Below, piece after piece: positions 1-64,000 of a stretch of 64,000 nucleotides of DNA. Each line of letters opens with the position of its first letter. Position 1 is the stretch's first letter. The notes under the pieces are model-generated. The model had not been told where the DNA came from. It ran no database searches and was given only the letters and a program-made list of their open reading frames with translations. The DNA lies in assembly GCA_937863435.1 (NCBI GenBank), contig CALMES010000136.1, forward strand, positions 15,238-79,237. The letters are read 5' to 3'. The DNA is from an uncultured Candidatus Peregrinibacteria bacterium. Its GTDB lineage: Bacteria; Patescibacteriota; Gracilibacteria; Peribacterales; Peribacteraceae. The translations under genes and the position numbers were made by a program.

Positions 1-1
1 T

Positions 2-517
2 ACGCCGTATCCCAACGGACTGATGACTGATATGTCCGGTGGTGATTCGACTGTCGCGTCCAACAAAAAGGTGCATCTTGATCCCACCAAGGGCAAGATC
101 GATCCTTTCTATGCGGGCGCGAAGATTGCCGTGATCACCGACGGCACTTCCAACACATGGGCCGTGTACGAAGACAGCGGCCGTTGCGAAAAGTATTGGG
201 AAACGAGCGGGGGGTATCTAGATCCCGTCACCGGCACCTCGCGCCGCCACTGGCGTTGGGCCGAACCCGATACGGCGTCTGGTGTTTCGCGCAAGATTAA
301 TAACAACAAGACGCCGTACGGAGGAGGAGCCAATTGCCCCTGGAACGTTCACGACTGCGGGCCCAACAACGAGAGTTTCAGTTTTCACCCTGGCGGGGTG
401 AATGTCTTGTTCTTGGATGGCAGCGTGCGGTTTCTCAAGGAGACCGTTGCAACAACAGTTGTCCGTGCACTCGTCACTCGGCAAGGCGGGGAAGTGATTT
501 CGGCTGATGCCTACTAA
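2..517 (+). CDS. DUF1559 (H-X9-DG) protein, C-terminal part; 5' end lies outside the window
   Basis: The frame is open to the window edge. The C-terminal signature HPGGVNVLFLDGSVRFLKETV...[10 protein letters not shown] is typical of Planctomycete DUF1559 pseudopilin-like proteins. Confidence 0.8.
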   Translation, partial: TPYPNGLMTDMSGGDSTVASNKKVHLDPTKGKIDPFYAGAKIAVITDGTSNTWAVYEDSGRCEKYWETSGGYLDPVTGTSRRHWRWAEPDTASGVSRKINNNKTPYGGGANCPWNVHDCGPNNESFSFHPGGVNVLFLDGSVRFLKETVATTVVRALVTRQGGEVISADAY

Positions 518-904
518 AGGCGCCTTCAACAATTTCTGAGACCAGCACAAGCCCGGTCGCATCCACCCTGTCAGCTTCGGCTGACGGGGGATGTTTATAT
601 AAAAAATAAAATTGATTCTCGTCAATATCAATGTATCCTGTTATGCGGATGAAATCACGTTAGACTACTTATAGCCTTATTTTCATCTCTGGAAATGAAG
701 CATTTGGATGTGACTTTTATGGTCTTTCACAGCATTGGTTTCAGAATGATCATTGAGGTTGTTCAAGAAGAAGATAAAGAATATTCGCCGTCTTTTTGTT
801 GAACAACCTCATATCAATCGAGGTTGCACTTGCCCTTACAGGGCAAACTAGACTGGTGGAACGGCACGTTGCCGCGAAATCAATCGAGTTGCAGGAGGTA
901 TGTC

Positions 905-1909
905 ATGCGTCAGACGCGTCGCACGCACAACGGTTTCACTTTGATCGAACTGCTGGTCGTCATCGCGATCATCGCGGTGCTGATCGCGCTCCTGCTCCCC
1001 GCCGTTCAAGCCGCTCGCGAAGCGGCGCGGCGGATGCAGTGTACGAACAATCTGAAGCAACTCGGACTCGGTGTGCACAACTACGAGTCCACGGTCGGAA
1101 TGTTCCCTATTGGCAATGCCAATTTGGGAATCGGAACTGGCCCCGCCATCATCGAGATGGGATGGGGCGTTGCCTCTCGGCTTCTGCCCTACATGGAACA
1201 GGCCAATGCTTACAATATTGGCAACTACGCGATCAAGTATTCCAATGCTCAAAACCTGACTGCAATCGGGTTGACGTTGAATTTCTTGATCTGCCCCAGT
1301 GAAGTCAAGACGGAGAAATTCACTCCCGTCTACGGCATCACCAACTACGGGTGGAACATGGGAACGTGGCTGGTGTGGACCGGTTACAGTTCTCCTGGCA
1401 ACGACGGCATGTTCGGCGTGAACTTCGGCAGACGCATTGCCGATATTCGCGACGGCACCAGTAACACGCTGGTTGCTTCCGAAAGCCTCGCTTCCGGGCC
1501 CAGTCTACGAAATTGCTCGGGCAGTTTTCCCACGTCGATCCCGACGCGGGAAGAAATGCTCAGCATCGTCGCTTCTTCTTACGGGTCATGTTCCATCACG
1601 AAAGATCCATGGGGAACTCGTTGGTCGAACGGTGCCTCGTACTATAGCGGCTTGACCACTGGCCTGCCGCCGAATACGCAAGTAACGGCCGGCCCGAACA
1701 AGATTCGTTTTAACCTCATCTCCAAAGATGAGAACGAAGGAGCGCCGACCGTTGCAATCGTCACGGCAGCCAGCAATCATGCTGGCGGCGTCAATGCCAT
1801 GCTTGCCGACGGATCGGTGCGCTTCGTCAAAAGTACCATCAGCGCCGGAGTCTGGCGCGCACTCGGCACGCCACAAGGTGGTGAAGTCATTTCCGCCGAC
1901 TCGTACTGA
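905..1909 (+). CDS. DUF1559 protein with N-terminal prepilin-type cleavage/methylation motif
   Basis: [34 protein letters not shown], then LICPSE, DGTSNTL, and C-terminal [24 protein letters not shown] sits 7 nt upstream of the ATG at 905. Confidence 0.9.
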
Positions 1910-2030
1910 GCCGGGCGTTCTGAAACCAAGAGCATGGAAGCTCCTGTCGCATCTTCACCCATTCGATCGCCTTTGTGCGGTCGAGTGGGTATCAATTTGC
2001 ATCAATATATATTTATACTATATTTAACTT

Positions 2031-2438
2031 ATGATTCCACACACCCTTTCTCATCGCAATGAGCCAACAGTCATTTTCAAGTCACTTCAAGATTTTCAAG
2101 TCTATCTACAGGCATATCCAGATGGATTTGTCGTTGTTTGCAATGCACAAAACCAGCGTTCGCTCTACAAAATTTCATCGTTAGATGAAAATGGCATGTC
2201 TTTACGTGGTGTAGATGGAAGTCAATGGAATCCTTCTTTTGATTCACATGATGGAACAGTCAAAGTGGCGACGGGTGTGTCTATTACATTTCCTACGTCG
2301 CAGGAAGTGCAAGAAGCACAGAATAAATTTGCAGCCAAAGAAATCAAGCCTGTTTCAAATGCGCCTGATGGGAGAGTAAATGGTAAACGTAATCGAATTC
2401 GAAGCGTTGTAGCCGGATTACTCGGTGGAAATAGGTAA
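2031..2438 (+). CDS. hypothetical protein (135 aa)
   Basis: Called as an ORF only, with AT-rich flanks and no recognisable motif. Confidence 0.4.
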   Translation: MIPHTLSHRNEPTVIFKSLQDFQVYLQAYPDGFVVVCNAQNQRSLYKISSLDENGMSLRGVDGSQWNPSFDSHDGTVKVATGVSITFPTSQEVQEAQNKFAAKEIKPVSNAPDGRVNGKRNRIRSVVAGLLGGNR

Positions 2439-2633
2439 TTGTTGTGCCTGCCGACAATGAAGGTACAAAAACTGATTTTTTGGCATCAGCGTTGATCAAT
2501 GTCGTGTCATTTTTTCTTTCAGTTGTGAAGTAATCGCTCGATTGCTACGTTTGATTCATGAATTCTCCATTGTGGAGAGTTCGGCGATCTTTCATAGATC
2601 GGCTCAGTGGTTTCGTTCCTCACGGAGGTTTCC

Positions 2634-3755
2634 ATGCGCACGTTCCTGTCGTTGGTTGCTCTCTTCTGCGTCGCGTCCGGTTCCTTTGCAGCGCAGCCGC
2701 TTCGGTCGGAGCCAGTGTCGCGGCGATGGACTATCGTCAGCCGTACCTACTTTCAAGACCAAGGCGACTGGCAAGTGCAGTATGCCTTGCGCCATCAGTC
2801 ACTGCAGGATGTTCCATTGTATCCCCACGATATTGCAATCGGCATGCGCGGTTGGGTGTCCAATTCGCGCGTTGACGGTCACGGAAGCCCAAAAATGGCC
2901 GCTGCAGAGGTCAATGCGTCGACAGGATGTAATGTCCTCTACGACATTATTCCGTCTTTGAATGACTGCCTGCGTTGCCGCGAGCGAATGACTGTTCGTA
3001 TGTGGGTCGGCAATGCGCTCGATCCACCGAATGCCATTGCTCCGCACATTCCGTCCATCAGCATCACATGGTGGACAAAAAGTGAGCCGTTTTCGATGGT
3101 CATGATTCCTGCCAAGGAATTGCTCCATATTCGTATTCGTTTCGGGCACGAGCATTTTTTGTTCGGTCCGTATAATCCGCTTCTGGGTAAGCGAGATCTG
3201 AGCATCCGCCTCGGAAGCGATGTCATCACCGATACACTTCCGCTTAACCAGCAGCAGTATGCTGCGTTCCCACACGAAGAATGGGGAGTTATTCCAGAAG
3301 ACCGGCTGGATACGATGCACTTCGTATCCAAGCCCGACAGTCTGCATCTGGAAGCACATGTTCCAGGCAATCTGTCGTACCGCTTCGCAGAGAAGCCTGT
3401 ACGCTACTCAACAAAAATGCGTCTCAGCTTTTGGTATTTGGTCGCACCCGACACGCGTGGCGACTTCAAATTCCAACTTGTACAGTACAAGGACAGCCCC
3501 CATGGCTGGGAAGTACTGCATGCTGGGATGATCGAAAAAACGTATTACACAATCGATCGGACGTGCAAACCGGTCGATCAAAGAAAGAACGTCGCAGGTC
3601 GGTGGATGCATGTCGAACACATACTTCGTACCGAGTCGCAGGCGACGTCGGCAGCGCTGACGTTTCGCATTAGCAATTCTCCAGACAACATCGGTGAAGT
3701 ATGGATTGACGATGTCGTCTTTGAACCAATAGGCGCGCCATCGCGCAGCCCCTGA
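2634..3755 (+). CDS. secreted hypothetical protein with a jelly-roll/CBM-like C-terminus
   Basis: Signal peptide MRTFLSLVALFCVASGSFAAQP, with GGAGG upstream of the ATG. The C-terminal EVWIDDVVFEP resembles the ends of carbohydrate-binding modules. Confidence 0.6.
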   Translation: MRTFLSLVALFCVASGSFAAQPLRSEPVSRRWTIVSRTYFQDQGDWQVQYALRHQSLQDVPLYPHDIAIGMRGWVSNSRVDGHGSPKMAAAEVNASTGCNVLYDIIPSLNDCLRCRERMTVRMWVGNALDPPNAIAPHIPSISITWWTKSEPFSMVMIPAKELLHIRIRFGHEHFLFGPYNPLLGKRDLSIRLGSDVITDTLPLNQQQYAAFPHEEWGVIPEDRLDTMHFVSKPDSLHLEAHVPGNLSYRFAEKPVRYSTKMRLSFWYLVAPDTRGDFKFQLVQYKDSPHGWEVLHAGMIEKTYYTIDRTCKPVDQRKNVAGRWMHVEHILRTESQATSAALTFRISNSPDNIGEVWIDDVVFEPIGAPSRSP

Positions 3756-3771
3756 GCCGTAGAGGAAAGCA

Positions 3772-3804
3772 CCCTGCCAGGCCGAAAGGTTTGGCGGGGG
3801 TTTT
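3772..3804 (+). terminator. intrinsic terminator
   Basis: CCCTGCCAGGCC-GAAA-GGTTTGGCGGGG forms a 12-bp stem (with G-U pairs) and a GAAA loop, followed by G+TTTT, 17 nt after the stop codon. Confidence 0.6.
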
Positions 3805-3875
3805 ACGATATCGAATTACGAATCTGGAAGTACGAATGACGATTGTCGCAATTCGTGATTCGTACTTCGCGTCAT
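3804..3875. repeat. intergenic word array, TACGAAT type, forming an imperfect hairpin
   Basis: tacgata tcgaattacgaat..gaagtacgaatgacg is opposed by cgcaattcgtgattcgtacttcgcgtc. Confidence 0.7.
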
Positions 3876-4007
3876 GCCCTCACCCGCCCTTCGGGCACCC
3901 TCTCCCGCTGCGCTGGGGAGAGGGGATATATGCAGAAAGTGGTGAATGAATTTTCCGTACAATCCTCTCATCTTCTCCTCCTCTCATCTTCTCTCTATAC
4001 TCTCCCC

Positions 4008-4598
4008 ATGCCCAAGCCCTACGTTCCCAACGACAAATGGTCGCAGCGCGCACACGCCGAGGGTTTTCGGGCGCGGTCCGTCTATAAACTTGAAGAACTA
4101 GATACCAAGTTTCGGTTGCTCAAGCCCGGTCAGAAAATTATCGATATCGGTGCGGCCCCGGGCAGCTGGCTGCAGTATGCCAGTCAGAAAATCGGACCGC
4201 AGGGACAGATTGTCGGCATCGATCTCAAAGAAATCGAAGCGGTAGCCGATAACGTCCATACGTTCATTTGCGATGTCACCAATGATCAAGCGCTGGAAGT
4301 AGCACTCAAAGAGAGGGGATTTCCAAAGGCGGATTTGATTCTTTCGGACATCGCCCCCAATACCAGCGGCATAAAAGACGTGGATCAGTGGCGCTCCATC
4401 GAACTGAATCAGATGATTCTGCATGTTGCATCAAATTGGCTCAAGCCGCGCGGCAGACTCGTAATGAAGGTGTTCCGTGGCGCCGATTTCGACGAATTCT
4501 TAGCCGAAGTAAAACAGCAATTTGCCATAGTAAAAATCAGCAGCGTAAAAGCCAGCCGAGACAGAAGCAGGGAAGTGTATGTGGTGTGCGGGAATTGA
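4008..4598 (+). CDS. rlmE: 23S rRNA (uridine-2'-O)-methyltransferase RlmE/FtsJ
   Basis: SVYKLEELD, DIGAAPGSW, SDIAPNTSG and KVFRG are FtsJ-family motifs. The ORF upstream of the ATG at 4008 translates repeat DNA. Confidence 0.9.
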   Translation: MPKPYVPNDKWSQRAHAEGFRARSVYKLEELDTKFRLLKPGQKIIDIGAAPGSWLQYASQKIGPQGQIVGIDLKEIEAVADNVHTFICDVTNDQALEVALKERGFPKADLILSDIAPNTSGIKDVDQWRSIELNQMILHVASNWLKPRGRLVMKVFRGADFDEFLAEVKQQFAIVKISSVKASRDRSREVYVVCGN

Positions 4599-4600
4599 CA

Positions 4601-4758
4601 GGGTGAGTGGGATGAGGTGAGTAAGAGTGATTGATAGGTAAGGCGGGTAAAGCGAGTAAGGTGGGTAAGGCGCGTCATGTTGCGAAATGATTTTCTCGTT
4701 ACAAAAATAATAGACTCTACCCGCAATACCCGTTTTACGCACAATACCCACCTTACCC
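4601..4758. repeat. intergenic word array, GGGTAAG / CTTACCC type
   Basis: The G-rich arm (gggtgagtgggatgaggtgagtaag...ggtaaggcgggtaaagcgagtaaggtgggtaaggcg) and the C-rich arm (ctacccgcaatacccg...caatacccaccttaccc) are separated by an AT-rich core. Confidence 0.8.
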
Positions 4759-4817
4759 TTTTTTCTGTCGAGCCTTTTCCTTGGCACTGGGCCCGTCGTT
4801 TCGCTATCCTTTCCTCC

Positions 4818-5753
4818 ATGATTGTCTTCTCGTCGGTGACAAAATCTTTCGAACGGCGCATGGTCCTGGATCACATCAATCTCCGCATCGAACCGGGGGA
4901 ATTTGTGTGTCTTACCGGCCCCAGCGGGGCAGGAAAATCGACCATGATTCAGCTTCTCATCCGCGCGGATTTTCCAACGGATGGCGTGATAGAAGTGGAT
5001 GGCGTGGATCTCGCCAAACTTCCGGCATCCATTCTGCAAATGTACCGTCGTCGCACCGGCGTGGTGTTTCAGGATTACAAATTACTCTCCGATCGTACCG
5101 TTTACGAAAACGTCGCATTTGCCATGGAAGTCTGTGGTGACAGCGACGAAGCGATCCGTGAGCGTGTCCCAGCGCTGCTTCAGCAAATCGGGCTGGCCGA
5201 CAGAGGCAAAGCATTTCCGCGTGAGCTCTCTGGCGGGGAAAAAGCACGCGTTGCATTGGCTCGAGCGCTCGTGCATCACCCGATGATCGTGATTGCCGAC
5301 GAGCCAACCGGCAACATCGACCCCAGGCAATCCTTGCAGATTGTCGAGCTGCTCAAAAAAGTCCATAAGGAAGGCGCGACAGTTATCTTGGCATCGCACG
5401 ATCAGCAGATTATTGATGCGCTGCAGACGCGCGTGGTGCGGCTGGAGGGCGGGAAAATCATCCGCGATTCCATCGGCGGCTACGATACCGGCAGCAATCA
5501 GACAATCGGCATGCAGTCGGCACGTAAGCATCAGATCTTCGATAAAGAAAACGACGCCTTTATGGCGCCCAAAGAGGTTGCCAAGCCAATTTCCCATAAG
5601 CCAGAAAAGCACGAAGCGAAAAAAGCGCATCCAGACAGCAAAAAAGAGCTATCGGATTCATCCGAAGTCGAAGTAAAAGTTACGGATATAACGCCACAGA
5701 AGCCGGCTGAAAGCCCAAAGCCAAGCAACAAAATCAAGCCGATTGCGATTTAA
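4818..5753 (+). CDS. ftsE: cell-division ABC ATPase FtsE with a Lys/Pro-rich C-terminal tail
   Basis: Walker A GPSGAGKST, signature LSGGEKARV, Walker B IVIADEPTG, H-loop ASHD. An FtsE-like N-terminus with an extra tail of about 90 aa. Confidence 0.85.
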   Translation: MIVFSSVTKSFERRMVLDHINLRIEPGEFVCLTGPSGAGKSTMIQLLIRADFPTDGVIEVDGVDLAKLPASILQMYRRRTGVVFQDYKLLSDRTVYENVAFAMEVCGDSDEAIRERVPALLQQIGLADRGKAFPRELSGGEKARVALARALVHHPMIVIADEPTGNIDPRQSLQIVELLKKVHKEGATVILASHDQQIIDALQTRVVRLEGGKIIRDSIGGYDTGSNQTIGMQSARKHQIFDKENDAFMAPKEVAKPISHKPEKHEAKKAHPDSKKELSDSSEVEVKVTDITPQKPAESPKPSNKIKPIAI

Positions 5754-5816
5754 TCTACGTCATCAATTGAGTTGAGAGGGATGTTATGTCTTTCCAATAA
5801 TTTGTAAAAAATTCTT

Positions 5817-6056
5817 CTATTGATGGCTAAACTTTCTGCAACTTTTTTTTATATTCGGATTACCGGAATTCCTTTCTTGGCGATCTAATTCGAGTCTATT
5901 GACAATGACTTTCCTCTCTACGGCTTTGATTAATTTTTCCAGCGATAATATTCTGCCTTTATCTATTGTATCTAGTAAGGCAGTAATATTCGGATTTATT
6001 GAAAGAGTACTTAATTTCAGATTTTTGTACAAGCGGCGCGGACTATTTGCTGTCAT
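5817..6056 (-). CDS. small hypothetical protein (79 aa) in an AT-rich islet
   Basis: Called as an ORF only. A perfect 10-bp inverted repeat lies just upstream (6081-6090 / 6119-6128). Confidence 0.25.
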   Translation of the reverse strand: MTANSPRRLYKNLKLSTLSINPNITALLDTIDKGRILSLEKLIKAVERKVIVNRLELDRQERNSGNPNIKKSCRKFSHQ

Positions 6057-6295
6057 ACATATATTAAAACATCTTCACATTTTACTTGCAAAGGTAAAAG
6101 ATGCATGTATGATGACTGTGCAAGTAAATCCTCGTTCCCCAAGATAGTTGCCTTAACGGAGACTGACACGAAGCGGACGGGGTTTTGATTATAGAATTTT
6201 TTCTGTCTGTCGGGACGTGCCGGCTATTTGAAGTATATCCCGTAAAAATAATTGATGAACATCATTGAGCAGTCCGGCGCTTCCCGACAAAAGTT

Positions 6296-7342
6296 TTACC
6301 ACTTTAGCTTACCTTTCATCTCGACTTCGCCGTTGCCATCGACAATCTCACCAATGGCGTAGGTATCAATCTTGAGCGACTCAAAGTGTCTGATTGTTTC
6401 TGCTACCGCATCAGCACTTACCACAATCGTCATGCCGGCACCGAGATTATACGTCCGGCGCATGTCGACGTCCGTCGAGCCAGAATACTTCTTGATCACC
6501 TTGAAGATCGGCAGAATTTTGATGGCCGATGCATCGATGCTCGCATCCAGATTTTTCGGCAGAATACGATTGAGATTTCCCTCTATGCCACCGCCTGTAA
6601 TATGCGCCATGCCATGTAAGCTTGGCTGCTTCATCAGGTCCTTGAGCGGTTTCCAATAGCAGCGATGAGGAATGAGGACGGTATCGATAAAAGATTTTCC
6701 ATCGATCGTCTCCTTTAAAATTTCCGGCTTAGCTTCCATCAATTTTCGTACCAGTGTGTAGCCATTGGTGTGCAGTCCGCTGGAGGCAACAGCAAGAACC
6801 CGATCGCCTTTTTTGATGGCGGAGCCATCAATTACTTTTGATTTTTCGGCAACGCCAATGCCGCTGCTGGTCAAAATGTACGTGCCAGCCGGAATGACGC
6901 CCGGCTGCTCCGATGTCTCGCCGCCGGTCAAAATGCAATCCTGCGCGCGGCAGGCATCGGCCATGCCTTTCACAATCCGCTTTACTTTGTCGCTCTCGAG
7001 TTTGCCGCAGATAATACAATCCTGGAAAAACACGGGAGTGGCACCCATTACAATAATATCGTTGATGAGGTGATTGATGAGGTCCTCGCAGACACTCTCG
7101 ATTTTATCATGCTGAAACGCGATGAGTTGCTTGCTGCCCGGCTCTTCCGTTTTACAGACCAAAACCGGTTCTTTGTAGCCCTTGAATGAGCCGTCCAGCA
7201 GCGATGCAAACGCACCGAAGGCATTCAGCACCAGCGGACTTTTTGTTTCCAGGCTCGTTGCCATCGCTTTCTTGGTCGCATCGGCATTATCGATATCGAC
7301 GCCGGCGGATTTGTAGGAGATTGGAGAGGATGGGTCGGGCAT
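6296..7342 (-). CDS. purM: phosphoribosylformylglycinamidine cyclo-ligase (AIR synthetase)
   Basis: YKSAGVDID, GGETSEQPG and HITGGG are PurM motifs across the full length. Confidence 0.95.
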   Translation of the reverse strand: MPDPSSPISYKSAGVDIDNADATKKAMATSLETKSPLVLNAFGAFASLLDGSFKGYKEPVLVCKTEEPGSKQLIAFQHDKIESVCEDLINHLINDIIVMGATPVFFQDCIICGKLESDKVKRIVKGMADACRAQDCILTGGETSEQPGVIPAGTYILTSSGIGVAEKSKVIDGSAIKKGDRVLAVASSGLHTNGYTLVRKLMEAKPEILKETIDGKSFIDTVLIPHRCYWKPLKDLMKQPSLHGMAHITGGGIEGNLNRILPKNLDASIDASAIKILPIFKVIKKYSGSTDVDMRRTYNLGAGMTIVVSADAVAETIRHFESLKIDTYAIGEIVDGNGEVEMKGKLKW

Positions 7343-7366
7343 GGGAGGGAAAGAAGTTGGGTTGAA

Positions 7367-7531
7367 AGGTAAGGCGGGTAATGCGGGTATTGGGTGTATA
7401 GCGGGTAGGATAGGTAAAAATTCGTGTGGGCCTGAACTAATAATACCTGAAACCTACCCGCCTTACACGCTTTACCCGCTATACCCACAATACCCACTCC
7501 TTACGCCTTACCCACACTACCTGCCTTACTC
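7367..7531. repeat. intergenic word array, GGGTAAG / CTTACCC type, between divergent purM and the MarR gene
   Basis: ggtaaggcgggtaatgcgggtattgggtgtatagcgggtaggataggtaa, then an AT-rich core, then cctacccgccttacacgctttacccgctatacccacaatacccactccttacgccttaccc. Confidence 0.85.
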
Positions 7532-7583
7532 CCCCCTCTTTTCTTCACCCCCCGCCTCATTTCATGCTATCATCAGCCCACGC

Positions 7584-8003
7584 ATGAGCCATACTCTCGA
7601 CCTTATCCATCTGCTGAAGAACGCCGCAAGTTGTTGCGAGCGCGAATTACAGGTGGGGCTTCAGGGCAGCGACATCAGCATCTGCCAGGCGATGATGCTC
7701 CAGCAGATACAGGAAAACGGCGAATCCATGAGCAAGCTCAGCAAGGCTTTGTGCTGCCACAAAAGCAATGTCACGCAGATTGTCGACGGCATGGTTAAAG
7801 CCGAATGGGTCGAGCGTGAGCTCTGCAAAACAGACCGTCGTGTGTCTCATTTAAAACTCACAGGCAAAGGCAAAAAACTGCTCGATGTGATCGAGGCAGC
7901 TCTTAAAAAGCAGGCCGACAAATGTTTCGGTATGTATTCAGAGGCAGAAAAGAAGCAGCTGGAGGCATTGCTGAGGAAATTTGTGGAAACACATTCGCAT
8001 TAA
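7584..8003 (+). CDS. MarR-family transcriptional regulator
   Basis: Winged-helix region ICQAMMLQQIQENGESMSKLSKALCCHKSNVTQIVDGMVKAEWVERE...DRRVSHLKLT. The start is set at the ATG at 7584, after the repeat DNA. Confidence 0.8.
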   Translation: MSHTLDLIHLLKNAASCCERELQVGLQGSDISICQAMMLQQIQENGESMSKLSKALCCHKSNVTQIVDGMVKAEWVERELCKTDRRVSHLKLTGKGKKLLDVIEAALKKQADKCFGMYSEAEKKQLEALLRKFVETHSH

Positions 8004-8005
8004 TA

Positions 8006-8100
8006 AATACGAAGATCAAAGAACCAAGCGCGAAACAAAATTAAATTTCGAATTTTAAAATTAGAATTTGTTTCAAATTTCGTATTTGGTTCTTCGTACT
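8006..8100. repeat. intergenic word array, AGAACCAA / TTGGTTCT type hairpin
   Basis: aatacgaagatcaaagaaccaagcgcgaaacaaaa ... tttgtttcaaatttcgtatttggttcttcgta. Confidence 0.8.
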
Positions 8101-8121
8101 TGCTTCTACTATACTTTTGCT

Positions 8122-9108
8122 ATGCATCCCAATAACGAAAAAATCGCCGCACTGCTGCGCGAAATTGCCGATATTCTGGATTTCCAATCCATCGCATTCA
8201 AACCGGGAGCCTATCGAAAAGCCGCGCAGACAATCGAAGATCAGTCTGCGGATATTTGCTCGTTTGCAACTATAAAAGAACTACAGGCACTTCCCGGCAT
8301 CGGCGAAGCGATTGCATCTAAAATCCGTGAATATTGTGAAAATGGCTCGATCAAATTTCTCGATGAACTCCGCAGCGAAATCGGACTCGGCTCACTCAGC
8401 TTATTGCAAGTGGATGACCTGGGACCCAAGCGTGTAGTCCAGCTCCAAAAAGAACTGGGCATCAAAACGGTCGACGACCTCATTAAAGCAGCGCAGGAGG
8501 GAAAATTACGATCACTTCCACGTTTTTCCGAACATATGGAGGCGAAAATTCTGGAAAATGCTTTGGCGGTGGGCGAGCGCAGCAAGCGATTTGTGCGCGG
8601 CGACATCGAATCCGAAGTGGAATCGCTCCTGGAAAGTATTCGCGGCGTGGAGGGCATTGAACGGGCGCAAGCGGCCGGTTCGTATCGCCGGCATAAGGAA
8701 ACGATTGGCGACGTGGATATTGTTGCGACGCTCAGTATGAAGACGGGAGACGCGGAAAAGAAAGCGGCATTTCGTAAAAGTGTAGCGGAGAAAATCTCGA
8801 CGCTGCCGGCTGTCCGTAAAATCGTTGCATTCGGTGATACAAAATTATCCTTCGACGCTCAGTCCGGCTTGCGCGTGGATGTGCGCTTTGTGGAGGATGA
8901 CGAGTGGGGAAGCGCGCTTCTGTACTTTACGGGCGACAAAGAACATAACATCGCAATGCGAAAAATCGCGATCGCCAAAGGCTGGAAACTGAATGAATAC
9001 GGGCTGTTTGACGGCGAGAAAAATATCGCCAGCAAAACCGAGGAAGAGATTTATAAGAAACTGGGATTGAAGTATGTGGAGCCGCGGGAGAGGAGGGGGG
9101 AGGTATAA
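8122..9108 (+). CDS. family X DNA polymerase (Pol beta-like, no PHP domain)
   Basis: HhH motifs (LPGIGEAIASKI, DLGPKRV) and the nucleotidyltransferase motif AGSYRRHKETIGDVDIV. Confidence 0.85.
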   Translation: MHPNNEKIAALLREIADILDFQSIAFKPGAYRKAAQTIEDQSADICSFATIKELQALPGIGEAIASKIREYCENGSIKFLDELRSEIGLGSLSLLQVDDLGPKRVVQLQKELGIKTVDDLIKAAQEGKLRSLPRFSEHMEAKILENALAVGERSKRFVRGDIESEVESLLESIRGVEGIERAQAAGSYRRHKETIGDVDIVATLSMKTGDAEKKAAFRKSVAEKISTLPAVRKIVAFGDTKLSFDAQSGLRVDVRFVEDDEWGSALLYFTGDKEHNIAMRKIAIAKGWKLNEYGLFDGEKNIASKTEEEIYKKLGLKYVEPRERRGEV

Positions 9109-9114
9109 TTAAAA

Positions 9115-9215
9115 TTCCAAGAAACAAGATACAAATTGCAAAAATTCGAAGATCAAAGAACCAAATCCGAGTCAAATATCGCAAACACGAAAACGAATGA
9201 ACGAGAATCAAACAA
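9115..9215. repeat. purine-rich word array (AGAACCAA type), single arm
   Basis: Contains cgaagatcaaagaaccaa (9147-9164), identical to 8010-8027, and is closely similar to 53990-54031. Confidence 0.7.
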
Positions 9216-9257
9216 ATGTTTACGCCGGAGAAAAAATACAACCAAAAATCAACAACC

Positions 9258-10661
9258 TTATCTGCCTCCCACCACTCTCACGGTGCTGTAGGCCAGCTGA
9301 ATATCTTTCTCTTTACCGAATTTCTTCAGAATATCTTTACTCACTTTTGTCGCTACATCTCTGCGGAAACCAATCGGTACGTTAAAGCGCAGCGTGAAGG
9401 TAACGCCCGAACTGGCGATATCGGTATACACAATCCCATCCGACGGTTCTACCGGAATATAATACAAGTACGTCCGCTTGCTTTGCTGCTTGCGCGCGGC
9501 AGCCGTAAATTCCTTGGTTTCTTTGAGAAGAATTTCATGAATGATTTTTTCGGCTTTCTGCCAGTTACTCTCGTAGGTGATGGTGATCTGCATTTCGGAT
9601 TTCGTATAATCCGACGTGGTGTTGTAGTTGAGAACGTGCTGCGTCAGAACTTGCGAATTCGGCACAAACAGCGTCTTGCCAGAACGCTCGAGAACATCGG
9701 CGTGAACGGTGGTGCCTACTTCCAGCAGTGCGGTGCGCAGAATGCCGATATCTATCACATCACCGGTGTACGTGCCGATGCTGATGCGATCACCCACAGT
9801 AAAGTGCCGTTTCTGCACGATCATCATCCAGCCGACGACGTCTTTCACCACGTCTTGCAACGCGACAGCCAAACCGGCACCGATGATCGCGAGAGACGAC
9901 AGGATCGACGGATGTTCCACCAGAATTTTATTGAGTACCAGAAGCGATGTGCCACCGTAAATAACGCCGGTAATAATCTTCTTGAAAAAATAGCGGCGCT
10001 CGCGTTTTTCAATTCTGGCTACAAACACCCGTTGAATAAAGCGCTCGATCAGAATAATGATCAAGAGCATGCTCATATAGATACTTACGCTGATCAGAAA
10101 GCTGAATTGCTCCAGGCGCTGTTCGTTCTGCAGCTTAAGGAGCTTGTCTTTCTGCGCCGGTAAAATGGCATTCAAAACGGAAATGCGTTCTTCGAGCACC
10201 GCTTTCTTGGCGAGCAGTTCGGCGTACGAATGTGTCGTACGTATGTCGTCGACTGTGGCTTCTATCTGCGGCGAAACGTAGTACTTGTCCTCTTCTTCCA
10301 AGAGCAGATCGCGGTCGACACTTCGACCGCGCAGCGAGGATTCCAGCGCGCTTACCACACTCCGTTGCTTGCTCGCGGATTGCGCGATGGGTGTTCCGGC
10401 AAGCAGTTGATCTTCGTTACTATTAAGGAAGGCCTGTATTTCGTCGTCGATGAGACCGTTGATACGATGACGTTCGTCGATGATGCGATTCTCGGTGTAG
10501 GTATCATTTTTGTTTTTGGCCAGATACGCCTCGTAGAGCTTGGTGAGCCGCGTGTCATCGATAGTCGAGGCAGTCGGCAATGTCGTTTGAGCAGAAACCA
10601 TCGGCACGCAGCTGAGTGCCAAAGCAATCGAAAACACGGCGATGCGACCATTTCTCCACAT
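9258..10661 (-). CDS. mechanosensitive ion channel (MscS family) with a long periplasmic coiled-coil N-terminus
   Basis: Signal peptide, TM helices, and an MscS beta-domain (FTVGDRISIGTYTGDVIDIGILRTALLEV...TLFVPNSQV). Confidence 0.85.
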   Translation of the reverse strand: MWRNGRIAVFSIALALSCVPMVSAQTTLPTASTIDDTRLTKLYEAYLAKNKNDTYTENRIIDERHRINGLIDDEIQAFLNSNEDQLLAGTPIAQSASKQRSVVSALESSLRGRSVDRDLLLEEEDKYYVSPQIEATVDDIRTTHSYAELLAKKAVLEERISVLNAILPAQKDKLLKLQNEQRLEQFSFLISVSIYMSMLLIIILIERFIQRVFVARIEKRERRYFFKKIITGVIYGGTSLLVLNKILVEHPSILSSLAIIGAGLAVALQDVVKDVVGWMMIVQKRHFTVGDRISIGTYTGDVIDIGILRTALLEVGTTVHADVLERSGKTLFVPNSQVLTQHVLNYNTTSDYTKSEMQITITYESNWQKAEKIIHEILLKETKEFTAAARKQQSKRTYLYYIPVEPSDGIVYTDIASSGVTFTLRFNVPIGFRRDVATKVSKDILKKFGKEKDIQLAYSTVRVVGGR

Positions 10662-10760
10662 GGAGCCGAGTATAGGCTTTCTGCAGAGACAGGCGAGTAT
10701 TTATCCTTGTCGCAGACCCACTGTTTGCTGTATACATGCATCAACTTTTCTCACTCTTCC

Positions 10761-11273
10761 ATGCACAATCTCCCAATCGGTTCCAAGTTTCCAGAGATCT
10801 TCAACTGCTTTGTCGAAATCCCGCGCGGCACGCACAACAAGTACGAATTCGATCACGAATTAGGTGTGATGAAGCTTGACCGCGTTCTGCATTCGTCCAT
10901 GTTCTATCCGGTCGATTACGGCTACATTCCCGAAACTCTGGCCGATGACGGCGACCCGCTCGATGTGCTTATTGTAACCGACAGTCCGGTTATTCCAGGC
11001 TGCTTGGTGGAAGTGCGCGCACTCGGCGTGCTCAAAATGTCCGACGACAAAGGGTTGGATGACAAAATTCTGGCGGTTGCAACGGGCAATCCGCATACGA
11101 AGCATATCAAGACCATGAAGGACGTGGGCCAGCACACGCTGGACGAAATCGCCAACTTCTTCGAAACCTACAAAATTCTGGAAAAAAAGGAAACCAAATT
11201 GGAAGGCTGGTTCGACCTGGAAGAAGCACACCGTCTCATCAAAGAGGCGCATGCCAATGTAAAGAAGAAGTAG
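10761..11273 (+). CDS. ppa: inorganic pyrophosphatase (family I)
   Basis: EIPRGTHNKYEFD, YPVDYGYIP, DGDPLDVL and DDKILAV are canonical PPase motifs. Confidence 0.95.
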   Translation: MHNLPIGSKFPEIFNCFVEIPRGTHNKYEFDHELGVMKLDRVLHSSMFYPVDYGYIPETLADDGDPLDVLIVTDSPVIPGCLVEVRALGVLKMSDDKGLDDKILAVATGNPHTKHIKTMKDVGQHTLDEIANFFETYKILEKKETKLEGWFDLEEAHRLIKEAHANVKKK

Positions 11274-11281
11274 CAGTTTTT

Positions 11282-12682
11282 TTACAGTTTCAGTGCCGCA
11301 ATCCGCTCGCGCAAGGATTCCATGCGCGGGTGGTTCAGGTATCCGTACGCCGCAGTCCTCTTTTCCAGTTCGTACCACAGGTTTTTGACGAGAGTGTTGT
11401 ACTTGATCGACATCAGCCTCCAGACAGGGGAGAGCCTTGCTTCCCACTGCACCTCCTCGGATAATCCGCCTGCCGATGTCACGACATGCGTCCCTCTGCG
11501 CGTGGACCGGGTATCCGGTTTCTGTATATTTTTTGCAGTTCTGTGGTCAATCATGGAAGTGGAGAGGCCGAAATCTATCGCGCCCAATCCCAGAAAGAAT
11601 CTGAGGCTTCGGCTGTTTTCGAGACCTCGTACCGGATATTCCGTCACTTTGTCCGGTTTGCGCACATCAGGACAGAAATCGATGTGCAGAAGATTCATGA
11701 CATACAGAATCATTTCTGTGCGGTTGGGATCTTCTTTCAGGCGCATGACCGCAAACTCAAGCATTGTCAGCACAGCGAGTATCGGATTTTCTCCGGTGCC
11801 CTCTTTGTTGAGCCTTACCGCGATGGTGTCAAACATATCAACAGAGGCCGGAGTACGGGTTATCTTCTCAGTCAACCTGGTTCGTTCGGCGGTGGCACTC
11901 GGGCTGTATTCCATATGAGTGCCTGGCCCGTACATCATAAATTCTGACTTTCCACGGGGACTTTCCTCATAAACGGATGCGATGCACAGCCCTCTCTTGT
12001 CTTGCGTTTTAAGGCCAAAAAAGCGAAGTCGACCCTCTGTTTTTTGTGTGTCATCTTCCCATTCTTCATGCATCTCATCAGCTGTTCGAATGAACAGTCC
12101 TCCCTTAATATACTGTTGCATTGCCGTTTCGTCTCCTTGGACCGCGGCCACAATCGCTTCGGGCGGAAGTTGTGCCGTGCCATACACGTCATGTATCTGC
12201 TCGCGGTGTTCTTTATAGTTCCATTCGGTAAACGGGGTGTCCAGTGCCAGTCGTACCTGCTCCATCTTCGGAAGATTGAGTACACGCCGGACAGCTTCGT
12301 GACTGCATTGTTGAATCTCTGCTGCTGAAAGGTCTCCATGAATGGCGGATACATCCGGCGTCAATAAAGATTCAGGAATGCCCAGCGCCCTATACACGTC
12401 TGTCTTGCTGCTGTGGGTGATGCTTCTTGTTACTTCCTTCACTTTTGCGTTCAGCAGGAGCAGCTGCATTTTTTCCCGCAGCAAAGGAACAAATTCATCC
12501 AGTCCCGACAGCTTCCTCACCCCTTCGATAATATAATTGTGCTGGCGATTTGGATTGCCGGGAAATAAGTCTGCCGCTGCCGTTTCCAGCTTGGCTTTCA
12601 CTTCGGCCACTTCCCCAATGGCTACGCTAAGAACGGATTGATTGAAATCGCCGCCACACACCTTCCTGGAAGAATCTAGCAT
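11282..12682 (-). CDS. hypothetical protein (466 aa), orphan
   Basis: A long uninterrupted ORF with an ATG start, no motif I recognise, and no predicted TM or signal sequence. Confidence 0.55.
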   Translation of the reverse strand: MLDSSRKVCGGDFNQSVLSVAIGEVAEVKAKLETAAADLFPGNPNRQHNYIIEGVRKLSGLDEFVPLLREKMQLLLLNAKVKEVTRSITHSSKTDVYRALGIPESLLTPDVSAIHGDLSAAEIQQCSHEAVRRVLNLPKMEQVRLALDTPFTEWNYKEHREQIHDVYGTAQLPPEAIVAAVQGDETAMQQYIKGGLFIRTADEMHEEWEDDTQKTEGRLRFFGLKTQDKRGLCIASVYEESPRGKSEFMMYGPGTHMEYSPSATAERTRLTEKITRTPASVDMFDTIAVRLNKEGTGENPILAVLTMLEFAVMRLKEDPNRTEMILYVMNLLHIDFCPDVRKPDKVTEYPVRGLENSRSLRFFLGLGAIDFGLSTSMIDHRTAKNIQKPDTRSTRRGTHVVTSAGGLSEEVQWEARLSPVWRLMSIKYNTLVKNLWYELEKRTAAYGYLNHPRMESLRERIAALKL

Positions 12683-12715
12683 TATTTGTATTAATAATTT
12701 ATTTTATAACAATTG

Positions 12716-15091
12716 TCAATTTTTTTGACAGTCAAACGTCAGCGTGAATGTGGTGCCGGCGTTTTCCTGCGAGAAGAAGGCAATAGTTCCTCCGAGCATC
12801 TTTGTAAGAAGCTGCACCAAGTATAATCCCAAGCCCGTTCCGTTGGTTTCGTGGGACACGATATTGGTCGCCCGGAAGAATTTGGTGAAAATCTTTTCCT
12901 GTTCGTGAGTCGGAATGCCAAAGCCGCTGTCTGCCACTTCTATCACAGTCTTTGCGTTTCTCGTGTAGGCGCTCAGGGAGACCGATTTGTTTTCCGGCGT
13001 GTACTTGATGGCGTTGCTCACCAGATTCTGGATAATTTCCCGCAAAAAACCTTCGTCCGTGGAAAGGGTGAGTCCTGGCATACAGTCGAGCGTGAAGGTC
13101 TGATGCCGCTCCGAGTATTCTTTTCTGTACTCTTCCTGAATGCTCTGTAAAAATACCCGCAGATCAATGGCCACCGGCTTGATGGTCACTTTGCCGCTTT
13201 CAATGCGAGAAATCATGAGCATGGTATTGATGGTATCCGCCATGCGGCCAATCGCTCCTTTTCCTTCGTTGAGCAAGCGTTTTTCATAGTCATTGGCTTT
13301 CTTGTCGAGGCTTCGCTCGAGCCGGCCCAGCATCCATCGGATCGCCGTGAGCGGGGTGCGTAGCTGATGACTGGCGAGTGACATGAATTCGGACTTGGTG
13401 ACATCGATACGCTTCTCGTTGGTGATGTCGCGGTACAGCAACAGGTGTCCGCGATGCTGGCCGCCTTCGGAAATCGGAATGTAGTCGCTGGAAAGAATGC
13501 GACCGTCCTTGAGAGGGATTTCACGGTTCAAGGACTTTTCATGGCGTTGCATGATATTCGTGAGTGCTTGTGCGAAGAATGCACCGTTCTCAATGTTGGC
13601 CGCTGCTTTTTTGATCACCTCTATCCCGTTACTGCCAATAATATCGCTCACTTTTCCCAGACCAAAGAGATCGCAGAATTGCTGATTGGCATGCAAAATC
13701 GTCAGGTTTTCATCGGCGGCTACAGCTGCCAATTCCATGTTGCTGATCATATTACGCAGACGTTCGGCGTGGGCGCGCTCCTGCTGTTCGAGTGCTTTGC
13801 GTTCGGTAACTTCGTTTTCCAGCTGTACCGTGCGCTCTTTCACTTTCTGCTCCAGATCCTGATTCAGCGTGCGGATTTTTTCCTCCGCCCTTTTCTGGTC
13901 ATGAATATCGGTACAGGTGCCAAACCATTTCACAATCGCGCCTTTGGAATCATGTACAGGAATGGCGCGGCCGAGGTGCCAGCGATACATCCCGTCCGCC
14001 GCACGGCGAAAGCGGTACTCCGCTTCATATTCTTTGCCAGTTTCAATAGCCTGTTGCCAGCGTATTTTATAATCTTGCTGATCGTCTGGATGAACAACAC
14101 TTTTGGATCCGGAGTATGTTTCTTCGGCGGTGAGGCCGGTATACTCAAACCAGCGTTTGTTGAAGTAGTCGTTGTAACCGTCCGCCTGGGCGGTCCAGAC
14201 AATCTGCGGAATGGCTTCGGCCATCAGGCGATACTGCGTTTCGCGCTGCTGCAGTGTCGCCTCCGCCTCTTTTTGCACGGTGATGTCCATACCCGTGCCG
14301 ATGTAGCCGACAAACACGCCGTCATCCTGAAAACGCGGTTTGCCGATGTCCAGCAGCCAGCGGTAGTTGCCAGCTGCATCACGCAGACGGTATTCCATGC
14401 GCAAAGGCATGCGTGCGTCGAACGCTGAGGCATACTCGGCCTGACAGCGCGCGACATCTTCCGGGTGAACGCTTGCTTTCCAGTGAGCGCTGGCATTGCC
14501 GTCGTGCGGCCAGCCCGTGAGTTCGTACCATTGCTGGCTGAACCATTCTGCATTTTTGTGTGCGTCGGAAATCCACATGAGAACCGGTGCCGTGTTTGCC
14601 ATCGAGCGAAACCGCTCCTCACTTTCGCGTAACGCCTGCTCGGCTTTTTTTTGCTTCGTGACATCACGTGAGATGGAGGAAATACCCACGATCCGTCCTT
14701 CGAGATCCTTGATGGGGGAGACGCTCAGCGAGACATAAATGTGGTGTCCGTCGCGGTGAATGCGCAGGGATTCAAAATGAGACACTCCGGTGTTCTGTTG
14801 CATGGCGTCGGCGATGCGCTGCGTCTCGTTGCTGAAATCCGGGTGAATGATGCGTTCGATGGAATGGCCGATCATCTCCTCGGCACTGTAGCCGAACATG
14901 CGTTCTGCCCCGCTGTTCCAGCTGGTCACAAGGCCGTCGAGCGTTTTGCCGATAATGGCATCTTCGGATGAGCTGACAATGGCCGCAAGCTGGAGCAAAT
15001 GCCGCTTTTCCAGAGGCGGTTGCCGCATGCGCGTGTGCTTGCGGTACTCTGTTAGTCTGGATTGCTGCCGGCGGCGCGGAGAGGAGGGCAT
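12716..15091 (-). CDS. multi-PAS sensor histidine kinase
   Basis: Several PAS S-boxes (e.g. DAIIGKTLDGLVTSWNSGAERMFGY), a HisKA H-box (EFMSLASHQLRTPLT) and HATPase N/G boxes (NLVSNAIKYT, DSGFGIP, GTGLGL). No adjacent response regulator. Confidence 0.9.
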   Translation of the reverse strand: MPSSPRRRQQSRLTEYRKHTRMRQPPLEKRHLLQLAAIVSSSEDAIIGKTLDGLVTSWNSGAERMFGYSAEEMIGHSIERIIHPDFSNETQRIADAMQQNTGVSHFESLRIHRDGHHIYVSLSVSPIKDLEGRIVGISSISRDVTKQKKAEQALRESEERFRSMANTAPVLMWISDAHKNAEWFSQQWYELTGWPHDGNASAHWKASVHPEDVARCQAEYASAFDARMPLRMEYRLRDAAGNYRWLLDIGKPRFQDDGVFVGYIGTGMDITVQKEAEATLQQRETQYRLMAEAIPQIVWTAQADGYNDYFNKRWFEYTGLTAEETYSGSKSVVHPDDQQDYKIRWQQAIETGKEYEAEYRFRRAADGMYRWHLGRAIPVHDSKGAIVKWFGTCTDIHDQKRAEEKIRTLNQDLEQKVKERTVQLENEVTERKALEQQERAHAERLRNMISNMELAAVAADENLTILHANQQFCDLFGLGKVSDIIGSNGIEVIKKAAANIENGAFFAQALTNIMQRHEKSLNREIPLKDGRILSSDYIPISEGGQHRGHLLLYRDITNEKRIDVTKSEFMSLASHQLRTPLTAIRWMLGRLERSLDKKANDYEKRLLNEGKGAIGRMADTINTMLMISRIESGKVTIKPVAIDLRVFLQSIQEEYRKEYSERHQTFTLDCMPGLTLSTDEGFLREIIQNLVSNAIKYTPENKSVSLSAYTRNAKTVIEVADSGFGIPTHEQEKIFTKFFRATNIVSHETNGTGLGLYLVQLLTKMLGGTIAFFSQENAGTTFTLTFDCQKN

Positions 15092-15222
15092 GGTGAAAGG
15101 GTGCGCACAGTATATCGATCAGGCATTGATCAGCAACGTCTGTCATCTGCAGAAAGCGGTCACAAATCCGCTGACAGCCGGCACAGACGTATCAGAAAGA
15201 AGACGGATCAGCTCCTCTTTTC

Positions 15223-15927
15223 TTACAAAGGCGCCTGCCCGAGGACAGATCGCCTGCGGACCATGCGTATGACTGCCGGCCGCTGCAGTTCCCGCAATGC
15301 GTCACTTGCGATCCATCGGGCGGATGCAGCGTCCTGTCTGTGTATTCTTCGGGCGCATGCAACGGCTTTTGTGCGCAGAGATGCATTGCGCTTGCCGATC
15401 TGCCGCAGCGCCCAGTTAACCGCTTTTTTCACAAAATTCCGCTCGTCACAGGCGTAATATTCTATGGCCGGCAGAAACGCCGCGAACATGGCGTCATCTG
15501 TTGTTTTGTCATGCACTGCCAGTGCAGCCATCATGACAAACCCGGCTCGTCGAACGTATTCCTGCCTGTATTTGATCCATTCTTTGGCTTTCGTAAAACC
15601 GTACGGCGTGCGGTCGAACAGATTGCCGCATACCTGATCACACACGTCCCACGAATCAAAATCACGCACCCAGCTGTCCATCTGTTTTTTTGTCACGCGC
15701 CTGGGATCATCAATATATGCCGCGAGAATGCGCGCCTCGTGCAGGCCCGATTTCCACAGGGCGGCTGCGAGCTCATGATTCCTGCCGGTTTGCTTGGCGA
15801 TAGCGCGAAGGACGGGAATCGGAATGCCCAGCATCTTGTCGCCCTGTATGCCAAAACGCCGCATTCCTTGCACGTTTGCAGTATTTGAAAGCGACCTGAG
15901 ATGCCTGAGCAGGGTGCGGGCGGACAT
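15223..15927 (-). CDS. DNA alkylation repair protein (AlkD/AlkC-like HEAT repeat family)
   Basis: RRFGIQGDKMLGIPIPVLR, LWKSGLHEARILA, DSWDVCD and VRRAGFVMMAALAVHD fit the PF08713-type pattern. The start is taken at the internal ATG to avoid overlap with tspO. Confidence 0.75.
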   Translation of the reverse strand: MSARTLLRHLRSLSNTANVQGMRRFGIQGDKMLGIPIPVLRAIAKQTGRNHELAAALWKSGLHEARILAAYIDDPRRVTKKQMDSWVRDFDSWDVCDQVCGNLFDRTPYGFTKAKEWIKYRQEYVRRAGFVMMAALAVHDKTTDDAMFAAFLPAIEYYACDERNFVKKAVNWALRQIGKRNASLRTKAVACARRIHRQDAASARWIASDALRELQRPAVIRMVRRRSVLGQAPL

Positions 15928-16003
15928 ACATGCGAGTATACAGCAACATATCCGGCGTATGGAAAGCCTCCTCATGTGGTACAGTCGAAGAATGGCGCCG
16001 GAC

Positions 16004-16510
16004 ATGCGTCATCATGACTGCAATGCGCCACTCCTTCACTCCACTTTTATGCTTTTCGGTTCCGTTCTCATTATTCTCGTCACCGTTCTGACAGCTGTAC
16101 TTGGCGGCATGGTCACGCAAAAAGGATTGCCATGGTACCGGCATATCAAAAAGCCGAGCTGGACACCGCCAGGATCGACTATCGGTATCGTGTGGTCGGT
16201 CATTTATACGCTTTCGGCATTCTCGGCAATTATCGCGTACAACACGATTGCCGGCGATGTTCTCGCTTGGGTTCTGATTGTCTTTCTGATCAATGCAATG
16301 CTGAATGCCGGCTGGAGTGCGCTGTTCTTCGGGTTCCGTTTGAAGGGCGCGGCACTGATCGGCGCCGTTCTGCTCGAGATATCCGTTCTGGTTTTGATAT
16401 GGCTTCTGTGGCCGGTTGCACCACTGGCTGCGGTACTTCTTGTTCCGTATGCGCTGTGGGTCTGCTTTGCGACGTATCTGACGTACAAAGTGTGGTATAT
16501 GAACAGATGA
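16004..16510 (+). CDS. tspO: TspO/MBR tryptophan-rich sensory protein
   Basis: WYRHIKKPSWTPPG, VWSVIYTL, NAGWSALFFG and VPYALWVCFATYL. An alternative start is at 16049. Confidence 0.85.
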   Translation: MRHHDCNAPLLHSTFMLFGSVLIILVTVLTAVLGGMVTQKGLPWYRHIKKPSWTPPGSTIGIVWSVIYTLSAFSAIIAYNTIAGDVLAWVLIVFLINAMLNAGWSALFFGFRLKGAALIGAVLLEISVLVLIWLLWPVAPLAAVLLVPYALWVCFATYLTYKVWYMNR

Positions 16511-16614
16511 GGGAAAATTGTTGCGCTGTATAATGAAAAATATAAAGTGCAACTATATTCCCTGCTATTTTGTATTGAGATGATGATGTCGTCAGAAACA
16601 TCGGGTGTGTCAGC

Positions 16615-17481
16615 TTGGATTCGCAAAATGCGTTGCCGTTTAAGATTGAGAAGGAGACGTTGGCGGAAATTATCGATGAGGCACAAAATGAGCTGAAAAG
16701 AATGATTGCAGTCAAGTTTCCATCTTATTGTGATTTAAACTTGAAGCGAAAGTATGATCATGCAGTAGAATTTTTGGCAACAGGGATTAAGGCGTCTTTA
16801 CCACAAACCGTGGCGACGCATGAGCAGTTGCATGCGGTGGCAAGAACCGTAGGGCGTCTGGTGAAAGAAGCGGGCAAGATTGAGAGGGATAGCAGGCATA
16901 TGCGCGAGGTGTTATCGCCAAGCATATATTTGCAGGTGAAAAAATTGAGGCAAGAAACGTTTAGAATTATATGGGAAGAAATTCACAATGCCCCGCCGGA
17001 AGAATTGCCTGCCGCTGCGGAAAAAAGAAATAATCCTCTGTACAAACCGAGTGTTTCGTACATACCAAGGCCAGTGTCATTTGCCGGAATGCCGTCTGGC
17101 ATTTCACCCACAAGCGGTGACGCACCGTTGCCCGGACATTCTGAGCGGGAAAGACCAATCGAAAGAGAAACATTGAGAAGAAATCCTCAGCAACCTCTTC
17201 TGCCTGATGCATATGACAGCGGTACAGGTTTTCCTGTGCTGCCATCTTTCTGGACAAAGCCGTTGCCGCATATGCTGGACGGCAAAAAATTCGAGCTGTA
17301 TGCGCATGGCGTGACTGAGTATCTCCGTCAGAAAATCCGCGCATGTAACGAAGGCGCGGCGTATGAATCGGATTCCGTGATCAATGGATTGTATGAGAGT
17401 CTTGAGGGTTTGCTCCTGTCGCCCAACCCGGCACAGAAGGGGGAAAATACGCCCGATTCTCTGCAGTGCCGGATCTTTTGA
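16615..17481 (+). CDS. hypothetical protein (288 aa), orphan
   Basis: Called as an ORF only (TTG/ATG start uncertain), with no recognisable motif. Confidence 0.45.
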   Translation: MDSQNALPFKIEKETLAEIIDEAQNELKRMIAVKFPSYCDLNLKRKYDHAVEFLATGIKASLPQTVATHEQLHAVARTVGRLVKEAGKIERDSRHMREVLSPSIYLQVKKLRQETFRIIWEEIHNAPPEELPAAAEKRNNPLYKPSVSYIPRPVSFAGMPSGISPTSGDAPLPGHSERERPIERETLRRNPQQPLLPDAYDSGTGFPVLPSFWTKPLPHMLDGKKFELYAHGVTEYLRQKIRACNEGAAYESDSVINGLYESLEGLLLSPNPAQKGENTPDSLQCRIF

Positions 17482-18095
17482 GATTGCGGGCGCTTGCGCG
17501 GACAAAAATCTGCCAGGTTGTGGCTTGCATTGCAGAGCATCACAAGCTGTCGGATTCGATTTTGAATGATATGGAAAAGCATTTTGAGGAAATTTGCCAG
17601 GACGTGCGCACGCAAATTGAGGAGTGTGACAGCAGGGCCCTGAAAGCGGTTCCAGTCGAGCGAAACGGCGGCCGTCCACGGCGAAAGGAATCGGGCAGCG
17701 GGCTGAAAGCTGTGGCAGTAACCCTTGGAGTGAAGATGAAAAGTGGCATGCGGCAAAATCCTGAGTTTTTCGAAACGACGCTTATTCCATACATTTTGTC
17801 TGTTCTTAACCAGATGAAACCACCACCGCTGGGAAAATACAGAAAGAACAGGAAAATCGACCCGCCCGAAAAGAGACGGATTATCGCTGTTTGCGCCATT
17901 CTGGAAGCCCTCCACTTGAATTGCCCGCTAGAGGTGAGAAAAAAGTATCCGGCGACGAACATTTTGGATTTTCTGCAGAGTATGAAAGTGGGAAGACCAC
18001 AGGTTAATGACTGGGCAAAAAAAATGAATGTGAAGGAAGTGTTGGGAGGGGACATAGTGGAAAACAGCAATCTTCTCTCGTTTCCGGAAGAGTGA
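17466..18095 (+). CDS. hypothetical protein (209 aa), orphan
   Basis: Called as an ORF only. It overlaps the preceding ORF by 16 nt and runs directly into the DUF1559 remnant. Confidence 0.4.
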   Translation: MPDLLRLRALARTKICQVVACIAEHHKLSDSILNDMEKHFEEICQDVRTQIEECDSRALKAVPVERNGGRPRRKESGSGLKAVAVTLGVKMKSGMRQNPEFFETTLIPYILSVLNQMKPPPLGKYRKNRKIDPPEKRRIIAVCAILEALHLNCPLEVRKKYPATNILDFLQSMKVGRPQVNDWAKKMNVKEVLGGDIVENSNLLSFPEE

Positions 18096-18692
18096 ATTTG
18101 ATTCCCGTTTTTTATAGGCGCAGCCTGTCGCCGACGTATTCGGACTGCACGGTTTTCACAACAGTTTTCCCTGCTCTTCTGTGTCCCAGTGACAGCGGTG
18201 CATCACAGTGCGACAATCAGGCCAAAAGCACGGGCACAAACTATAAATCGCCGTTTGGAACGACGATCAACGATACGCATGCGGCTTTCTATTTTAACAG
18301 AAGGGTCATGCTTGCCTGCATTCCCGACGGCACCGGTTCCACGATTGCCTTTGCTGAAGTGCTGCGTGACGCCCGCCGCGGAAAATTGCCGCTGGAGAGG
18401 ATAACGGTGAACAGAGGTATCAACGATGCAGCCGCCGACACCCTGGTGGCGGCAAATGCCTCCGGGTACAGCAAATATAAAAGCATGCGGCGATACCGTG
18501 CATCACTGCAGGGAATTGCGGCTGCCAAGGGTGCATGGCAATGATACAAGCATAGCTGCCAGAAGCAGGCATCCGGGCGGAGTGAATGTCCTGTTTGTCG
18601 GCGGGAATGTCCGGTTCCTTGCGGATTCAATGTCCCTGAAAATTCTGCAGGCATTGGTCAGCCGGCATGACGGATCAGTTGCCCAATACTGA
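18092..18692 (+). pseudogene. DUF1559 gene remnant, N-terminally truncated and frameshifted
   Basis: Frame 1 carries ALLCPSD and IPDGTGSTIAFAEV. After a frame change near 18430-18540, the C-terminal HPGGVNVLFVGGNVRFLADS...DGSVAQY appears. The prepilin N-terminus is absent. Confidence 0.7.
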
Positions 18693-19208
18693 GTCACGTT
18701 TTTCTTTCGGCTGCCTGCGCTTTTTAGGCGAGAGAACCGCAGAAATGCTCTCGGCTGGAAGCGGTGTCTGGGAGAAGGGCTGCACGCTGTGGAGCATGCA
18801 ATTCTGCAGGAACATATCGATAAAAATAGGCTTTGCCCAATGGGTATTATCCGGTCGTACCGCACGAATGCGTTTGGCCATGCGCCAGGCGGTTGGATAC
18901 GTCACCTGCAGTTCGCGCTCCAGACTTTTTGCCGATACCCCTTCAGGCGTCTGGGCCATCAGAAACACTGCATAAAACCACTTGGCCAGTGGCACAGGCG
19001 AACCTTCGAAGATGGTATGTTTCATCGGATAAATATGCGAGCGTCAGCAGTTGCAGGTATAGCAAGGCTTGGTGGGATGCTTGTGATACGCATTCACCCG
19101 CCCGCATTCAGGACAGGTGACGTGGTTGAACTTGGAACGAAAAAGATAGTCTAAACATTCCTCGCTCAGCCGAAAGCGTCGGTGGAATTCCTGAATCGTC
19201 AGATACAT
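18675..19208 (-). pseudogene. IS1595-family transposase remnant (zinc ribbon + HTH only, in-frame TGA, no DDE domain)
   Basis: ATG at 19208, then VTCPECG...CYTCNC, then TGA (19044-19046), then in frame HTIFEGSPVPLAKWFYAVFLMAQTPEGVSAKSLERELQVTYPTAWRMAKRIR. The sequence degenerates where the catalytic domain should begin. Confidence 0.7.
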
Positions 19209-19482
19209 GTACCTTCATTTTCTCTGTTGTTTTACAAAGTGTCAAATAAGTATATAATTATCTTTTTCGTCATATATTTGCCATACGGAATGCCGGAGTC
19301 TATCTGTCTGAAACAGTGAATTGATGAGTAAAAGACGTTCAGCAATTTCTCCAAAATATACTATCTTTTTGTGGTGAGGAGAAATAGTGATTTCAATGCG
19401 AGTGAGAGCGGCAGATGGATGCGACTGACAAATTTCACCGGATATTTCTTCGGCTGCCGGTGTTCTCCGCTATGCTTGTCTC

Positions 19483-20859
19483 ATGCACAAACACAGATAC
19501 GTTCCGCTCTGTCTTTGCCTGTCTCTCCTCTGCGGATTGCTTGCACCTGCGTATCCGCTGGAAGCAGCAACTACAGCGCCATTTCCCGACATGGCCAGGT
19601 CGTGGTTTGGGTATCAGGACAATGTAACGTACCTCAAGGCCAAAGGTGCGATCGGTGGCTACCCCGATGGACTATTTCACCCCAAGCAGACGGTGAATCG
19701 CGCGGAGTTTTTAAAGCTCGTCTTCAGTTCCAAAACGGATAGTGAACCGGTAACGGACGATTGCTTCGCCGATGTTCCGGCAAGCGCATGGTTTGCGCCG
19801 TTCGTCTGTGCGGCCAAGCGGCGGGGGATTGTAAGCGGCTACAAAGTCGGCTCGCGCCAGTTCTTTAAGCCGGACCAGCCGATTGTTTTTGCCGAAGCCA
19901 TAAAGATGGCAGTGCTGGCATATGGAAATACTGTCAGCGAACCGCAGGGCGAGCAGTGGTATACACCGTACGTGCAGAAAATCGATGATGAAAAAATTCT
20001 CGGCAGTTGGTCGTATAACCCGGCCGATCCCATCACGCGCGAACGCGCGGCGGACTTGATCGCCAGGTACGTGAAGCACGACAACGAACGTGCTCTCGCC
20101 AACCTGTCGCCCGGTTGCGGCAAAGACGAACGCAGTCCGTCTCTCACGCTTTCTGTTCGTGGTATGGATCGATCGTACATTCTGACCAAAGCACGCGGCG
20201 CGTCGTCCAACACACCATCGCCGCTCATTGTGGCGTTTCATGGGAAGACGAATAGCAACGAGCAGGTGCAGGATTACTACGGTTTGGACAGAGCGGCATC
20301 GAAGTACTTTATCGCGTATCCAGCAGGTATCCCCACAGGCAACGGCAGTTTCTCGTGGTCGGATGGCAACGATAAGCCGCAGGAACTGCGCGACATAGCC
20401 TTCTTCGATGCGATCGTTCGTGAGATTAGCGATAGCGAATGTATCGACTTAAACCGCATTTACGTCGTCGGCCATTCGCTCGGCGCCTGGTTTGCCAACT
20501 CAGTCGCCTGCGCACGCGGCGGAGTGGTCCGCGCGTCTGCAACAGTCGGTGGCTCAGCAATCACCAGTAACTGCACCGGTCCGACCGCAGCAATGATCAT
20601 CAATAACCCGAAAGACGCCCTGTCGCCACAGTCGAGCGCGGTTGCCATGCGCGATGTGCGCATAAAGGAGAATACATGCTCAGCACAGTCTTTAAGCGTC
20701 GATCCATCTGCATTTTCGTGTGTGCAGTACGCAAGTTGCACGCAAAACCCGGTCGTGTTCTGTCCGCATACCATCGACTACGAACGCAGTGTGTATTACC
20801 CGCACGTGTGGCCGCCAGGAACGGCAGATGCGATGGTGAAGTTTTTTGAGGGGGTGTAA
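19483..20859 (+). CDS. secreted SLH-domain protein fused to a PHB-depolymerase/LpqC-type esterase
   Basis: Signal peptide, three SLH-like repeats (FPDMARSWF...GYPDGLFHPKQTVNRAEF; FADVPASAWF...) and an esterase core (LIVAFHG...VVGHSLGAW, i.e. GxSxG). Confidence 0.8.
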   Translation: MHKHRYVPLCLCLSLLCGLLAPAYPLEAATTAPFPDMARSWFGYQDNVTYLKAKGAIGGYPDGLFHPKQTVNRAEFLKLVFSSKTDSEPVTDDCFADVPASAWFAPFVCAAKRRGIVSGYKVGSRQFFKPDQPIVFAEAIKMAVLAYGNTVSEPQGEQWYTPYVQKIDDEKILGSWSYNPADPITRERAADLIARYVKHDNERALANLSPGCGKDERSPSLTLSVRGMDRSYILTKARGASSNTPSPLIVAFHGKTNSNEQVQDYYGLDRAASKYFIAYPAGIPTGNGSFSWSDGNDKPQELRDIAFFDAIVREISDSECIDLNRIYVVGHSLGAWFANSVACARGGVVRASATVGGSAITSNCTGPTAAMIINNPKDALSPQSSAVAMRDVRIKENTCSAQSLSVDPSAFSCVQYASCTQNPVVFCPHTIDYERSVYYPHVWPPGTADAMVKFFEGV

Positions 20860-20888
20860 GGCTAGTAATGTTAAATCGAATACTTAAG

Positions 20889-21455
20889 TCAATCTTCGAG
20901 TCTCTTGAAGAACTGATTTACATTTTCTTCAATTCCTCCTCTGCAATTTGATACGTGGGCTATTCTAGGATCTAGTTCTCCTGTCCATGGAATTTGATTT
21001 GCTTGTCCATCAGAGACTATCTCATCATAAAAGCTTTCTAAATCCCTACTTATTTGGAAAAGGGCACTGTAACTATGATTTTCCGTGGTGGGCTTTAGGC
21101 CATTATGGGCGAACATTGTATGGCGTTTTTTCATCAGCTTTTTGTAATCTTCCGAATTAATAAGTGCGTTATATTTGTTCTTTACTTGTTCAATTTTAGG
21201 GCTTGTTTTTAAAGAAGACAGCCAATATCCGAATGTAAATTTTTTTCCATCTTCTTCAATTAATGCGTATAAGCGGACTACAAACCTAAATAAAAAGGCA
21301 GCTTTTATGTAATCATGAACAAACATATGAGTCACTGAATGATGGTTTATATTTGAAGGTGGATGAACTTGTCCATTCTGATTCCACGATACCCATAGTC
21401 TTCTATAAATATTGAGCTCCATTAAGAATATTTCGATTTTATAGTTATCGTTCAT
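20889..21455 (-). CDS. hypothetical protein with an HEPN-like R-x5-H motif (Abi-like?)
   Basis: 188 aa in a markedly AT-rich gene. KKRHTMFAHNG fits Rx4-6H and resembles the RNxxxAH motif of HEPN Abi proteins. Nothing else is recognisable. Confidence 0.5.
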   Translation of the reverse strand: MNDNYKIEIFLMELNIYRRLWVSWNQNGQVHPPSNINHHSVTHMFVHDYIKAAFLFRFVVRLYALIEEDGKKFTFGYWLSSLKTSPKIEQVKNKYNALINSEDYKKLMKKRHTMFAHNGLKPTTENHSYSALFQISRDLESFYDEIVSDGQANQIPWTGELDPRIAHVSNCRGGIEENVNQFFKRLED

Positions 21456-21510
21456 ATATCAAATTGAATAATATCTAGCTTGAATTTCCTACTTTAAGTT
21501 TAGATATAAG

Positions 21511-21969
21511 TTAACTTTCTGCCAATTCTTTCAATCTCACCAACGCCTTCTTCCACATCTCTTCCATCATTACCTTCTCGCTCTCGCTAATATCCATATC
21601 GACCACCAGTTCTGTTCCACCGTCTTTGTCGGTGAACGTGTAGTTTTCGTGCGCGCCGGCCCACTTTTTTACTTCGTCGCTGGTCGTGTCTTCCACGCCA
21701 TTCATCACCATACCCAAATGTTCAATCGACACAAATTCGTGCAGCTTGTTTTTCCTGATGCGGCTTACCATGCCACCCTCACCTTTACTGGCTCCAGTTG
21801 GATCCGGGCCCAGAAAGAGCATCTTCGATCCCTCTTCCCAGTTTCCTTTGTAGTAAGAACCAGGATTGAATGCGTTTGTCCAGTCGCGGTACGTCGCGTC
21901 GGAAAGCATGACGTCCCAGACTTTTGCTCGTGGAGCTTGTATAAACGTAGACAGGTGGATTTTTGGCAT
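21511..21969 (-). CDS. SRPBCC / AHSA1-like (Activator of Hsp90 ATPase homologue) domain protein
   Basis: MPKIHLSTFIQAPRAKVWDVMLSD...YRDWT... has the typical SRPBCC N-terminus and length. Confidence 0.75.
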   Translation of the reverse strand: MPKIHLSTFIQAPRAKVWDVMLSDATYRDWTNAFNPGSYYKGNWEEGSKMLFLGPDPTGASKGEGGMVSRIRKNKLHEFVSIEHLGMVMNGVEDTTSDEVKKWAGAHENYTFTDKDGGTELVVDMDISESEKVMMEEMWKKALVRLKELAES

Positions 21970-22101
21970 AGCTCTGATTATACCGGAAAATAAATGAGGG
22001 TAAATCAGATGTCCGGCTTTTATGCTAACGCCTACGATAAGCGGGAAATAAGTTGTCTGCCAAGCTTTCGCATCGGCAGCTTTGCAAGTATCATTACTAT
22101 C

Positions 22102-22323
22102 ATGAAACGAAATTCTGCATCTCTCCTGCGCTATTTTACCAAGAACATTTCGGTTGTTGTCGGTATTGTGCTCATCTGGCGCGGAATCTGGTATGTTCTG
22201 GATTTTATCGATCTGCAAATTTTTGGCGGACAACACATTGTGACATCTCTCGGCGGCATCGTTCTCGGCCTTCTTATCATCTATCTTCCTGACAAGGATT
22301 TGAAGGAGATAGAAAAGCTGTAA
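22102..22323 (+). CDS. small membrane protein (73 aa)
   Basis: Two hydrophobic helices (VVVGIVLIWRGIWYVL; IVTSLGGIVLGLLIIYL). Called as an ORF only. Confidence 0.4.
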   Translation: MKRNSASLLRYFTKNISVVVGIVLIWRGIWYVLDFIDLQIFGGQHIVTSLGGIVLGLLIIYLPDKDLKEIEKL

Positions 22324-22351
22324 TACCCCCGATTCAATTCTCTCTGCACAT

Positions 22352-22906
22352 ATGAGCCAAAAGACCCTTTCGCCAAAGCAACACGACGAACTGCTGAAAC
22401 TCCTGAAAGCGCGTTTCGAGAAGCATATGAATCGTCATAAAGGAATGAAGTGGGGTGCCGTACAAACGAAGCTCGAGAAACACCCGGAAAAACTGTGGTC
22501 ACTGAATGAGATGGAAAGCACGGGCGGTGAGCCGGATGTCGTAGGGGAAGAAAAAGGCGAATATGTTTTCTTCGATTGCGCAGCCGAAAGCCCCAAAGAC
22601 CGCCGGAGCGTGTGTTACGACCGCGCCGCGCTGGAGGCCAGAAAAGAACATAAGCCAAAAAACAGCGCGCTGGATATGGCGGCTGCCATGGGAATCGAAC
22701 TATTAACCGAAGAAGAATATCGAGAATTGCAGATGCTGGGAGACTTTGACCTGAAGACATCAAGCTGGATACAAACGCCTGCAGCGGTTCGCAAGCTCGG
22801 CGGCGCACTCTTCTGCGATCGGCGTTACGATACGGTGTTTGTGTATCACAACGGGGCGGAATCGTATTATGCCGCGAGGGGATTTCGGGGGAAGGTGAGG
22901 GTGTAG
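22352..22906 (+). CDS. DUF4256-family protein
   Basis: LLKARFEKHMNRHKG, LWSLNEMESTGGEPDVV, SWIQTP and NGAESYYAARGFRG match my memory of the DUF4256 pattern. Confidence 0.7.
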   Translation: MSQKTLSPKQHDELLKLLKARFEKHMNRHKGMKWGAVQTKLEKHPEKLWSLNEMESTGGEPDVVGEEKGEYVFFDCAAESPKDRRSVCYDRAALEARKEHKPKNSALDMAAAMGIELLTEEEYRELQMLGDFDLKTSSWIQTPAAVRKLGGALFCDRRYDTVFVYHNGAESYYAARGFRGKVRV

Positions 22907-23024
22907 GGTTTACAAGAGTCAGATTATTCTTTATCAATCTGATTCACTGATAGTTCACCCAAGCTGCTTCTTAAAACTTGCCGTAACGTTGTCTTTCCTT
23001 AGTTCTAATGAGGAATGTATTTCC

Positions 23025-24674
23025 CTAATTTATTTTTGATTCAATCGGCTCCGCCTGTTTTACCGGCTCCACAATCCACCATACATCGCTTCCGTTCCTA
23101 GCAACATAGGCAAAGTTCGCATCTTTGTTGATAAAGAATGGATACACGATGATGTCATCATACAATTTTCCACGTGTCTCATTTATCAGCACTCGTGATT
23201 GCCCTTTATCATCACGTAGTACAGAGAGAAGAGTTGTGCCGCTTGCATTAAAGCTCCATGGCTCAAATACCTCGCTCTCGGGAGTTTTGCCAATTACCTG
23301 CACAGTATTGCCTACAATATTCCTAATAATATGCTGTGCGCCCTTGCTGCCATCCGCGGCTTCGTACGCAATTTTTTGACCGTCAGGACTAAAAACAGGG
23401 GTACCGATGTTTATATGATGATCAACTTCCTTTCCATTGATCACAAGCCATGTATCGGTAGGAGTTGCACCTGCCCACTTCTCTGTGACCGTTGCAAAAC
23501 TACTGCCATCCGTACTGAAAATAAAATTCGTAGAACTCTGCACTTGTGCAGAATATTCTTGTGTATGACCTTTGGAATCTTCAATATGTATGGTATTTGT
23601 CTGATTGGCTGTATTACCATTTTTTTGTCTAAAATATGCGACCGTACTTCCGTCAGGACTAATAGAAAAGCCACGTGATTCATCTAAGTTTGCCGGAGGA
23701 CTTTTCTGAACAATTTTTCCGTTTTGATCGATGATAACCATAAATACTTTTGTGAAATTCGCGCCACCAACACATTGCTGTGGATATCCTGTGCAATATT
23801 CTTGTTTTGCAAGTATTGGACAATTCGCCTGCGGAAATTTTATGGTGCAATCATGAACCGCAAAGAGTTGATATTGCTGAAAATCAGCTTGTCCCGAAGG
23901 CTTGATAACAGGTTCTATTAGCTGAGTTACTTGATAGGCAATATTGCCGTTATTCATGAGTTGGGCCGTATTATTTATGTTGTACGGAAGCGATATCTCT
24001 TTCGTTCCAACAACCAATGTTTGCTGCTTTGCATCAGCAACTTGGACGACATATATCACATCGTTATTTGCAGTAAAGGCCACGTAATTGGAGTTGCCAT
24101 ACATGGTGCTGACATGCTTTGCCGGTTGCAACTGAATAAGTGGCCAAGCCTCTGGTTTCTGTTCGTCATATTTTGCAACTGTGTAATGCTTATTTTCCAC
24201 CCCGTCTTTTACCACAAAAAAATTCTGCTTATGTTTTTCCCATACAGAATAGGCATAATGTTTTCCGTCCGGACTAAAGACCGGAGGACTTACCAGTGAT
24301 TCTTTATATTGCATCGTGTGTATCTGCTTTTTCTCATCAGCAATAACCACAGTTTCATTCCATGTGAGGGGAATAGTTGCCGGTTCCATAATAATATAAC
24401 CGATCATATGGCCGTCGGGGCTGACAGACATTTCATAGTCTATGTATGAATCCTTATCACAATCTGGCTCCGGCGTGCATAAGGCACCAACTCGATATTT
24501 TGTTGGTAAGGAAAATTTTGTTGTTGCCTGTTGATACGAGATGGGAACAGAAGAAATGGCAATAGGTTCTTTCTTCGGCTCAACGACAATTTTTTGATGA
24601 ACACATGCTGCGAGAATGCTTAGAACTATAAACAAACTTGTACTCAAGATAGCGTTTCGTGTGTTTGTGTTCAT
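23025..24674 (-). CDS. lipoprotein with TolB-like beta-propeller (SPDG) repeats
   Basis: Lipobox LSILAAC and repeated blades VSPDGHMIGY, FSPDGKHYAYS, ISPDGSTVAYF, FSPDGQKIAYE. The gene is AT-rich. Confidence 0.7.
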   Translation of the reverse strand: MNTNTRNAILSTSLFIVLSILAACVHQKIVVEPKKEPIAISSVPISYQQATTKFSLPTKYRVGALCTPEPDCDKDSYIDYEMSVSPDGHMIGYIIMEPATIPLTWNETVVIADEKKQIHTMQYKESLVSPPVFSPDGKHYAYSVWEKHKQNFFVVKDGVENKHYTVAKYDEQKPEAWPLIQLQPAKHVSTMYGNSNYVAFTANNDVIYVVQVADAKQQTLVVGTKEISLPYNINNTAQLMNNGNIAYQVTQLIEPVIKPSGQADFQQYQLFAVHDCTIKFPQANCPILAKQEYCTGYPQQCVGGANFTKVFMVIIDQNGKIVQKSPPANLDESRGFSISPDGSTVAYFRQKNGNTANQTNTIHIEDSKGHTQEYSAQVQSSTNFIFSTDGSSFATVTEKWAGATPTDTWLVINGKEVDHHINIGTPVFSPDGQKIAYEAADGSKGAQHIIRNIVGNTVQVIGKTPESEVFEPWSFNASGTTLLSVLRDDKGQSRVLINETRGKLYDDIIVYPFFINKDANFAYVARNGSDVWWIVEPVKQAEPIESKIN

Positions 24675-24923
24675 AAATGTGAGTAAGAAATTATTTATTA
24701 TTATAACATAATTTTAATAATAAAGCAAAATAACGTTTTGATTAACGCATATATCGGCTTATAAAAGCGATGGCTGAGCGGACGGGTCTGGCACCAAAAC
24801 TTGTGAGTCCCAGAGAGCGTTTTTGAGGGGGGTCAAAATACTATCTGAGGGCAGGCGGGTCAGTCGTCAAATGAGACAAATAAGACAGTACAACAGGGGG
24901 TGTCTCATGCCTAGACAAAATCA

Positions 24924-25652
24924 TTATTTTGGCTTACATAAGCCAATATTAGGCAGCAGTGGCTGAGAATACGCATTGTACTCCGCAATTCGATTTTCAC
25001 CCGTTTCAAGATCATGAATGATGCCATCAACTTTTCTTACGGCACCGTGGAGTTTCGTATCATCCAAGAGCTTCGGCTTCGGCAGAGTCATCGCTGAATA
25101 TTCGAGGGTTTTGTAGACGTATCCAACGAAGGTGCCGGTGTATCGGTAACGTTGTATGCAGCTCTCGATCTTCTGCGGCAATTCATGCGAAAACCACTTC
25201 CATCTCCAAAGCAACGGATAGGTATCAATCCAGTCTTCTGCCATGAACTGCATATACTCCATGAGTTCGCGTTTGGCATCGATATTTCCTTTTTGCGAAA
25301 GCCGGACGAGTGCCACACTGATCAGATTTCGCATTTCATTATCCTCCTTTGCCCGTGTGAAAAAGACGTAGCGCTTATCCAAATATTTTCTCATGACAAG
25401 AAGGAGTTCTTGCGGATCATTATATGGTGGAAGTCTTCTGAAGCGTCGCTCATGCCAACGCGCTTGCAAAGAGCGCTCAAGCTTTACTGTGACACAATCC
25501 CAATCGATGGTGCCAACTTCCGTCCGGATGTTCTTCCATATGAAGCGGTAGACTTTCGGCTCATTTCGATAGATCCATGAACTGCTGAACTGAGCAGGAT
25601 TCTTTTTCTCAAGTGCTGATGCAAGAAGTTCGATTGCTTGTTTGAAATCCAT
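24924..25652 (-). CDS. hypothetical protein (242 aa)
   Basis: Called as an ORF only. RYRYTGTFVGYVYKTLEYS weakly resembles sigma-70 region 2, which is too weak to call. Confidence 0.5.
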   Translation of the reverse strand: MDFKQAIELLASALEKKNPAQFSSSWIYRNEPKVYRFIWKNIRTEVGTIDWDCVTVKLERSLQARWHERRFRRLPPYNDPQELLLVMRKYLDKRYVFFTRAKEDNEMRNLISVALVRLSQKGNIDAKRELMEYMQFMAEDWIDTYPLLWRWKWFSHELPQKIESCIQRYRYTGTFVGYVYKTLEYSAMTLPKPKLLDDTKLHGAVRKVDGIIHDLETGENRIAEYNAYSQPLLPNIGLCKPK

Positions 25653-25742
25653 AGGCTTGCTGGTGCGAACCTTTATGATGAGAAGAAAAATGATTCTCAC
25701 ATTATAACTATGACTCGTCACAATTTTGCGTATCATGAAATC

Positions 25743-26000
25743 ATGAATACAAAGGAATGGTTCCAGCGTGAAAAGCATGTGGCTCTCCATGCGCAGCCAA
25801 TATGGTTCCGCATTCTCAAATGGATTGTCATACTCAGTGGATTTGCCGCGCTTTGGTCATTGGAAGGCTGGATGGCAGCGGCATCGGTATTGCTCTGTCT
25901 GATGGCAGTGGGAACAATCCTGCACTTCCTCCTGCGCTGGAAAACAAAAGGCTGGACGGAGTCGTGGGGACCGTACAAGAAAATAGAGTTACCGAAATAG
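25743..26000 (+). CDS. small membrane protein (85 aa)
   Basis: Two TM helices (WFRILKWIVILSGFAALW; AAASVLLCLMAVGTILHFLL). Called as an ORF only. Confidence 0.4.
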   Translation: MNTKEWFQREKHVALHAQPIWFRILKWIVILSGFAALWSLEGWMAAASVLLCLMAVGTILHFLLRWKTKGWTESWGPYKKIELPK

Positions 26001-26001
26001 G

Positions 26002-27942
26002 TCAGACAAACTTGTACAGCCGCAAACTATTGAGAATAACAAGCACCGTCATTCCCACATCCGCGAAGATGGCCAGCGCCAGATTGCTGATTCCCGTAAG
26101 CGCGAGACCGATGAAAAGGACTTTGACTGCTACAGCCGCTCCAATGTTGACCTGGATCGTTCGCTTACATGCCCTGCCGAGCCCAACCAGAAACGGTAGC
26201 AAGCTCAGGTTTACATTCATCAGCGCAATATCCGCACTCTCCATAGCGATATCGGAACTGATCGCGCCCATCGCGATACCGACCGACGCCGAAGCAAGGG
26301 CAGCTGCATCGTTCACGCCGTCTCCGATCATTGCTACCTCGGCGTGTTCTTCAATGAGTTTCCGCAGTGCCTGCACTTTGTCTTCGGGCAGAAGTTCGGC
26401 CATGACTTCCTGAATTCCGACCTTTTGCGCGACATACTGCGCCGATGAACGGTTATCGCCCGTCAGCATGACCGGTTGAATGCCGAGTCTCTTCAGTGAG
26501 GCGATAACTGCAGCACTCTCCGGCCTTATTTCATCGGTGACACCGATGACCCCCTTGATTTTTCCCTGCGTACCCATGACAACTGTCGTCTTTCCCTGCT
26601 GCTCGAACTCCTCGACTTTCTGGAGAACCTCATCTTCGAGTCTGTGTTCTTCTCCGACAAATTTCCGGCTTCCCAGACAATGGTGCTTATCGGTGCATAC
26701 AAGGCAATCTCCCTTGAGACCCTTGCCCATCACCGATTGGAAATTCTCGAATACATGGATATCGAGCTTCAAGTCCTCGGCTTTCGTGGTGATACTCCTT
26801 GCAACCGGATGCTTCGAGAGGGCTTCCATGCCTGCGGCACAAGCGAGCACCTCCTCTTTGCTGTAGCCATTGAATGCAACGACGTCTGAGACAATCGGTT
26901 CGCCCTTTGTGAGAGTTCGTGTCTTATCGAACGCAATGGCTTTGATCTTGCCCATTGCCTCGATGAATTGCCCTCCTTTGATGAGGATACCGCGCTGTGT
27001 AGCATTGCCGATCGCCGAGAACACGGCAACAGGAGTGGAGATTACGAGCGCACACGGACAGGAGATGACGAGAAGCGTGAGAGCCTGTGTGAACCACGGT
27101 GTAAACGGCTTTCCAAAGATGAAGACCGGAATGAGAACGAGCAGAACCGCGCCGAACATGACGGCGGGTGTGTAGTACTTGGAAAATTTCTCAATAAACT
27201 TCTGCGATGATGCTTTCTTCTCGGCTGACTCGTACGTGAGATGAATGATTTTTGCGAGCGTCGTATCCTTAGCAGCCTTCGTGACCCGGATCTCAAGATA
27301 TCCATCATTGTTAAAGGTTCCGGCATAGACTGTGTCGCCGATATCCTTGCTCCGTGGCAAAGGCTCACCCGTGATCGTTGCTTCATCGACCAGAGACCGC
27401 CCCTGGACAATCTCACCGTCGAGCGGAATCTGATCGCCGGAAGATACGACAATGATCTCACCGGGCTTCACATCTTCAACGGAAACGCGATCGGTGCTTC
27501 CTTTGAGTTGCGCGGTCTTCGGAGTGGATGCAACGAGCTGCTGAAGAGCGGAGCGGCTTCTTTGCACTCCATACGCTTCCAGCGCCTCACCGAGCGAGAA
27601 CAGCACGACGATGATCACCGCTTCTTCCCATTCGCGGATGGCGAACGCGCCAATCACGGCGATTGTCATCAGCAGGTTGATATTCGAAAAATTCAATTTC
27701 AGCAAACCCTCAAAGGCATTACGGAAAACACCCCATCCAAACCACGCAATGATTCCGAGGAAGAGGGGCAACTCAATGTATACCGGAAGATGAAGCGAAA
27801 AAAGCGAAAGGATTTCAAACGGGATGACCAGAGCGAGCGCCCCCAGGAGGAACTGGAATTTCCTGTTCCTCCAAAAACTTTTCTCAGGCTGTTCAGAAAT
27901 ATTCTTTGAAGCTTCGGAGGTGCAACAACCGCAGGAAGACAT
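26002..27942 (-). CDS. heavy-metal P1B-type ATPase, Zn/Cd/Pb-like (CPC, ADxG), with an atypical DKTRT phosphorylation motif
   Basis: N-terminal MSSCGCC, ITGEP, TM6 SCPCALVISTP, MLTGDN, GDGVNDAAAL and C-terminal FADVGMT. The phosphorylation loop reads FDKTRTLT instead of DKTGT. Confidence 0.9.
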   Translation of the reverse strand: MSSCGCCTSEASKNISEQPEKSFWRNRKFQFLLGALALVIPFEILSLFSLHLPVYIELPLFLGIIAWFGWGVFRNAFEGLLKLNFSNINLLMTIAVIGAFAIREWEEAVIIVVLFSLGEALEAYGVQRSRSALQQLVASTPKTAQLKGSTDRVSVEDVKPGEIIVVSSGDQIPLDGEIVQGRSLVDEATITGEPLPRSKDIGDTVYAGTFNNDGYLEIRVTKAAKDTTLAKIIHLTYESAEKKASSQKFIEKFSKYYTPAVMFGAVLLVLIPVFIFGKPFTPWFTQALTLLVISCPCALVISTPVAVFSAIGNATQRGILIKGGQFIEAMGKIKAIAFDKTRTLTKGEPIVSDVVAFNGYSKEEVLACAAGMEALSKHPVARSITTKAEDLKLDIHVFENFQSVMGKGLKGDCLVCTDKHHCLGSRKFVGEEHRLEDEVLQKVEEFEQQGKTTVVMGTQGKIKGVIGVTDEIRPESAAVIASLKRLGIQPVMLTGDNRSSAQYVAQKVGIQEVMAELLPEDKVQALRKLIEEHAEVAMIGDGVNDAAALASASVGIAMGAISSDIAMESADIALMNVNLSLLPFLVGLGRACKRTIQVNIGAAVAVKVLFIGLALTGISNLALAIFADVGMTVLVILNSLRLYKFV

Positions 27943-27953
27943 GAGAATGGTGG

Positions 27954-28232
27954 TTACTTGAGATAAGACTTCACAACCTCGATCAGTTCCTCAGCGGCCT
28001 GAGATTGCTGCGATGTAGGTTTGTTATGGGGATCGACGACGTGAGATCGGACATGATCTTCGATGATCTCAGCCATGAGGCTTTTCAAGGCTCCATGACA
28101 CGCGACAAGCGTTTGCAGCGTGGTTACGCAATCCTGATCGCTCTCGATGGATTTCTCGATACTATCGACCTGCCCTCGGATACGCCTGATGCGATTGAGC
28201 AGCTTCTGCTTGTCATGAATGATGTGAGGCAT
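27954..28232 (-). CDS. CsoR/RcnR-family metal-sensing repressor (RcnR-like H-C-H-H fingerprint)
   Basis: MPHIIHDKQKLLNRIRRIRGQV...DCVTTLQ...EDHVRSHV parallels E. coli RcnR (MSHTIRDKQKL...GHLTEHIV) at His3, Cys, His and His. Confidence 0.9.
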   Translation of the reverse strand: MPHIIHDKQKLLNRIRRIRGQVDSIEKSIESDQDCVTTLQTLVACHGALKSLMAEIIEDHVRSHVVDPHNKPTSQQSQAAEELIEVVKSYLK

Positions 28233-28240
28233 GACTGAAC

Positions 28241-28259
28241 TATACCCCTAGGGGGTATA
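28241..28259. promoter_or_regulatory. candidate CsoR/RcnR operator
   Basis: TATACCCCTAGGGGGTATA is a near-perfect palindrome with G/C tracts flanked by an AT inverted repeat, 9 nt upstream of the repressor ATG. Confidence 0.6.
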
Positions 28260-28281
28260 TGAATCCAGTGTAACCGAACTC

Positions 28282-28977
28282 TTAATTTGGTGCTACGCAT
28301 GGAACGCTTGGATCGGCGATGCAATTCTCAGTTGGCGGAGTGCCCCGTTCGGGACAGGTCTTCGAGTAGAGACAAGCATCGTCGGTCATCTGTTTGTACT
28401 GCTCCTGCGAGGCTGTATCGCTTGAGCCGTAACTCAAAAGGATTTTATCTCCGTCCGCGAACACATACCCTGCATCCATTGGGACCGCCTTCCCGTTCAC
28501 GATCATCGTCCATCGGAACTTTCCGTCGCTGCACAAGTTCTTCGTTCGCGCAAAATCATGGACCCATCCTTGATCAAGATGTTGGAACTGGAAGTCATCT
28601 AGCTCAAAGCAGCTACTTGTCATGGTCATGCCGAGCGAATGGAAGAAATCGCCGAGCGTCAGATCCGGCTTATGGCGATGGATCACATGACCGTTTCCAT
28701 CATGGAGATGCAGATATTTGCGGTCGGGATTCACATTTTCATCATTTTCATTTTCATGGGCAAGTGCGGCGGGAATAAAATGAGGAAGCATGCTCGTCGG
28801 AGTCGGCGCTTCGGACATATACCGGGCGTCGGAGAAATCAAGCTTGTACCCGTTTACCCAGATGGCAAAATCGGCATGGACGTGGTTGGGGTCGGGATTT
28901 TTTGCCGTTTTCTTGGCACACGCTCCAAGGAGCAAGACAAGACAGAGAAGACCGATAGGCAGGATATTTCGTTTCAT
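28282..28977 (-). CDS. His-rich lipoprotein, function unknown (metal island)
   Basis: Lipobox LLLGAC, with His clusters (HVHADF, HENENDEN, HLHDGNGHVIHRH). Confidence 0.6.
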   Translation of the reverse strand: MKRNILPIGLLCLVLLLGACAKKTAKNPDPNHVHADFAIWVNGYKLDFSDARYMSEAPTPTSMLPHFIPAALAHENENDENVNPDRKYLHLHDGNGHVIHRHKPDLTLGDFFHSLGMTMTSSCFELDDFQFQHLDQGWVHDFARTKNLCSDGKFRWTMIVNGKAVPMDAGYVFADGDKILLSYGSSDTASQEQYKQMTDDACLYSKTCPERGTPPTENCIADPSVPCVAPN

Positions 28978-28995
28978 AGAATTGCAGGATCGGGA

Positions 28996-29196
28996 TTAGT
29001 TCCTCTTCATCATACCACCGCATCCGCATCCTCCGGCTTTCGCCATGCAGCCCGTATCTTGAGATGGTTGAGCAGCCGCTTGGACAGATGGAGCCGGGAC
29101 TTGTGTACTTGCGCGAACAGGTGTGATGAATGTGAAGGCGATATAGACCGAGGAGATGCCGACGAGACTCCAGAAAATGTGTTCGGAGGTGTGCAT
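28996..29196 (-). CDS. small membrane protein with a Cys/Gly-rich C-terminus
   Basis: One TM helix (IFWSLVGISSVYIAFTFI) and the tail GCMAKAGGCGCGGMM. The start is uncertain (29196 or 29214). Confidence 0.35.
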   Translation of the reverse strand: MHTSEHIFWSLVGISSVYIAFTFITPVRASTQVPAPSVQAAAQPSQDTGCMAKAGGCGCGGMMKRN

Positions 29197-29201
29197 AAAA
29201 A

Positions 29202-29486
29202 TCAGGGGAACCATCTCTGACAGTGATGCAAACATCGCACGAGGACGAAGCCGATGAGCATCCCTCCGATGTAGCTTACGATCAGACCACAAATAAAAGT
29301 GGCAAGGTTGAGGCCGACGAATCCGGCATCAAGCAGAAGAATACGGAACGTGGTCATGTGTTGGGTCTGCAATGCTGGATCAGTAATAAAGAATCCCCAG
29401 ACAAAGCAGACGACATACAGGACTGCCGAAACCATGCCGATGGCTGGCCCCCAATGGGCGTATCGATAGGACAGTGAATTGGACAT
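29202..29486 (-). CDS. membrane protein (94 aa), function unknown
   Basis: Three hydrophobic helices. Called as an ORF only. Confidence 0.5.
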   Translation of the reverse strand: MSNSLSYRYAHWGPAIGMVSAVLYVVCFVWGFFITDPALQTQHMTTFRILLLDAGFVGLNLATFICGLIVSYIGGMLIGFVLVRCLHHCQRWFP

Positions 29487-29510
29487 AAAAGAGATGGGGA
29501 AGAAATAGAG

Positions 29511-29705
29511 TTATTCGTCTTTGTGTTTGTGAGAATGGTCATGATTGCTGTGACCATGACCGTGAAAAAGGTGCATGAGCGGACACGCAAGAATGAAGAT
29601 AAACGGTGCGTAGGCGAGAACATGCTGCCAGTGCCAGATGAGCGCGCCAACCATCACGATGGCGAAGATGTAGTAGACCCAGTGGGGAATGCAGAAGTGC
29701 TTCAT
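29511..29705 (-). CDS. small membrane protein with a His-rich tail (DUF2933-like)
   Basis: Two TM helices and LMHLFHGHGHSNHDHSHKHKDE. The start overlaps the DUF302 stop codon. Confidence 0.6.
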   Translation of the reverse strand: MKHFCIPHWVYYIFAIVMVGALIWHWQHVLAYAPFIFILACPLMHLFHGHGHSNHDHSHKHKDE

Positions 29706-30136
29706 GGGTGGGGATGGGAATGATGCGGATGTAAGTGACAGATATCGTCAAAAACATTCTCCAGAGCCTCTTCGGCCTTACAGGCGCTCTCCTGTACATG
29801 AAGTCCTTTGAAAGGCTTGAGAGCGACGGACGGCAGCATCGCCGAGACTGTCGTGATGCCCTTATCCTTTTCATGCAGGACGATGTTACAGGGAAGGGCG
29901 AGGGCGACATCGGGATTCTCTTTCAATGCATCGAATGCGAGCTGCGGATTGCAAGCGCCGAGAATCTTGTGCGGCGGGTGCGATACGTTGAGTTTCTTCT
30001 TCAGTGTGGCTTGGACATCGATTTCCGTGATGATGCCGAAGTGTTCCTTGGCAAGCGCGTCCCGTACATGTTTTTCCATCTCCTCAAGAGAGAATGGGAA
30101 TGTCGCAGTGAAGCTGTAGTCAGTTGTCGGTGGCAT
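29702..30136 (-). CDS. DUF302 domain protein with a His-rich tail
   Basis: FGIITEIDVQATLKKKL...HKILGACNP...ALPCNIVL is the DUF302 pattern. The C-terminus is HLHPHHSHPHP. Confidence 0.8.
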   Translation of the reverse strand: MPPTTDYSFTATFPFSLEEMEKHVRDALAKEHFGIITEIDVQATLKKKLNVSHPPHKILGACNPQLAFDALKENPDVALALPCNIVLHEKDKGITTVSAMLPSVALKPFKGLHVQESACKAEEALENVFDDICHLHPHHSHPHP

Positions 30137-30154
30137 AAAAGTAGTGGGAAAGAA

Positions 30155-31756
30155 TTATTGAACTTTTAGTAAGCCCATCATGCCGTTGCTCAGGTGCTCT
30201 GCGATGTGGCAGTGGAACATCCAATCCCCAACGTTACTCGCATCGAGCAGAATATCCACAGTATGCCCCGCTGGGACGAGTACGGTGTCCTTCCATACAA
30301 AGTCCTTGGTCTGCACACCATTGTCGGAAAGCACGAGGAAGCGCTGCCCGTGGAAGTGAATCGGGTGTTGCATCGGGTGTGGAGCGTCCTTCTTGTTGAT
30401 GATGCGGATTTTGACTCTGTCGCCAACCTTGGCTGTATACACCAAATCTTTGTTTGTAGCGCCAGTCGCCTGATCGATCATTTTCCACTGCATCATATTG
30501 CCCATCATGGTCGTATTCATCATTCCTGCCGCGTCCTCCCATTCGATGCCGTCCTTTGGAATCTCTGCCATCATCCCCCCTCCACCCATCATGCCGTTTC
30601 CCATCATATCCATGTCGAGCACGAGCGTGTAGTCAGGTGCCTTGTCGAAAGAAGAACGGAAAGCGTCGATGTCTTTGCTTACATCTGCGTGAGACGCAAG
30701 TTGAGCAAACTGCGTTGCGTAGGATGTTGCTACGGCATTGTTGCTTACAGTCACTGCACCCAGCGTGTAGGAACGATCGGGTGTCTGGTGAGAGAATGTG
30801 TAGTTGCCCGGCTTCTCGAACAGCACATCGACGATGGCACGTTCGGACGGACTGAGAATCACAGAGTCCACAAATTGTTCCTTTTCGTAGCGTCCGTTGT
30901 CGCCGCCGACGAGTTTCATCTTCGCTCCGCCGAAATTGAATCTGAACGTGCGGGTATTAGCGGTATTCGTCAGATAGAACCGGAAGACATCTCCCTTGGA
31001 CACATCCAACTTGTAATCGGTTTGTCCGTTCACAAGCATGATGTTTCCGAAGCGTCCCATGAGCGTGTGATCCGCCTGACTTGTTCCATACGGAACGGGA
31101 TCGCCGTTTCGATCCAGCAGGAGGTCGGTTACGGCTAGCGCCTCATCATGGTTGACGGGGCTATATGCCTTCGTATCCGCTGGGGTGACAAGGATGTTCC
31201 CGTAGAGACCCATCGGCTGCTCCAAATCCTCACGGACGTGCGTGTGATACCAGTAGATGCCTTCGTCGGGCACTTTAATCTTATATTGATACGAAGCACC
31301 GGGAGCAATAACTTCCTGCGTTACGCCGTCAGTTCCGTCGCTGGCATTGTCCAGACGGATGCCATGCCAGTGGATGGTCGTCGGCAGATCGATGTTGTTC
31401 GTGACATTCACTGTGAAGGCCGATCCCTGTTTTACTTTCAGGAGCGGACCCGGGATTTCCCCGTTGTAGCCATACATCGCAATCTCCTTTCCGTTGATTG
31501 TCTTACGGACCAGGGTCGGATTGAGTGAAATCGTCTGGCCGTCCTGTACCTCGATGACGCTCGATGACGTGGCTTCGGGAAGGGAGGAAGGATCTTCGTT
31601 CCGCCTAGGCAGGAGGTCGGTTGTTTGGGTTTGGTTATTTCCCATCATGCCCTGATTCCCATGCATCATTCCTCCATTGCCCATCTGATTGAGACTGGTT
31701 GGAGCACACGCAGCGAGGAGAACTGTGCCGATGATGAGAAATGAGTTGTATTTCAT
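30155..31756 (-). CDS. multicopper oxidase (CopA/CueO-like) with Met-rich inserts
   Basis: Copper ligand motifs HWHG, WYHTH, HPIHFHG and HCHIAEHLSNGMM. Met-rich stretches (MMGNGMMGGGGMM; MMNTTMMGNMMQW). Lipoprotein-type signal LLAAC. Confidence 0.9.
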   Translation of the reverse strand: MKYNSFLIIGTVLLAACAPTSLNQMGNGGMMHGNQGMMGNNQTQTTDLLPRRNEDPSSLPEATSSSVIEVQDGQTISLNPTLVRKTINGKEIAMYGYNGEIPGPLLKVKQGSAFTVNVTNNIDLPTTIHWHGIRLDNASDGTDGVTQEVIAPGASYQYKIKVPDEGIYWYHTHVREDLEQPMGLYGNILVTPADTKAYSPVNHDEALAVTDLLLDRNGDPVPYGTSQADHTLMGRFGNIMLVNGQTDYKLDVSKGDVFRFYLTNTANTRTFRFNFGGAKMKLVGGDNGRYEKEQFVDSVILSPSERAIVDVLFEKPGNYTFSHQTPDRSYTLGAVTVSNNAVATSYATQFAQLASHADVSKDIDAFRSSFDKAPDYTLVLDMDMMGNGMMGGGGMMAEIPKDGIEWEDAAGMMNTTMMGNMMQWKMIDQATGATNKDLVYTAKVGDRVKIRIINKKDAPHPMQHPIHFHGQRFLVLSDNGVQTKDFVWKDTVLVPAGHTVDILLDASNVGDWMFHCHIAEHLSNGMMGLLKVQ

Positions 31757-32208
31757 ACGGGGCGGAAGAAACGGAAAGTAAGAAACAGTGAGATCGGAGG
31801 AATAACCGTCATCTGCAAAACGGGCATCAGACCTATGCCACCGAATAGAAGTGGCATGGAGCCGTATTGCCAGCGGTGCGCAACAAAAACTGCCCACCAT
31901 TCAAATGCTGCGGCAAAGACACCTCCAAGAACAATCAATATGATCCATGTAAGCGGCGGACGGAGGATTGATGATTCGTTTAGCCAGAACAGATTGCGGT
32001 GGATGAGAGCAATCGCGAGATAGAGTGCGAACATGAAAATCAGATCTCCTAATGCGCCCCGAAGACAAATCCAAAAGTGCTGTGAGAACGAAATATAGCC
32101 CCGATAGAGAGGAGCTTGTAGATTCTCCCACAGCAGGTGAAGGAGGAAACTGATACCGAAGAACAGTGTTATTGGGGCAAGCCGCTGTCTGGTGAGAATG
32201 GCAATCAC
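31753..32208 (-). CDS. membrane protein (151 aa), function unknown
   Basis: Four or five TM helices. The start overlaps the copA stop and the stop overlaps the MCO start. Confidence 0.55.
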
Positions 32209-34532
32209 GAGCTGATTTTTGCAAATAAAATAAAGAGGGCTGTAAATCCAATTGCCATGAAGATAGGTGCAAAATCCGAGAGCCAGTTGCGCTTGGTTGG
32301 ATGGAAACCTTTCAGGAGTAGTGAGTTCGTTACGACAGCGACGGAACTGAACGCCATTGCAAACCCCGCGAGCTCTGGCCGTAGAACGACCCCGAAGTCT
32401 ATGAATGCCCGTGCCGCAATCGGAATACCGATCACGTTGAAGAACAGCGCGAAGAACATGTTTTGATGGATCTTGTTCACCGTAGCGCGACTGAGCTTGA
32501 TCGCGGTCACGACATCACGCAGATCGTTCTTCACAAGCACGATGCCGCCGGTTTCCATCGCAATGTCTGTTCCACTTCCCATGGCAATACCAAGGTCTGC
32601 TTGTGCGAGCGCGGGGCTATCGTTGATGCCGTCTCCGACCATCACGACTTTTTTGTCTTGTTCCTGCAATTTCTTCACTTCACTCGCTTTCTGTTCGGGG
32701 AGAACCTCCGCGAGCACGTTCTGAATGCCGATGCTCAAAGCGATTGCGCGTGCCGTTCGACCGTTGTCACCCGTAATCATGTAGACCTCGATGCCCATCT
32801 GCCGTAGTCGATTCACGGCTTCTTTCGATGTCTCTTTCAATGTATCGGCTACGGCAATGATGCCGATCACTTTGCTCTTGTCCGCAAGTAACATGGCGGT
32901 CTTCCCTGCTTCTTCAAATTTTTGCAAAGCACTCTCGTTATCTTTGATACTGATGTTCTGTTTCTCCATCAACTTTCGATTGCCGAGGAAAAACAACTCA
33001 CCGCCAATTGATCCTTCCACCCCATGTCCGGGGATTGCCTTGAAATTCTCCGCACTGGATAGTGAGAGATTTTTATTTTTTGCATCTTTGACGATGCTCT
33101 CCGCAAGCGGGTGTTCTGAACCTTGTTCGAGGCTCGCAGCGATACCCAGCACTTTTTCTTCAGTGCTCTGGAACGAGAGGATATCGGTAACTTCCGGTTT
33201 CCCCTTTGTCAGTGTGCCCGTCTTGTCGAACACGATGGCAGAAATCTTGTTTGCGGCTTCCAATGGCTCTCCACCACGAATCAGAATGCCATTCTCAGCC
33301 CCCTTGCCCGTGGCGACCATGATGGCCGTGGGAGTCGCAAGTCCGAGGGCACATGGGCATGCAATGACGAGAACTGAGACAGCGGAAAGGAGAGCGAAGG
33401 TGAAGCCCATTCCAAGGAACATCCAAACAAACAAAGTAAGGATTGCAACTCCAATAACCGCAGGAACGAACCATGAAGAAACCCAGTCCGCGAAGTCTTG
33501 AATGGGTGCCTTGGAACCCTGTGCCTCTTCAACAAAACGGATGATCTGTGCGAGTGCTGTTTCACTACCCACTTTTTCCGCTTTGAACTCGATACTGCCA
33601 TTCCCGTTCATCGTTGCACCAAAAACGCGATCTCCGCCTTTCTTCTCTATGGGAATACTTTCGCCCGTGAGCATGGATTCATCAACAGAGGTGAGGCCTT
33701 TGGTCACTGTTCCATCAACGGGAATCTTTTCGCCCGGACGAACGATTACGATATCGCCCACTTGCACCTCCTCCATCGGAATATCGACTGCCTCTCCGTT
33801 ACGCAGTACTCGTGCCGTCTTTGCTTGCAGCCCCATGAGCTTCTGAATCGCTTCTGAAGTTGCTCCTTTCGCTCGTGATTCCAACCATTTCCCAAGAAGA
33901 ACGAACGTGATGAGCAAAGCTGCGACCTCAAAGTAAAGGTCGTGCATCTCACCAACGATCATTCCTTCGGCGAGGAAGTGCGTGATGAAGTTGTACAGAC
34001 TGTAAAAATACGCTGTAGAAGTACCGATAGTAATCAGGCTATCCATGCTGAACGTACCCATCTTCAAGCTCGACCAGAAACCTTTGTAAAAACCAGCGCC
34101 GAGCCAGAACTGCACGGGGGTTGCCAGAATCAATGAAGTAATTCCCGCGTACGGCATTAGCACGAATATCAAGGGCAATGCTGGCAGGAATGAGCCAAGC
34201 ATGAAGTACAACATTGGCAGACTCAGGATGAGTCCTGTGAAGAACTTGTTACGGTAGTCGACAATCTCTGCTTCACGTCTCTGCCGATCCATCTCCACGC
34301 CGTGATGACCGTGCTCATGCCGCATCTCAGCACCATAACCTGCTGATTTCACGGCAGCAATGAGTCCTACCTCATTGATTTGGGCAGGGTCATACCGTAC
34401 CCGCGCCTTGTTCGCGGCATAGTTTACATTCGCTTCTTCCACACCCGGAGTTTTCTTGAGCTTGCGGGTGATGAGAGCACTGCAACTGGCGCAGTGCATG
34501 CCGATGATAGTGAGATCGCATTGAGTACTCAT
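32205..34532 (-). CDS. copA: copper-translocating P1B-1 ATPase
   Basis: N-terminal HMA (GMHCASC), [26 protein letters not shown] and [10 protein letters not shown]. Confidence 0.95.
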
Positions 34533-34744
34533 GAGGTGGGGAGAATTTTGTACTTCGGGTCGAGTGCTTCGATTTCTGTTGCCCATTTTTGCATATCGAA
34601 ACTTTCATCATGGTTGAGTGTGACGTTCTTCGTATCAACATCGACATTGATGCTCTTGATCGAAGGGAATTCACTACTCACATCTTTGATGAGTGCCGCA
34701 CATGAAGCGCAGTGCATGCCGGGGATGGAAACAGTTGTTCGCAT
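34529..34744 (-). CDS. copZ: copper chaperone, HMA domain (CopZ-like)
   Basis: 71 aa with [13 protein letters not shown]. Its stop overlaps the copA start. Confidence 0.85.
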
Positions 34745-34769
34745 AAGAGATTCGGAAGAGAAATTAGGA

Positions 34770-35564
34770 TTATAGCATCGCATCGATTGCTGCTTTGAAA
34801 TTCGCAAACGGTTGTGCGCCATTGATAAATTGCTGCTTCTGGGTTTTGAGATTCAGAACGAAGCTCCCGGGAGTTCCACTGACGCCTGCTGCCTGGCCGG
34901 CAGTCTCTTCATCTTGGACATGCTTGGCGTATTTGCCGGTATCGAGACAATCTTTGAATTTCGATTCATTGAGACCGAGTTCTTTTGCAAGCGGGACAAG
35001 ATTATCAAGCGGGAAGCCGGTGCCATTGGATGTCGTGCGTTCAAGGATCGCATCGTGATATTCCCAGAATTTTCCCTGATCTTCCGCGCAATCAGAGGCC
35101 TCTGCTTCTTTCTGCGCATTCGCATGGAAGCTCAGAGGAAAATGACGGTAGACGATCATCACTTTGTCCCCATAGTCCTTGCTGATCTGCTCCATCGTCG
35201 GTTCGACTCGCTTGCAGAATGGACACTCAAAATCCGAGTACTCGATGACCGCAATCGTTGCCTTCGCATTGCCGCGGATGTGATCTTTCTTGAAATCAAT
35301 TGCCGGTACCGTTGCTGCGACAGCCTGAGGAACGGGAGCCTGAGCTTGCGGAGCAGGTTGCGCTTGAGCGGCCGGAGCCTGTGCCACTTGCTGGGCAGAG
35401 GGGTTATTCGTTCCATTTGCAAGCGGGATTCTTCCACTCAGGACACTGGTGGCAACGAAGCCGACAATCATACCCATGAGCCCCATCGCTACACCGAACC
35501 AGATGTTCGTGCCGCCGGATCCGGCACTTCCGGAATGTTTCTGTTCTTGCCAATTGAGAGCCAT
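34770..35564 (-). CDS. DsbA-family thiol:disulfide oxidoreductase, membrane-anchored
   Basis: A TM helix, an Ala/Pro/Gln linker, and a thioredoxin-fold CPFC active site (FECPFCKR). Confidence 0.85.
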   Translation of the reverse strand: MALNWQEQKHSGSAGSGGTNIWFGVAMGLMGMIVGFVATSVLSGRIPLANGTNNPSAQQVAQAPAAQAQPAPQAQAPVPQAVAATVPAIDFKKDHIRGNAKATIAVIEYSDFECPFCKRVEPTMEQISKDYGDKVMIVYRHFPLSFHANAQKEAEASDCAEDQGKFWEYHDAILERTTSNGTGFPLDNLVPLAKELGLNESKFKDCLDTGKYAKHVQDEETAGQAAGVSGTPGSFVLNLKTQKQQFINGAQPFANFKAAIDAML

Positions 35565-35582
35565 AAAATGAGAAGAAAGGAA

Positions 35583-37184
35583 TTAAAGAACGGTGAATGA
35601 GCCGCGTACCATACCCATGGAACAGCTGAATGCGAGTTGGCCAGGATTGGGTGCAGTGAAATCAATTTCATTGATGCCGGTCGAAAGTGACTTCACGATA
35701 TTGAGATCAGGAATCACGATCTGGCTTGTGCAGCCGATAGCTCCGGCACCGTCTACCATCCACTTCACAGGCACTCCAGCTTTGATCGTAATGTTGCTCG
35801 GCTCATACCCATAACGAGTGACTTTCATGGCGACTTCCTGCACGCCGCCCGTGATGACGGGGGCTGATCCGACGGCAGCTGGTGGACCCTGAAGAATTGA
35901 TGAGAAATTGAATCCCGTTAATGCGAAACCGCTATTTAAATTGAAGAACGCAAGAACAAGCACGAGTGCCCCCGAAAATCGAAGAAACAGGCGTGACGTA
36001 GCTCCTTTCGTCGTCGATGAAACGGCACTCAAACCGATCAGTGACGGAAGCGTACCGAGCGCGAAAATGAACATCGTCAGAGCACCCGTGAGAAAGCTTC
36101 CCGACGCGAGTGCGACAAGCTGAAGCGATTGTGTGAATCCACACGGCAAAAAGAAGGTGAATGCGCCCAGCGCAAATGGTGCGGCGGGATGTTCACTTTC
36201 CGAGAGATTATGAATCCAGCGTGAGAGTTTTTTTGGCGGACGGATGGGGAAACTGCCTTTCGGAATGATTTGGAGAATCGTCAGAGCCAGCCACAGCATG
36301 ATCAATGCCACGGCGATGCTCATGTAACCGGACATCTTGGGGGAGAGAGTCACAGATTGACCGATGACTCCTACAACGCCACCGAGGACGAAGTAGGAAA
36401 CGAGCCGTCCGAGATTAAAGTGCAGAAGCGGCTTGAATTTCTCCCAGCTGGTTTCGGCCTGATGCAGCTCATTGTGTTTCGCGGCGAGTGCAAGAAGCAG
36501 GCCGCCGGTGACGGCAAGACAGCTGCTCGTTCCGGCGACGAGGCCGATGACAAAGATCCCTCCGAGTGAGAGTGCGCCCGACGTCGAAGGTGCAAGGGAA
36601 ACAAGGTCGAATGCCAATAGGAGTTTATAGATGGCGAAAATGATGAGTAGCGATCCGCCGATTTCGATCCATTTATTATGCGAAAGTTCAATAACAGACG
36701 GGGCTTCATCAGGACGTCGCAGATGGTATCCGGCATTTTCTACCGCATCGCGCAGATCATCCCAATCGGGCATCTGCGAAAAATGGATTTTCGCCGTACC
36801 TCGTTGATATTGAATGGAGGCACTTTTCACGCCCGCTACATGCTTCAGTCTTTTCTTGATGATGTGCTCAGAGTCCTTCGAGGTCATGCCATCGATACAG
36901 ACGTCGAGTATCCCATTCTGCATCACGGGACAGGCCTCATTGCTTGCCGGCTCATCTCCAATGCCATATCCGGCTTTTCTGATCACATCTTCAACTTCTT
37001 CGGAGGACGGAAGCGCGTCTTTGTTCGCCGTGATCATGGCGACACCCTTTCGATAGTTTACATCGACTTTGAGAACACCCGGAACGCTCTTGAGTTTGCG
37101 TTCGAGCAGCAATTCGCAGCTGCCGCATGTCATGCCTGAGATGCGGACTTCTGCGGTGAGTTGTTTCGATTCGGACATAGGCAA
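35583..37184 (-). CDS. fusion protein: 2 x HMA + DsbD/CcdA-like polytopic membrane domain + C-terminal cupredoxin-like domain
   Basis: First HMA GMTCGSC, second HMA-like domain without CxxC, about 6 TM helices (SSCLAVTGG, FFLPCGFTQ), and a C-terminus ending KAGVPVKWMVDG...CTSQIVIP...FSCSMGMVRG. Confidence 0.75.
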   Translation of the reverse strand: MPMSESKQLTAEVRISGMTCGSCELLLERKLKSVPGVLKVDVNYRKGVAMITANKDALPSSEEVEDVIRKAGYGIGDEPASNEACPVMQNGILDVCIDGMTSKDSEHIIKKRLKHVAGVKSASIQYQRGTAKIHFSQMPDWDDLRDAVENAGYHLRRPDEAPSVIELSHNKWIEIGGSLLIIFAIYKLLLAFDLVSLAPSTSGALSLGGIFVIGLVAGTSSCLAVTGGLLLALAAKHNELHQAETSWEKFKPLLHFNLGRLVSYFVLGGVVGVIGQSVTLSPKMSGYMSIAVALIMLWLALTILQIIPKGSFPIRPPKKLSRWIHNLSESEHPAAPFALGAFTFFLPCGFTQSLQLVALASGSFLTGALTMFIFALGTLPSLIGLSAVSSTTKGATSRLFLRFSGALVLVLAFFNLNSGFALTGFNFSSILQGPPAAVGSAPVITGGVQEVAMKVTRYGYEPSNITIKAGVPVKWMVDGAGAIGCTSQIVIPDLNIVKSLSTGINEIDFTAPNPGQLAFSCSMGMVRGSFTVL

Positions 37185-37247
37185 GGGAAGAAAGATACAA
37201 AATAAGAACCGGATGAATATCCGGCACTTTATTGGCTACCTATCCCT

Positions 37248-37652
37248 TCATTGAATCATCACAACACTTCTCGCAAGCGCAAGATTACTCGGTGGTGCGG
37301 TTGAAGTCGTGATCTTCTGAGTGGCATGTGTAGGTTCGTTGATCGCGAGAAAGGCTGGAACCAAGGCAACCGCCAAGTGATGCACAGATGAGGCTGGGAT
37401 AATTGCAGAAACACTGTCATGCGCTTTGGCGAGGCAGTGTCCGGCGCAGTTATTCATCGGATTGCTGTTCTGCTGATCGACATGAGTGCAGTGTTCGCAG
37501 TGGAGAGGAGACATCGGAGCCATTGGCGTCATATTCATTTCCATCGCCTCTTCTTCCTGCATCGGCATCGGGGCTGCATATGCCATCGGCATCATACAAA
37601 AAGTGCCGAGCAAAACATGAGTGACGAAGCCGACGCTGACGAGAATTTTCAT
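37248..37652 (-). CDS. secreted Met/His/Cys-rich protein (putative metal-binding)
   Basis: Signal peptide, then PMPMQEEEAMEMNMTPMAPMSPLHCEHCTH...NCAGHC. Confidence 0.5.
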   Translation of the reverse strand: MKILVSVGFVTHVLLGTFCMMPMAYAAPMPMQEEEAMEMNMTPMAPMSPLHCEHCTHVDQQNSNPMNNCAGHCLAKAHDSVSAIIPASSVHHLAVALVPAFLAINEPTHATQKITTSTAPPSNLALARSVVMIQ

Positions 37653-37827
37653 ATGTGCTTGAAGGCATTATAGATGTCTTTCTGAATCTCAGGAAGTTGT
37701 AATCCCTACAGGCACAGGAAGCCAATATACGGAGGAAAGACTCGCAAATTATTGACAGGCCTTCACATAATAATAGTCTTATTAAGTGCAAAGAATTGCA
37801 CGCCTTACCTCGTTCTCAATTGCCTAC

Positions 37828-38967
37828 ATGGCTACAGACACACCGACCCTCACCAAACCTCCGGTTTGCGATCAGCAGACGCCGTTTCTCCAACAGAAGT
37901 TACGACCGGTAGACTGGTTTATCGACTACTGCAAAGAACAGGAGCTCCATGTGACACAGAAAGATCTGGAGGAACTGCATCGTGAAGGCATACTGTTCCC
38001 GGCTGCGAGGATCGATTTCGGTTACTGCATCTTCCGGAAAATCCGTGCGCACTTTGATGACGCAGAGAAAGCGGAATGGCGCTTTGTTGCCGAAGTGCAG
38101 ATGGATCACTTCAAGGCCGATGCCGTCGAAATTCAACGGTACTACTCGACCGAATCGTTGATGATGAGCAGCGATGACTGGCTCAAGTGGTATTCCGTTC
38201 GCTATCCCGCTTCCGAGGCATATGAACCATGGAAGCCAAGAACACATGTTGATTTCACGACCAATCTTGCCGAAGCAAATGACTCGTATGTGTATCTCTA
38301 TGACAAACGACAGGCGATTGCTTTGCGTATGATTGCAAATTCACTTACCTATCGTAGTCATCTTTCACCTCATAGTATTGCAGGATGCGCGAAGTTTCTG
38401 CGCGAGCGAGTCAGTGATTTCAATCGCTTCCTCAGTTTTTATCTCGCCGCAGAGGAAATGCATGCGCGTTGGATCAAGCATGGTAGAGAGAAGTATCAGG
38501 AATATGCCAAACAATTCGATGAGGCCAGTGCGCAACGCGAGTGGGAACTCGACTTCCGCGATACGCAACTGACGGGTATCTGCAAAGAAGCCGAGGAACT
38601 TTTGGTACTGCATGCCATGACTGATGGCAAGGTTGAGCACTGGCAGGGTGAACTTGCCCGATGCGGAATACTGCATTCCGAAAAACTGACGAAAAATTAT
38701 CTTTTGGAGATCGATGAAAATACGCTCAAATCGACCGAAGATGCCAATCATATGATCTTCATTCTTGGTCAGCTTCTCTTCGCCATCGGAGGCGATGAAA
38801 AGCCGCTCAGGGAACTTCTTAGGGGTTTCACCGTACGTAATCGTTGCACCGTTTGCCATCACCCTTTTGAACCCAAGCGCGAGTCGCAAGTGACATGTGG
38901 AGAGAAAATGTGTATCGACACGCATCGTAATAAGGTGAAACAATTGAAACGTAAGCGCAAGCGTTAA
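37828..38967 (+). CDS. hypothetical protein with a C-terminal zinc ribbon and basic tail
   Basis: Called as an ORF only. The C-terminus reads CTVCHHPF...VTCGEKMC...KVKQLKRKRKR. Confidence 0.55.
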   Translation: MATDTPTLTKPPVCDQQTPFLQQKLRPVDWFIDYCKEQELHVTQKDLEELHREGILFPAARIDFGYCIFRKIRAHFDDAEKAEWRFVAEVQMDHFKADAVEIQRYYSTESLMMSSDDWLKWYSVRYPASEAYEPWKPRTHVDFTTNLAEANDSYVYLYDKRQAIALRMIANSLTYRSHLSPHSIAGCAKFLRERVSDFNRFLSFYLAAEEMHARWIKHGREKYQEYAKQFDEASAQREWELDFRDTQLTGICKEAEELLVLHAMTDGKVEHWQGELARCGILHSEKLTKNYLLEIDENTLKSTEDANHMIFILGQLLFAIGGDEKPLRELLRGFTVRNRCTVCHHPFEPKRESQVTCGEKMCIDTHRNKVKQLKRKRKR

Positions 38968-39047
38968 CGCGGCACGCAAGCGGCACACAGCCAAAACAGC
39001 GGACAAAGGCCTATAAGGAGCACGCTACTCGTTCCTCCTTTTTCTTT

Positions 39048-40364
39048 ATGTCACGCCACGGTACAAGCATTACTCATCACAAGAGCAGGCATCCGGCCGA
39101 TCTCAAGATTGCCTGGATCGACATCGATATGCTTCGTCCAGCTGCCTACAATCCGCGTACTCACAATGAGGCGCAGGAAGAACAGCTCACCGAGAGCATC
39201 GATGACTTCGGTGCCGTTGAACCTCTCGTCGTGAATGGTGCTAAAAATCGCCTGAATATCGTCATCGGCGGACACTTCCGACTTAAGATATTCCGCAAAC
39301 TCGGATACAAGACCGTTCCGGTCGTCTACGTGAATATCCCGAATGTCGAACGTGAAAAGGAGCTCAATCTGCGTCTGAACAAAAACACCGGCGACTGGGA
39401 CTGGGATGCACTCAAGCAATTTGATACCGATTTCCTGAAGGACGTCGGCTTCGACGCCGGTGAACTCGCGCAGTTCTGGGATGGCGGGCTGGAAACTGAA
39501 GACGACGGTTTCGATGTCGAGAAAGAATTGAAGAAGATCGGGAAGCCCAAGACAAAACGCGGCGATCGGTACCAACTTGGCTCCCATGTTCTCCTCTGCG
39601 AGGATGCGACAAATCCGGAGGATGTGAAGAGACTCGTTGGTAAGACCCAAATAGATATGGTCTATTGCGATCCGCCATACAATATCGATTTGTCGTACGA
39701 CAAAGGAATCAGCAACAAAATGCGCTACGGCGGAAAGACGAAGGATAATAAGACGGAAGAGGAATATCGGCAATTCTTGTTGACGACACTCGTGAATGCA
39801 TTGTCTGTGAGCAAGCCCAACATGCATCTCTTCTATTGGTGTGACCAGAAATTCATCGGCCTCCTGCAGAGCATGTATCCAAGTCTCGGTGTCGATTTCA
39901 GGCGGGTATGCCTGTGGATCAAAAACAACCAGAACATGACGCCGCAGGTCGCATTTAACAAATGCTATGAACCTTGCATCTACGGCGTTCGTGGCAAGCC
40001 GTACCTGTCGCCGAGCATCCAGAACTTGAATGAAGTGGCGAACAAGGAAGTCGGCAACGGCAATCGGCTCATCGACGACATACTCGATATGATGGATCTG
40101 TGGATGTGTAAGCGGCTGCCAACCGTTGAGTACGAGCATCCCACGGCTAAACCCCCGACCCTTCACGAGAAAGCCATCCGACGTTGCACCAAGCCTGGGG
40201 ATGCCATTCTCGATTTGTTCGGCGGTAGTGGTTCGACATTGGTCGCCGCACATCAAATGAAACGACGGGCGTTCCTCTGCGAAATCGAGCCTATTTTTTG
40301 CGATCTTATCATCCGTCGCTTCGAGGCCGTCTCCGGCCAGAAGGCTTCCCTGCTCAAATCATGA
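39048..40364 (+). CDS. ParB-like nuclease domain fused to a beta-class N6A/N4C DNA methyltransferase
   Basis: ParB/Srx N-terminus (IVIGGHFRLKIFRKLGYKTVPVV), motif IV MVYCDPPYNI, motif I DLFGGSGST. Confidence 0.85.
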   Translation: MSRHGTSITHHKSRHPADLKIAWIDIDMLRPAAYNPRTHNEAQEEQLTESIDDFGAVEPLVVNGAKNRLNIVIGGHFRLKIFRKLGYKTVPVVYVNIPNVEREKELNLRLNKNTGDWDWDALKQFDTDFLKDVGFDAGELAQFWDGGLETEDDGFDVEKELKKIGKPKTKRGDRYQLGSHVLLCEDATNPEDVKRLVGKTQIDMVYCDPPYNIDLSYDKGISNKMRYGGKTKDNKTEEEYRQFLLTTLVNALSVSKPNMHLFYWCDQKFIGLLQSMYPSLGVDFRRVCLWIKNNQNMTPQVAFNKCYEPCIYGVRGKPYLSPSIQNLNEVANKEVGNGNRLIDDILDMMDLWMCKRLPTVEYEHPTAKPPTLHEKAIRRCTKPGDAILDLFGGSGSTLVAAHQMKRRAFLCEIEPIFCDLIIRRFEAVSGQKASLLKS

Positions 40365-41134
40365 AGACCAACGCCATCACTATCGGCTCGGTCTTCCGAC
40401 TCGGAGACCACATACTCGGCTGCGGCGACAGTACGGACGCCGCGTTTGTCTCGCGCGTAATCGCAAAAACCAAGATCAACCTGATCCTTACCGATGTTCC
40501 GTATGGCGTCGCCTACGTTGAAGGCAAAGAAGAATTTCACAAGGGTAAAACCAAACATGTCGCTATCGCCAATGACCATGCGCAAGGAGACGACGAATAT
40601 CGAGCGTTCACTCGCAAGTGGTTGGAGGCCGTCCTTCCGTTCTTGGCTCGGAAAAATGCGCTGTATTGCTTCAACAGCGACAAGATGATTTTCGCTCTCC
40701 GTGAAGGAATGCAGGATGCAGGTTGGCACTTCGGCCAGCTCATCGTGTGGATCAAAAACCAAGCGATCCTTGGTCGGCTGGACTTCATGCCCCAGCACGA
40801 ACTGCTGGCGTATGGCTGGCATGGTGCTCATCAATTTTACAAGTCCAAGGACAAGAGCGTTATCGGGTACCCCAAGCCCTCCCGCAGCCGCTATCACCCT
40901 ACCGAAAAACCGATCGGCCTCCTGCGGCATCTGCTGCTCAACAGCTCACGGATCGAAGACACCATCTACGACCCGTTCCTCGGTTCCGGCTCGACACTCT
41001 TGGCAGCAGCGCAGACGAAGCGGCGATGCATCGGTATCGAACTTGATCCCAAGTACTGCGCGGTCGTGATCGAACGATTCCAGAAACTCACCGGTATCGA
41101 TGCCGAGGTACTTCCTTCCCCCTCCCGATCATGA
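40361..41134 (+). CDS. DNA methyltransferase (beta-class), variant motif IV
   Basis: Motif IV reads LILTDVPYG (DVPY instead of D/N/S-PPY). HPTEKP, motif I DPFLGSGST. An ATGA overlap with the upstream stop. Confidence 0.8.
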   Translation: MKTNAITIGSVFRLGDHILGCGDSTDAAFVSRVIAKTKINLILTDVPYGVAYVEGKEEFHKGKTKHVAIANDHAQGDDEYRAFTRKWLEAVLPFLARKNALYCFNSDKMIFALREGMQDAGWHFGQLIVWIKNQAILGRLDFMPQHELLAYGWHGAHQFYKSKDKSVIGYPKPSRSRYHPTEKPIGLLRHLLLNSSRIEDTIYDPFLGSGSTLLAAAQTKRRCIGIELDPKYCAVVIERFQKLTGIDAEVLPSPSRS

Positions 41135-41610
41135 ACAAGAATCAAAGCGTCATCGATGCTCGTAAAGCCCGCGAGCAGGCGGTACTTCTCGAACAACTGC
41201 GAAAAATGCCGATCGTTCAGATCGCATGTGAAAAATCCGGTGTATCGCGTGCCACGTACTACCGATGGAAAAAGGAAGATGAGCAATTCGCCGCCGCGGC
41301 CGACGAGGCATTGTTCGACGGGACGGCGTTAGTAAGTGATATGGCCGAAAGCCAACTGCTAGCACAAATACGTGACAACAACCTCGGCGCGATCATGTAC
41401 TGGCTCAAACACCGGAATCCGAATTACAACAACCGCCTCGAAGTAACGGCCAAGCTCAAGCATGAAGACGACAAACTCACGCCCGAACAGGAAGCCGCGA
41501 TCACCGAGGCACTCAAACTTGCATCCCTTGCAACCGACGAGGGCGCATCTACTACTCCTTCATCCAACTCGAGCAATGCAACCACCGAAGAAAACATCAC
41601 CGGAAAATGA
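41131..41610 (+). CDS. terminase small subunit-like HTH protein
   Basis: HTH IACEKSGVSRATYYRWKKED, and its position immediately 5' of TerL. An ATGA overlap with the methyltransferase stop. Confidence 0.55.
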   Translation: MNKNQSVIDARKAREQAVLLEQLRKMPIVQIACEKSGVSRATYYRWKKEDEQFAAAADEALFDGTALVSDMAESQLLAQIRDNNLGAIMYWLKHRNPNYNNRLEVTAKLKHEDDKLTPEQEAAITEALKLASLATDEGASTTPSSNSSNATTEENITGK

Positions 41611-41611
41611 G

Positions 41612-43204
41612 ATGCGTTCGCAGATGCTCAAGGATCGGAAGTACCGCCGTGAGGTGGTGCGGCAGAGCCACTACTGGTTCTTCCATTTTTATTTCTGGCA
41701 CTACGTCAAACATCGCACGGCGCAGTTCCAGCGTGAAATGTTCAAGATGACCGAGAACGAACTGTTGCGGCTCATCGCCATCACCGCGTTTCGCGGGTCG
41801 GGCAAGTCAACCATCATGAACATGTCGTTCGTGCTTTGGGCGATCCTCGGTGTCCGACAGAAAAAATTCGTCCTGATCGTCGGCCAGACACAAGCACAAG
41901 CCAGGCAACATCTGCGCAACATCAAAGAGGAACTGGAGAACAATAAAATACTGAAAGCCGATCTCTGGCCTTTCCATCCGGAAGAGGATGAGTGGCGTAA
42001 CAGTTGCCTGATGGTAACCAGTTACGGCGCGAAGATCATGGCGGTCAGCATCGATCAGGCCGTACGTGGGCTTCGACATGGTCAGTACCGGCCGGACTTG
42101 ATCATCTGCGATGACATCGAAGATCTGGATTCGGTGAAGACGCTCGAAGGCCGCGACAAGACCTATCGCTGGGTCAAAGGCGAACTCTTGCCGGCCGGTG
42201 ATACCAATACCACCACTGTTTTTATCGGTAACCTGCTCCACGAAGACTGTCTGCTCAAAAGGTTGCAACAGGAGATTGAGAGTGAAGCAACGGACTGCAC
42301 ATACCGTGAATATCCTCTTATAGATCTTGAGGGACGCTGCCTGTGGCCGGGCAAATACAAAAACGCGGCGGCGGTTGAATCTGAGCGTAAACGCATCGGC
42401 GATGCCAGCGCGTGGCATCGCGAATATCTGCTCCGCATCCTGCCCGATCACGAGCGGCTCATTCACCGCGATTGGATCAAGTACTACGCCAGCCTTCCCT
42501 TGGAAGACAATGACGATCATCTGCGACTTGTTGCCACCGGCATCGATTTGGCGATCTCCAAAAATGACAGCGCCGATAACACAGCCATGGTCTCTGGGCT
42601 GGTCTACGGACATGGAGAGGATATGCGGATTTACATACTTCCGAACCCTGTGAACGAACGGCTGACATTTCTGGAGACAATTGATCGCTCCAAGGATCTT
42701 GCCGATGCCATCGCCAGAGGAGGCCGTCGGACAGTGCTGCACGTCGAAGATGTCGGCTACCAGCATGCTCTCATCGAAGAACTAGAGCGCGATGGCTTGC
42801 ATGTGATCGGCGTGCCACCCAAAGGGCAGGACAAACGCGCACGGCTCGCGCTCGTCACGCACCTCATCCAGTCCAGTCGGGTGTTGTTTCCCATGACGGG
42901 ATGTGACGCTCTCGTGACCCAACTCGTCGGTTTCGGCAGCGAACGCTATGACGATCTCGCCGACGCGCTGGCGATCTTGCTTCTGCCAATCCTCGAATTG
43001 CAGGGACACAGAAGCAATCTCGATATCCTCGAACTCAACCGGCGACTTCACAATCCTACGTTTGAGGAGGAACGCGCCGAGGCGCGTAAGCACGACAGAT
43101 TTTTCTATCCAGATCACAGCGATGATCGAAATAGCGGCGGCTATTCGGCGCTGCGGGGACTCGGGCCGCTGTCTCACGACAATATTCTCAACATGCAGTT
43201 CTGA
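41612..43204 (+). CDS. terminase large subunit-like ATPase/nuclease (copy 1)
   Basis: Walker A AFRGSGKST, Walker B LIICDDIED, and nuclease acidic motifs GIDLA, VEDVGYQ and YDDLADA. Confidence 0.75.
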   Translation: MRSQMLKDRKYRREVVRQSHYWFFHFYFWHYVKHRTAQFQREMFKMTENELLRLIAITAFRGSGKSTIMNMSFVLWAILGVRQKKFVLIVGQTQAQARQHLRNIKEELENNKILKADLWPFHPEEDEWRNSCLMVTSYGAKIMAVSIDQAVRGLRHGQYRPDLIICDDIEDLDSVKTLEGRDKTYRWVKGELLPAGDTNTTTVFIGNLLHEDCLLKRLQQEIESEATDCTYREYPLIDLEGRCLWPGKYKNAAAVESERKRIGDASAWHREYLLRILPDHERLIHRDWIKYYASLPLEDNDDHLRLVATGIDLAISKNDSADNTAMVSGLVYGHGEDMRIYILPNPVNERLTFLETIDRSKDLADAIARGGRRTVLHVEDVGYQHALIEELERDGLHVIGVPPKGQDKRARLALVTHLIQSSRVLFPMTGCDALVTQLVGFGSERYDDLADALAILLLPILELQGHRSNLDILELNRRLHNPTFEEERAEARKHDRFFYPDHSDDRNSGGYSALRGLGPLSHDNILNMQF

Positions 43205-43230
43205 TTTGAATTTCTTTCCAGTCGCTTTTT

Positions 43231-44730
43231 ATGAATACCGATACGCTGACACCGGATGTCCTGCTCGCAGTTGTCAAAGACCAGCATGTGCGCCGCACGC
43301 TCACGCGCCAAAGTCATTTGCTCTTCTTTCACATTTACTTTGGGCATTACGTGACGTGTCCGACTGCGCCGTTCCAGCGCGAGATTTTCAGCTTCACCGA
43401 AAATGATGAGCAGAAGCTTACAGCGATTACGGCTTTCAGAGGCTCAGCCAAGTCCACCATCGTGAGTTTGAGTTTTCCGCTGTGGGCGATTCTTGGTAAG
43501 CCAGGCGTGAAATTCGTGCTGCTCCTCGGTCAGACACAATCCCAGGCAAGGCAGCATCTGAAAAATCTGAAAGATGAGATAGAGCGCAACGAACTGCTGC
43601 GTAAAGACCTTGGACCGTTTGAAGAGCGTGAGGATGAATGGAATTCGTCGTCCATCGTCTTGCCGCTTCTCGGAGCACGCATCACAGCAGCATCGACCGA
43701 GACCAGCGTGCGTGGTATTCGCCATGGGCCGCACCGGCCGCAACTCATCATTTGTGACGACATCGAGGATCTGCAGTCGGTGAAAACCAAGGATGGCCGC
43801 GACAAGACCTATGGTTGGTTGATGGGCGAGGTCATTCCCTCCGGCGGACCCAAGACCCGTACATTCATCGTCGGCAACTTGCTGCACGAAGATTGTCTCC
43901 TCAAGAAATTCGAGCGGCACATCCAAGACGGTTCGATGGGCGGTATCTACCGCGAGTACCCGCTTCTTGCCGCTGACGGCAAAACGCTCTGGCCGGGGAA
44001 ATATCCGACTCCTGAAGCAATCGTCGAAGAGCGGTCACGCATCGGCAGCGAGGCGGCATGGCACCGTGAATTTCTGCTCAGAATCCTCTCCGACGCCGAG
44101 CGCGTCATCCACCCGCAGTGGATTCAGTACTACGACGAGTTTCCGATTGAACAAAAGGGGTGTCATCTCCACCACACAGGAACGGGCATCGATCTTGCCA
44201 TCTCTCTCAATGACAGTGCTGACTTCACCGCAATGGTCTCGGCCAGACTTTACTTCATCGATGGAAAAATCCGTATCTATATCCTGCCAAATCCGGTCAA
44301 CGAGCGACTTACCGCACTTGATACACTGGAGCGGGCAAAGCAGGTTGCAGACATCACGAAGGACTGCGGCACATCGAAACTCTACATCGAGGATGTCGGT
44401 TATCAGTCATCGCTTGTCGAACATCTTGAGCGCGAGAGCTACGAAGCAGAGGCAGTCAAAGTGAAAGGGCAGGACAAGCGGGCGCGTCTGGCACTTACCT
44501 CATATGCCGTTCAGTCCGGACAGGTTGTGTTCCCAAGGCAGGGAGCCGAGGATCTTATTAACCAACTCGTGAACTTTGGCATCGAACGTCATGATGATCT
44601 GGCCGATGCGTTCTCGCTGCTTGTTCTCAAAGCACTCGAAGAGCGGCAGACAAGTCTCGGGATTTGCGTAATCGGGTACGATGGCTCTATTCACGGGTGG
44701 GATAGCATTCGCGGCGAGTATTGGGAGTAA
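43231..44730 (+). CDS. terminase large subunit-like paralogue (copy 2) with an altered P-loop
   Basis: Collinear with copy 1 and, by eye, identical at roughly half of positions. Walker A reads AFRGSAKST, with Walker B and the nuclease motifs retained. Confidence 0.75.
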   Translation: MNTDTLTPDVLLAVVKDQHVRRTLTRQSHLLFFHIYFGHYVTCPTAPFQREIFSFTENDEQKLTAITAFRGSAKSTIVSLSFPLWAILGKPGVKFVLLLGQTQSQARQHLKNLKDEIERNELLRKDLGPFEEREDEWNSSSIVLPLLGARITAASTETSVRGIRHGPHRPQLIICDDIEDLQSVKTKDGRDKTYGWLMGEVIPSGGPKTRTFIVGNLLHEDCLLKKFERHIQDGSMGGIYREYPLLAADGKTLWPGKYPTPEAIVEERSRIGSEAAWHREFLLRILSDAERVIHPQWIQYYDEFPIEQKGCHLHHTGTGIDLAISLNDSADFTAMVSARLYFIDGKIRIYILPNPVNERLTALDTLERAKQVADITKDCGTSKLYIEDVGYQSSLVEHLERESYEAEAVKVKGQDKRARLALTSYAVQSGQVVFPRQGAEDLINQLVNFGIERHDDLADAFSLLVLKALEERQTSLGICVIGYDGSIHGWDSIRGEYWE

Positions 44731-44838
44731 TCAGGGCTTTCAGGCGATTTCAGGGCGAGGCAAGCGGGTCTTTCGCCTGGATACCGAGAGGGAGTTGCGG
44801 CATTGCTGTGGGTAGCTTATTTCCTACTCCTATTCCTT

Positions 44839-46215
44839 ATGACAACCGCAACTTTAAGCCGAAAATCGGCTATACCGGAACCCACGTACATCGATCTCAC
44901 ACCGAAACCGCAGCGAGCGGCGGGGGCAGCCCTCTACTGTTTGTACGCCAGAAAATCTTCGGAAGAGGATGAAAGACAAGCTCTTAGTATCGATTCGCAG
45001 ATCAAGGAAATGCTCGCCGTTGCGAAGCGGGAGAATTTGGAGATCGCAGAAATCCGGCGTGAAAGTCATTCGGCAAAGGCGTCGGGTGCCCGTCCCGTTT
45101 TCAAACAGCTACTCACGGACATCGCCATAGGGAAATTTACGGGGATTCTTACATGGGCACCGGATCGTCTGAGCAGGAATGCAGGTGACCTCGGGACAGT
45201 CGTTGATCTTATGGATCAAAAACTCCTCATTGATATCCGCACTCATAGTCAGCGATTCACCAATAATCCAAACGAGAAATTTCTTCTGATGATCCTCTGC
45301 TCACAGGCAAAACTTGAGAATGACAATCGAGGACTCAATGTGAAACGCGGACAGAAAACCAGAGTCGAAATGGGCTACCGGCCTTGTCTGACACCGCTTG
45401 GATATTTGCAAGAAAAACAAACCGGCAACGCCCGGAGCAAGGTAGTCATCGATCCGATTCGTGGACCGATCGTCCGGCAGATGTTCGAGCACGTTTCCCA
45501 GGGAGCAAGCGGACGCGTGCTGCAACAATGGCTCAACAAAGAGGTTCATTTCACCACGCGCAAAGGAAAGAAAATCACACTTAGCATGATCTACAGGATG
45601 CTCAGAAACACGTACTACACCGGTCGTTTTGAATATCCTGAGGGAAGCGGTAATTTTTACGACGGCGATTACGAGCCGCTTTTCTCAAAGAGACTCTTCG
45701 ACGATGTCCAAAAGGTCTTGGATCTCGCGCCGAAAAAAGAATGGGGTACGAACGATTTCCACTTCGTGAAGATGTTCACCTGCGGCGGGTGCGGATCGGG
45801 CGTCACGGCGGAGGAGAAGCACAAGTCGCTTAATGACGGCAGCATCAAGCGCTACATCTACTATCGTTGCACGCATAGCCGGAATTTGATGTGCAAGGAG
45901 CCATCGATCCGTGAGGATCACCTGATCGAGCAACTGACTGACCTCGTCGACATGATCGACCTCGACGAACTGGGGATGCGCGGAAAACTGGAAGATGAAG
46001 TGTCCCGGTTCAAGAAATTTTCCTCCGGTGTCCTCAGGCAAACGACCGACCGGACTGCGGAGGTGAACCGAGTCGATGTCCGGCAATACGCCAAATACAT
46101 CCTTCGGGAAGGAACGAAAGATGAGAAGCATGAACTGCTCGGATGCCTCAAGAGCAAGCTGATCCTGAGGGATGGGGCACTGGCACTTGAGAAGAAAATC
46201 AAGGGCAGAAAATAG
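44839..46215 (+). CDS. large serine recombinase
   Basis: Catalytic N-terminus YARKSSEEDERQALSIDSQ, DRLSRN, a recombinase domain and a zinc ribbon (CGGCGSG...YYRC). Confidence 0.9.
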   Translation: MTTATLSRKSAIPEPTYIDLTPKPQRAAGAALYCLYARKSSEEDERQALSIDSQIKEMLAVAKRENLEIAEIRRESHSAKASGARPVFKQLLTDIAIGKFTGILTWAPDRLSRNAGDLGTVVDLMDQKLLIDIRTHSQRFTNNPNEKFLLMILCSQAKLENDNRGLNVKRGQKTRVEMGYRPCLTPLGYLQEKQTGNARSKVVIDPIRGPIVRQMFEHVSQGASGRVLQQWLNKEVHFTTRKGKKITLSMIYRMLRNTYYTGRFEYPEGSGNFYDGDYEPLFSKRLFDDVQKVLDLAPKKEWGTNDFHFVKMFTCGGCGSGVTAEEKHKSLNDGSIKRYIYYRCTHSRNLMCKEPSIREDHLIEQLTDLVDMIDLDELGMRGKLEDEVSRFKKFSSGVLRQTTDRTAEVNRVDVRQYAKYILREGTKDEKHELLGCLKSKLILRDGALALEKKIKGRK

Positions 46216-46222
46216 CCATGGC

Positions 46223-46253
46223 GAACGTCCTCTATGAATGTGAGAGGACGTTC
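46223..46253. terminator. perfect 11-bp hairpin between convergent genes
   Basis: GAACGTCCTCT-atgaatgtg-AGAGGACGTTC. No clear U-tract follows on either strand. Confidence 0.45.
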
Positions 46254-46261
46254 TGCCGGTC

Positions 46262-47170
46262 TTATTTCTTGGCCTTCGGCTCGGCGTCGCGGGTCGGAAT
46301 CGTGCCACCAAAGATGTACTTGAACGACACGCTTGCCGTTTTGATGGCGGGATTGTCGGTACCAATCGTCTCGAACGGAGAGATTTGCCCGGGGAGAATG
46401 GGATTGTACTTGATCATCGCATCATCGCTTTTGATAAAATTATCGTCTTTATCATAGAAGCTCGCGACTACTTGTACTCCTTCCATTTTCTGCCCGCTGA
46501 TGTTCTTCACGGCTCCCTGAACTTTGTCGAAATCATACGACTTCGTGAAGTTGAAAGTCTGGAGTTCGAGAAGTGGAGCGTCATTCTGCGCTTGTTCTGG
46601 AGTGGTTGCTGATGGCGTATTCGATGCTGAAGGAGAGGACGAAGGAGTCGGAGCACTTGCGACAGCACCTGAGACAATAGCGAGGAGGAAAACCCCGACG
46701 ATCGAGAGGGCGACACCGTTTTTGTTGGAGAAGGTCTCGGGTTGATTCACGCCGGATGCCTCGGCTTTCTTGTCGTAACTGCTGGTGATCAAGTGCATGA
46801 TGATCCCTCCGATGAGGCCGATCACAAACATCAATCCTACGACGAATGTACCGCCGATTGCAGTGCCAATGGCGGCTCCGGCTTGCTCCGCATTGGAACC
46901 GGCATGCCCGACGACACGAGCACCAAGGACAAATGTATACACAACTGCGGAGATGGGGAGCAGAAAGAAGGCGAGTTCCGTCAGGCGGAGTAGTCGCTCA
47001 CTGATGTGATTTTTCTCGGTAAACTGCCACGCGCTCCAGATCATGACGAGCCAGATGGCGAGGAATCCGAAACCGAGGGCTTTGTTTCCGGTCATCAGAC
47101 CGTAGTTTTGAGTGAAGACGAGTGCCGGTAACAGCGCCAGCAGCACTTTGCGAAGAACATGGTTCTTCAT
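46262..47170 (-). CDS. polytopic membrane protein with a Ser/Pro linker and an extracytoplasmic FxLYD-like C-terminal domain
   Basis: Five or six TM helices, the linker APTPSSSPSASNTPSATTPE, and a beta-rich C-terminus (VVASFYDKDDNFI). An alternative start is at 47212. Confidence 0.6.
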   Translation of the reverse strand: MKNHVLRKVLLALLPALVFTQNYGLMTGNKALGFGFLAIWLVMIWSAWQFTEKNHISERLLRLTELAFFLLPISAVVYTFVLGARVVGHAGSNAEQAGAAIGTAIGGTFVVGLMFVIGLIGGIIMHLITSSYDKKAEASGVNQPETFSNKNGVALSIVGVFLLAIVSGAVASAPTPSSSPSASNTPSATTPEQAQNDAPLLELQTFNFTKSYDFDKVQGAVKNISGQKMEGVQVVASFYDKDDNFIKSDDAMIKYNPILPGQISPFETIGTDNPAIKTASVSFKYIFGGTIPTRDAEPKAKK

Positions 47171-47416
47171 AGGGAAGAGGGGGAAGAAGGGTAGAGCCGT
47201 CCCCTGGTACATCCCAAAAGGGACAACCCCGGAGGCAGGTCGCCCACATTCCCATGCCTGTCGGCACGTTCAGTGGCTGCGCAGGGTTGCCCCTTACGAC
47301 ACTGAAGTGCCAAATATGACAGGAGTATGAAAATACTGGGAACTGGGCGACAGACCCAATTTAGCTCACTTAGAAGCCATTGTGTAGCGGAGTTTGCGGG
47401 AACGGAAAGGGCTGTC

Positions 47417-47827
47417 TTACTCTCCTTTCTTTTGTTTCGCCTGAATAAGCCATGTTGAGTGCTCACGGGAAATCTGGCTTTCGCACCGTTCCGTGAGCAA
47501 CTGATCACCATTGGTTCCGGCATAGACACCGGCTTTTGATTTGAACATCTCCCTCTCATGCCTGAGTGATTCCGTTGTCGCGCGGTAATTGATCCATTTC
47601 TCTTGAGGCTTGAGAACGCCATCGAGAGCTTCAATCGAGATGATCAAGATGCCAATCAATCCAACGAGCCAACCCGACAGAGCTGAAAAATAACCCATAA
47701 AAATAAGGCAAGCAGAAATGACAATGGTGGCAATGCGGAATATGTAGAACAAGCGTTTGTTGGCTATACTCTTTTGGTCATACCACTGAATTTCTGGTTC
47801 CAGCCGTTGCTCAAGATAATCGCTCAT
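47417..47827 (-). CDS. SLATT / DUF4231-like 2-TM protein
   Basis: 136 aa with N-terminal QWYDQKSIANKRLFY, two TM helices (IFRIATIVISACLIFMGYF; WLVGLIGILIISIEAL), then WINYRATTESLRHEREMF. This matches the DUF4231/SLATT pattern from memory. Confidence 0.7.
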   Translation of the reverse strand: MSDYLEQRLEPEIQWYDQKSIANKRLFYIFRIATIVISACLIFMGYFSALSGWLVGLIGILIISIEALDGVLKPQEKWINYRATTESLRHEREMFKSKAGVYAGTNGDQLLTERCESQISREHSTWLIQAKQKKGE

Positions 47828-47839
47828 CGTGTTGAAGAA

Positions 47840-48307
47840 TTATAATCCAAGCTGCGTATATATCTCGGATTTATAGTGGTAATCGTCATCTTTGTTCATG
47901 GTGTAGTTTTCTAGAGCATGCTTGATAATGGCTGCATTGAAAGGAACGAAGATGGCTCCGATGTCATGGATCCAGGAAGGACAACGATCATCGCTCTGCC
48001 GCGAGCCATTCAAGTTCACGCCAATGATGGTGCATCCTTTTTCGATGGCCACCTCGGCCTCCCACGGCACATACTTCCTTTTATATTTGGTATTTTCGCC
48101 GATGAGCTGGATGAACTTTCCTGCCATGTTGATGCGCTCACGGCATTTACTTTTCACATAGGCTTCATTATCAGAGTTAATGACATCCGGAAGTTGGCAG
48201 TCAGTAAAGTTGAAATCGATGTGTTCATTATTTTTCCATGCCTGCATCAGGCGGTAATAATTGATGTCATCACTGCTGAAACCGACGAATGTGCGAGGTA
48301 AACTCAT
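47840..48307 (-). CDS. TIR-like domain protein (DUF1863 / ThsB-type)
   Basis: 155 aa with TFVGFSSDDINYY, IQLIGENTKYKRKYVPWEAEVAIEKGCTIIGV. The pattern and size fit the PF08937-type TIR-like fold, with a conserved W-E. Confidence 0.7.
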   Translation of the reverse strand: MSLPRTFVGFSSDDINYYRLMQAWKNNEHIDFNFTDCQLPDVINSDNEAYVKSKCRERINMAGKFIQLIGENTKYKRKYVPWEAEVAIEKGCTIIGVNLNGSRQSDDRCPSWIHDIGAIFVPFNAAIIKHALENYTMNKDDDYHYKSEIYTQLGL

Positions 48308-48464
48308 ATGGGAAGCGATCTTATCCTAATTTTGCTTATAGCTCAATTTGCGTTCTTATTGGTCAATTTCTTACTGAGGCATGCGGGTATAGAACAAAAT
48401 TTGAGATCAAATATTTTGGCTATAGTAAGCCAATGCAAGCGGGTCTATAAACACGCGCACGTAG

Positions 48465-48539
48465 TGGCTGGGGAGGAGGGATTCGAACCCCCGAATGCTT
48501 GCTCCAGAGGCAAGTGCCTTACCACTTGGCGACTCCCCA
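48465..48539 (-). tRNA. tRNA-Gln (anticodon CTG), CCA encoded
   Basis: A manual cloverleaf fold gives acceptor TGGGGAG/CTCCCCA (U1-A72), D arm GCC..GGC, anticodon stem CTTGC/GCAAG with loop CTCTGGA, T arm GGGGG-TTCGAAT-CCCTC, and a 3' GCCA. Confidence 0.9.
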
Positions 48540-48690
48540 ATTGTTCATTTTGATTCTGAGCGCCCCTCTTTTGGTAGAAGAGCCCGGAGATTGTATAAGG
48601 AAAGAGGCTTTCTGCAAAGTGGCAATCGCAGTGGTCGTATACCTCATCATCTGGCCAGCAATCATGTTCCTACGCAACTGGATTTTGCGT

Positions 48691-50913
48691 ATGAGCCTGT
48701 ATACTCATCTGTATCTTTGTCTTATTCGTTTGTCTTTCATTTCTCCAGTACCGGTTCGCTTGAAATACATCTGGTCTTCGGCGCTCTTTGTTGTTGTCTT
48801 GATTCTTCCGCATACGGCGTTTGCCAATCTTAGTTATATCTCTACATATAGCGCTACGACGTCTCCTCTTGGCATAAGCACACCCCGGGCAATGCGTATG
48901 GCAAGCGATGGATCGCTCTATGTGCTTGGCTCTAGCACGTTTCGCATGGCAAAATTTTCGGCCGATGGATCCTCCGCTCAGGCAATTTCGTTTGGAGCAT
49001 CGCTTCCATCAACTGGCAACGGCCTTCTTATAACCGGCAGCACGCTGTATATAACAACAACGGGAACGAGAGTGGTCCGACATGCCATTGTAGGAACGAG
49101 TACGGTGCAGGAAATCACTGCGGGATTGACCGCTTCATCGACGAGCACGGATATTGCATTCCGGCCAGACGGAGCAATCTATGTTACCAAAGGCACGGCA
49201 TTATCAGCGCTCACGACGGATCTTACCTCTATTGTGCCGGATGTATCGCTTAGTATTAACGCAAACCGCATGGCTATGGATGGTGCTGGCAATCTTTATT
49301 ATGTAAATACGATAGCAAAAACGATCCGTAAAGTGACATTTTCGGACAACTCCATCGTTTCTGATTCGGTTTTAGTTTCATTCGCTGCTTCGAGCATCTC
49401 GTTGCAACGAGCTCTGTTTGTATCGCCAGCTGGTGATATCTATTTTGCGGATGCGAGCAGTACGCCTTACATCAGCAAGTATTCATCCGGAGGTGTTCTT
49501 CTGTGGACTTATACTTCACAAGCCGGAGCTGGCACTCTTTCCGGCATGCAGAGCATGACGGTCGATAGTAACGGGATAGTGTACGTCATCAATACGTCGG
49601 GGGTGGTGAAAATGTATTCGCAGGTAGATGTACCAACCGGTGTAACCGCACAAGTCTCTGGCACCAGTGTAACCTTCAACTGGACGGCGCCAACGGATCC
49701 AGCCTACGCGAGCACCAGCATTCGTCGCAGTACAAGTGCGTATCCGATCATCAGTAATGGAACGAGTGTGGCAACCGACATCACGACAACGACTTCTACC
49801 GATAGCGGCCTCGCCGACGGTGTGTATTACTATTCTCTGTTTCACAAGAATGCCAATGGCATCTATAGCGGAGCCGCAAATGCCTTGGTGATTATCGATA
49901 CCAGCGGCTACACCGATGTCTGTGGCACACCGTACGCGTATTGGAAATTGGATGAAACCGGCTCAACACTCGCAATCGATTCCAGCGGCAACGGTTTTAG
50001 CGGAGCGCTGTACAGTACCGCTCCGACCCTTTCGAGTGATGTACCAACCAATACCGGCGTGAGCGACAGTTATAGCTTCCACTTTACGCGAGCAGGCAGC
50101 GGCCAGGCGCTGCAGGCAAGCCGGCCCGTGCAAGACGATTTTACGTTGTGTGCGTGGTTTAAGACGACGGCAACCGGTAGCAATATTTATCATTATACCA
50201 CCATGCCGTTGTTTGAATCCGAAGTGGGCGGAATAGGCAATGACTTTGGTTTCGGTGTAGATAACAGTGGTTACCTGGCCTTTGGGAATGGTGCTCTTGG
50301 CGGCGTGGATACCACTATCCGCAGTACGTCACTCGTCACAACCGGTACGTGGACACACGGCTGCGCTTCGCGGCGCAAAGCAAATGGTGCCATAGCCGTC
50401 TATATTAACGGCGTGCGCGAGGCCAGCGGAACAGGATCCACCACCTCTCTCAATGGCAACGCAAACATGCTGATCGGTGCCGGGAGTGATGGCGGCGTCT
50501 ATTGGGATGGAAATATTGATGAAGCGCGTGTGTACAACACCGTGTTATCTTCCGATGATATCCATGCGTTGGCGACGGGGTTAAATGAATGCCGTGCCTC
50601 CAGTTCGTCGTCATCTTCTTCCAGTTCCAGCAGCACACCTGCCATACAGCGGGGCGGACACAGAGGTGACAGCACTGCGCAAATCGTGAGAGTATTGCGG
50701 TCACGCGAAGCATCTGAGGCGTCAAGCAGTACGCCTGCTCCTGCTCCTGCTCCTGCGCCAAGCCGCACTCTGGCGACATCTTCTCCTGCTTCCAGCCCAC
50801 TGCAAGTACGCACCTGCAGGCGCGTGACCAAATGGTTTAGCACGGATACCGGTACCGTTCGCCGCCTGAATGTACGGCTCATGAAGTGGTTTGGCTTTAC
50901 GTGCGGGGAGTAA
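48691..50913 (+). CDS. large secreted protein: beta-propeller (NHL-like) + FN3-like + LamG/ConA-like lectin domain + poly-Ser / (PA)n linker + basic tail
   Basis: Signal anchor ending HTAFA. The LamG-type end LNGNANMLIGAGSDGGVYWDGNIDEARVYNTVLS. The ORF 5' of 48664 overlaps the tRNA, so the start is set at 48691 (or 48664). Confidence 0.7.
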   Translation: MSLYTHLYLCLIRLSFISPVPVRLKYIWSSALFVVVLILPHTAFANLSYISTYSATTSPLGISTPRAMRMASDGSLYVLGSSTFRMAKFSADGSSAQAISFGASLPSTGNGLLITGSTLYITTTGTRVVRHAIVGTSTVQEITAGLTASSTSTDIAFRPDGAIYVTKGTALSALTTDLTSIVPDVSLSINANRMAMDGAGNLYYVNTIAKTIRKVTFSDNSIVSDSVLVSFAASSISLQRALFVSPAGDIYFADASSTPYISKYSSGGVLLWTYTSQAGAGTLSGMQSMTVDSNGIVYVINTSGVVKMYSQVDVPTGVTAQVSGTSVTFNWTAPTDPAYASTSIRRSTSAYPIISNGTSVATDITTTTSTDSGLADGVYYYSLFHKNANGIYSGAANALVIIDTSGYTDVCGTPYAYWKLDETGSTLAIDSSGNGFSGALYSTAPTLSSDVPTNTGVSDSYSFHFTRAGSGQALQASRPVQDDFTLCAWFKTTATGSNIYHYTTMPLFESEVGGIGNDFGFGVDNSGYLAFGNGALGGVDTTIRSTSLVTTGTWTHGCASRRKANGAIAVYINGVREASGTGSTTSLNGNANMLIGAGSDGGVYWDGNIDEARVYNTVLSSDDIHALATGLNECRASSSSSSSSSSSSTPAIQRGGHRGDSTAQIVRVLRSREASEASSSTPAPAPAPAPSRTLATSSPASSPLQVRTCRRVTKWFSTDTGTVRRLNVRLMKWFGFTCGE

Positions 50914-51285
50914 GACACAGGCCTGCTCCGGCTGAAGGCCAGCGCTCTCATGACCCGGTTTGTCTTTCGGGCGCGCTGCCAGTCTCGGGAATGCATGCCA
51001 CCCTGTTGCCTGGTCATTATTTGATCGGTTTCAAGTCCGGGACTTGTTCGTAAAATTTCTTCGTACGGTCGATGTTGTCAGCGCAAATGTCTAAACAGCA
51101 TGGCAGATTGGGCATGGTCGCCTAATAAAAACATGTGCCTCGAAGAGGCGGTTTTACGCCCGGAGCCGGTAACGGGGAGAAACTCCTGATTATCCGCTTC
51201 CAGAGAGGCTAGAACAGTACTTTGTCTGAAATTCTTTGTTTTCCGGTCATTTGTTGTCCTAGGCCTTTTATTCTGAAGAATTTTG

Positions 51286-51294
51286 TGATATAAT
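51286..51294 (+). promoter_or_regulatory. candidate extended -10 element (TGATATAAT)
   Basis: TGnTATAAT lies 39 nt upstream of the glycosyltransferase ATG. No convincing -35 element. Confidence 0.3.
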
Positions 51295-51332
51295 GATCAG
51301 ATTTTTGACAAAAACCGCAACAAAGACACACA

Positions 51333-52559
51333 ATGTCACTTCATTCGCTCATGTTCGGGTGGGAATATCCTCCAGCACACGCTGGCGGACTGGGCGTTGC
51401 TTGTCAGGGGATTGTGCGCGGGCTGCTTCATCATGGTGCGCAGGTCACATTGGTGTTGCCGCACGATCAGGCTCGTGAGGACGGTGTTGGCATTATTTCA
51501 CCGACGCATGAACAGTGGCAATCGGCGCTCATCAAAATCCCAAGCATTCTGCAGCCTTACGACAGTCCGGAAATCTACGGTGAGCGTTTGGAGTTGCTCG
51601 AATCATCCGTCAAGCACGGCAACGGTATCCAGAATCTGTACGGCAATAATCTCGGGGAAGAAGTGGAGCGCTTCACTTCACTCGCAGTTGAAATGACCAA
51701 GCATGTGAACCCGGATGTCATTCACAGTCACGACTGGATGACCATCGAAGCCGGACGCCTGGCTGCCAAGCATCATCGCAAACCGATGGTGGCGCACGTC
51801 CATGCAACCGAACTCGACCGAACAGAGTTTCACCCCAACGAATGGATTTATCAGCGCGAACGCTACGGCTTGCAGCAGGCAACGCATATTCTGGCAGTCA
51901 GTAACTACACACGTAATTTGCTGATCAAGGAATACGGTATCAATCCGGATAAAATCACGGTGTTGCACAACGGTACGTTCGATTCACCACACGAAGTCCA
52001 TCGGGCAGAGCGCAACAAGAAGCATTCACTCGTGTTATTCCTCGGTCGCCTGACAGTCCAGAAAGGTGCGCTGCACTTCCTGCGTTCGGCACAGAAAATT
52101 GTCACCATCAATCCGGATGTGCGCTTTGTGATTGCCGGTGAAGGCTATTTACAGAAAGAGTTGATTCAGAATGCCTACGACTTCGGGCTTGCCAACAATG
52201 TGATCTTTGCTGGAAAAGTGAAGAGCTCGGAAGCCAAGAAATTGTATGCCAAAGCAGATTGTTTCGTGATGCCGTCGGTTTCCGAACCGTTCGGACTGGT
52301 GGCACTCGAAGCCATTACGCACGGCGCTCCTGTCATTCTCAGCAAGCAGTCGGGCGCGGCCGAAGTAGTGCACAACGCCATGACAGTCGATTTCTGGGAC
52401 ACGGACAAAATGGCGGATTGCATTCTGACGGTACTCAGAGAAAAGCCGCTCACCGACCAAATGCGGACTGAAACACCTCGCATTCTCAGGAATTTAACGT
52501 GGAATAATCAGGGTGGGAAAATTCTGGATGTTTATAAGAATTTAGAACGTAGAACGTAG
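51333..52559 (+). CDS. glycosyltransferase (GT4/GT5-like), putative alpha-glucan/glycogen synthase by context
   Basis: N-terminal EYPPAHAGGLGVACQGIVRGL and C-terminal E-x7-E region PSVSEPFGLVALEA. It sits beside the GH57 and GH15 genes. Confidence 0.8.
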   Translation: MSLHSLMFGWEYPPAHAGGLGVACQGIVRGLLHHGAQVTLVLPHDQAREDGVGIISPTHEQWQSALIKIPSILQPYDSPEIYGERLELLESSVKHGNGIQNLYGNNLGEEVERFTSLAVEMTKHVNPDVIHSHDWMTIEAGRLAAKHHRKPMVAHVHATELDRTEFHPNEWIYQRERYGLQQATHILAVSNYTRNLLIKEYGINPDKITVLHNGTFDSPHEVHRAERNKKHSLVLFLGRLTVQKGALHFLRSAQKIVTINPDVRFVIAGEGYLQKELIQNAYDFGLANNVIFAGKVKSSEAKKLYAKADCFVMPSVSEPFGLVALEAITHGAPVILSKQSGAAEVVHNAMTVDFWDTDKMADCILTVLREKPLTDQMRTETPRILRNLTWNNQGGKILDVYKNLERRT

Positions 52560-52639
52560 AACGTTGAATCCACATTTACCTATAAACCCTCATTATCTAA
52601 AAATCCCTACATACTACGTTCTCAGTTCTACGTTCTTCT
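52543..52639. repeat. intergenic word array, TAGAACG type (3 perfect tandem heptamers) with a complementary arm
   Basis: tagaacg x3 (52543-52563), spanning the GT stop codon, opposed by ctacgttctcagttctacgttct (52614-52636). Confidence 0.8.
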
Positions 52640-52670
52640 CCCGCCTCTCTCACCCTCCCCTCACTCAAGT

Positions 52671-54059
52671 ATGTCAAATCTACATCCCTCAGTCTGTTTC
52701 TACTTCCAGGTCCATCAGCCGTACCGCTTGAAGGATTTGCGCATTACCGACATCGGTGAGCTAAGCGGGGATTACTTCGATGACGAGAAGAACAAAGCGA
52801 TCTTCCGCAAAGTGGCCGAAAAGTGTTATTTGCCGGCCAATGCACGCATGCTCGATATGATTCGCCATAATCCGGAATTCAGGATTTCGTACTCGCTCTC
52901 CGGCGTCTTTATCGATCAGTGTCGTGAGTATGGACCCGACGTCCTTCAATCATTTCAGGAACTGGCTGCAACCGGCAACGTGGAGTTCTTGTGCGAGACG
53001 TATTACCACTCACTCGCTGGTATCTTTTCGCTGCAGGAATTCTGCGCGCAGGTAAAAAAGCATGCCGATACAATCGAGGAACTGTTCGGCAAACGCCCGG
53101 TTGTCTTCCGCAATACCGAGCTCATCTTCAGTAACGAAATCGCACACATCGTTCGTCTGCTTGGTTTTAAGGGAATCCTGGCCGAAGGTGCGGATCACGT
53201 GCTTCATGGTCGCTCGCCGAACATTCCGTTTACGCCACCGAAGTTCCGTTTACCAAAGGAATCCGAAGCGATCATTCGCAAATACAGGATTCACGTAAAG
53301 CCGGTCCGTGAAATCAAAGTTCTCTTGAAAAACTACAAACTCTCCGATGACGTGGCCTTCCGTTTCTCCAACCGCGGCTGGGTCAGCTATCCGCTGCACG
53401 CCGACACATTTGCTGATTGGATCCGCAACTGCTCCGGTCATAGCATCAACCTGTTTATGGACTACGAGACATTCGGAGAACATCAGTGGGCGGACACCGG
53501 TATCTTCGACTTCCTCGGTGCGTTGCCGTATTACTTCCGCCGGGCGCACACACCGACAAGGACGCCATCGGAAGTCATCAGCTCATGGGGCAAAAAGCCG
53601 TGTGATCACATTGATGCGCACGCACCGGTGTCGTGGGCCGATACCGAACGCGACTTATCTGCCTGGCGTGGCAATCATCTCCAGGAAGCGGCTCTTGGCG
53701 GCATTTATGCCCTCGAGGCGCAGATCAAGGCAACCGGCAGCGAGAAGCTGCTCGAAATCTGGCGCAAGCTCCTTACATCCGATCACTTCTACTATCTGTG
53801 TACCAAATACTGGAGCGATGGCGACGTGCACAAGTATTTCAGCCCCTACGAATCTCCGTACGAAGCGTATCGCCGCTACAGTCACGCACTCGAAGATTTG
53901 AGAATGGTCTTGGCCGATTTCGAAAAGCCGAAGTTGATCATCGCTCGCATTACGTTTGATGGAGATTCGAAGATACAAGAAACAAGCATCAAAAAATTCG
54001 AAGGACCAAGAACCAAATCCGAAACAAAATCGAAAAACAAACAACGAAAAACGAAATAA
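52671..54059 (+). CDS. glycoside hydrolase family 57 (alpha-amylase / branching-enzyme type)
   Basis: N-terminal CFYFQVHQPYR with conserved GH57 blocks (GNVEFL, ETFGEH). The C-terminal tail is encoded by purine-rich word repeats. Confidence 0.85.
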   Translation: MSNLHPSVCFYFQVHQPYRLKDLRITDIGELSGDYFDDEKNKAIFRKVAEKCYLPANARMLDMIRHNPEFRISYSLSGVFIDQCREYGPDVLQSFQELAATGNVEFLCETYYHSLAGIFSLQEFCAQVKKHADTIEELFGKRPVVFRNTELIFSNEIAHIVRLLGFKGILAEGADHVLHGRSPNIPFTPPKFRLPKESEAIIRKYRIHVKPVREIKVLLKNYKLSDDVAFRFSNRGWVSYPLHADTFADWIRNCSGHSINLFMDYETFGEHQWADTGIFDFLGALPYYFRRAHTPTRTPSEVISSWGKKPCDHIDAHAPVSWADTERDLSAWRGNHLQEAALGGIYALEAQIKATGSEKLLEIWRKLLTSDHFYYLCTKYWSDGDVHKYFSPYESPYEAYRRYSHALEDLRMVLADFEKPKLIIARITFDGDSKIQETSIKKFEGPRTKSETKSKNKQRKTK

Positions 54060-54102
54060 CCTTATCCCAAGTCCTAATCCCTACGTCCTAACCCCTCGCC
54101 CC
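53968..54102. repeat. word arrays: purine-rich AGAACCAA type followed by CCTAA/CCCTA type
   Basis: cgaagatacaagaaacaag...ttcgaaggaccaagaaccaaatccgaaacaaaatcg, then ccttatcccaagtcctaatccctacgtcctaacccc directly before the GH15 ATG. Confidence 0.75.
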
Positions 54103-56178
54103 ATGCCTCGCTCTCTTGTCCTCGGCAACGGCTCGCTCCTCGTCACCTTCGATGAATTCCTGCAAATGCGGGATTTCTACTACCCGTATGTGGGAGAAGA
54201 GGATCATACGACGTACGGCAAATTCCATCGCGTCGGATTCTTTGTCGAGGAAAAGGGATTTTCGTGGACGAACGACGGCAGCTGGAAGATCCGCGCCAAC
54301 TATATGGATTCCTCTCTGGTCTCCGAATCCACCATGATCAATGAAAAGCTTGGACTTGAAATCATCTCCGAAGATTTTGTGGATCCGACACGCAACATGC
54401 TTATCCGCGGATTCCGCATCCGTTCGACCGACGGCAAGGAGCATGCGCTCAAATGCTTCTTTCATCATGATTTCTACCTGTACGGTGACAAGCAGAAGGA
54501 TACGGCGTTCTACGAACCGCACACCAAGACAGTCATTCACTACCGTCAGAATCGGTACTTCCTGGTTGGCGGCACAACGAGCGATCCGCTCAACTGCAAG
54601 ACGAGTGATCCACCCGATGCATTCCATCCGTTTTTCAAGAATGACGAGCACATCGATCACTGCGGTATCGTCGGTTTCTCCATCGGCAAGTCCAACTATC
54701 GCGGACTCGAAGGCACGTGGCGCGACGCCGAAGACGGCCAGTTGAGCGGTTTCCCAATCGAACAGGGTTCTGTCGACTCGACCGTGGAAATCGATTGTCT
54801 CATTCGCCCCGATCGCGACACAACGGTGAACTTGTGGGTATGTGCCGGCAAACACATCAGCGAAGTGCACGATCTGCAGCACGCGATTTTGCAGGACACA
54901 CCGGATCAAATCAAAAAGTCGGCCAAGAATTACTGGAAAGGCTGGTCGCATTCGCACCGCGATCCGGGCCCGGCTCTCGCTGAAAATCTGCGCGATTTAT
55001 ACTGGCGCAGCTTGCTGACTATCCGCACCCAGATCGATAATAACGGCGGCGTAATTGCTGCAGCCGACAGCGACATTATGCAATTCAACCGCGATACCTA
55101 CACCTACGTCTGGCCACGCGACGGCGCTTTCGTCTCGCTCGCACTCACCAACGCCGGACAGAGCGAAGTGGTCGCACGCTTTCTGGATTTCTGCGCCCGT
55201 GTGCAAACCCACGAAGGCTACCTGCTTCACAAATATAATCCCGACGGTTCGCCAGGTTCATCGTGGCATCCGTGGTATGCCAACGGTCATTCGCTGCTGC
55301 CTATTCAAGGTGATGAAACGGCGTTGCCGCTCGTGGCACTCTGGCGCCACTTCGAGAAATTCCAGGATTTCGAATTCCTGCACACCATGTTCCAGAACTT
55401 CGTGAAGAAAGCCGCCGACTTCCTGGTCGATTATCGCGAAGAAGAAACAGGATTGCCGCTGGCCAGCTACGACTTGTGGGAGGAGCACCGCGGTATTTCC
55501 ACGTTCACCACCGCGGCAACATGCGCCGGCCTGCGTGCCGCTGCGCAGATTGCAACGGCACTCGGGCACTACCGTCACGCCGAAAAATACAACGAAGCCT
55601 ATACCAAAATGCTGCAGGCGATGCTGGTGTATTTATACGACGAAGAAACGCAGTGCTTCATGAAGAAAATCCAGCGCAAAAACGGTCAGACAACCGACCG
55701 CGACACCACTCCCGATGCGAGTATCTCGACCATCTGGATGTTCGGTATTCTGCCACCAGATGATCCGCGCGTTGTTTCTACCATCAAGCGTCTCAAAGAC
55801 AAGCTGACAGTGCGCACAAGTATCGGCGGCATTGCACGCTACACCAACGATTACTATCAGACGGTCACGCCGCCGACAGCCGATGTCCCGGGTAATCCGT
55901 GGATCATCACCACGTTGTGGTTTGCGCAGTGGCAGATTGCAACCGCCAAGAAAATAGAAGATTTGGAAGAGCCGCATGCCGCACTCCAATGGGCGCATCG
56001 TATGGCGACAGTCTCGGGTATTCTGCCCGAACAAATGCATCCGTTCACCGGCGCGCCGCTCTCGGTTGCACCGCTTACGTGGAGCCACGCTGTCTACGTC
56101 GATACTGTTCTTCGTTACTCCCAGAAACTCGCCGAAATGACGCAGGGAGGGAAGAGTGAAACACAGGTGTTGTGGTAA
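54103..56178 (+). CDS. glycoside hydrolase family 15 (glucoamylase / glucodextranase-like)
   Basis: N-terminal LGNGSLLVTFD and the catalytic region YTYVWPRDGAF. The length and (alpha/alpha)6 pattern are typical of GH15. Confidence 0.85.
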   Translation: MPRSLVLGNGSLLVTFDEFLQMRDFYYPYVGEEDHTTYGKFHRVGFFVEEKGFSWTNDGSWKIRANYMDSSLVSESTMINEKLGLEIISEDFVDPTRNMLIRGFRIRSTDGKEHALKCFFHHDFYLYGDKQKDTAFYEPHTKTVIHYRQNRYFLVGGTTSDPLNCKTSDPPDAFHPFFKNDEHIDHCGIVGFSIGKSNYRGLEGTWRDAEDGQLSGFPIEQGSVDSTVEIDCLIRPDRDTTVNLWVCAGKHISEVHDLQHAILQDTPDQIKKSAKNYWKGWSHSHRDPGPALAENLRDLYWRSLLTIRTQIDNNGGVIAAADSDIMQFNRDTYTYVWPRDGAFVSLALTNAGQSEVVARFLDFCARVQTHEGYLLHKYNPDGSPGSSWHPWYANGHSLLPIQGDETALPLVALWRHFEKFQDFEFLHTMFQNFVKKAADFLVDYREEETGLPLASYDLWEEHRGISTFTTAATCAGLRAAAQIATALGHYRHAEKYNEAYTKMLQAMLVYLYDEETQCFMKKIQRKNGQTTDRDTTPDASISTIWMFGILPPDDPRVVSTIKRLKDKLTVRTSIGGIARYTNDYYQTVTPPTADVPGNPWIITTLWFAQWQIATAKKIEDLEEPHAALQWAHRMATVSGILPEQMHPFTGAPLSVAPLTWSHAVYVDTVLRYSQKLAEMTQGGKSETQVLW

Positions 56179-56204
56179 ATTAGGGCTAGGGTTTGGGTTG
56201 GGGG
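56179..56204. repeat. TTAGGG-type word array complementary to 54069-54097
   Basis: attagggctagggtttgggttggggg lies immediately after the GH15 stop codon. Confidence 0.7.
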
Positions 56205-56328
56205 CTTGTCCTGAGAATTGAAGCATTGAAATAAGGGCTTGCCCTGAGCGAGCGAGAGCGATCGAAGGGTGTACAAGCGTCACAGGCAATTGCTTGTCAG
56301 TCGCATATACTTTGCTTACTGTGTATTT

Positions 56329-56634
56329 ATGATCAAAAGCGACAATCAGGCAGCGGCAACCAAGCAAGATCTTTTGGATGTTCTTGGTACGATAATGGGG
56401 GCTATCGGCGGACTTGAAAATCGTATGAATGGATTTGAGACGCGCATGGATGGTATGGAAGCAAGAATGGATGGCATGGCCACCAAAGATGATCTCGAAA
56501 ATCTCAAGCATCAGCTTCTGTTATCCGATGAACAAACACGCCGCGATATCGCCGATATGTATCAAGATCAGCTCGCATCGCATGATGACCGCATCACAAT
56601 GCTCGAATTGGTGACTGGTTTAAAGGCGGCATAA
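56329..56634 (+). CDS. coiled-coil protein with three ExRM(D/N)G(M/F) heptad repeats
   Basis: ENRMNGF ETRMDGM EARMDGM, followed by a heptad-rich helix. Called as an ORF only. Confidence 0.5.
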   Translation: MIKSDNQAAATKQDLLDVLGTIMGAIGGLENRMNGFETRMDGMEARMDGMATKDDLENLKHQLLLSDEQTRRDIADMYQDQLASHDDRITMLELVTGLKAA

Positions 56635-56691
56635 ATACTGGCGAGTAAAACGATTCTTATTGCTCATTTGTAGTTTTAGTTTTTTTTGACG

Positions 56692-56747
56692 CTTGTATCT
56701 TGTATCTTGGAAGTTGTTTCGAGTTTTGTTCTTCGTCCTTCGTATTT
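56692..56747. repeat. T-rich heptamer word array (reverse complement of the AGAACCAA type)
   Basis: cttgtat cttgtat cttggaa gttgttt cgagttt tgttctt cgtcctt cgtattt. Eight consecutive 7-mers ending 10 nt before the ROK kinase ATG. Confidence 0.8.
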
Positions 56748-56757
56748 TCACCTCTTT

Positions 56758-57657
56758 ATGTCTTCCACTTCCTCTGTCATCGGTATCGATCTTGGCGGCA
56801 CGAAACTGCGCATCACGCGTCTTGATTCCAAAACCATGAAGGTGTTAAAGAGCGAAAAGATTCCGACTCGTGCCCAGTCGTTTGCGCTTGTGAAGGAAGA
56901 TATAGTCGAAGCAATCAATACCTTGCGTGCGCCGGACACAGTGGCGGTCGGCATCGGTGTTCCCGGACTCATCGATCGGAAATCCGGCGCGATTCTCACG
57001 CTGCCCAATATCGCGGGTGCGGAGAACCAGCATCTCAGTCAATACCTCACCGAAAAAACAGGTCTGCCTACGTTTATGGAAAATGATGCGCATTGCTTTG
57101 CACTGGGTGAAGCATTGTATGGTGCAGGCAAGGGCCACGATATCGTCGTTGGGGTGATTATGGGCACCGGCGTTGGATCTGGCATCATCATTCATCAGAA
57201 TATTTATCACGGCGCTCACGGCTTTGCCGGCGAGCTGGGGCATATGCTCTTGGTTCCCGGTCAGCCGCCGTTTGATGCAGCCGATAAAAGGGGAGAGGTC
57301 GAACAGTTTCTATCGGGCAAAGCGATGGGGCTCCGTTGCGAGGCCGCGCGGTCGCCAAAAGATTTCTTGTCTGGCGAGGCTTGTTCGTTTCTCCATCCGT
57401 CGCTCTACAAAGAAGTCGCGTGGCTAGTGACAAATCTCACCTACTGCCTCGATCCGTCCATCATTGTCTTCGGAGGCAGTGCCGGCACATCCCTCAAATC
57501 CCATCTTCCGGCTATCCGCAAAGAGATAGAGCAATGGATGCTGCCGGCGACCCCCATTCCGCCGCTGGCTGTAGCCGGTCTGGATGACTCGCCGGTTCGT
57601 GGAGCGGCCAGCGTTGCCCTCAAGGCGCTCGGCATGATGGGGGAGGATCATGTGTGA
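56758..57657 (+). CDS. ROK-family sugar kinase (putative glucokinase)
   Basis: VIGIDLGGTK, GIGVPGLID, ENDAHCFALGE and GFAGELGHM. Confidence 0.85.
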   Translation: MSSTSSVIGIDLGGTKLRITRLDSKTMKVLKSEKIPTRAQSFALVKEDIVEAINTLRAPDTVAVGIGVPGLIDRKSGAILTLPNIAGAENQHLSQYLTEKTGLPTFMENDAHCFALGEALYGAGKGHDIVVGVIMGTGVGSGIIIHQNIYHGAHGFAGELGHMLLVPGQPPFDAADKRGEVEQFLSGKAMGLRCEAARSPKDFLSGEACSFLHPSLYKEVAWLVTNLTYCLDPSIIVFGGSAGTSLKSHLPAIRKEIEQWMLPATPIPPLAVAGLDDSPVRGAASVALKALGMMGEDHV

Positions 57658-57693
57658 GGATGACCTTGCGGCTTATCGGATCTTCGGCGTGAT

Positions 57694-58158
57694 TCAGTAA
57701 CTGTTGCTTTCGCTGCGCAACGCTGCCCGTTGTTGTGCCATAAAAGGTGATTCGACAAAGGCGACGCCGCCTGTGTCGGCAAGGATCTGTTCAGAGACAC
57801 TCGGTGCGTAGCTCAGCTGGGCTTCCAGGCTGTATCGTTTGATGATCTGCAAAATAAGCCACGACGCGATACTGCCGCCGATAATCACTCCCGTCCACCA
57901 CAGATAGGATGTAATGGCGGTGAGCGTGGGTGTAATGCCGCTTGAAGAATCCAGCAGTGCCGTTGCACTGTCTTGGTACTGGACGGAGCCTGCAAGCTTG
58001 GGCCCGGCAATGAGTGCGGCTTGCGGAACAGAGAAAAAAGCGCCGCCGCTGCTTTTCGTGAGCAGGCGCAGCATGGCTGTGAAAATGAAAAAAGTCAGCG
58101 TAAAGCCTGCAAGAGAGGCAATCAGGAGCTTGCCGAATCCTTTTTGGATCATTTCCAT
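57694..58158 (-). CDS. membrane protein (154 aa), function unknown
   Basis: Two or three TM helices. Called as an ORF only, with the start at the internal ATG. Confidence 0.45.
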   Translation of the reverse strand: MEMIQKGFGKLLIASLAGFTLTFFIFTAMLRLLTKSSGGAFFSVPQAALIAGPKLAGSVQYQDSATALLDSSSGITPTLTAITSYLWWTGVIIGGSIASWLILQIIKRYSLEAQLSYAPSVSEQILADTGGVAFVESPFMAQQRAALRSESNSY

Positions 58159-58382
58159 CAGTACATTATAGCACAAATGGCGTCTGGATGCCATACAGAA
58201 GATTGGCAGCTCCGCGAGAGCGCACCAGGAAATCAGGATGGCTCTCCTCATCCATAGCGAAAAGACGGCCTGCACCGGCGGCAGCTGCGCCAGGACGTTC
58301 GGCTGCGGCAACACATTCTGTATTATTGTTGTGCATGTGATTCAAATTGAGTAACAGATCAGAGCCATGTATAGTCAATTCC

Positions 58383-58934
58383 ATGCGCATTTTTGCACTG
58401 GAAACCGACATCGAGAAGGTGAAGAGGCGATACATCACGCCCGATGAAACGGAGGTGTTTACGACGCATCGGCACGGATTTTATTTTATCAAGACTATTT
58501 TTGTGGATGTGCTCTTCAGCATTCTGCTTGGAGCCATGGCCTATTTGTCGTATGTAAACGATGTCATGGCGGCGTTCCAGGTGGTGCTCGTCGCGCTCGG
58601 TGTGTGGGGATTCATTGCATTTTTCTCTCTTCTGCGGGCTTTTCTGGACTGGCAGTACGATTTCATCACGCTGACCAACGAGAAGCTCATCATCGTCAAT
58701 CAGTCCTCTGTGTTCAAGCAGGAGGTCAATCCTCTCAATCTGCATAATATTCACAGCATTTCCACGGAAACGCAGTGGCTGAACCTGTTCGGTTTCGGCG
58801 GCGTCCGCATTGTTATCAAGGAGGCGGTTCAGACGGATCTGCTGCTGACGTTCATTCCCCGTTCGGAGGATATTGTCGCCAAAATTTCGGCAGCCATCAC
58901 CGAGAGTGACCGGGTAAGCGGACATACTTCTTAA
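58383..58934 (+). CDS. membrane protein with bacterial PH-like (YdbT/DUF304-type) topology
   Basis: An N-terminal cytoplasmic segment, a 2-TM hairpin (VLFSILLGAMAYLSY; VLVALGVWGFIAFFSLL), then a beta-rich domain. Confidence 0.5.
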   Translation: MRIFALETDIEKVKRRYITPDETEVFTTHRHGFYFIKTIFVDVLFSILLGAMAYLSYVNDVMAAFQVVLVALGVWGFIAFFSLLRAFLDWQYDFITLTNEKLIIVNQSSVFKQEVNPLNLHNIHSISTETQWLNLFGFGGVRIVIKEAVQTDLLLTFIPRSEDIVAKISAAITESDRVSGHTS

Positions 58935-58944
58935 ACGTACTTTT

Positions 58945-60186
58945 ATGCGCTCCATCGCTCTGTCCATTCTGTCGATCATTCTGTTGTTGTCCTTATTCGG
59001 CAACGCGTATCTCTACTACAGTCGCAGTGTCCTTGTTGCAACTCAGACCGCTGCGGGTTCGGGCAGCTCGCTGTCTGCGGCCGCCGCAGAGCAGGCGCAA
59101 TTGCCGCCGCTTGCGTTTGGCACGGTGGTGCTGCCGCCGCTTCCGGTGGCTTTGAACGCGTGCGAGGAGTTTTTGCGACTTGGAAAAGACAACGGCGAAT
59201 GTCGCGCAGTGCGTATGGCGCCGGTGACAGTCACTGAGCCGCAGCCGGCAGCGCCTAAGAATGGAAAAACCGTTGCCATGACACCGTTGCACTTTGTTTT
59301 TACCATGAGCGGAAACCTGTTGCCTGCACTGCCGCCAAGACTGGCCCTCTACAGGGATCAGGGTACCGACATTGATTTTCAGCCTTTTCTGAAGACACTC
59401 ACTGCGATGCGCGTGCCTATCGATACGTCTAAGTTTGCGCTCATCCCCGACACCGTCCGTCTGCAGACACCCGACGGTACGTACACTGTCACGCTCGAAC
59501 CGTTTGCCCGTACCGCGACTGTCTCGCGCCGGCAGTCGCCGTCCGCTTACAGACTCGACAGCGTGAACGTGGCGGTTCCGCCGGATGCAGATCTGATTGC
59601 GGCTGCGCAGGAGTTTGCCTATGGATTGGGGATTCAGCCGGAAGTCCACGGCCAGCCGATCGTTCTTCGTCCACTCACGGTTTCAGGCGGCCTTGCAAGC
59701 GCGTCGGTGGACGTGGTGTGGCCGATGGTGGTGCATGGCAAGCCTGTGATCGACGCAGTGGCAAGACCGGTCGGCGTTGTGAGTGTACGACTGACGTTGC
59801 CGTCACTTTCGCCTCAGCAGCTTACCCTGCGTCAGTTCAGCGACAACGTGCTGGCGCAGTCCGACTACACTACGGCCTCGGCCTCTTCTTTGCAGACCGC
59901 TGTGCAGACAGGCGGCAACCATGCGCCCTTCAATTTTGAGAAAGGTACCCAGCAAAAAGTGCCGGTCTCCGATACCGGTCTTGCCTATCTGTTTGTTCAG
60001 GATCCCGACGGGCGTCTGCCGACATATTTTGTGCCGGTAGTGACGGCGTCATTCCATCTGCCTGCGCATTGCCCGACATGCGGTCCGCTTGTCTGGCAAT
60101 CATTTGTTTCGGCCCTCGACAGCCAGCATGTATCCTGGGCCAAGCCGGCAGCGCCCATAACAGACTCGAAAAAATTGGTGCGGTAA
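58945..60186 (+). CDS. membrane-anchored hypothetical protein (413 aa)
   Basis: N-terminal anchor IALSILSIILLLSLFG. No recognisable domain. Confidence 0.55.
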   Translation: MRSIALSILSIILLLSLFGNAYLYYSRSVLVATQTAAGSGSSLSAAAAEQAQLPPLAFGTVVLPPLPVALNACEEFLRLGKDNGECRAVRMAPVTVTEPQPAAPKNGKTVAMTPLHFVFTMSGNLLPALPPRLALYRDQGTDIDFQPFLKTLTAMRVPIDTSKFALIPDTVRLQTPDGTYTVTLEPFARTATVSRRQSPSAYRLDSVNVAVPPDADLIAAAQEFAYGLGIQPEVHGQPIVLRPLTVSGGLASASVDVVWPMVVHGKPVIDAVARPVGVVSVRLTLPSLSPQQLTLRQFSDNVLAQSDYTTASASSLQTAVQTGGNHAPFNFEKGTQQKVPVSDTGLAYLFVQDPDGRLPTYFVPVVTASFHLPAHCPTCGPLVWQSFVSALDSQHVSWAKPAAPITDSKKLVR

Positions 60187-60409
60187 CCGTCACCTCCAAC
60201 CTCTCTCCACGCTCAAACAGAGGGCATCTTCAATCAGGAAAGATGTGAGTGCGCTGTGGGATTATTATCTTAAAATTTCGAAATAATTTTAAGAAATCCT
60301 GTTCTTCATACATGGAGAGATGGCAAAAAATATCAGGGAATGTAGCAATTTCCAACCGCGAGCTCCCTCTTTTACTGAGGCAAGAAGGGGGGCCGGGGGT
60401 GAGGGGCGT

Positions 60410-60471
60410 AAAAAAACAGGCATCCGGTTGGGAGATCCACTTTGCGAGTAGATCTCTTAACCGAATGCCTG
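60410..60471 (-). terminator. strong intrinsic terminator (minus strand)
   Basis: On the minus strand, CAGGCATTCGGTT AAGAGATC ...loop... GATCTCCC AACCGGATGCCTG is followed by TTTTTTT. Confidence 0.7.
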
Positions 60472-60802
60472 TCGTGCTCAAAACCGGAGGCTCTGAGCGT
60501 TCAAAGCGTCGACCAGGCGCTCTGGACTCCCTACGCCTTTTTACAGCCTGAATGCGCGGCTGCTGCGCTTTGTGTGTTTGTTGGATGCCCGAAGGTCGGT
60601 GCCGCCTCTCCGTTTGTAGCAGGAGACGCTCGTGTGTGTTTGTTGGGTTCCCTCTGCCCGCTGATTTGGCGCGCGAGGGACTCTTTGGTCAAAAGAGATC
60701 AAAGAGCAGGGAGGACACTAAGGCGCTACCCGGTAGCGGCGCCGCATGGTTCTCCCGGCTCTTGGGGAAAGGGTGGGGAGTCGGTGTTTTTTAAAGATCG
60801 AA
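60410..60802 (-). ncRNA. candidate ~390-nt non-coding transcript of unknown family
   Basis: Bounded by a sigma70-like promoter and the terminator above. No ORF of 60 aa or more on this strand between 60482 and 60802. GC-rich with multiple local hairpins and a duplicated 14-mer. Confidence 0.35.
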
Positions 60803-60808
60803 CAGAAT

Positions 60809-60837
60809 ATTGTATCAGAAACGGGGGAGGATTGCAA
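60809..60837 (-). promoter_or_regulatory. candidate sigma70-type promoter (minus strand)
   Basis: TTGCAA (60832-60837), a 17-nt spacer, then TACAAT (60809-60814) on the minus strand. Confidence 0.45.
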
Positions 60838-60847
60838 GCGTACGTCA

Positions 60848-60966
60848 GGGTGGGTGGTAGGGGAAAAGGCCTTTGAGGGTAAGGCGCGTACGGCGGGTAA
60901 GGTGAGTATTCTCTGTACTCATTCCTCGCAGATCAGTACTTCATCACCCGCTTTACCCACAATACC
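60848..60966. repeat. intergenic word array, GGGTAAG / CTTACCC type, upstream of gmk
   Basis: gggtgggtggtagggg...gagggtaaggcgcgtacggcgggtaaggtgagta ... cacccgctttacccacaatacc. Confidence 0.8.
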
Positions 60967-61016
60967 TTTTTATTTCACATTCAGCTTCACTCGATTTCCC
61001 GCTACCATACCCCCGC

Positions 61017-61631
61017 ATGTCTCCTGGAAAACTTGTTTTGATAATCGGCCCGAGCGGGGTGGGGAAAAGTGTCATTTTAAAAACGCTGCGGTCGCGTCAT
61101 CCGGAGTTTGTGTTTCCGCGCTCGGCGACCACGCGTGCACGTCGCGAGCGCGAAGGTGACGATCTCTACCACTTTGTATCCGAAGAAGAATTTACCGATT
61201 GGATCAATCAGGAAAAGTTTTTGGAATGGGCGCAGGTGCACAAAGGCGCGCGCTACGGCACATTGTACGACGAAATTATTCCGGCAATTGAGCAGGGCAA
61301 GACTGTCGTGCGAGAAGTAGACGTGCAGGGTTTTGAATCTCTGCGCAAAGATACGCGCTATTTTGGCGATGGTGCCAAATACAAGCTACAAACGATTTTC
61401 ATCCTGCCCGAAAACGAGCAGCAGCTCATCGCACGCATTATCAAACGCGCACCGATTGCGGACGAAGAACTCAAACGTCGCATCGAAAGCATGCAGAAAG
61501 AACTCGCCTTCGCCGCACTCACCGATGTCCAGATTATCAATCGCGAAGGGAAGATTGAGGAGACAATCAAAGAGGTAGAGAGAGCGATTGGGGATACGAA
61601 TTACGAATTACGAATTACGAATTACGAATAG
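61017..61631 (+). CDS. gmk: guanylate kinase
   Basis: GPSGVGKS, SATTRARREREGDDLYHFV and the LID/GMP-binding motifs. The last 12 codons are encoded by TACGAAT repeats. Confidence 0.95.
   Translation: MSPGKLVLIIGPSGVGKSVILKTLRSRHPEFVFPRSATTRARREREGDDLYHFVSEEEFTDWINQEKFLEWAQVHKGARYGTLYDEIIPAIEQGKTVVREVDVQGFESLRKDTRYFGDGAKYKLQTIFILPENEQQLIARIIKRAPIADEELKRRIESMQKELAFAALTDVQIINREGKIEETIKEVERAIGDTNYELRITNYE
61595..61629. repeat. five perfect tandem TACGAAT heptamers
   Basis: tacgaat x5, ending in the gmk TAG stop codon. Confidence 0.95.
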
Positions 61632-61723
61632 GCAAAAATATTCCAAGCATAAGTCATTTCATACAAGCTCTATCATCCTTCTCCCCCATCGGGAGAAGGT
61701 GGCCCGCAGGCCGGATGAGGCAC

Positions 61724-61748
61724 AAAAAAACCGCCGTGGGGAGGCGGT
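61724..61748 (-). terminator. intrinsic terminator (minus strand)
   Basis: On the minus strand, ACCGCC-tccccac-GGCGGT is followed by TTTTTTT, 26 nt downstream of the 61774 stop codon. Confidence 0.6.
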
Positions 61749-61773
61749 AGTATCGCTCCATAGCTGGAGCAAT

Positions 61774-62202
61774 TTAAGAAGTGGTACTACTGACGAGCGT
61801 AAAAATAACGGGCCGGTCTCCATCTTCTACGAAGATGATTGCGCCCTTTTCCAGGTAGACGGATCCCATCAAGGAGCGCTTGGAAGTTGGCGGAGTATCT
61901 GTTCTCCATGTGTACCCATGTGAATCTGTGAACATTGTTTCCTCTCCCCGTTGCGTCAGATTGAGTCGTACACCGTTGATTCTGTTTTCTGGCTCCTTTT
62001 TTCTGAGTGGGTTGAGATAGATCGTAATACGTACTTTGCTGTCGTTGAATCCGAATTTGATGGCAAAAGGATGGGAAGTTTCCTTCGCTTCTTCGTCGAT
62101 GCGGAACGTATATTGATCCGCAGCAAGCTTTGAAACAGATATGTTTCCCGCCGTTGCAATGTGGCTGAGCAGCCCCAGCAGATTATCGTCGTTCAGTGCC
62201 AT
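61774..62202 (-). CDS. hypothetical protein (142 aa)
   Basis: Called as an ORF only. A terminator lies downstream. Confidence 0.5.
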   Translation of the reverse strand: MALNDDNLLGLLSHIATAGNISVSKLAADQYTFRIDEEAKETSHPFAIKFGFNDSKVRITIYLNPLRKKEPENRINGVRLNLTQRGEETMFTDSHGYTWRTDTPPTSKRSLMGSVYLEKGAIIFVEDGDRPVIFTLVSSTTS

Positions 62203-62399
62203 TGTTCCTCCCCACGGCATCCTCTTTCATCTGCGCCCCACTCGCAGATGAACGGGTCAGCCGCGAAAATGTGGAAACGCCTCTCGGTCGTGCTGGTGCA
62301 CTCCCTGTAAAAGAGGGTGGATAGGGAGATATTGTCAAAGAACAGTAATGCATCTTGAAATATATTAAATTGATTGTCAATTAATTCGTTGCATCCGTC

Positions 62400-62576
62400 T
62401 TAATCTTTCGTATCCTCTTTTTCCACATGACGGGCATGTCTGTCTTCCAGCAGCTTTTTGCCGATAATCGAACCGATTGCTCCGCCGATTATGAGTCCTA
62501 CCACCACTTTTTTCATCGTTTTCTTCACCGGGAGAATTTCCTTCTTTTTACGCCACGGGAGGAACGGAATGCGCAT
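62400..62576 (-). CDS. small glycine-zipper membrane protein (YtxH-like?)
   Basis: KKVVVGLIIGGAIGSIIGKKL. Called as an ORF only. Confidence 0.4.
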   Translation of the reverse strand: MRIPFLPWRKKKEILPVKKTMKKVVVGLIIGGAIGSIIGKKLLEDRHARHVEKEDTKD

Positions 62577-62666
62577 GACTGGATTGTAGCATGACCTCAC
62601 AATTTTCTGTGTATAATTCCGTCAGAAATTCGCATCGAATGTGTCATCATACTTTGCCGTGCATCC

Positions 62667-63557
62667 ATGCCCACCGTTATTTTCCGCTCCGGCAGCAAGC
62701 TGCTCGATTGCTCAAAGCGAGCGCTTGTCATCGGTATTCTGAATATTACGCCGGATTCGTTTGTCGATGGCGGCAAGTGGATGAATGAGGAGCAGGCAGT
62801 GAGACGCGCCAAAGAAATGATTACTCAAGGTGTCGATATCATCGACATTGGTGGCGAATCCACCGGTCCCGGTTCAGCTGATGTATCGGCCGACGAAGAA
62901 CTTTCGCGCGTGTTGCCCATCATCAGCGCTCTGCGCAAAGAATTTCCGGCTGCGTGGCTCTCGCTCGATACATGGAAAGCGCAGGTTGCGGAATACGCAT
63001 TGGAATCTGGCATCGATATGATCAACGATATTTCAGCAGGCAGATTTGATCCGCAGATGTTCTCGGTGATTGCAAAGCATCAGTGTCCATATGTACTTAT
63101 GTACAGCAAAGACACAACGGCCCGGACGACCAGGAATGACCAGCAGTATGACGATGTCATCGAAACGATTCATGCGTTTCTCAGCGATCGCATCAATATC
63201 GCGTTAAAGCAGGGGATTGATCGGTCGCGCATCATCGTCGACCCGGGTCTTGGCTGGTTTGTCTCGGGCACGCCGTCGTATTCGTTTGAGATTCTCTATC
63301 ACCTCGAAGCATTCGCCGATCTGGCGCCGGTATTTGTGAGTCCCTCGCGCAAATCCTTCCTGGCTGGCCCCGACAATCTCCCTGCATCCAAGCGCTTGCC
63401 AGCTACACTCGACGCCACAAAGATCGCCCTGCAACATGGCGCCACGTTCATCCGCACACACGACGTTGCAGAAACAAGAGAGGTGATTGATTGTTATACG
63501 AACAGTATTATCGATCACCGCGGGAAGAATCCCTCTCCCGATATTTCTACGCTATAA
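62667..63557 (+). CDS. folP: dihydropteroate synthase
   Basis: GILNITPDSFVDGG, DIGGESTGPG, INDISAG and FIRTHDV. Confidence 0.9.
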   Translation: MPTVIFRSGSKLLDCSKRALVIGILNITPDSFVDGGKWMNEEQAVRRAKEMITQGVDIIDIGGESTGPGSADVSADEELSRVLPIISALRKEFPAAWLSLDTWKAQVAEYALESGIDMINDISAGRFDPQMFSVIAKHQCPYVLMYSKDTTARTTRNDQQYDDVIETIHAFLSDRINIALKQGIDRSRIIVDPGLGWFVSGTPSYSFEILYHLEAFADLAPVFVSPSRKSFLAGPDNLPASKRLPATLDATKIALQHGATFIRTHDVAETREVIDCYTNSIIDHRGKNPSPDISTL

Positions 63558-63607
63558 AAATATCATTCCCCTAAAAAGCTAAGTAGCCAAGAAGCTGCAA
63601 GCTCGTC

Positions 63608-64000
63608 TTACAATGTTGTGACGACGATTTCTGTCAGGACAAAGCTGATACCGATCAGCAGCAGCCCGGTCATTGCCCGGATGATGAGCGAACGTGCGCC
63701 TGTGAAAGCGTCTTCATTGCCGAAATTCGTTACCATGCGAATGCCGGCGTAGATCACGATACACATGGCAATCAGCGTCATCATGCCAAGCACCAGCGCG
63801 ACGCGGCCGAGGATGAGATTGACCAGCAGATTCGGGCTGTTGTTGAAGAAGGCGATTTTTATCGCGTATCCAAGAGAGATCACCAGCATGCCAAGAATGA
63901 CATGGAAAATCGTGGTGCGGACAACGGCATACGAGTTCTCGTCCCCGAAGCTGCCGATCGCCCGAAATGCGCCAATGACAATGATGGCGATACCGCCCAT
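63608..64000 (-). CDS. polytopic membrane protein, C-terminal part (N-terminus outside the window)
   Basis: The frame is open to the window end. Two internally similar halves, each with 2 TM helices (…GSFGDENSYAVVRTTI… / …TNFGNEDAFTGARSLI…), possibly a TrbC/VirB2-like pilin duplication. Not called. Confidence 0.55.
   Translation of the reverse strand: MGGIAIIVIGAFRAIGSFGDENSYAVVRTTIFHVILGMLVISLGYAIKIAFFNNSPNLLVNLILGRVALVLGMMTLIAMCIVIYAGIRMVTNFGNEDAFTGARSLIIRAMTGLLLIGISFVLTEIVVTTL

Follow-up and report, generated by a model that had tools for sequence, protein, structure and literature searches.

A terminase-bearing integrated island of Patescibacteria without particle genes: a possible helper-dependent satellite

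Introduction

What use does an integrated element have for a complete set of terminase genes if it encodes no particle to be filled? The question is raised by a seven-gene cassette in a Peribacteraceae genome, located in a 64-kb stretch of DNA that was analyzed as a whole (the window). An earlier note on this DNA offered three readings of the cassette: a phage satellite or hitchhiker, a terminase-based conflict system, or a trimmed prophage remnant. A literature search found no published description of such an element. Judged from sequence and synteny, the locus belongs to a large family of site-specifically integrated islands of ~7–16 kb in Patescibacteria (CPR). We give an even chance to its being a helper-dependent, terminase-bearing satellite or hitchhiker island, which would be transferred with the help of another phage.

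Results

Organization of the cassette

The cassette comprises, in this order, an orphan gene of 379 aa, a ParB-methyltransferase fusion (ParB-MTase), a second methyltransferase (MTase), TerS, TerL paralogue 1, TerL paralogue 2 and a large serine recombinase (Table 1). All seven genes are co-directional and intact, as the earlier note had it, and the close spacing it described was read directly in the sequence. ATGA overlaps at 40361 and 41131 connect the ParB-MTase stop with the start of the second MTase and the stop of the latter with the TerS start, and the ATG of the first TerL lies 1 base past the TerS stop. A Pfam scan of 57 ORFs of the window (the seven cassette genes and 50 others, most of the ORFs of at least 100 aa elsewhere in it) yielded no portal, capsid, tail, lysis or replication family. 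A tblastn search of the window with portal and capsid proteins of related phages gave no match. The earlier description, of an integrative element that has its TerS/TerL set complete and intact but lacks structural genes, is supported.

Table 1. Features of the island and its right-hand flank (window coordinates).
Feature	Position	Strand	Evidence or remark
Orphan	37828-38967 or 37786-38967	+	ATG of public gene calls (379 aa) or GTG start, respectively
ParB-MTase	39048-40364	+	ParB_N (PF02195) fused to N6_N4_Mtase (PF01555); phrog_498 at 1e-96
Second N6/N4 DNA methyltransferase	40361-41134	+	N6_N4_Mtase, PF01555 at 1.6e-29
TerS-like HTH protein	41131-41610	+	PF13022; TerS families phrog_4044, phrog_309
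TerL paralogue 1, 530 aa	41612-43204	+	phrog_38 at E 2.9e-74
TerL paralogue 2, 499 aa	43231-44730	+	phrog_38 at E 9.5e-71; PF17289
12-mer GCAAGCGGGTCT, first copy	44760-44771	+	conserved non-coding stretch
Large serine recombinase (integrase)	44839-46215	+	Resolvase PF00239, Recombinase PF07508, Zn_ribbon_recom PF13408; phrog_95 at 1.9e-56
Membrane protein, probable cargo	46262-47212	-	C-terminal domain of family c6
SLATT_1/DUF4231 membrane protein, probable defence cargo	47417-47827	-	precomputed Pfam, source contig
ThsB-like TIR protein, probable defence cargo	47840-48307	-	PF08937 at 6.4e-15; PADLOC ThsB at 6.7e-45
12-mer GCAAGCGGGTCT, second exact copy	48435-48446	+	18 nt from tRNA-Gln 3' end
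tRNA-Gln(CTG)	48465-48539	-	ARAGORN and Rfam; convergent with recombinase

Orphan, methyltransferases and terminases

The orphan consists of a conserved N-terminal region, a helical middle part and a C-terminal zinc ribbon of the type CxxC...C...C. It matched no Pfam, PHROG or PADLOC entry, had only three database matches and is fast-evolving (dN/dS 0.082); its AlphaFold model was unusable (pLDDT 44). Homologues occupy the same position in 10 loci. The ParB-MTase retains the DPPY and FGGSGST motifs and was found in 77 of the 83 loci used for clustering (80 genome loci and 3 others); TerS was found in 73 of them. The second MTase is present in about half of the related loci.

Both TerL paralogues, which are 56% identical to each other, retain Walker A, Walker B with the catalytic Glu, and the acidic residues of an RNase-H-like nuclease; these residues are invariant in both and across 20–30 relatives. 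A family profile (A1) that includes paralogue 1 matches the solved ATPase domain of a T7-type terminase. Paralogue 1 (dN/dS 0.026) ends in a long, conserved C-terminal tail. The tail of paralogue 2 is also conserved and unlike that of paralogue 1. Paralogue 2 is the better conserved of the two (dN/dS 0.021; orthologues 77–82% identical). The duplicated TerL and the zinc-ribbon orphan, both listed among the element's parts in the earlier note, do not define it, being almost confined to Peribacteria-type copies.

Recombinase, tRNA and right-hand boundary

The recombinase carries the catalytic-serine motif YARKSS (dN/dS 0.023) and lies downstream of TerL in 88 loci. The first copy of GCAAGCGGGTCT is found 30 nt past the stop of TerL paralogue 2 and ~80 nt before the recombinase ATG. 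Ten other Peribacteria-type loci have it at the same position; outside this subgroup it is not general. A copy also stands beside a tRNA 3' end in L021, L017 and L016 (tRNA-Gln) and in L012 (tRNA-Glu). For L021, L012 and the proximal copies of L017 and L016, the spacer between 12-mer and tRNA has the same length of ~18 nt and an almost unchanged sequence. In L018 (tRNA-Glu), a copy with one mismatch lies ~100 nt from the tRNA. We regard the 12-mer as a candidate for a site that the recombinase binds or that is related to att.

In all 27 related loci considered, the recombinase and the first tRNA downstream of it are convergent. The count was 33 convergent tRNAs in 397 kb downstream, as against 2 tRNAs in 486 kb upstream, and the pattern repeats in an independent, recombinase-anchored set. 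The recombinase thus occupies the end of the islands next to the tRNA. The tRNA-Gln(CTG) is thus the probable right-hand attachment landmark. The earlier note had placed the right boundary at 46253, with the recombinase as the outermost gene. Neither is likely to be right: membrane-protein, SLATT and ThsB-like TIR genes precede the tRNA-Gln, and the element probably extends to that tRNA at 48465 with the SLATT-TIR defence pair inside. In the close relative L021, 162 nt replace positions 46283-48406, a stretch that holds most of the membrane-protein gene (46283-47212) and the SLATT_1/DUF4231 gene, the partner of the TIR gene. Members of family c6, to which the C-terminal domain of the membrane protein belongs, are present in 13 loci, within or just past these elements.

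A family of islands

A relative of the TerL is encoded in at least 572 GTDB species representatives, of which practically all are Patescibacteria. The earlier note had proposed a search for the same synteny in other genomes; such a search recovered the core of ParB-MTase, TerS, TerL, variable cargo and serine recombinase in at least 130 loci. Nearly all of the loci compared (80 from genomes and ~60 from IMG/VR) show ParB-MTase, TerS and TerL, followed by a gap of 0.04–9.4 kb and the recombinase, and none of them has a homologue of the related phages' portal or capsid proteins. MAGs contain several copies each. The cargo includes transporters, regulators, R-M genes, CBASS-like parts and Ltp or DUF4352 surface proteins. 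In relatives, repressor genes of the LexA/S24 and XRE types are repeatedly found next to the packaging module, and excisionase-like genes at element ends; a search of the copy in the window for repressor, XRE or excisionase homologues gave nothing.

The module itself is variable. In two relatives unrelated TerL families (phrog_2 and phrog_675) occupy the TerL slot, and about six keep ParB-MTase and TerS without TerL, as in PICI-type satellites. About half of the sampled recombinase-anchored relatives carry the module. Since the recombinase family also mobilizes module-free islands, the packaging module is common in this broader family of islands but not obligatory.

Selection and mobility

All seven cassette genes are under strong purifying selection. 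In comparison with an orthologous copy, dN/dS was 0.02–0.08, as low as for a flanking host gene. Horizontal spread is evident from copies in a Saccharibacteria and a Dojkabacteria MAG, which share 83–86% nucleotide identity over 11.3 kb, and from blocks of 91–92% nucleotide identity within unrelated flanks. The window's copy is located at one fixed site in all 8–11 contigs that carry it, and a search for circular contigs found none. The orthologous copy at the same site has diverged to a dS of about 0.5–1.0, which looks like long vertical residence.

Relation to phages

TerLs 35–48% identical to those of the island were found in the TerS-TerL-portal-protease-capsid arrays of real phages. These phages (L129/L130, L132, L136 and L142-L148) are temperate and tailed, with a Mu-F-fused portal, an HK97 capsid and a phrog_38 TerL. 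They resemble the island in TerL and in a similar TerS, and the phage contig L142 has the order ParB-MTase-TerS-TerL-portal, which suggests that the linkage of methyltransferase and terminase was inherited from phages. They differ from it in that portal, protease/scaffold and capsid genes follow TerL and no serine recombinase is adjacent; the islands end at TerL, where the phages continue into structural genes. The earlier note had named homologous loci running into portal and capsid genes as evidence for a truncated prophage. Such loci exist only among these distant relatives; none of the recombinase-linked loci compared is of this kind. The module probably derives from the phrog_38 Mu-F-portal phages, which are also candidate helpers.

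Discussion

Proposed mechanism and alternatives

Of the earlier readings, satellite or hitchhiker fits best, on account of the related TerLs next to phage genes, the exchangeable TerL families and the TerS-only variants. With packaging and integrase genes and no particle genes, the integrated elements probably ride in the capsids of other phages. We propose the following mechanism. The cycle would start with the development of a helper phage in the cell, from the lineage that has a portal-MuF fusion, an HK97-type capsid and the related TerL. Island TerS would then bind a pac site in the island DNA, and island TerL would dock by its C-terminal tail on helper procapsids, cut the island DNA and translocate it. 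Packaging could either follow recombinase-mediated excision or occur in situ, as in lateral transduction; in the latter case adjacent cargo and chromosome would also be carried. By modifying the DNA, the co-transcribed methyltransferases would protect it against restriction in the next host, where the serine recombinase would insert the island beside a tRNA gene. The two TerL paralogues with their distinct tails may widen the choice of helper (portal) or allow a switch between helpers, or they may combine into a mixed motor.

Several observations weigh against this satellite model. The element contains no gene for replication or for redirection of capsid size, and its 8–11 kb would have to fill a capsid sized for a phage genome; the two related phage contigs, which may be incomplete, measure 32 and 50 kb. 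The single fixed site, the lack of circular contigs and the lack of repressor, XRE and excisionase homologues in the window's copy count against it as well. So does the apparent vertical residence, since rare transfer leaves the upkeep of transfer genes to be explained; either a benefit to the host or repeated acquisition at one and the same att site would account for it.

Host benefit is central to a first alternative, in which TerS and TerL compete for procapsids or cut the concatemers of an infecting phage and thereby protect the population, while the island itself would be transferred rarely or not at all. In its favor, strong purifying selection acts on an apparently vertically inherited, fixed-site copy, satellites such as PICI and PLE do interfere with helper packaging, and defence genes are often adjacent or carried as cargo (SLATT-TIR here, type I R-M and DUF4062 in L001-3, helicase-MTase, HORMA/SAVED and Ltp in other loci). 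We nevertheless consider such an anti-phage island unlikely. It leaves the recent spread across CPR classes and the recombinase-tRNA architecture unexplained, although defence islands are often mobile, and TerS, TerL and the recombinase matched no PADLOC model. It is also not exclusive of the satellite model.

The tight coupling of MTase, TerS and TerL, their joint presence in nearly all loci with the upstream region available, the match of the MTases to type II models and the very low dN/dS could instead indicate an R-M-like system, in which the MTases mark self, TerS recognizes unmethylated incoming DNA and TerL destroys it as an ATP-driven translocase-nuclease. This is rather improbable, however, as one relative has TerS-TerL-TerL-recombinase without any MTase, others keep MTase and TerS without TerL, and other bona fide TerL families occupy the TerL slot. 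Identity of 35–48% to portal-adjacent TerLs and the gene order of L142, a real phage contig, likewise count against it, as do the conserved C-terminal tails, which suggest that TerL docks on a partner.

Somewhat less probable again is a split, self-sufficient particle system (GTA-like or a distributed prophage) with capsid, portal and tail genes elsewhere in the genome. TerS and TerL are fully intact and under selection, and inspection covered ~20 kb around each locus, both of which leave room for it. Within 10 kb of more than 130 loci, however, there is no structural gene, and the 64-kb window has none either; the module, moreover, moves with its integrase between distant hosts, whereby an unlinked structural cluster would stay behind. 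A cleanly trimmed, decaying prophage remnant without current function, suggested by a gene order like the head of a normal phage late operon and by the loss of TerL in some relatives, is highly improbable given that every catalytic motif is kept and that the same trimmed form is shared by more than 130 loci from different CPR classes and was recently transferred horizontally; together with the low dN/dS in all seven genes, this recurrence excludes simple decay.

Comparison with known systems

The island resembles PICIs (SaPI, EcCICFT073) as a small integrated element with an integrase at one end, accessory or defence cargo, an own TerS that redirects packaging in PICIs, and no structural or lysis genes; its TerS-only relatives are even more PICI-like. 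It differs in its large serine recombinase (PICIs have a tyrosine integrase), in its full TerL, here present twice, in its one or two DNA methyltransferases and in its hosts, which are Patescibacteria. A primase-replicase and a capsid-morphogenesis gene, which both belong to the core of PICIs, were not found in it. Like the island, cfPICIs have their own TerS and TerL, but among their 11 core components are also capsid, protease, portal, head-tail adaptor and connector, none of which is found in the island. PICMI, the minimalist satellites of marine Vibrio, and other virion-encapsidated integrative elements are very small, lack a replication module and supply the packaging specificity themselves, and the island is like them in all three respects. 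They have TerS only, use tyrosine integrases and are not known to carry a TerL or MTase module, and in this the island differs.

Lateral transduction offers a further parallel, with an integrated element whose own pac-type terminase lies beside chromosomal cargo and defence genes. The known cases, however, take their structural genes from the same prophage or from a characterized helper. If the island were packaged in situ in a comparable way, it would move the DNA adjacent to it.

Gene content of the window copy

The ORFs of the cassette fill positions 37786–46215, in agreement with the seven co-directional genes claimed in the earlier note, and direct reading of the sequence confirmed its two ATGA overlaps and the 1-nt spacing between TerS and TerL. 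The two TerL paralogues are referred to as TerL1 and TerL2, and L-numbers denote relative loci or contigs that we fetched. A Pfam scan was run on 57 ORFs, comprising the seven cassette genes and 50 others (most window ORFs of at least 100 aa outside the cassette). Among these ORFs, which represent most of the 64-kb window, no portal, capsid, tail, lysis or replication family was matched, and the reported absence of such genes is upheld. The window copy is not a Caudoviricetes prophage, in which the terminase would adjoin genes for portal, major capsid, tail and lysis. No restriction-endonuclease model matched any cassette neighbour and the methyltransferases match MTase_II models; the locus does not pair a methyltransferase with a cognate endonuclease of known family, as a type II restriction-modification system does.

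Features of the window copy and its surroundings
Feature	Position	Strand	Assignment or remark
AbiU2-like HEPN protein	20889–21455	-	
Low-GC stretch	21000–25000		GC content 0.40–0.41 vs ~0.51
One-mismatch copies of GCAAGCGGGTCT	24778, 24851		at GC-content break
Copper-resistance cluster	26002–37184	-	two P-type ATPases, multicopper oxidase, DsbA, HMA-DsbD-cupredoxin; directly upstream of cassette
Orphan	starts at ATG 37828 (public gene calls)	+	379 aa; no Pfam, PHROG or PADLOC match
ParB-MTase	39048–40364	+	ParB_N fused to N6/N4 MTase
Second MTase	40361–41134	+	N6/N4 MTase
TerS	41131–41610	+	HTH protein, matches TerS families
TerL1	41612–43204	+	phrog_38, E 2.9e-74
TerL2	43231–44730	+	phrog_38, E 9.5e-71
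GCAAGCGGGTCT, upstream copy	44760–44771		30 nt 3' of TerL2
Large serine recombinase	44839–46215	+	all three diagnostic domains
Hairpin	46220–46256		directly 3' of recombinase stop
Membrane protein	46262–47212		member of a recurrent accessory family
SLATT_1/DUF4231 membrane protein and ThsB-like TIR protein	47417–48307	-	adjacent genes
GCAAGCGGGTCT, tRNA-side copy	48435–48446		18 nt from tRNA-Gln 3' end
tRNA-Gln	48465–48539		2.25 kb past recombinase

The orphan has no family matches. An hhalign comparison with the gene at the corresponding upstream position in other CPR copies gave a probability of 0.3%, and its AlphaFold model has a pLDDT of 44. Homologues were found in 10 loci, mostly from Peribacteria MAGs.

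The host is a Peribacteraceae bacterium: all named relatives of its folP and of the TerL belong to that group, and the flanks of the cassette are also present in a Peribacteria MAG. The copper-resistance cluster may have come as cargo of the island or may mark a hot spot that several loci share. Six other loci (L025, L026, L031, L038, L042 and L069) have HMA/DsbD homologues at most 10 kb from the cassette, and L017 has the P-type ATPase and multicopper-oxidase flank in common with the window. The low-GC stretch near the HEPN gene may be another foreign segment. Downstream of the recombinase, the hairpin lies between convergent genes, is kept with compensatory changes in the relatives L173 and L021, and is probably a terminator. 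The SLATT and TIR genes make up a two-gene conflict system that is absent from L021. In an Rfam scan of the window from 24 to 49 kb, the tRNA was the sole match.

Terminase paralogues

TerL1 and TerL2 are 56% identical. The homology search on TerL that the earlier note had asked for returned the phrog_38 family, and the TerL profile aligned with a solved T7-type terminase ATPase, T7 gp19 (PDB entries 4bij and 8dgc). The ATPase motifs GS[GA]KST (Walker A) and LIICDDIED (Walker B and the adjacent catalytic Glu) show no variation among the two paralogues and their relatives. The same is true of the three acidic positions of an RNase-H-like nuclease, D312 (GIDLAIS), E379 (EDVGYQ) and D447/D448 (HDDLADA), which we take to be the catalytic triad from their alignment position and general knowledge rather than from a structure. 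PF17289 matches TerL2. In every two-TerL locus, both paralogues keep Walker A and B, the catalytic Glu and the acidic nuclease residues unchanged.

The paralogues differ in their C-terminal tails, of which there are two distinct types, each conserved among its own orthologues. The C-terminal end of TerL is the contact with the portal; since the two tails differ there, we infer from their divergence and general terminase knowledge that TerL1 and TerL2 may have different docking specificities. A second TerL occurs in Peribacteria-type loci and in one Saccharimonadia locus.

Distribution and architecture of the family

Among the candidates scored, 3112 database relatives of TerL1 were found at E ≤ 1e-10. 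The best matches are 52–79% identical, the named ones coming mostly from Peregrinibacteria and other Patescibacteria, and a scan with one genome per species placed a relative in at least 572 GTDB species. A 1.38-Mb Peribacteraceae contig has the same gene order, with an unrelated 355-aa ORF in the orphan position. In the best 80 loci the TerL is 48–66% identical, and almost all are Patescibacteria MAGs of many classes, some of them labelled otherwise. A CPR-type cassette was seen under MAG labels such as Gammaproteobacteria, Bdellovibrionales and Pseudomonadales in L023, L026, L031, L037–L039, L044, L048, L050, L052–L054 and others; these look like mis-assigned small-genome MAGs.

A tblastn map gave, in nearly every locus, the order ParB-MTase, TerS, TerL, variable gap and large serine recombinase on one strand, with a second MTase in about half of the loci. 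The synteny that the earlier note proposed to look for elsewhere does recur as this core order, both in nearly all of the 80 best genome loci and in about 60 IMG/VR contigs.

The gap between TerL and recombinase is shorter than 400 bp in 33 of 62 loci and otherwise holds 0.9–9.4 kb of cargo. This cargo includes efflux pumps with MarR regulators, a helicase and MTase pair, ATPases, MFS transporters, a P-type ATPase, HORMA and SAVED proteins, and Ltp and DUF4352 surface proteins; no phage structural family was found among the cargo genes of the gap. Capsid, portal and protease genes had been suspected from gene sizes in L035 and L075, and the L035 genes proved to encode an efflux set of the ABC/MacB type together with a MarR regulator. 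Recurrent accessory genes are a divergent LexA/S24-type repressor (17 loci), a small XRE protein directly 3' of TerL (14 loci), excisionase-like HTH proteins at either element end, and the membrane-protein family to which the window gene downstream of the recombinase belongs. No homologue of the repressor, the XRE protein or the excisionase was found in the window's own copy.

Two loci have unusual recombinase ends. In L055 (10760–14229) two tandem serine recombinase genes (576 and 582 aa) follow TerL in a ccrAB-like arrangement and are themselves followed by RHS-like toxin fragments. In L078 a recombinase 3'-end remnant and the start of a paralogous membrane-protein gene recur 16 kb further upstream than the intact right end (3345–3473 vs 19433–19573); this is either a duplicated end or what is left of an earlier tandem island.

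Mobility and tRNA association

The recombinase has PF00239, PF07508 and PF13408 above cut-offs and an invariant YARKSS motif, as expected of a large serine recombinase. Recent movement of the cassette is seen in pairs of relatives. Between a Saccharibacteria MAG and a Dojkabacteria MAG, nucleotide identity is 83–86% across 11.3 kb, cargo included, from ~30 nt upstream of the ParB-MTase to ~45 nt past the recombinase. Two Peribacteria loci are 92% identical from the start of the ParB-MTase to the end of the recombinase, with unrelated flanks. In L053 and L054, a 91% identical block reaches into the 3' end of a tRNA-Ser gene, where it stops, and carries an excisionase-like gene at its left end, which defines a 7.5-kb element. 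Several MAGs contain two cassette copies.

We surveyed tRNA genes around the 88 TerL-anchored loci in which the recombinase is complete. In all 27 cases the tRNA gene that came first downstream converged with the recombinase (15 Ser, 7 Gln, 3 Glu, 2 Asp); 14 of these genes were at most 1 kb away. Downstream sequence (397 kb) held 33 convergent and 5 co-directional tRNAs, upstream sequence (486 kb) two. All first downstream tRNAs were likewise convergent in an independent, recombinase-anchored set of 80 metagenome loci, and the integrase end of the islands therefore faces the 3' side of tRNA genes. A tRNA-side location seems to be unusual for serine integrases.

The right part of the window copy was compared with L021, whose recombinase is ~89% identical in protein and 80% in nucleotide sequence. 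There, 162 nt replace window positions 46283–48406, so that the membrane, SLATT and TIR genes are most simply read as cargo in the segment from the integrase to the tRNA-side end.

No flanking direct repeats or tRNA-fragment repeats that would mark the left end were found around the element. Comparison with element-free contigs, suggested earlier as a way to map att sites, failed, as exact-protein look-ups with the 134-aa flanking gene, TerL1 and the recombinase gave only the same context. A search for circular contigs found terminal repeats in L055 only, a false 44-bp repeat from paralogous RHS-like genes.

The exact 12-mer GCAAGCGGGTCT occurs on both sides of the recombinase. Its upstream copy lies inside a conserved non-coding stretch of ~70 nt 5' of the recombinase, and its tRNA-side copy adjoins a terminator-like hairpin. 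Both positions are kept in other Peribacteria-type loci, the tRNA-side copy lying beside tRNA-Gln or tRNA-Glu and sometimes doubled at a distance of 40 nt; the 12-mer was also found in L017, L016, L018, L012, L021, L173, L013, L092–L094, L002 and L019. In the window, L021, L012, L017 and L016 the tRNA-proximal copy lies ~18 nt away from the 3' end of the tRNA; in L018 the distance is ~100 nt. We regard GCAAGCGGGTCT as a candidate motif for recombinase binding or for an att-related role. It was rejected as an att core for the whole family, because a longest-common-substring test with controls (recombinase upstream region vs tRNA flank) gave no general signal outside Peribacteria.

Exchange of the packaging module

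To view the family from its integrase, we took 50 recombinase-anchored loci whose upstream sequence extends for 2.5 kb or more. The island-type TerL is present in 23. In two others, the TerL that comes after ParB-MTase and TerS belongs to another family, and there is no portal: L187:8522–9844 (phrog_2) and L191:5096–6715 (phrog_675). About six (L183, L197, L205, L214, L217, L222) carry ParB-MTase and TerS with no TerL, as PICI-like TerS-only forms, and the remainder are islands lacking a packaging module. This mixed content identifies the integrase family as a general CPR island integrase; these islands often carry the packaging module, as a component that can be exchanged. If selection is on helper-matched terminase activity, other true terminase families are expected to replace TerL; the TerS-only forms point in the same direction. 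Neither is expected if TerL is a generic nuclease effector.

Relation to phages

TerLs of cultured phages are at most ~41% identical over the ATPase domain, the nearest being those of Mu-like phages. Closer relatives were found in the IMG/VR contigs L129/L130, L132, L136 and L142–L148. Their TerL is 35–48% identical to the island TerL and is followed by a Mu-F-like-fused portal, a protease/scaffold and an HK97-type capsid gene; in L142, ParB-MTase and TerS also precede it. In a neighbour-joining TerL tree, a rough method used here without support values, one phage group is basal and L129, L132, L136 and L142 branch near the base of the island clade. In L129/L130 (16886–19373) a glycosyltransferase and a methyltransferase-like gene lie directly 3' of the capsid gene. 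An alternative genetic code in the phage contigs was unsupported, the apparent gaps being ORFs that run off contig ends.

Within 10 kb of any recombinase-linked locus, no homologue of the portal or capsid genes of these phages was found. Relatives that run on into portal and capsid genes, as a truncated prophage would lead one to expect, are these distant phages and none of the recombinase-linked loci. By gene content the islands thus resemble the leading part of the late operon of such a phage, linked to an integrase.

Selection and proposed role

For dN/dS we used L173, a JGI contig with an orthologous locus and the same left flank. Values between the window and L173 were 0.026 for TerL1, 0.021 for TerL2, 0.023 for the recombinase, 0.059 for TerS, 0.06–0.07 for the MTases and 0.082 for the orphan; the flanking host DsbD gene gave 0.044. 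dS was 0.5–1.0 within the element and ~0.5 in the flanks. Judged by these substitution ratios, the cassette is functional and not decaying.

We put at about even the chance that the island is a helper-dependent satellite or hitchhiker with its own packaging motor and DNA-protecting methylases. Several points speak against a purely selfish satellite: the window copy sits at a fixed position with a long residence, replication and capsid-size genes are lacking, and there is no direct sign of excision or encapsidation. The wider proposal is more tentative, and we consider it somewhat improbable: Patescibacteria would harbour a dominant, previously unrecognised satellite class with a complete terminase holoenzyme, anti-restriction methylases, no capsid genes and a serine-integrase/tRNA island, forming a major route of CPR gene flow. 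In such a class, packaging would start either on the chromosome or on the island after its excision. It would transfer defence and resistance cargo across classes, perhaps with lateral transduction of neighbouring chromosome, and the TerL family swaps and the TerL duplication with its two kinds of tail would reflect matching to different helper portals.

Among the rival explanations, a defence island acting by packaging interference is compatible with the satellite reading. A split GTA-like system is a further rival, considered here with the loci viewed over 20 kb. An R-M-like system with TerL as its nuclease is weakened by MTase-less variants, TerL-less variants and the replacement of TerL. 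The low dN/dS values exclude a decaying remnant, including the cleanly trimmed prophage remnant that the earlier note had listed.

CPR/Patescibacteria form a large share of bacterial diversity, and their gene exchange and phage interactions are little known. Shared recently across CPR classes, the island would be a concrete, trackable vehicle of gene exchange. As a satellite with a whole packaging motor and no shell, it would make testable predictions on TerL-portal matching. Its recombinase, of a compact serine integrase family found consistently beside tRNA genes, may interest genome engineers. For annotation, TerL matches in CPR MAGs and such "viral" IMG/VR contigs should not be taken as prophages.

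Comparison with known satellites

We found no description of this island family in the literature, our coverage of which was incomplete. In its likely way of working, the island is most like PICIs, cfPICIs and minimalist TerS-only satellites. The PICI core consists of an integrase, a regulator (alpA/merR/stl), a primase-replicase, a capsid-morphogenesis gene and TerS. The window copy shares the integrase, here of the serine type, and TerS, but has no primase-replicase, capsid-morphogenesis gene or recognised regulator. From the cfPICI core (TerS, TerL, capsid, protease, portal and head-tail adaptor/connector) it has TerS and TerL only, without capsid, portal, protease or adaptors. Under the published core definitions it thus counts as neither a PICI nor a cfPICI. 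The island is set apart by its CPR hosts and by the joint presence of TerS, TerL and MTases alongside a tRNA-associated serine integrase. It would bridge the TerS-only satellites (PICI, PICMI) and the capsid-forming cfPICIs.

What the first reader, a model, noticed from the sequence alone, without database searches (positions are those of the whole stretch)
47417..48307. TIR-like (DUF1863/ThsB-type) + SLATT (DUF4231) 2-TM gene pair beside tRNA-Gln: candidate minimal Thoeris-like abortive-infection module
Seen in the sequence: two minus-strand ORFs sit 12 nt apart (TAA ttcttcaacacg ATG). The upstream 155-aa protein has the DUF1863/ThsB TIR-like pattern (FVGFSSDD..., LIGENT..., YVPWEAEVAIEKG...IIGV) and includes the W-E where ThsB-type TIRs carry the catalytic Glu. 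The downstream 136-aa protein has two TM helices followed by WINYRATTESLRHEREMF, the DUF4231/SLATT hallmark. The pair lies between a serine-recombinase element and tRNA-Gln, a typical defence-islet position. Both genes carry the host-style C/T-rich, SD-less leaders. Established knowledge: ThsB TIR proteins make NAD-derived signals in Thoeris, and SLATT was proposed from comparative genomics (Burroughs/Aravind) as a membrane-perturbing effector partnered with TIR, SMODS and SLOG. Inference: this would be a TIR sensor/signal generator paired with a pore-type effector, with no SIR2/SLOG/Macro ThsA. To my knowledge such a bare TIR-like + SLATT pair has no experimentally defined phenotype or mechanism.
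Basis: partly seen in the sequence, partly recalled or inferred. Interest (0 to 1): 0.8.

Follow-up and report, generated by a model that had tools for sequence, protein, structure and literature searches.

The report
Type VII Thoeris phage-defence gene pair
This is a real, well-conserved two-gene anti-phage module (a TIR signal-making enzyme plus a small SLATT membrane protein) in a Peribacteria genome, but it belongs to a kind, "type VII Thoeris", that was tested experimentally in a 2025 preprint, so it is a new member and not a new system.

Summary
Two minus-strand genes 12 nt apart encode a 155-aa ThsB-type TIR (47840-48307) and a 136-aa two-TM SLATT_1/DUF4231 protein (47417-47827), just downstream of tRNA-Gln.

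Both domain calls are strong. The TIR glutamate E83 aligns with the catalytic E85 of Bacillus cereus ThsB. Both genes are under strong purifying selection (dN/dS 0.03-0.06).

The functional reading, a Thoeris-like signal generator plus membrane effector, is supported. The novelty claim is not. Yirmiya et al. (bioRxiv 10.64898/2025.12.03.692087) named TIR+SLATT "type VII Thoeris" (ThsB+ThsH). They showed phage defence, infection-dependent production of canonical cADPR, and cADPR-triggered toxicity.

Two local features stand out:
- The effector is the short single-SLATT_1 form, whereas this TIR clade usually partners a ~290-aa SLATT_3+SLATT_1 protein. Short SLATT_1+TIR pairs are nevertheless common elsewhere, including Bacillus relatives of a validated system and staphylococcal prophages.
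- The pair rides beside a large serine recombinase in a phage-derived element.

The signal molecule of this TIR clade has not been measured. Verdict: a new member of a known kind, of low to moderate interest.

The parts
47840..48307 (-). thsB: 155-aa ThsB-type TIR protein, the predicted infection-activated NAD+-consuming signal synthase. The putative catalytic Glu is E83, within W82-E83.
   Evidence: Pfam PF08937 6.4e-15; PADLOC ThsB1 6.7e-45. The AF2 model (pLDDT 79) matches the EcThsB2 crystal structure 8v6t at TM 0.82. E83 aligns with BcThsB E85 and is invariant in 39 homologues. dN/dS is 0.04-0.055 against Peribacteria relatives.
47828..47839 (-). 12-nt intergenic spacer (ttcttcaacacg) between thsB and the SLATT gene. 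The spacing implies co-transcription.
   Evidence: Read directly from the sequence. The same tight TIR-to-SLATT spacing (12 nt, or a 4-nt overlap) is seen in relatives L009-L011, L162 and L164.
47417..47827 (-). thsH-like effector: a 136-aa single-domain SLATT_1/DUF4231 protein with two TM helices (about residues 24-46 and 52-72). The N-terminal helix and the C-terminal helical region are predicted to be cytoplasmic.
   Evidence: Pfam DUF4231 1.7e-18 and SLATT_1 2.4e-10; NCBIfam SLATT_1 6.8e-29. The AF2 model is all-helical with pLDDT 84. Invariant residues R8, Y16, W78, Y81, R82, E86, E116 and W126 all lie outside the TM helices. dN/dS is 0.03-0.036. It is 33% identical (2.5e-26) to the short SLATT next to the B. 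altitudinis homologue of a validated type VII TIR.
48465..48539 (-). tRNA-Gln(CTG). This is context only: its 3' end faces the pair, and synteny with the closest genome (L009) ends at its 5' end.
   Evidence: ARAGORN; Rfam; blastn of L009 against the window.
44803..46215 (+). Large serine recombinase/integrase of the phage-derived element that appears to carry the pair. This is context, not part of the defence mechanism.
   Evidence: Pfam Resolvase+Recombinase+Zn_ribbon_recom; phrog_95 integrase 1.9e-56. A 90%-identical recombinase lies beside the pair in L162 with different cargo between them, and a 29%-identical one lies beside the pair in L164.

Best explanation
The pair is a type VII Thoeris system (ThsB + ThsH) carried as cargo of a serine-recombinase, phage-derived element in a Candidatus Peribacteria (Peregrinibacteria, CPR) genome.

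Proposed mechanism, with each step marked as shown or inferred:
1. The 155-aa TIR protein is inactive until it senses phage infection. This is inferred from validated homologous systems.
2. It then uses its conserved Glu83 site to convert NAD+ into a cyclic ADP-ribose signal, most likely canonical N1-cADPR. The active site is shown by alignment. The product is inferred.
3. The signal binds the cytoplasmic helices of the 136-aa two-TM SLATT_1 protein, where the family's invariant Arg, Trp, Tyr and Glu residues lie. The protein oligomerises and compromises the membrane, which stops growth of the infected cell before phage are released. This step is inferred; the paper itself only models it.

Here the effector is the short single-domain SLATT_1 form. 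It would have to homo-oligomerise to do what the tandem SLATT_3+SLATT_1 ThsH does.
For: Domain identity.

TIR fold and active site: the best PDB match is EcThsB2 8v6t (profile E 1.6e-28; TM 0.82). E83 aligns with BcThsB E85 and is invariant.

Both genes are functional, with dN/dS 0.03-0.055.

Conserved pairing: among 23 species-representative genomes with a TIR at least 60% identical, 13 have a SLATT_3+SLATT_1 gene immediately downstream and 3 (all Peregrinibacteria) have the short SLATT_1. The pair recurs in L005-7, L009-11, L089-96, L162 and L164.

Experimental precedent (Yirmiya et al.): TIR+SLATT systems from P. nitratireducens, an Alteromonadales scaffold and B. licheniformis defended against phage. 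Their TIRs made cADPR only after infection. cADPR, but not 2'- or 3'-cADPR, stopped growth of cells carrying the Alteromonadales or the B. licheniformis system.

Short and long effectors are interchangeable:
- The validated P. nitratireducens TIR (100% identical domain in L107) is followed by a 294-aa SLATT_3+SLATT_1 protein.
- TIRs reported as 58-72% identical to it are followed by short SLATT_1 proteins of 141-160 aa in L112, L115, L126 and L142; the L142 match covers only residues 70-137.
- A B. altitudinis TIR 75% identical to the validated B. licheniformis TIR is preceded by a short SLATT_1 (NCBIfam 4e-36). That protein is 33% identical to the window's.
- Three of four sampled short SLATT_1 relatives are flanked by TIR genes.

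Phage-borne precedent: S. aureus phage X2 carries DUF4231 (145 aa) + TIR (135 aa) next to its integrase (PMC9503650).
Against: - No experiment exists on this pair or on any member of its TIR subclade.
- The nearest tested TIR is Bacillus sp. PvP124 (47% identity, type VII, cluster 2598792572). It gave no defence in B. subtilis.
- That TIR cluster otherwise partners TM-Macro effectors (type II, His-ADPR) and ion-channel effectors (type X, signal unknown). TIR phylogeny therefore does not point to cADPR.
- The window's SLATT is only about 22% identical to the C-terminal domain of the validated long ThsH.
- I could not retrieve the effector of B. licheniformis SCCB 37. Its short form is inferred from a B. 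altitudinis homologue.
- No SLATT structure is solved, so pore formation is modelled and not demonstrated.
- The key source is a preprint.
Confidence: 0.78

Rival explanations
1. The architecture and logic are the same (TIR signal activates a SLATT membrane effector), but the signal is not canonical cADPR. It could be His-ADPR, as in type II Thoeris, or the still unidentified product of type X TIRs. This TIR belongs to that sequence cluster.
For: - The window TIR is 47% identical to a cluster-2598792572 TIR, 43% and 32% identical to type X TIRs, and 38-46% identical to TIRs that sit beside TM-Macro genes in 51 genomes.
- The type X signal is unknown.
- The only tested type VII system with a TIR of this cluster did not defend, so its product was never measured.
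Against: - Effector type, not TIR clade, tracked the signal in the validated cases. All three defending SLATT systems, with TIRs from three different clusters, used cADPR.
- The window's SLATT groups with short SLATT_1 proteins that partner close relatives of cADPR-producing TIRs.
- None of the type V-XI TIRs that were assayed made detectable His-ADPR.
Confidence: 0.15
2. The TIR is not a signal generator. It is an NAD+-depleting toxin or effector, and the SLATT protein acts as a separate membrane sensor or toxin, or as the partner in a toxin-antitoxin-like or prophage superinfection-exclusion pair.
For: Yirmiya et al. caution that TIRs in some unverified configurations may be NADase effectors. 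The pair sits in a lysogeny-module-like position next to an integrase, where exclusion genes are common.
Against: - The TIR is a small stand-alone ThsB-type domain with no sensor fusion. Its best structural and profile matches are Thoeris ThsB proteins.
- Closely related TIRs swap between SLATT and TM-Macro partners (and, in the paper's larger TIR cluster, ion-channel partners), as expected if the TIR supplies a diffusible signal to interchangeable effectors.
- SLATT systems that were tested behaved as signal-activated effectors.
Confidence: 0.05
3. The pair is a decaying remnant. The 136-aa SLATT would be a truncated half of the usual ~290-aa ThsH and no longer functional.
For: In this TIR clade, 13 of 16 SLATT partners are the long two-domain form. 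The short form is confined to Peregrinibacteria.
Against: - The short protein is full length against the SLATT_1 models (NCBIfam positions 1-129 of 132).
- It carries all family-invariant residues.
- dN/dS is about 0.03.
- It is closer to stand-alone SLATT_1 proteins (33-44% identity) than to either half of the long ThsH (15-22%). It is therefore an effector swap, not a truncation.
Confidence: 0.02

Closest known systems
Type VII Thoeris (ThsB + ThsH), Yirmiya et al. 2025, bioRxiv 10.64898/2025.12.03.692087. Validated from B. licheniformis SCCB 37, Pseudohongiella nitratireducens SCS-111 and an Alteromonadales scaffold.
   Same: A two-gene operon of a stand-alone TIR and a SLATT-domain membrane protein, with no ThsA. 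The TIR keeps the catalytic Glu. The effector has the same Pfam/NCBIfam families. A short single SLATT_1 partner is also seen beside close relatives of two validated TIRs.
   Different: - The TIR is only 32% identical to the closest validated one (B. licheniformis) and 24% to the Alteromonadales one. It gave no BLASTP hit at E<=10 to the Pseudohongiella one.
- It belongs to a cluster whose one tested SLATT system did not defend.
- Gene order is TIR then SLATT, as in Pseudohongiella but opposite to the Bacillus loci.
- The effector is half the size of the validated Pseudohongiella ThsH (136 vs 294 aa).
- The host is a CPR bacterium.
- The signal is unmeasured.
Type II Thoeris (ThsB + TM-Macro effector, His-ADPR signal); structure of EcThsB2, PDB 8v6t
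   Same: This has the closest solved TIR structure (34% identity, TM 0.82). TIRs 38-46% identical to the window's sit beside TM-Macro genes in 51 genomes, many of them CPR. The logic of a membrane-acting effector is the same.
   Different: The effector here has no Macro domain. The ligand-sensing domain is therefore different, and the signal is probably different too.
Prophage-borne TIR + DUF4231/SLATT pairs of Firmicute phages (e.g. Staphylococcus phage X2, 187, SN8/SN10), noted by Iyer, Burroughs, Anantharaman & Aravind 2022 (PMC9503650)
   Same: A short SLATT (145 aa) and a small TIR (135 aa) are adjacent and sit next to the integrase of a temperate element. SLATT identity to the window is 34-36%.
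   Different: Gene order is reversed (SLATT then TIR). TIR identity is only about 30-32% over two thirds of the protein. Those are complete phages, whereas the window's element has terminase, methylase and integrase genes but no visible capsid or tail genes.
CBASS and other SMODS/SLOG systems with SLATT or 2TM effectors (Burroughs et al. 2015, cited from my own knowledge)
   Same: The same effector superfamily and the same idea of a nucleotide-activated membrane effector. There is a weak PADLOC hit to the CBASS '2TM effector' model (0.025).
   Different: No CD-NTase/SMODS or SLOG gene lies nearby. The signal generator here is a TIR.

Membership tests
Type VII Thoeris (ThsB + ThsH) | A stand-alone ThsB-type TIR protein with the catalytic glutamate | tested here: met
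   PF08937 6.4e-15 and PADLOC ThsB1 6.7e-45. Fold match to ThsB crystal structures. E83 aligns with BcThsB E85 and is invariant.
Type VII Thoeris (ThsB + ThsH) | An adjacent, co-oriented SLATT-domain transmembrane effector | tested here: met
   12-nt spacing on the same strand. DUF4231 1.7e-18, SLATT_1 2.4e-10 and 6.8e-29. Two TM helices in the model.
Type VII Thoeris (ThsB + ThsH) | The TIR-SLATT neighbourhood is conserved across genomes | tested here: met
   16 of 23 genomes with a TIR at least 60% identical have a SLATT gene directly downstream. The pair is kept in diverged Peregrinibacteria loci in different contexts. Three of four sampled short SLATT_1 relatives have TIR neighbours.
Type VII Thoeris (ThsB + ThsH) | Effector homologous to an experimentally validated ThsH | tested here: inconclusive
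   It is 33% identical (2.5e-26) to the short SLATT beside a B. altitudinis TIR that is 75% identical to the validated B. licheniformis TIR. It is only ~22% identical (E 0.03) to the C-terminal domain of the validated P. nitratireducens-type ThsH. The B. licheniformis SCCB 37 effector sequence itself was not obtainable.
Type VII Thoeris (ThsB + ThsH) | The TIR produces canonical cADPR upon phage infection | not testable with these tools
   This needs LC-MS of infected cells. It is known only for other TIR clusters.
Type VII Thoeris (ThsB + ThsH) | cADPR-specific activation of effector toxicity, and phage defence | not testable with these tools
   Shown for the validated systems only. The closest tested TIR relative (Bacillus sp. 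PvP124) showed no defence in B. subtilis.
Type I Thoeris (ThsB + SIR2-SLOG ThsA) | A SIR2-SLOG ThsA gene next to the TIR | tested here: not met
   The neighbours are an FxLYD membrane protein, a serine recombinase, terminases, tRNA-Gln and a Laminin_G_3 protein. No SIR2 or SLOG hit appeared in Pfam or PADLOC.
Type II Thoeris (ThsB + TM-Macro effector) | A Macro domain in the transmembrane effector | tested here: not met
   The effector has no ThsA_Macro hit. Related TIRs at 38-46% identity do have TM-Macro partners.
CBASS with a SLATT/2TM effector | A CD-NTase (SMODS) signal synthase in the operon | tested here: not met
   No such gene lies within about 10 kb. The SLATT hit to the PADLOC CBASS 2TM effector model is only 0.025.

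The most novel reading that the evidence does not exclude
This Peregrinibacteria pair combines a TIR from the sequence cluster that otherwise serves type II (His-ADPR) and type X (unknown signal) Thoeris with a short SLATT_1 effector. No member of this TIR cluster that partners a SLATT has a measured product. The pair could therefore signal with a molecule other than canonical cADPR. If so, SLATT_1 domains would be tunable to several ADPR-derived ligands, and 'type VII' would not be one signal class. It would also be the first characterised cyclic-ADPR-type immune module native to an episymbiotic CPR bacterium.
Probability: 0.15. Interest if true: 0.5.

Novelty: new member of a known kind. Interest (0 to 1): 0.22.

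Why it matters
The practical value is modest, in three respects.
- The pair extends type VII Thoeris to Peregrinibacteria. Many other CPR lineages in the same search already carry type II Thoeris, so Thoeris in CPR is not itself a surprise.
- It is a clean natural example of effector swapping. Closely related TIRs partner the long SLATT_3+SLATT_1 protein or the short SLATT_1, and more distant ones (38-46% identity) partner TM-Macro.
- It is a compact 0.9-kb candidate for testing two things: whether a single SLATT_1 domain suffices for signal-gated membrane disruption, and which ADPR isomer this TIR clade makes.

It does not open a new class of system.

Tried and rejected
- att-site search. I blasted the tRNA-Gln region (48301-48560) against the whole window. 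It gave only chance-level repeats of 12 nt or less. The best, 44760-44771 = 48435-48446, has E 0.78. The limits of the mobile element remain undefined.
- SLATT structure comparison. The AF2 model (pLDDT 84) had no PDB match with E below 0.6, and the family profile had no meaningful PDB hit. No solved SLATT structure exists to compare with.
- The search for related loci with the 40-sequence SLATT alignment failed because no stretch was conserved enough. I sampled contexts with the look-up of encoding contigs instead.
- Promoter/terminator scan of 47100-48600. Nothing above shuffled background, and nothing on the minus strand upstream of thsB.
- A single-sequence word-indexed search with the SLATT protein found only 5 close relatives. 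The exhaustive HMMER search was needed to show that the family is large: 1905 clusters.
- Truncated-ThsH hypothesis. Rejected.
- FxLYD membrane protein downstream (46262-47212). I considered it as a third component and rejected it. It is replaced by other genes in L011, L162 and L164.
- Peregrinibacteria or Patescibacteria in the paper's supplementary tables. No occurrence in the stored, truncated text.
Full report
**1. What is in the sequence**

The minus strand carries two ATG-initiated ORFs. One is 47840-48307 (155 aa) and the other is 47417-47827 (136 aa). They are separated by 12 nt (TAA ttcttcaacacg ATG). tRNA-Gln(CTG) lies at 48465-48539 on the same strand, with its 3' end facing the pair.

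**2. Identity of the two proteins**

The 155-aa protein matches Pfam ThsB_TIR (PF08937, 6.4e-15) over the whole model. It also matches nine PADLOC models, eight of them ThsB; the best is ThsB1 PDLC00429 at 6.7e-45.
- A profile of 39 homologues hits the crystal structure 8v6t (EcThsB2) at 1.6e-28, and B. cereus ThsB (9b7d/6lhy) at about 6e-5.
- An AlphaFold2 model (pLDDT 79) superposes on 8v6t at TM 0.82. Other TIR structures follow, including 8fz9, 6lhy, SARM1 and SPARTA.
- In the HMMER alignment, the window's W82-E83 sits on the R-Y-E85 of BcThsB, the known catalytic glutamate. W82 and E83 are invariant across the 39 homologues.

The 136-aa protein matches DUF4231 (1.7e-18) and SLATT_1 (Pfam 2.4e-10; NCBIfam 6.8e-29, positions 1-129 of 132).
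- Its model (pLDDT 84) is all-helical. It has a long N-terminal helix running into TM1, then TM2, then two cytoplasmic helices.
- The residues invariant in 60 family members are R8, Y16, W78, Y81, R82, E86, E116 and W126. All lie outside the two hydrophobic helices.
- No solved structure resembles it.

**3. Both genes are real and maintained**

The nearest genomes are Candidatus Peribacteria / Peregrinibacteria MAGs. L009 has a TIR 98% identical at the protein level and is 88% identical at the nucleotide level over window 43847-48540.

Pairwise Nei-Gojobori estimates between the window, L009 and L010 give:

| Gene | dN/dS | dS |
|---|---|---|
| TIR | 0.04-0.055 | 0.15-0.47 |
| SLATT | 0.03-0.036 | 0.32-0.52 |

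**4. Is the pairing conserved?**

The TIR family is unusually well conserved: 65-75% identity across Proteobacteria, Firmicutes, Cyanobacteria, Nitrospira and CPR, with 952 hits.

I examined 80 species-representative genomes.

| TIR identity to the window | Loci | Immediate downstream partner |
|---|---|---|
| at least 60% | 23 | 13 long 287-333-aa SLATT_3+SLATT_1 (up to four TM helices); 3 short SLATT_1 of 135-136 aa (all Peregrinibacteria); 7 other or none (TIR_2 genes nearby in 2, truncated TIR matches in 2) |
| 38-46% (plus L067, a frameshifted TIR at 73%) | 57 | 51 TM + ThsA_Macro (classical type II Thoeris); 1 long SLATT; 5 none |

Many of the type II loci are from Saccharibacteria, Paceibacterota and other CPR lineages.

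The window's SLATT is not a truncated long ThsH.
- It is 33-44% identical to stand-alone SLATT_1 proteins, but only 15-22% identical to either half of the long form.
- Stand-alone short SLATT_1 proteins form a very large family: 1905 50%-identity clusters at E<=1e-3.
- Three of four that I sampled are flanked by ThsB_TIR or TIR_2 genes.

**5. What is already known**

Yirmiya, Leavitt, ... Sorek (bioRxiv 10.64898/2025.12.03.692087, Dec 2025) surveyed TIR operons and named TIR+SLATT 'type VII Thoeris', with ThsH as the effector. Three of the six type VII operons they tested defended against phage: an Alteromonadales scaffold, Pseudohongiella nitratireducens SCS-111 and B. licheniformis SCCB 37. 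For those three systems:
- The TIRs produced canonical cADPR only after infection.
- For the Alteromonadales and B. licheniformis systems, 1 mM cADPR in the medium, but not 2'- or 3'-cADPR, blocked growth.
- The Tad1 and MoTad2 sponge proteins did not inhibit defence by the Alteromonadales system.
- AF3 modelled ThsH as a membrane-spanning oligomer with positively charged pockets between protomers.

Types VII and VIII together occur in about 2% of genomes. A 2026 preprint already uses the system as a cADPR biosensor. Iyer et al. 2022 described the TIR+SLATT neighbourhood in Firmicute phages.

**6. How close is this pair to the validated ones?**

I compared the window with the TIR domain sequences in the paper's Table S1.

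| Tested TIR | System type | Identity to the window TIR | Result in the paper |
|---|---|---|---|
| Bacillus sp. PvP124 (cluster 2598792572) | VII | 47% | no defence |
| Vibrio sp. JCM 19052 | X | 43% | toxic, not tested |
| Bacillus sp. BH32 | X | 32% | defended, signal unknown |
| B. licheniformis SCCB 37 | VII | 32% | defended, cADPR |
| Alteromonadales scaffold | VII | 24% | defended, cADPR |

I recovered a P. nitratireducens locus with a 100% identical TIR domain (L107). Its downstream gene is a 294-aa SLATT_3+SLATT_1 protein. In the same TIR clade, four loci whose TIR matches are 58-72% identical (L142 over residues 70-137 only) have a short SLATT_1 of 141-160 aa instead: L112, L115, L126 and L142.

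A B. altitudinis TIR 75% identical to the validated B. licheniformis TIR is preceded, with an 8-nt overlap, by a short SLATT_1 (NCBIfam 4e-36). That protein is 33% identical to the window's. So long and short SLATT effectors are interchangeable partners of cADPR-type TIRs. The validated Bacillus system very probably uses the short form, though I could not obtain its effector sequence.

An alignment of short SLATTs with the two halves of long ThsH shows a division of motifs.
- The N-terminal half of the long form keeps the W-x-x-x-R-x-x-x-E motif.
- The C-terminal half keeps the R-x-x-x-Q...Y-x-x-K and S-R-E-H-x-x-W motifs.
- The short proteins carry all of these motifs.

This suggests, by inference only, that the long form is a diverged tandem pseudo-dimer and that the short form works as a higher-order homo-oligomer.

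**7. Genomic setting**

Upstream of the pair on the plus strand lie, in order:
- a ParB-methyltransferase (39048-40364);
- a second methyltransferase (40298-41134);
- a small terminase (41131-41610);
- two tandem large-terminase paralogues, 54% identical to each other (41462-43204 and 43231-44730);
- a large serine recombinase (44803-46215).

An FxLYD-domain membrane protein (46262-47212) follows on the minus strand. No capsid, portal or tail genes are evident. Genes further upstream are heavy-metal resistance functions.

In relatives, the pair is again within a few kb of a large serine recombinase.
- L162: the recombinase is 90% identical, but a helicase plus methylase replaces the FxLYD gene.
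- L164: the recombinase is 29% identical and sits with an S24 repressor.

In the more distant L011, the pair lies beside tRNA-Asp. Synteny between the window and L009 stops at the 5' end of tRNA-Gln. The S. aureus phage X2 pair likewise sits beside its integrase. The pair is therefore best seen as defence cargo of an integrative, phage-derived element. I found no att repeat.

**8. Mechanism and confidence**

- Shown here: a ThsB-type fold with an intact catalytic Glu; a two-TM SLATT_1 partner in an operon-like arrangement; purifying selection; and conserved, modular pairing.
- Inferred from the validated systems: infection-triggered NAD+ conversion to a cyclic ADPR signal, which gates SLATT oligomerisation and membrane failure.
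- Least secure step: the identity of the signal. This TIR's cluster also serves His-ADPR (type II) and unknown-signal (type X) systems, and its one tested SLATT system did not defend.

I put 0.78 on 'type VII Thoeris working as described', and about 0.15 on the same logic with a different signal.

**9. Verdict**

The feature is real and correctly read, but it is already explained. It is a new member of a known kind, with a minor twist (a short effector on a TIR clade that usually has the long one) and a CPR host. Interest is low to moderate.

Noticed in passing
window 41462-43204 and 43231-44730 (+): Two tandem large-terminase genes, 54% identical to each other and both phrog_38. They are preceded by a small terminase, a ParB-methyltransferase and a second methyltransferase, and followed by a serine integrase. 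No capsid, portal or tail genes are nearby. This looks like a phage-derived or satellite-like element with a duplicated TerL.
   Followed up: partly
L162 1-7077; L164 1-9089; window 44803-48307: The TIR + short SLATT pair always lies within a few kb of a large serine recombinase, but the cargo between them differs. It is an FxLYD membrane protein in the window and a ResIII/SWI2_SNF2/YagJ helicase plus N6_N4 methylase in L162. In L164 the serine recombinase and an S24 repressor lie on the other (upstream) side of the pair. This suggests a variable defence-cargo slot in a family of integrative elements.
   Followed up: partly
L005 4748-4981 (= L011, Peregrinibacteria CG10): A 77-aa DUF2188 gene sits 20 nt upstream of the TIR gene in this relative, and tRNA-Asp lies about 580 nt upstream. 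Yirmiya et al. list DUF2188 as an untested putative Thoeris effector. The window has no such gene.
   Followed up: no
window 44760-44771 and 48435-48446: A 12-nt perfect direct repeat brackets the recombinase-FxLYD-SLATT-TIR block. It lies just upstream of the recombinase start and between thsB and the tRNA-Gln 3' end. At E 0.78 it is at chance level, and it is not the kind of att site expected for a serine recombinase.
   Followed up: no
L008 3252-5474 (Paenibacillus algicola); L019; L031: In some genomes the same highly conserved TIR (about 70% identity) has no SLATT partner. Instead it sits with a second TIR_2 protein and, in L008, a TPR-S/MAP3K_TRAF_bd protein. This may be a type VIII-like or other multi-TIR Thoeris arrangement.
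   Followed up: no
L102-L104 1883-3832; L105-L106 2409-3973: Short SLATT_1 genes flanked on both sides by different ThsB_TIR genes (TIR-[175 aa]-SLATT-TIR, and TIR-SLATT-TIR). These are two-TIR, one-effector versions of the system.
   Followed up: no
window 46262-47212 (-): A 316-aa multi-TM protein with a C-terminal FxLYD domain (NCBIfam NF038353, 2.3e-8) lies directly downstream of the SLATT gene. It is conserved in the closest relatives but replaced in more distant ones, so it is probably not part of the system.
   Followed up: partly
window 26002-37184 (-): A heavy-metal/copper handling cluster: two P-type ATPases, a multicopper oxidase, DsbD-HMA-cupredoxin and a DsbA-like thioredoxin. It lies immediately upstream of the phage-like block.
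   Followed up: no
window 48499-50913 (+): A large Laminin_G_3 (concanavalin-like) protein with a long poly-Ser run and PAPAPA repeats near its C-terminus lies on the far side of tRNA-Gln. This region is not syntenic with the closest Peribacteria genome, L009.
   Followed up: no
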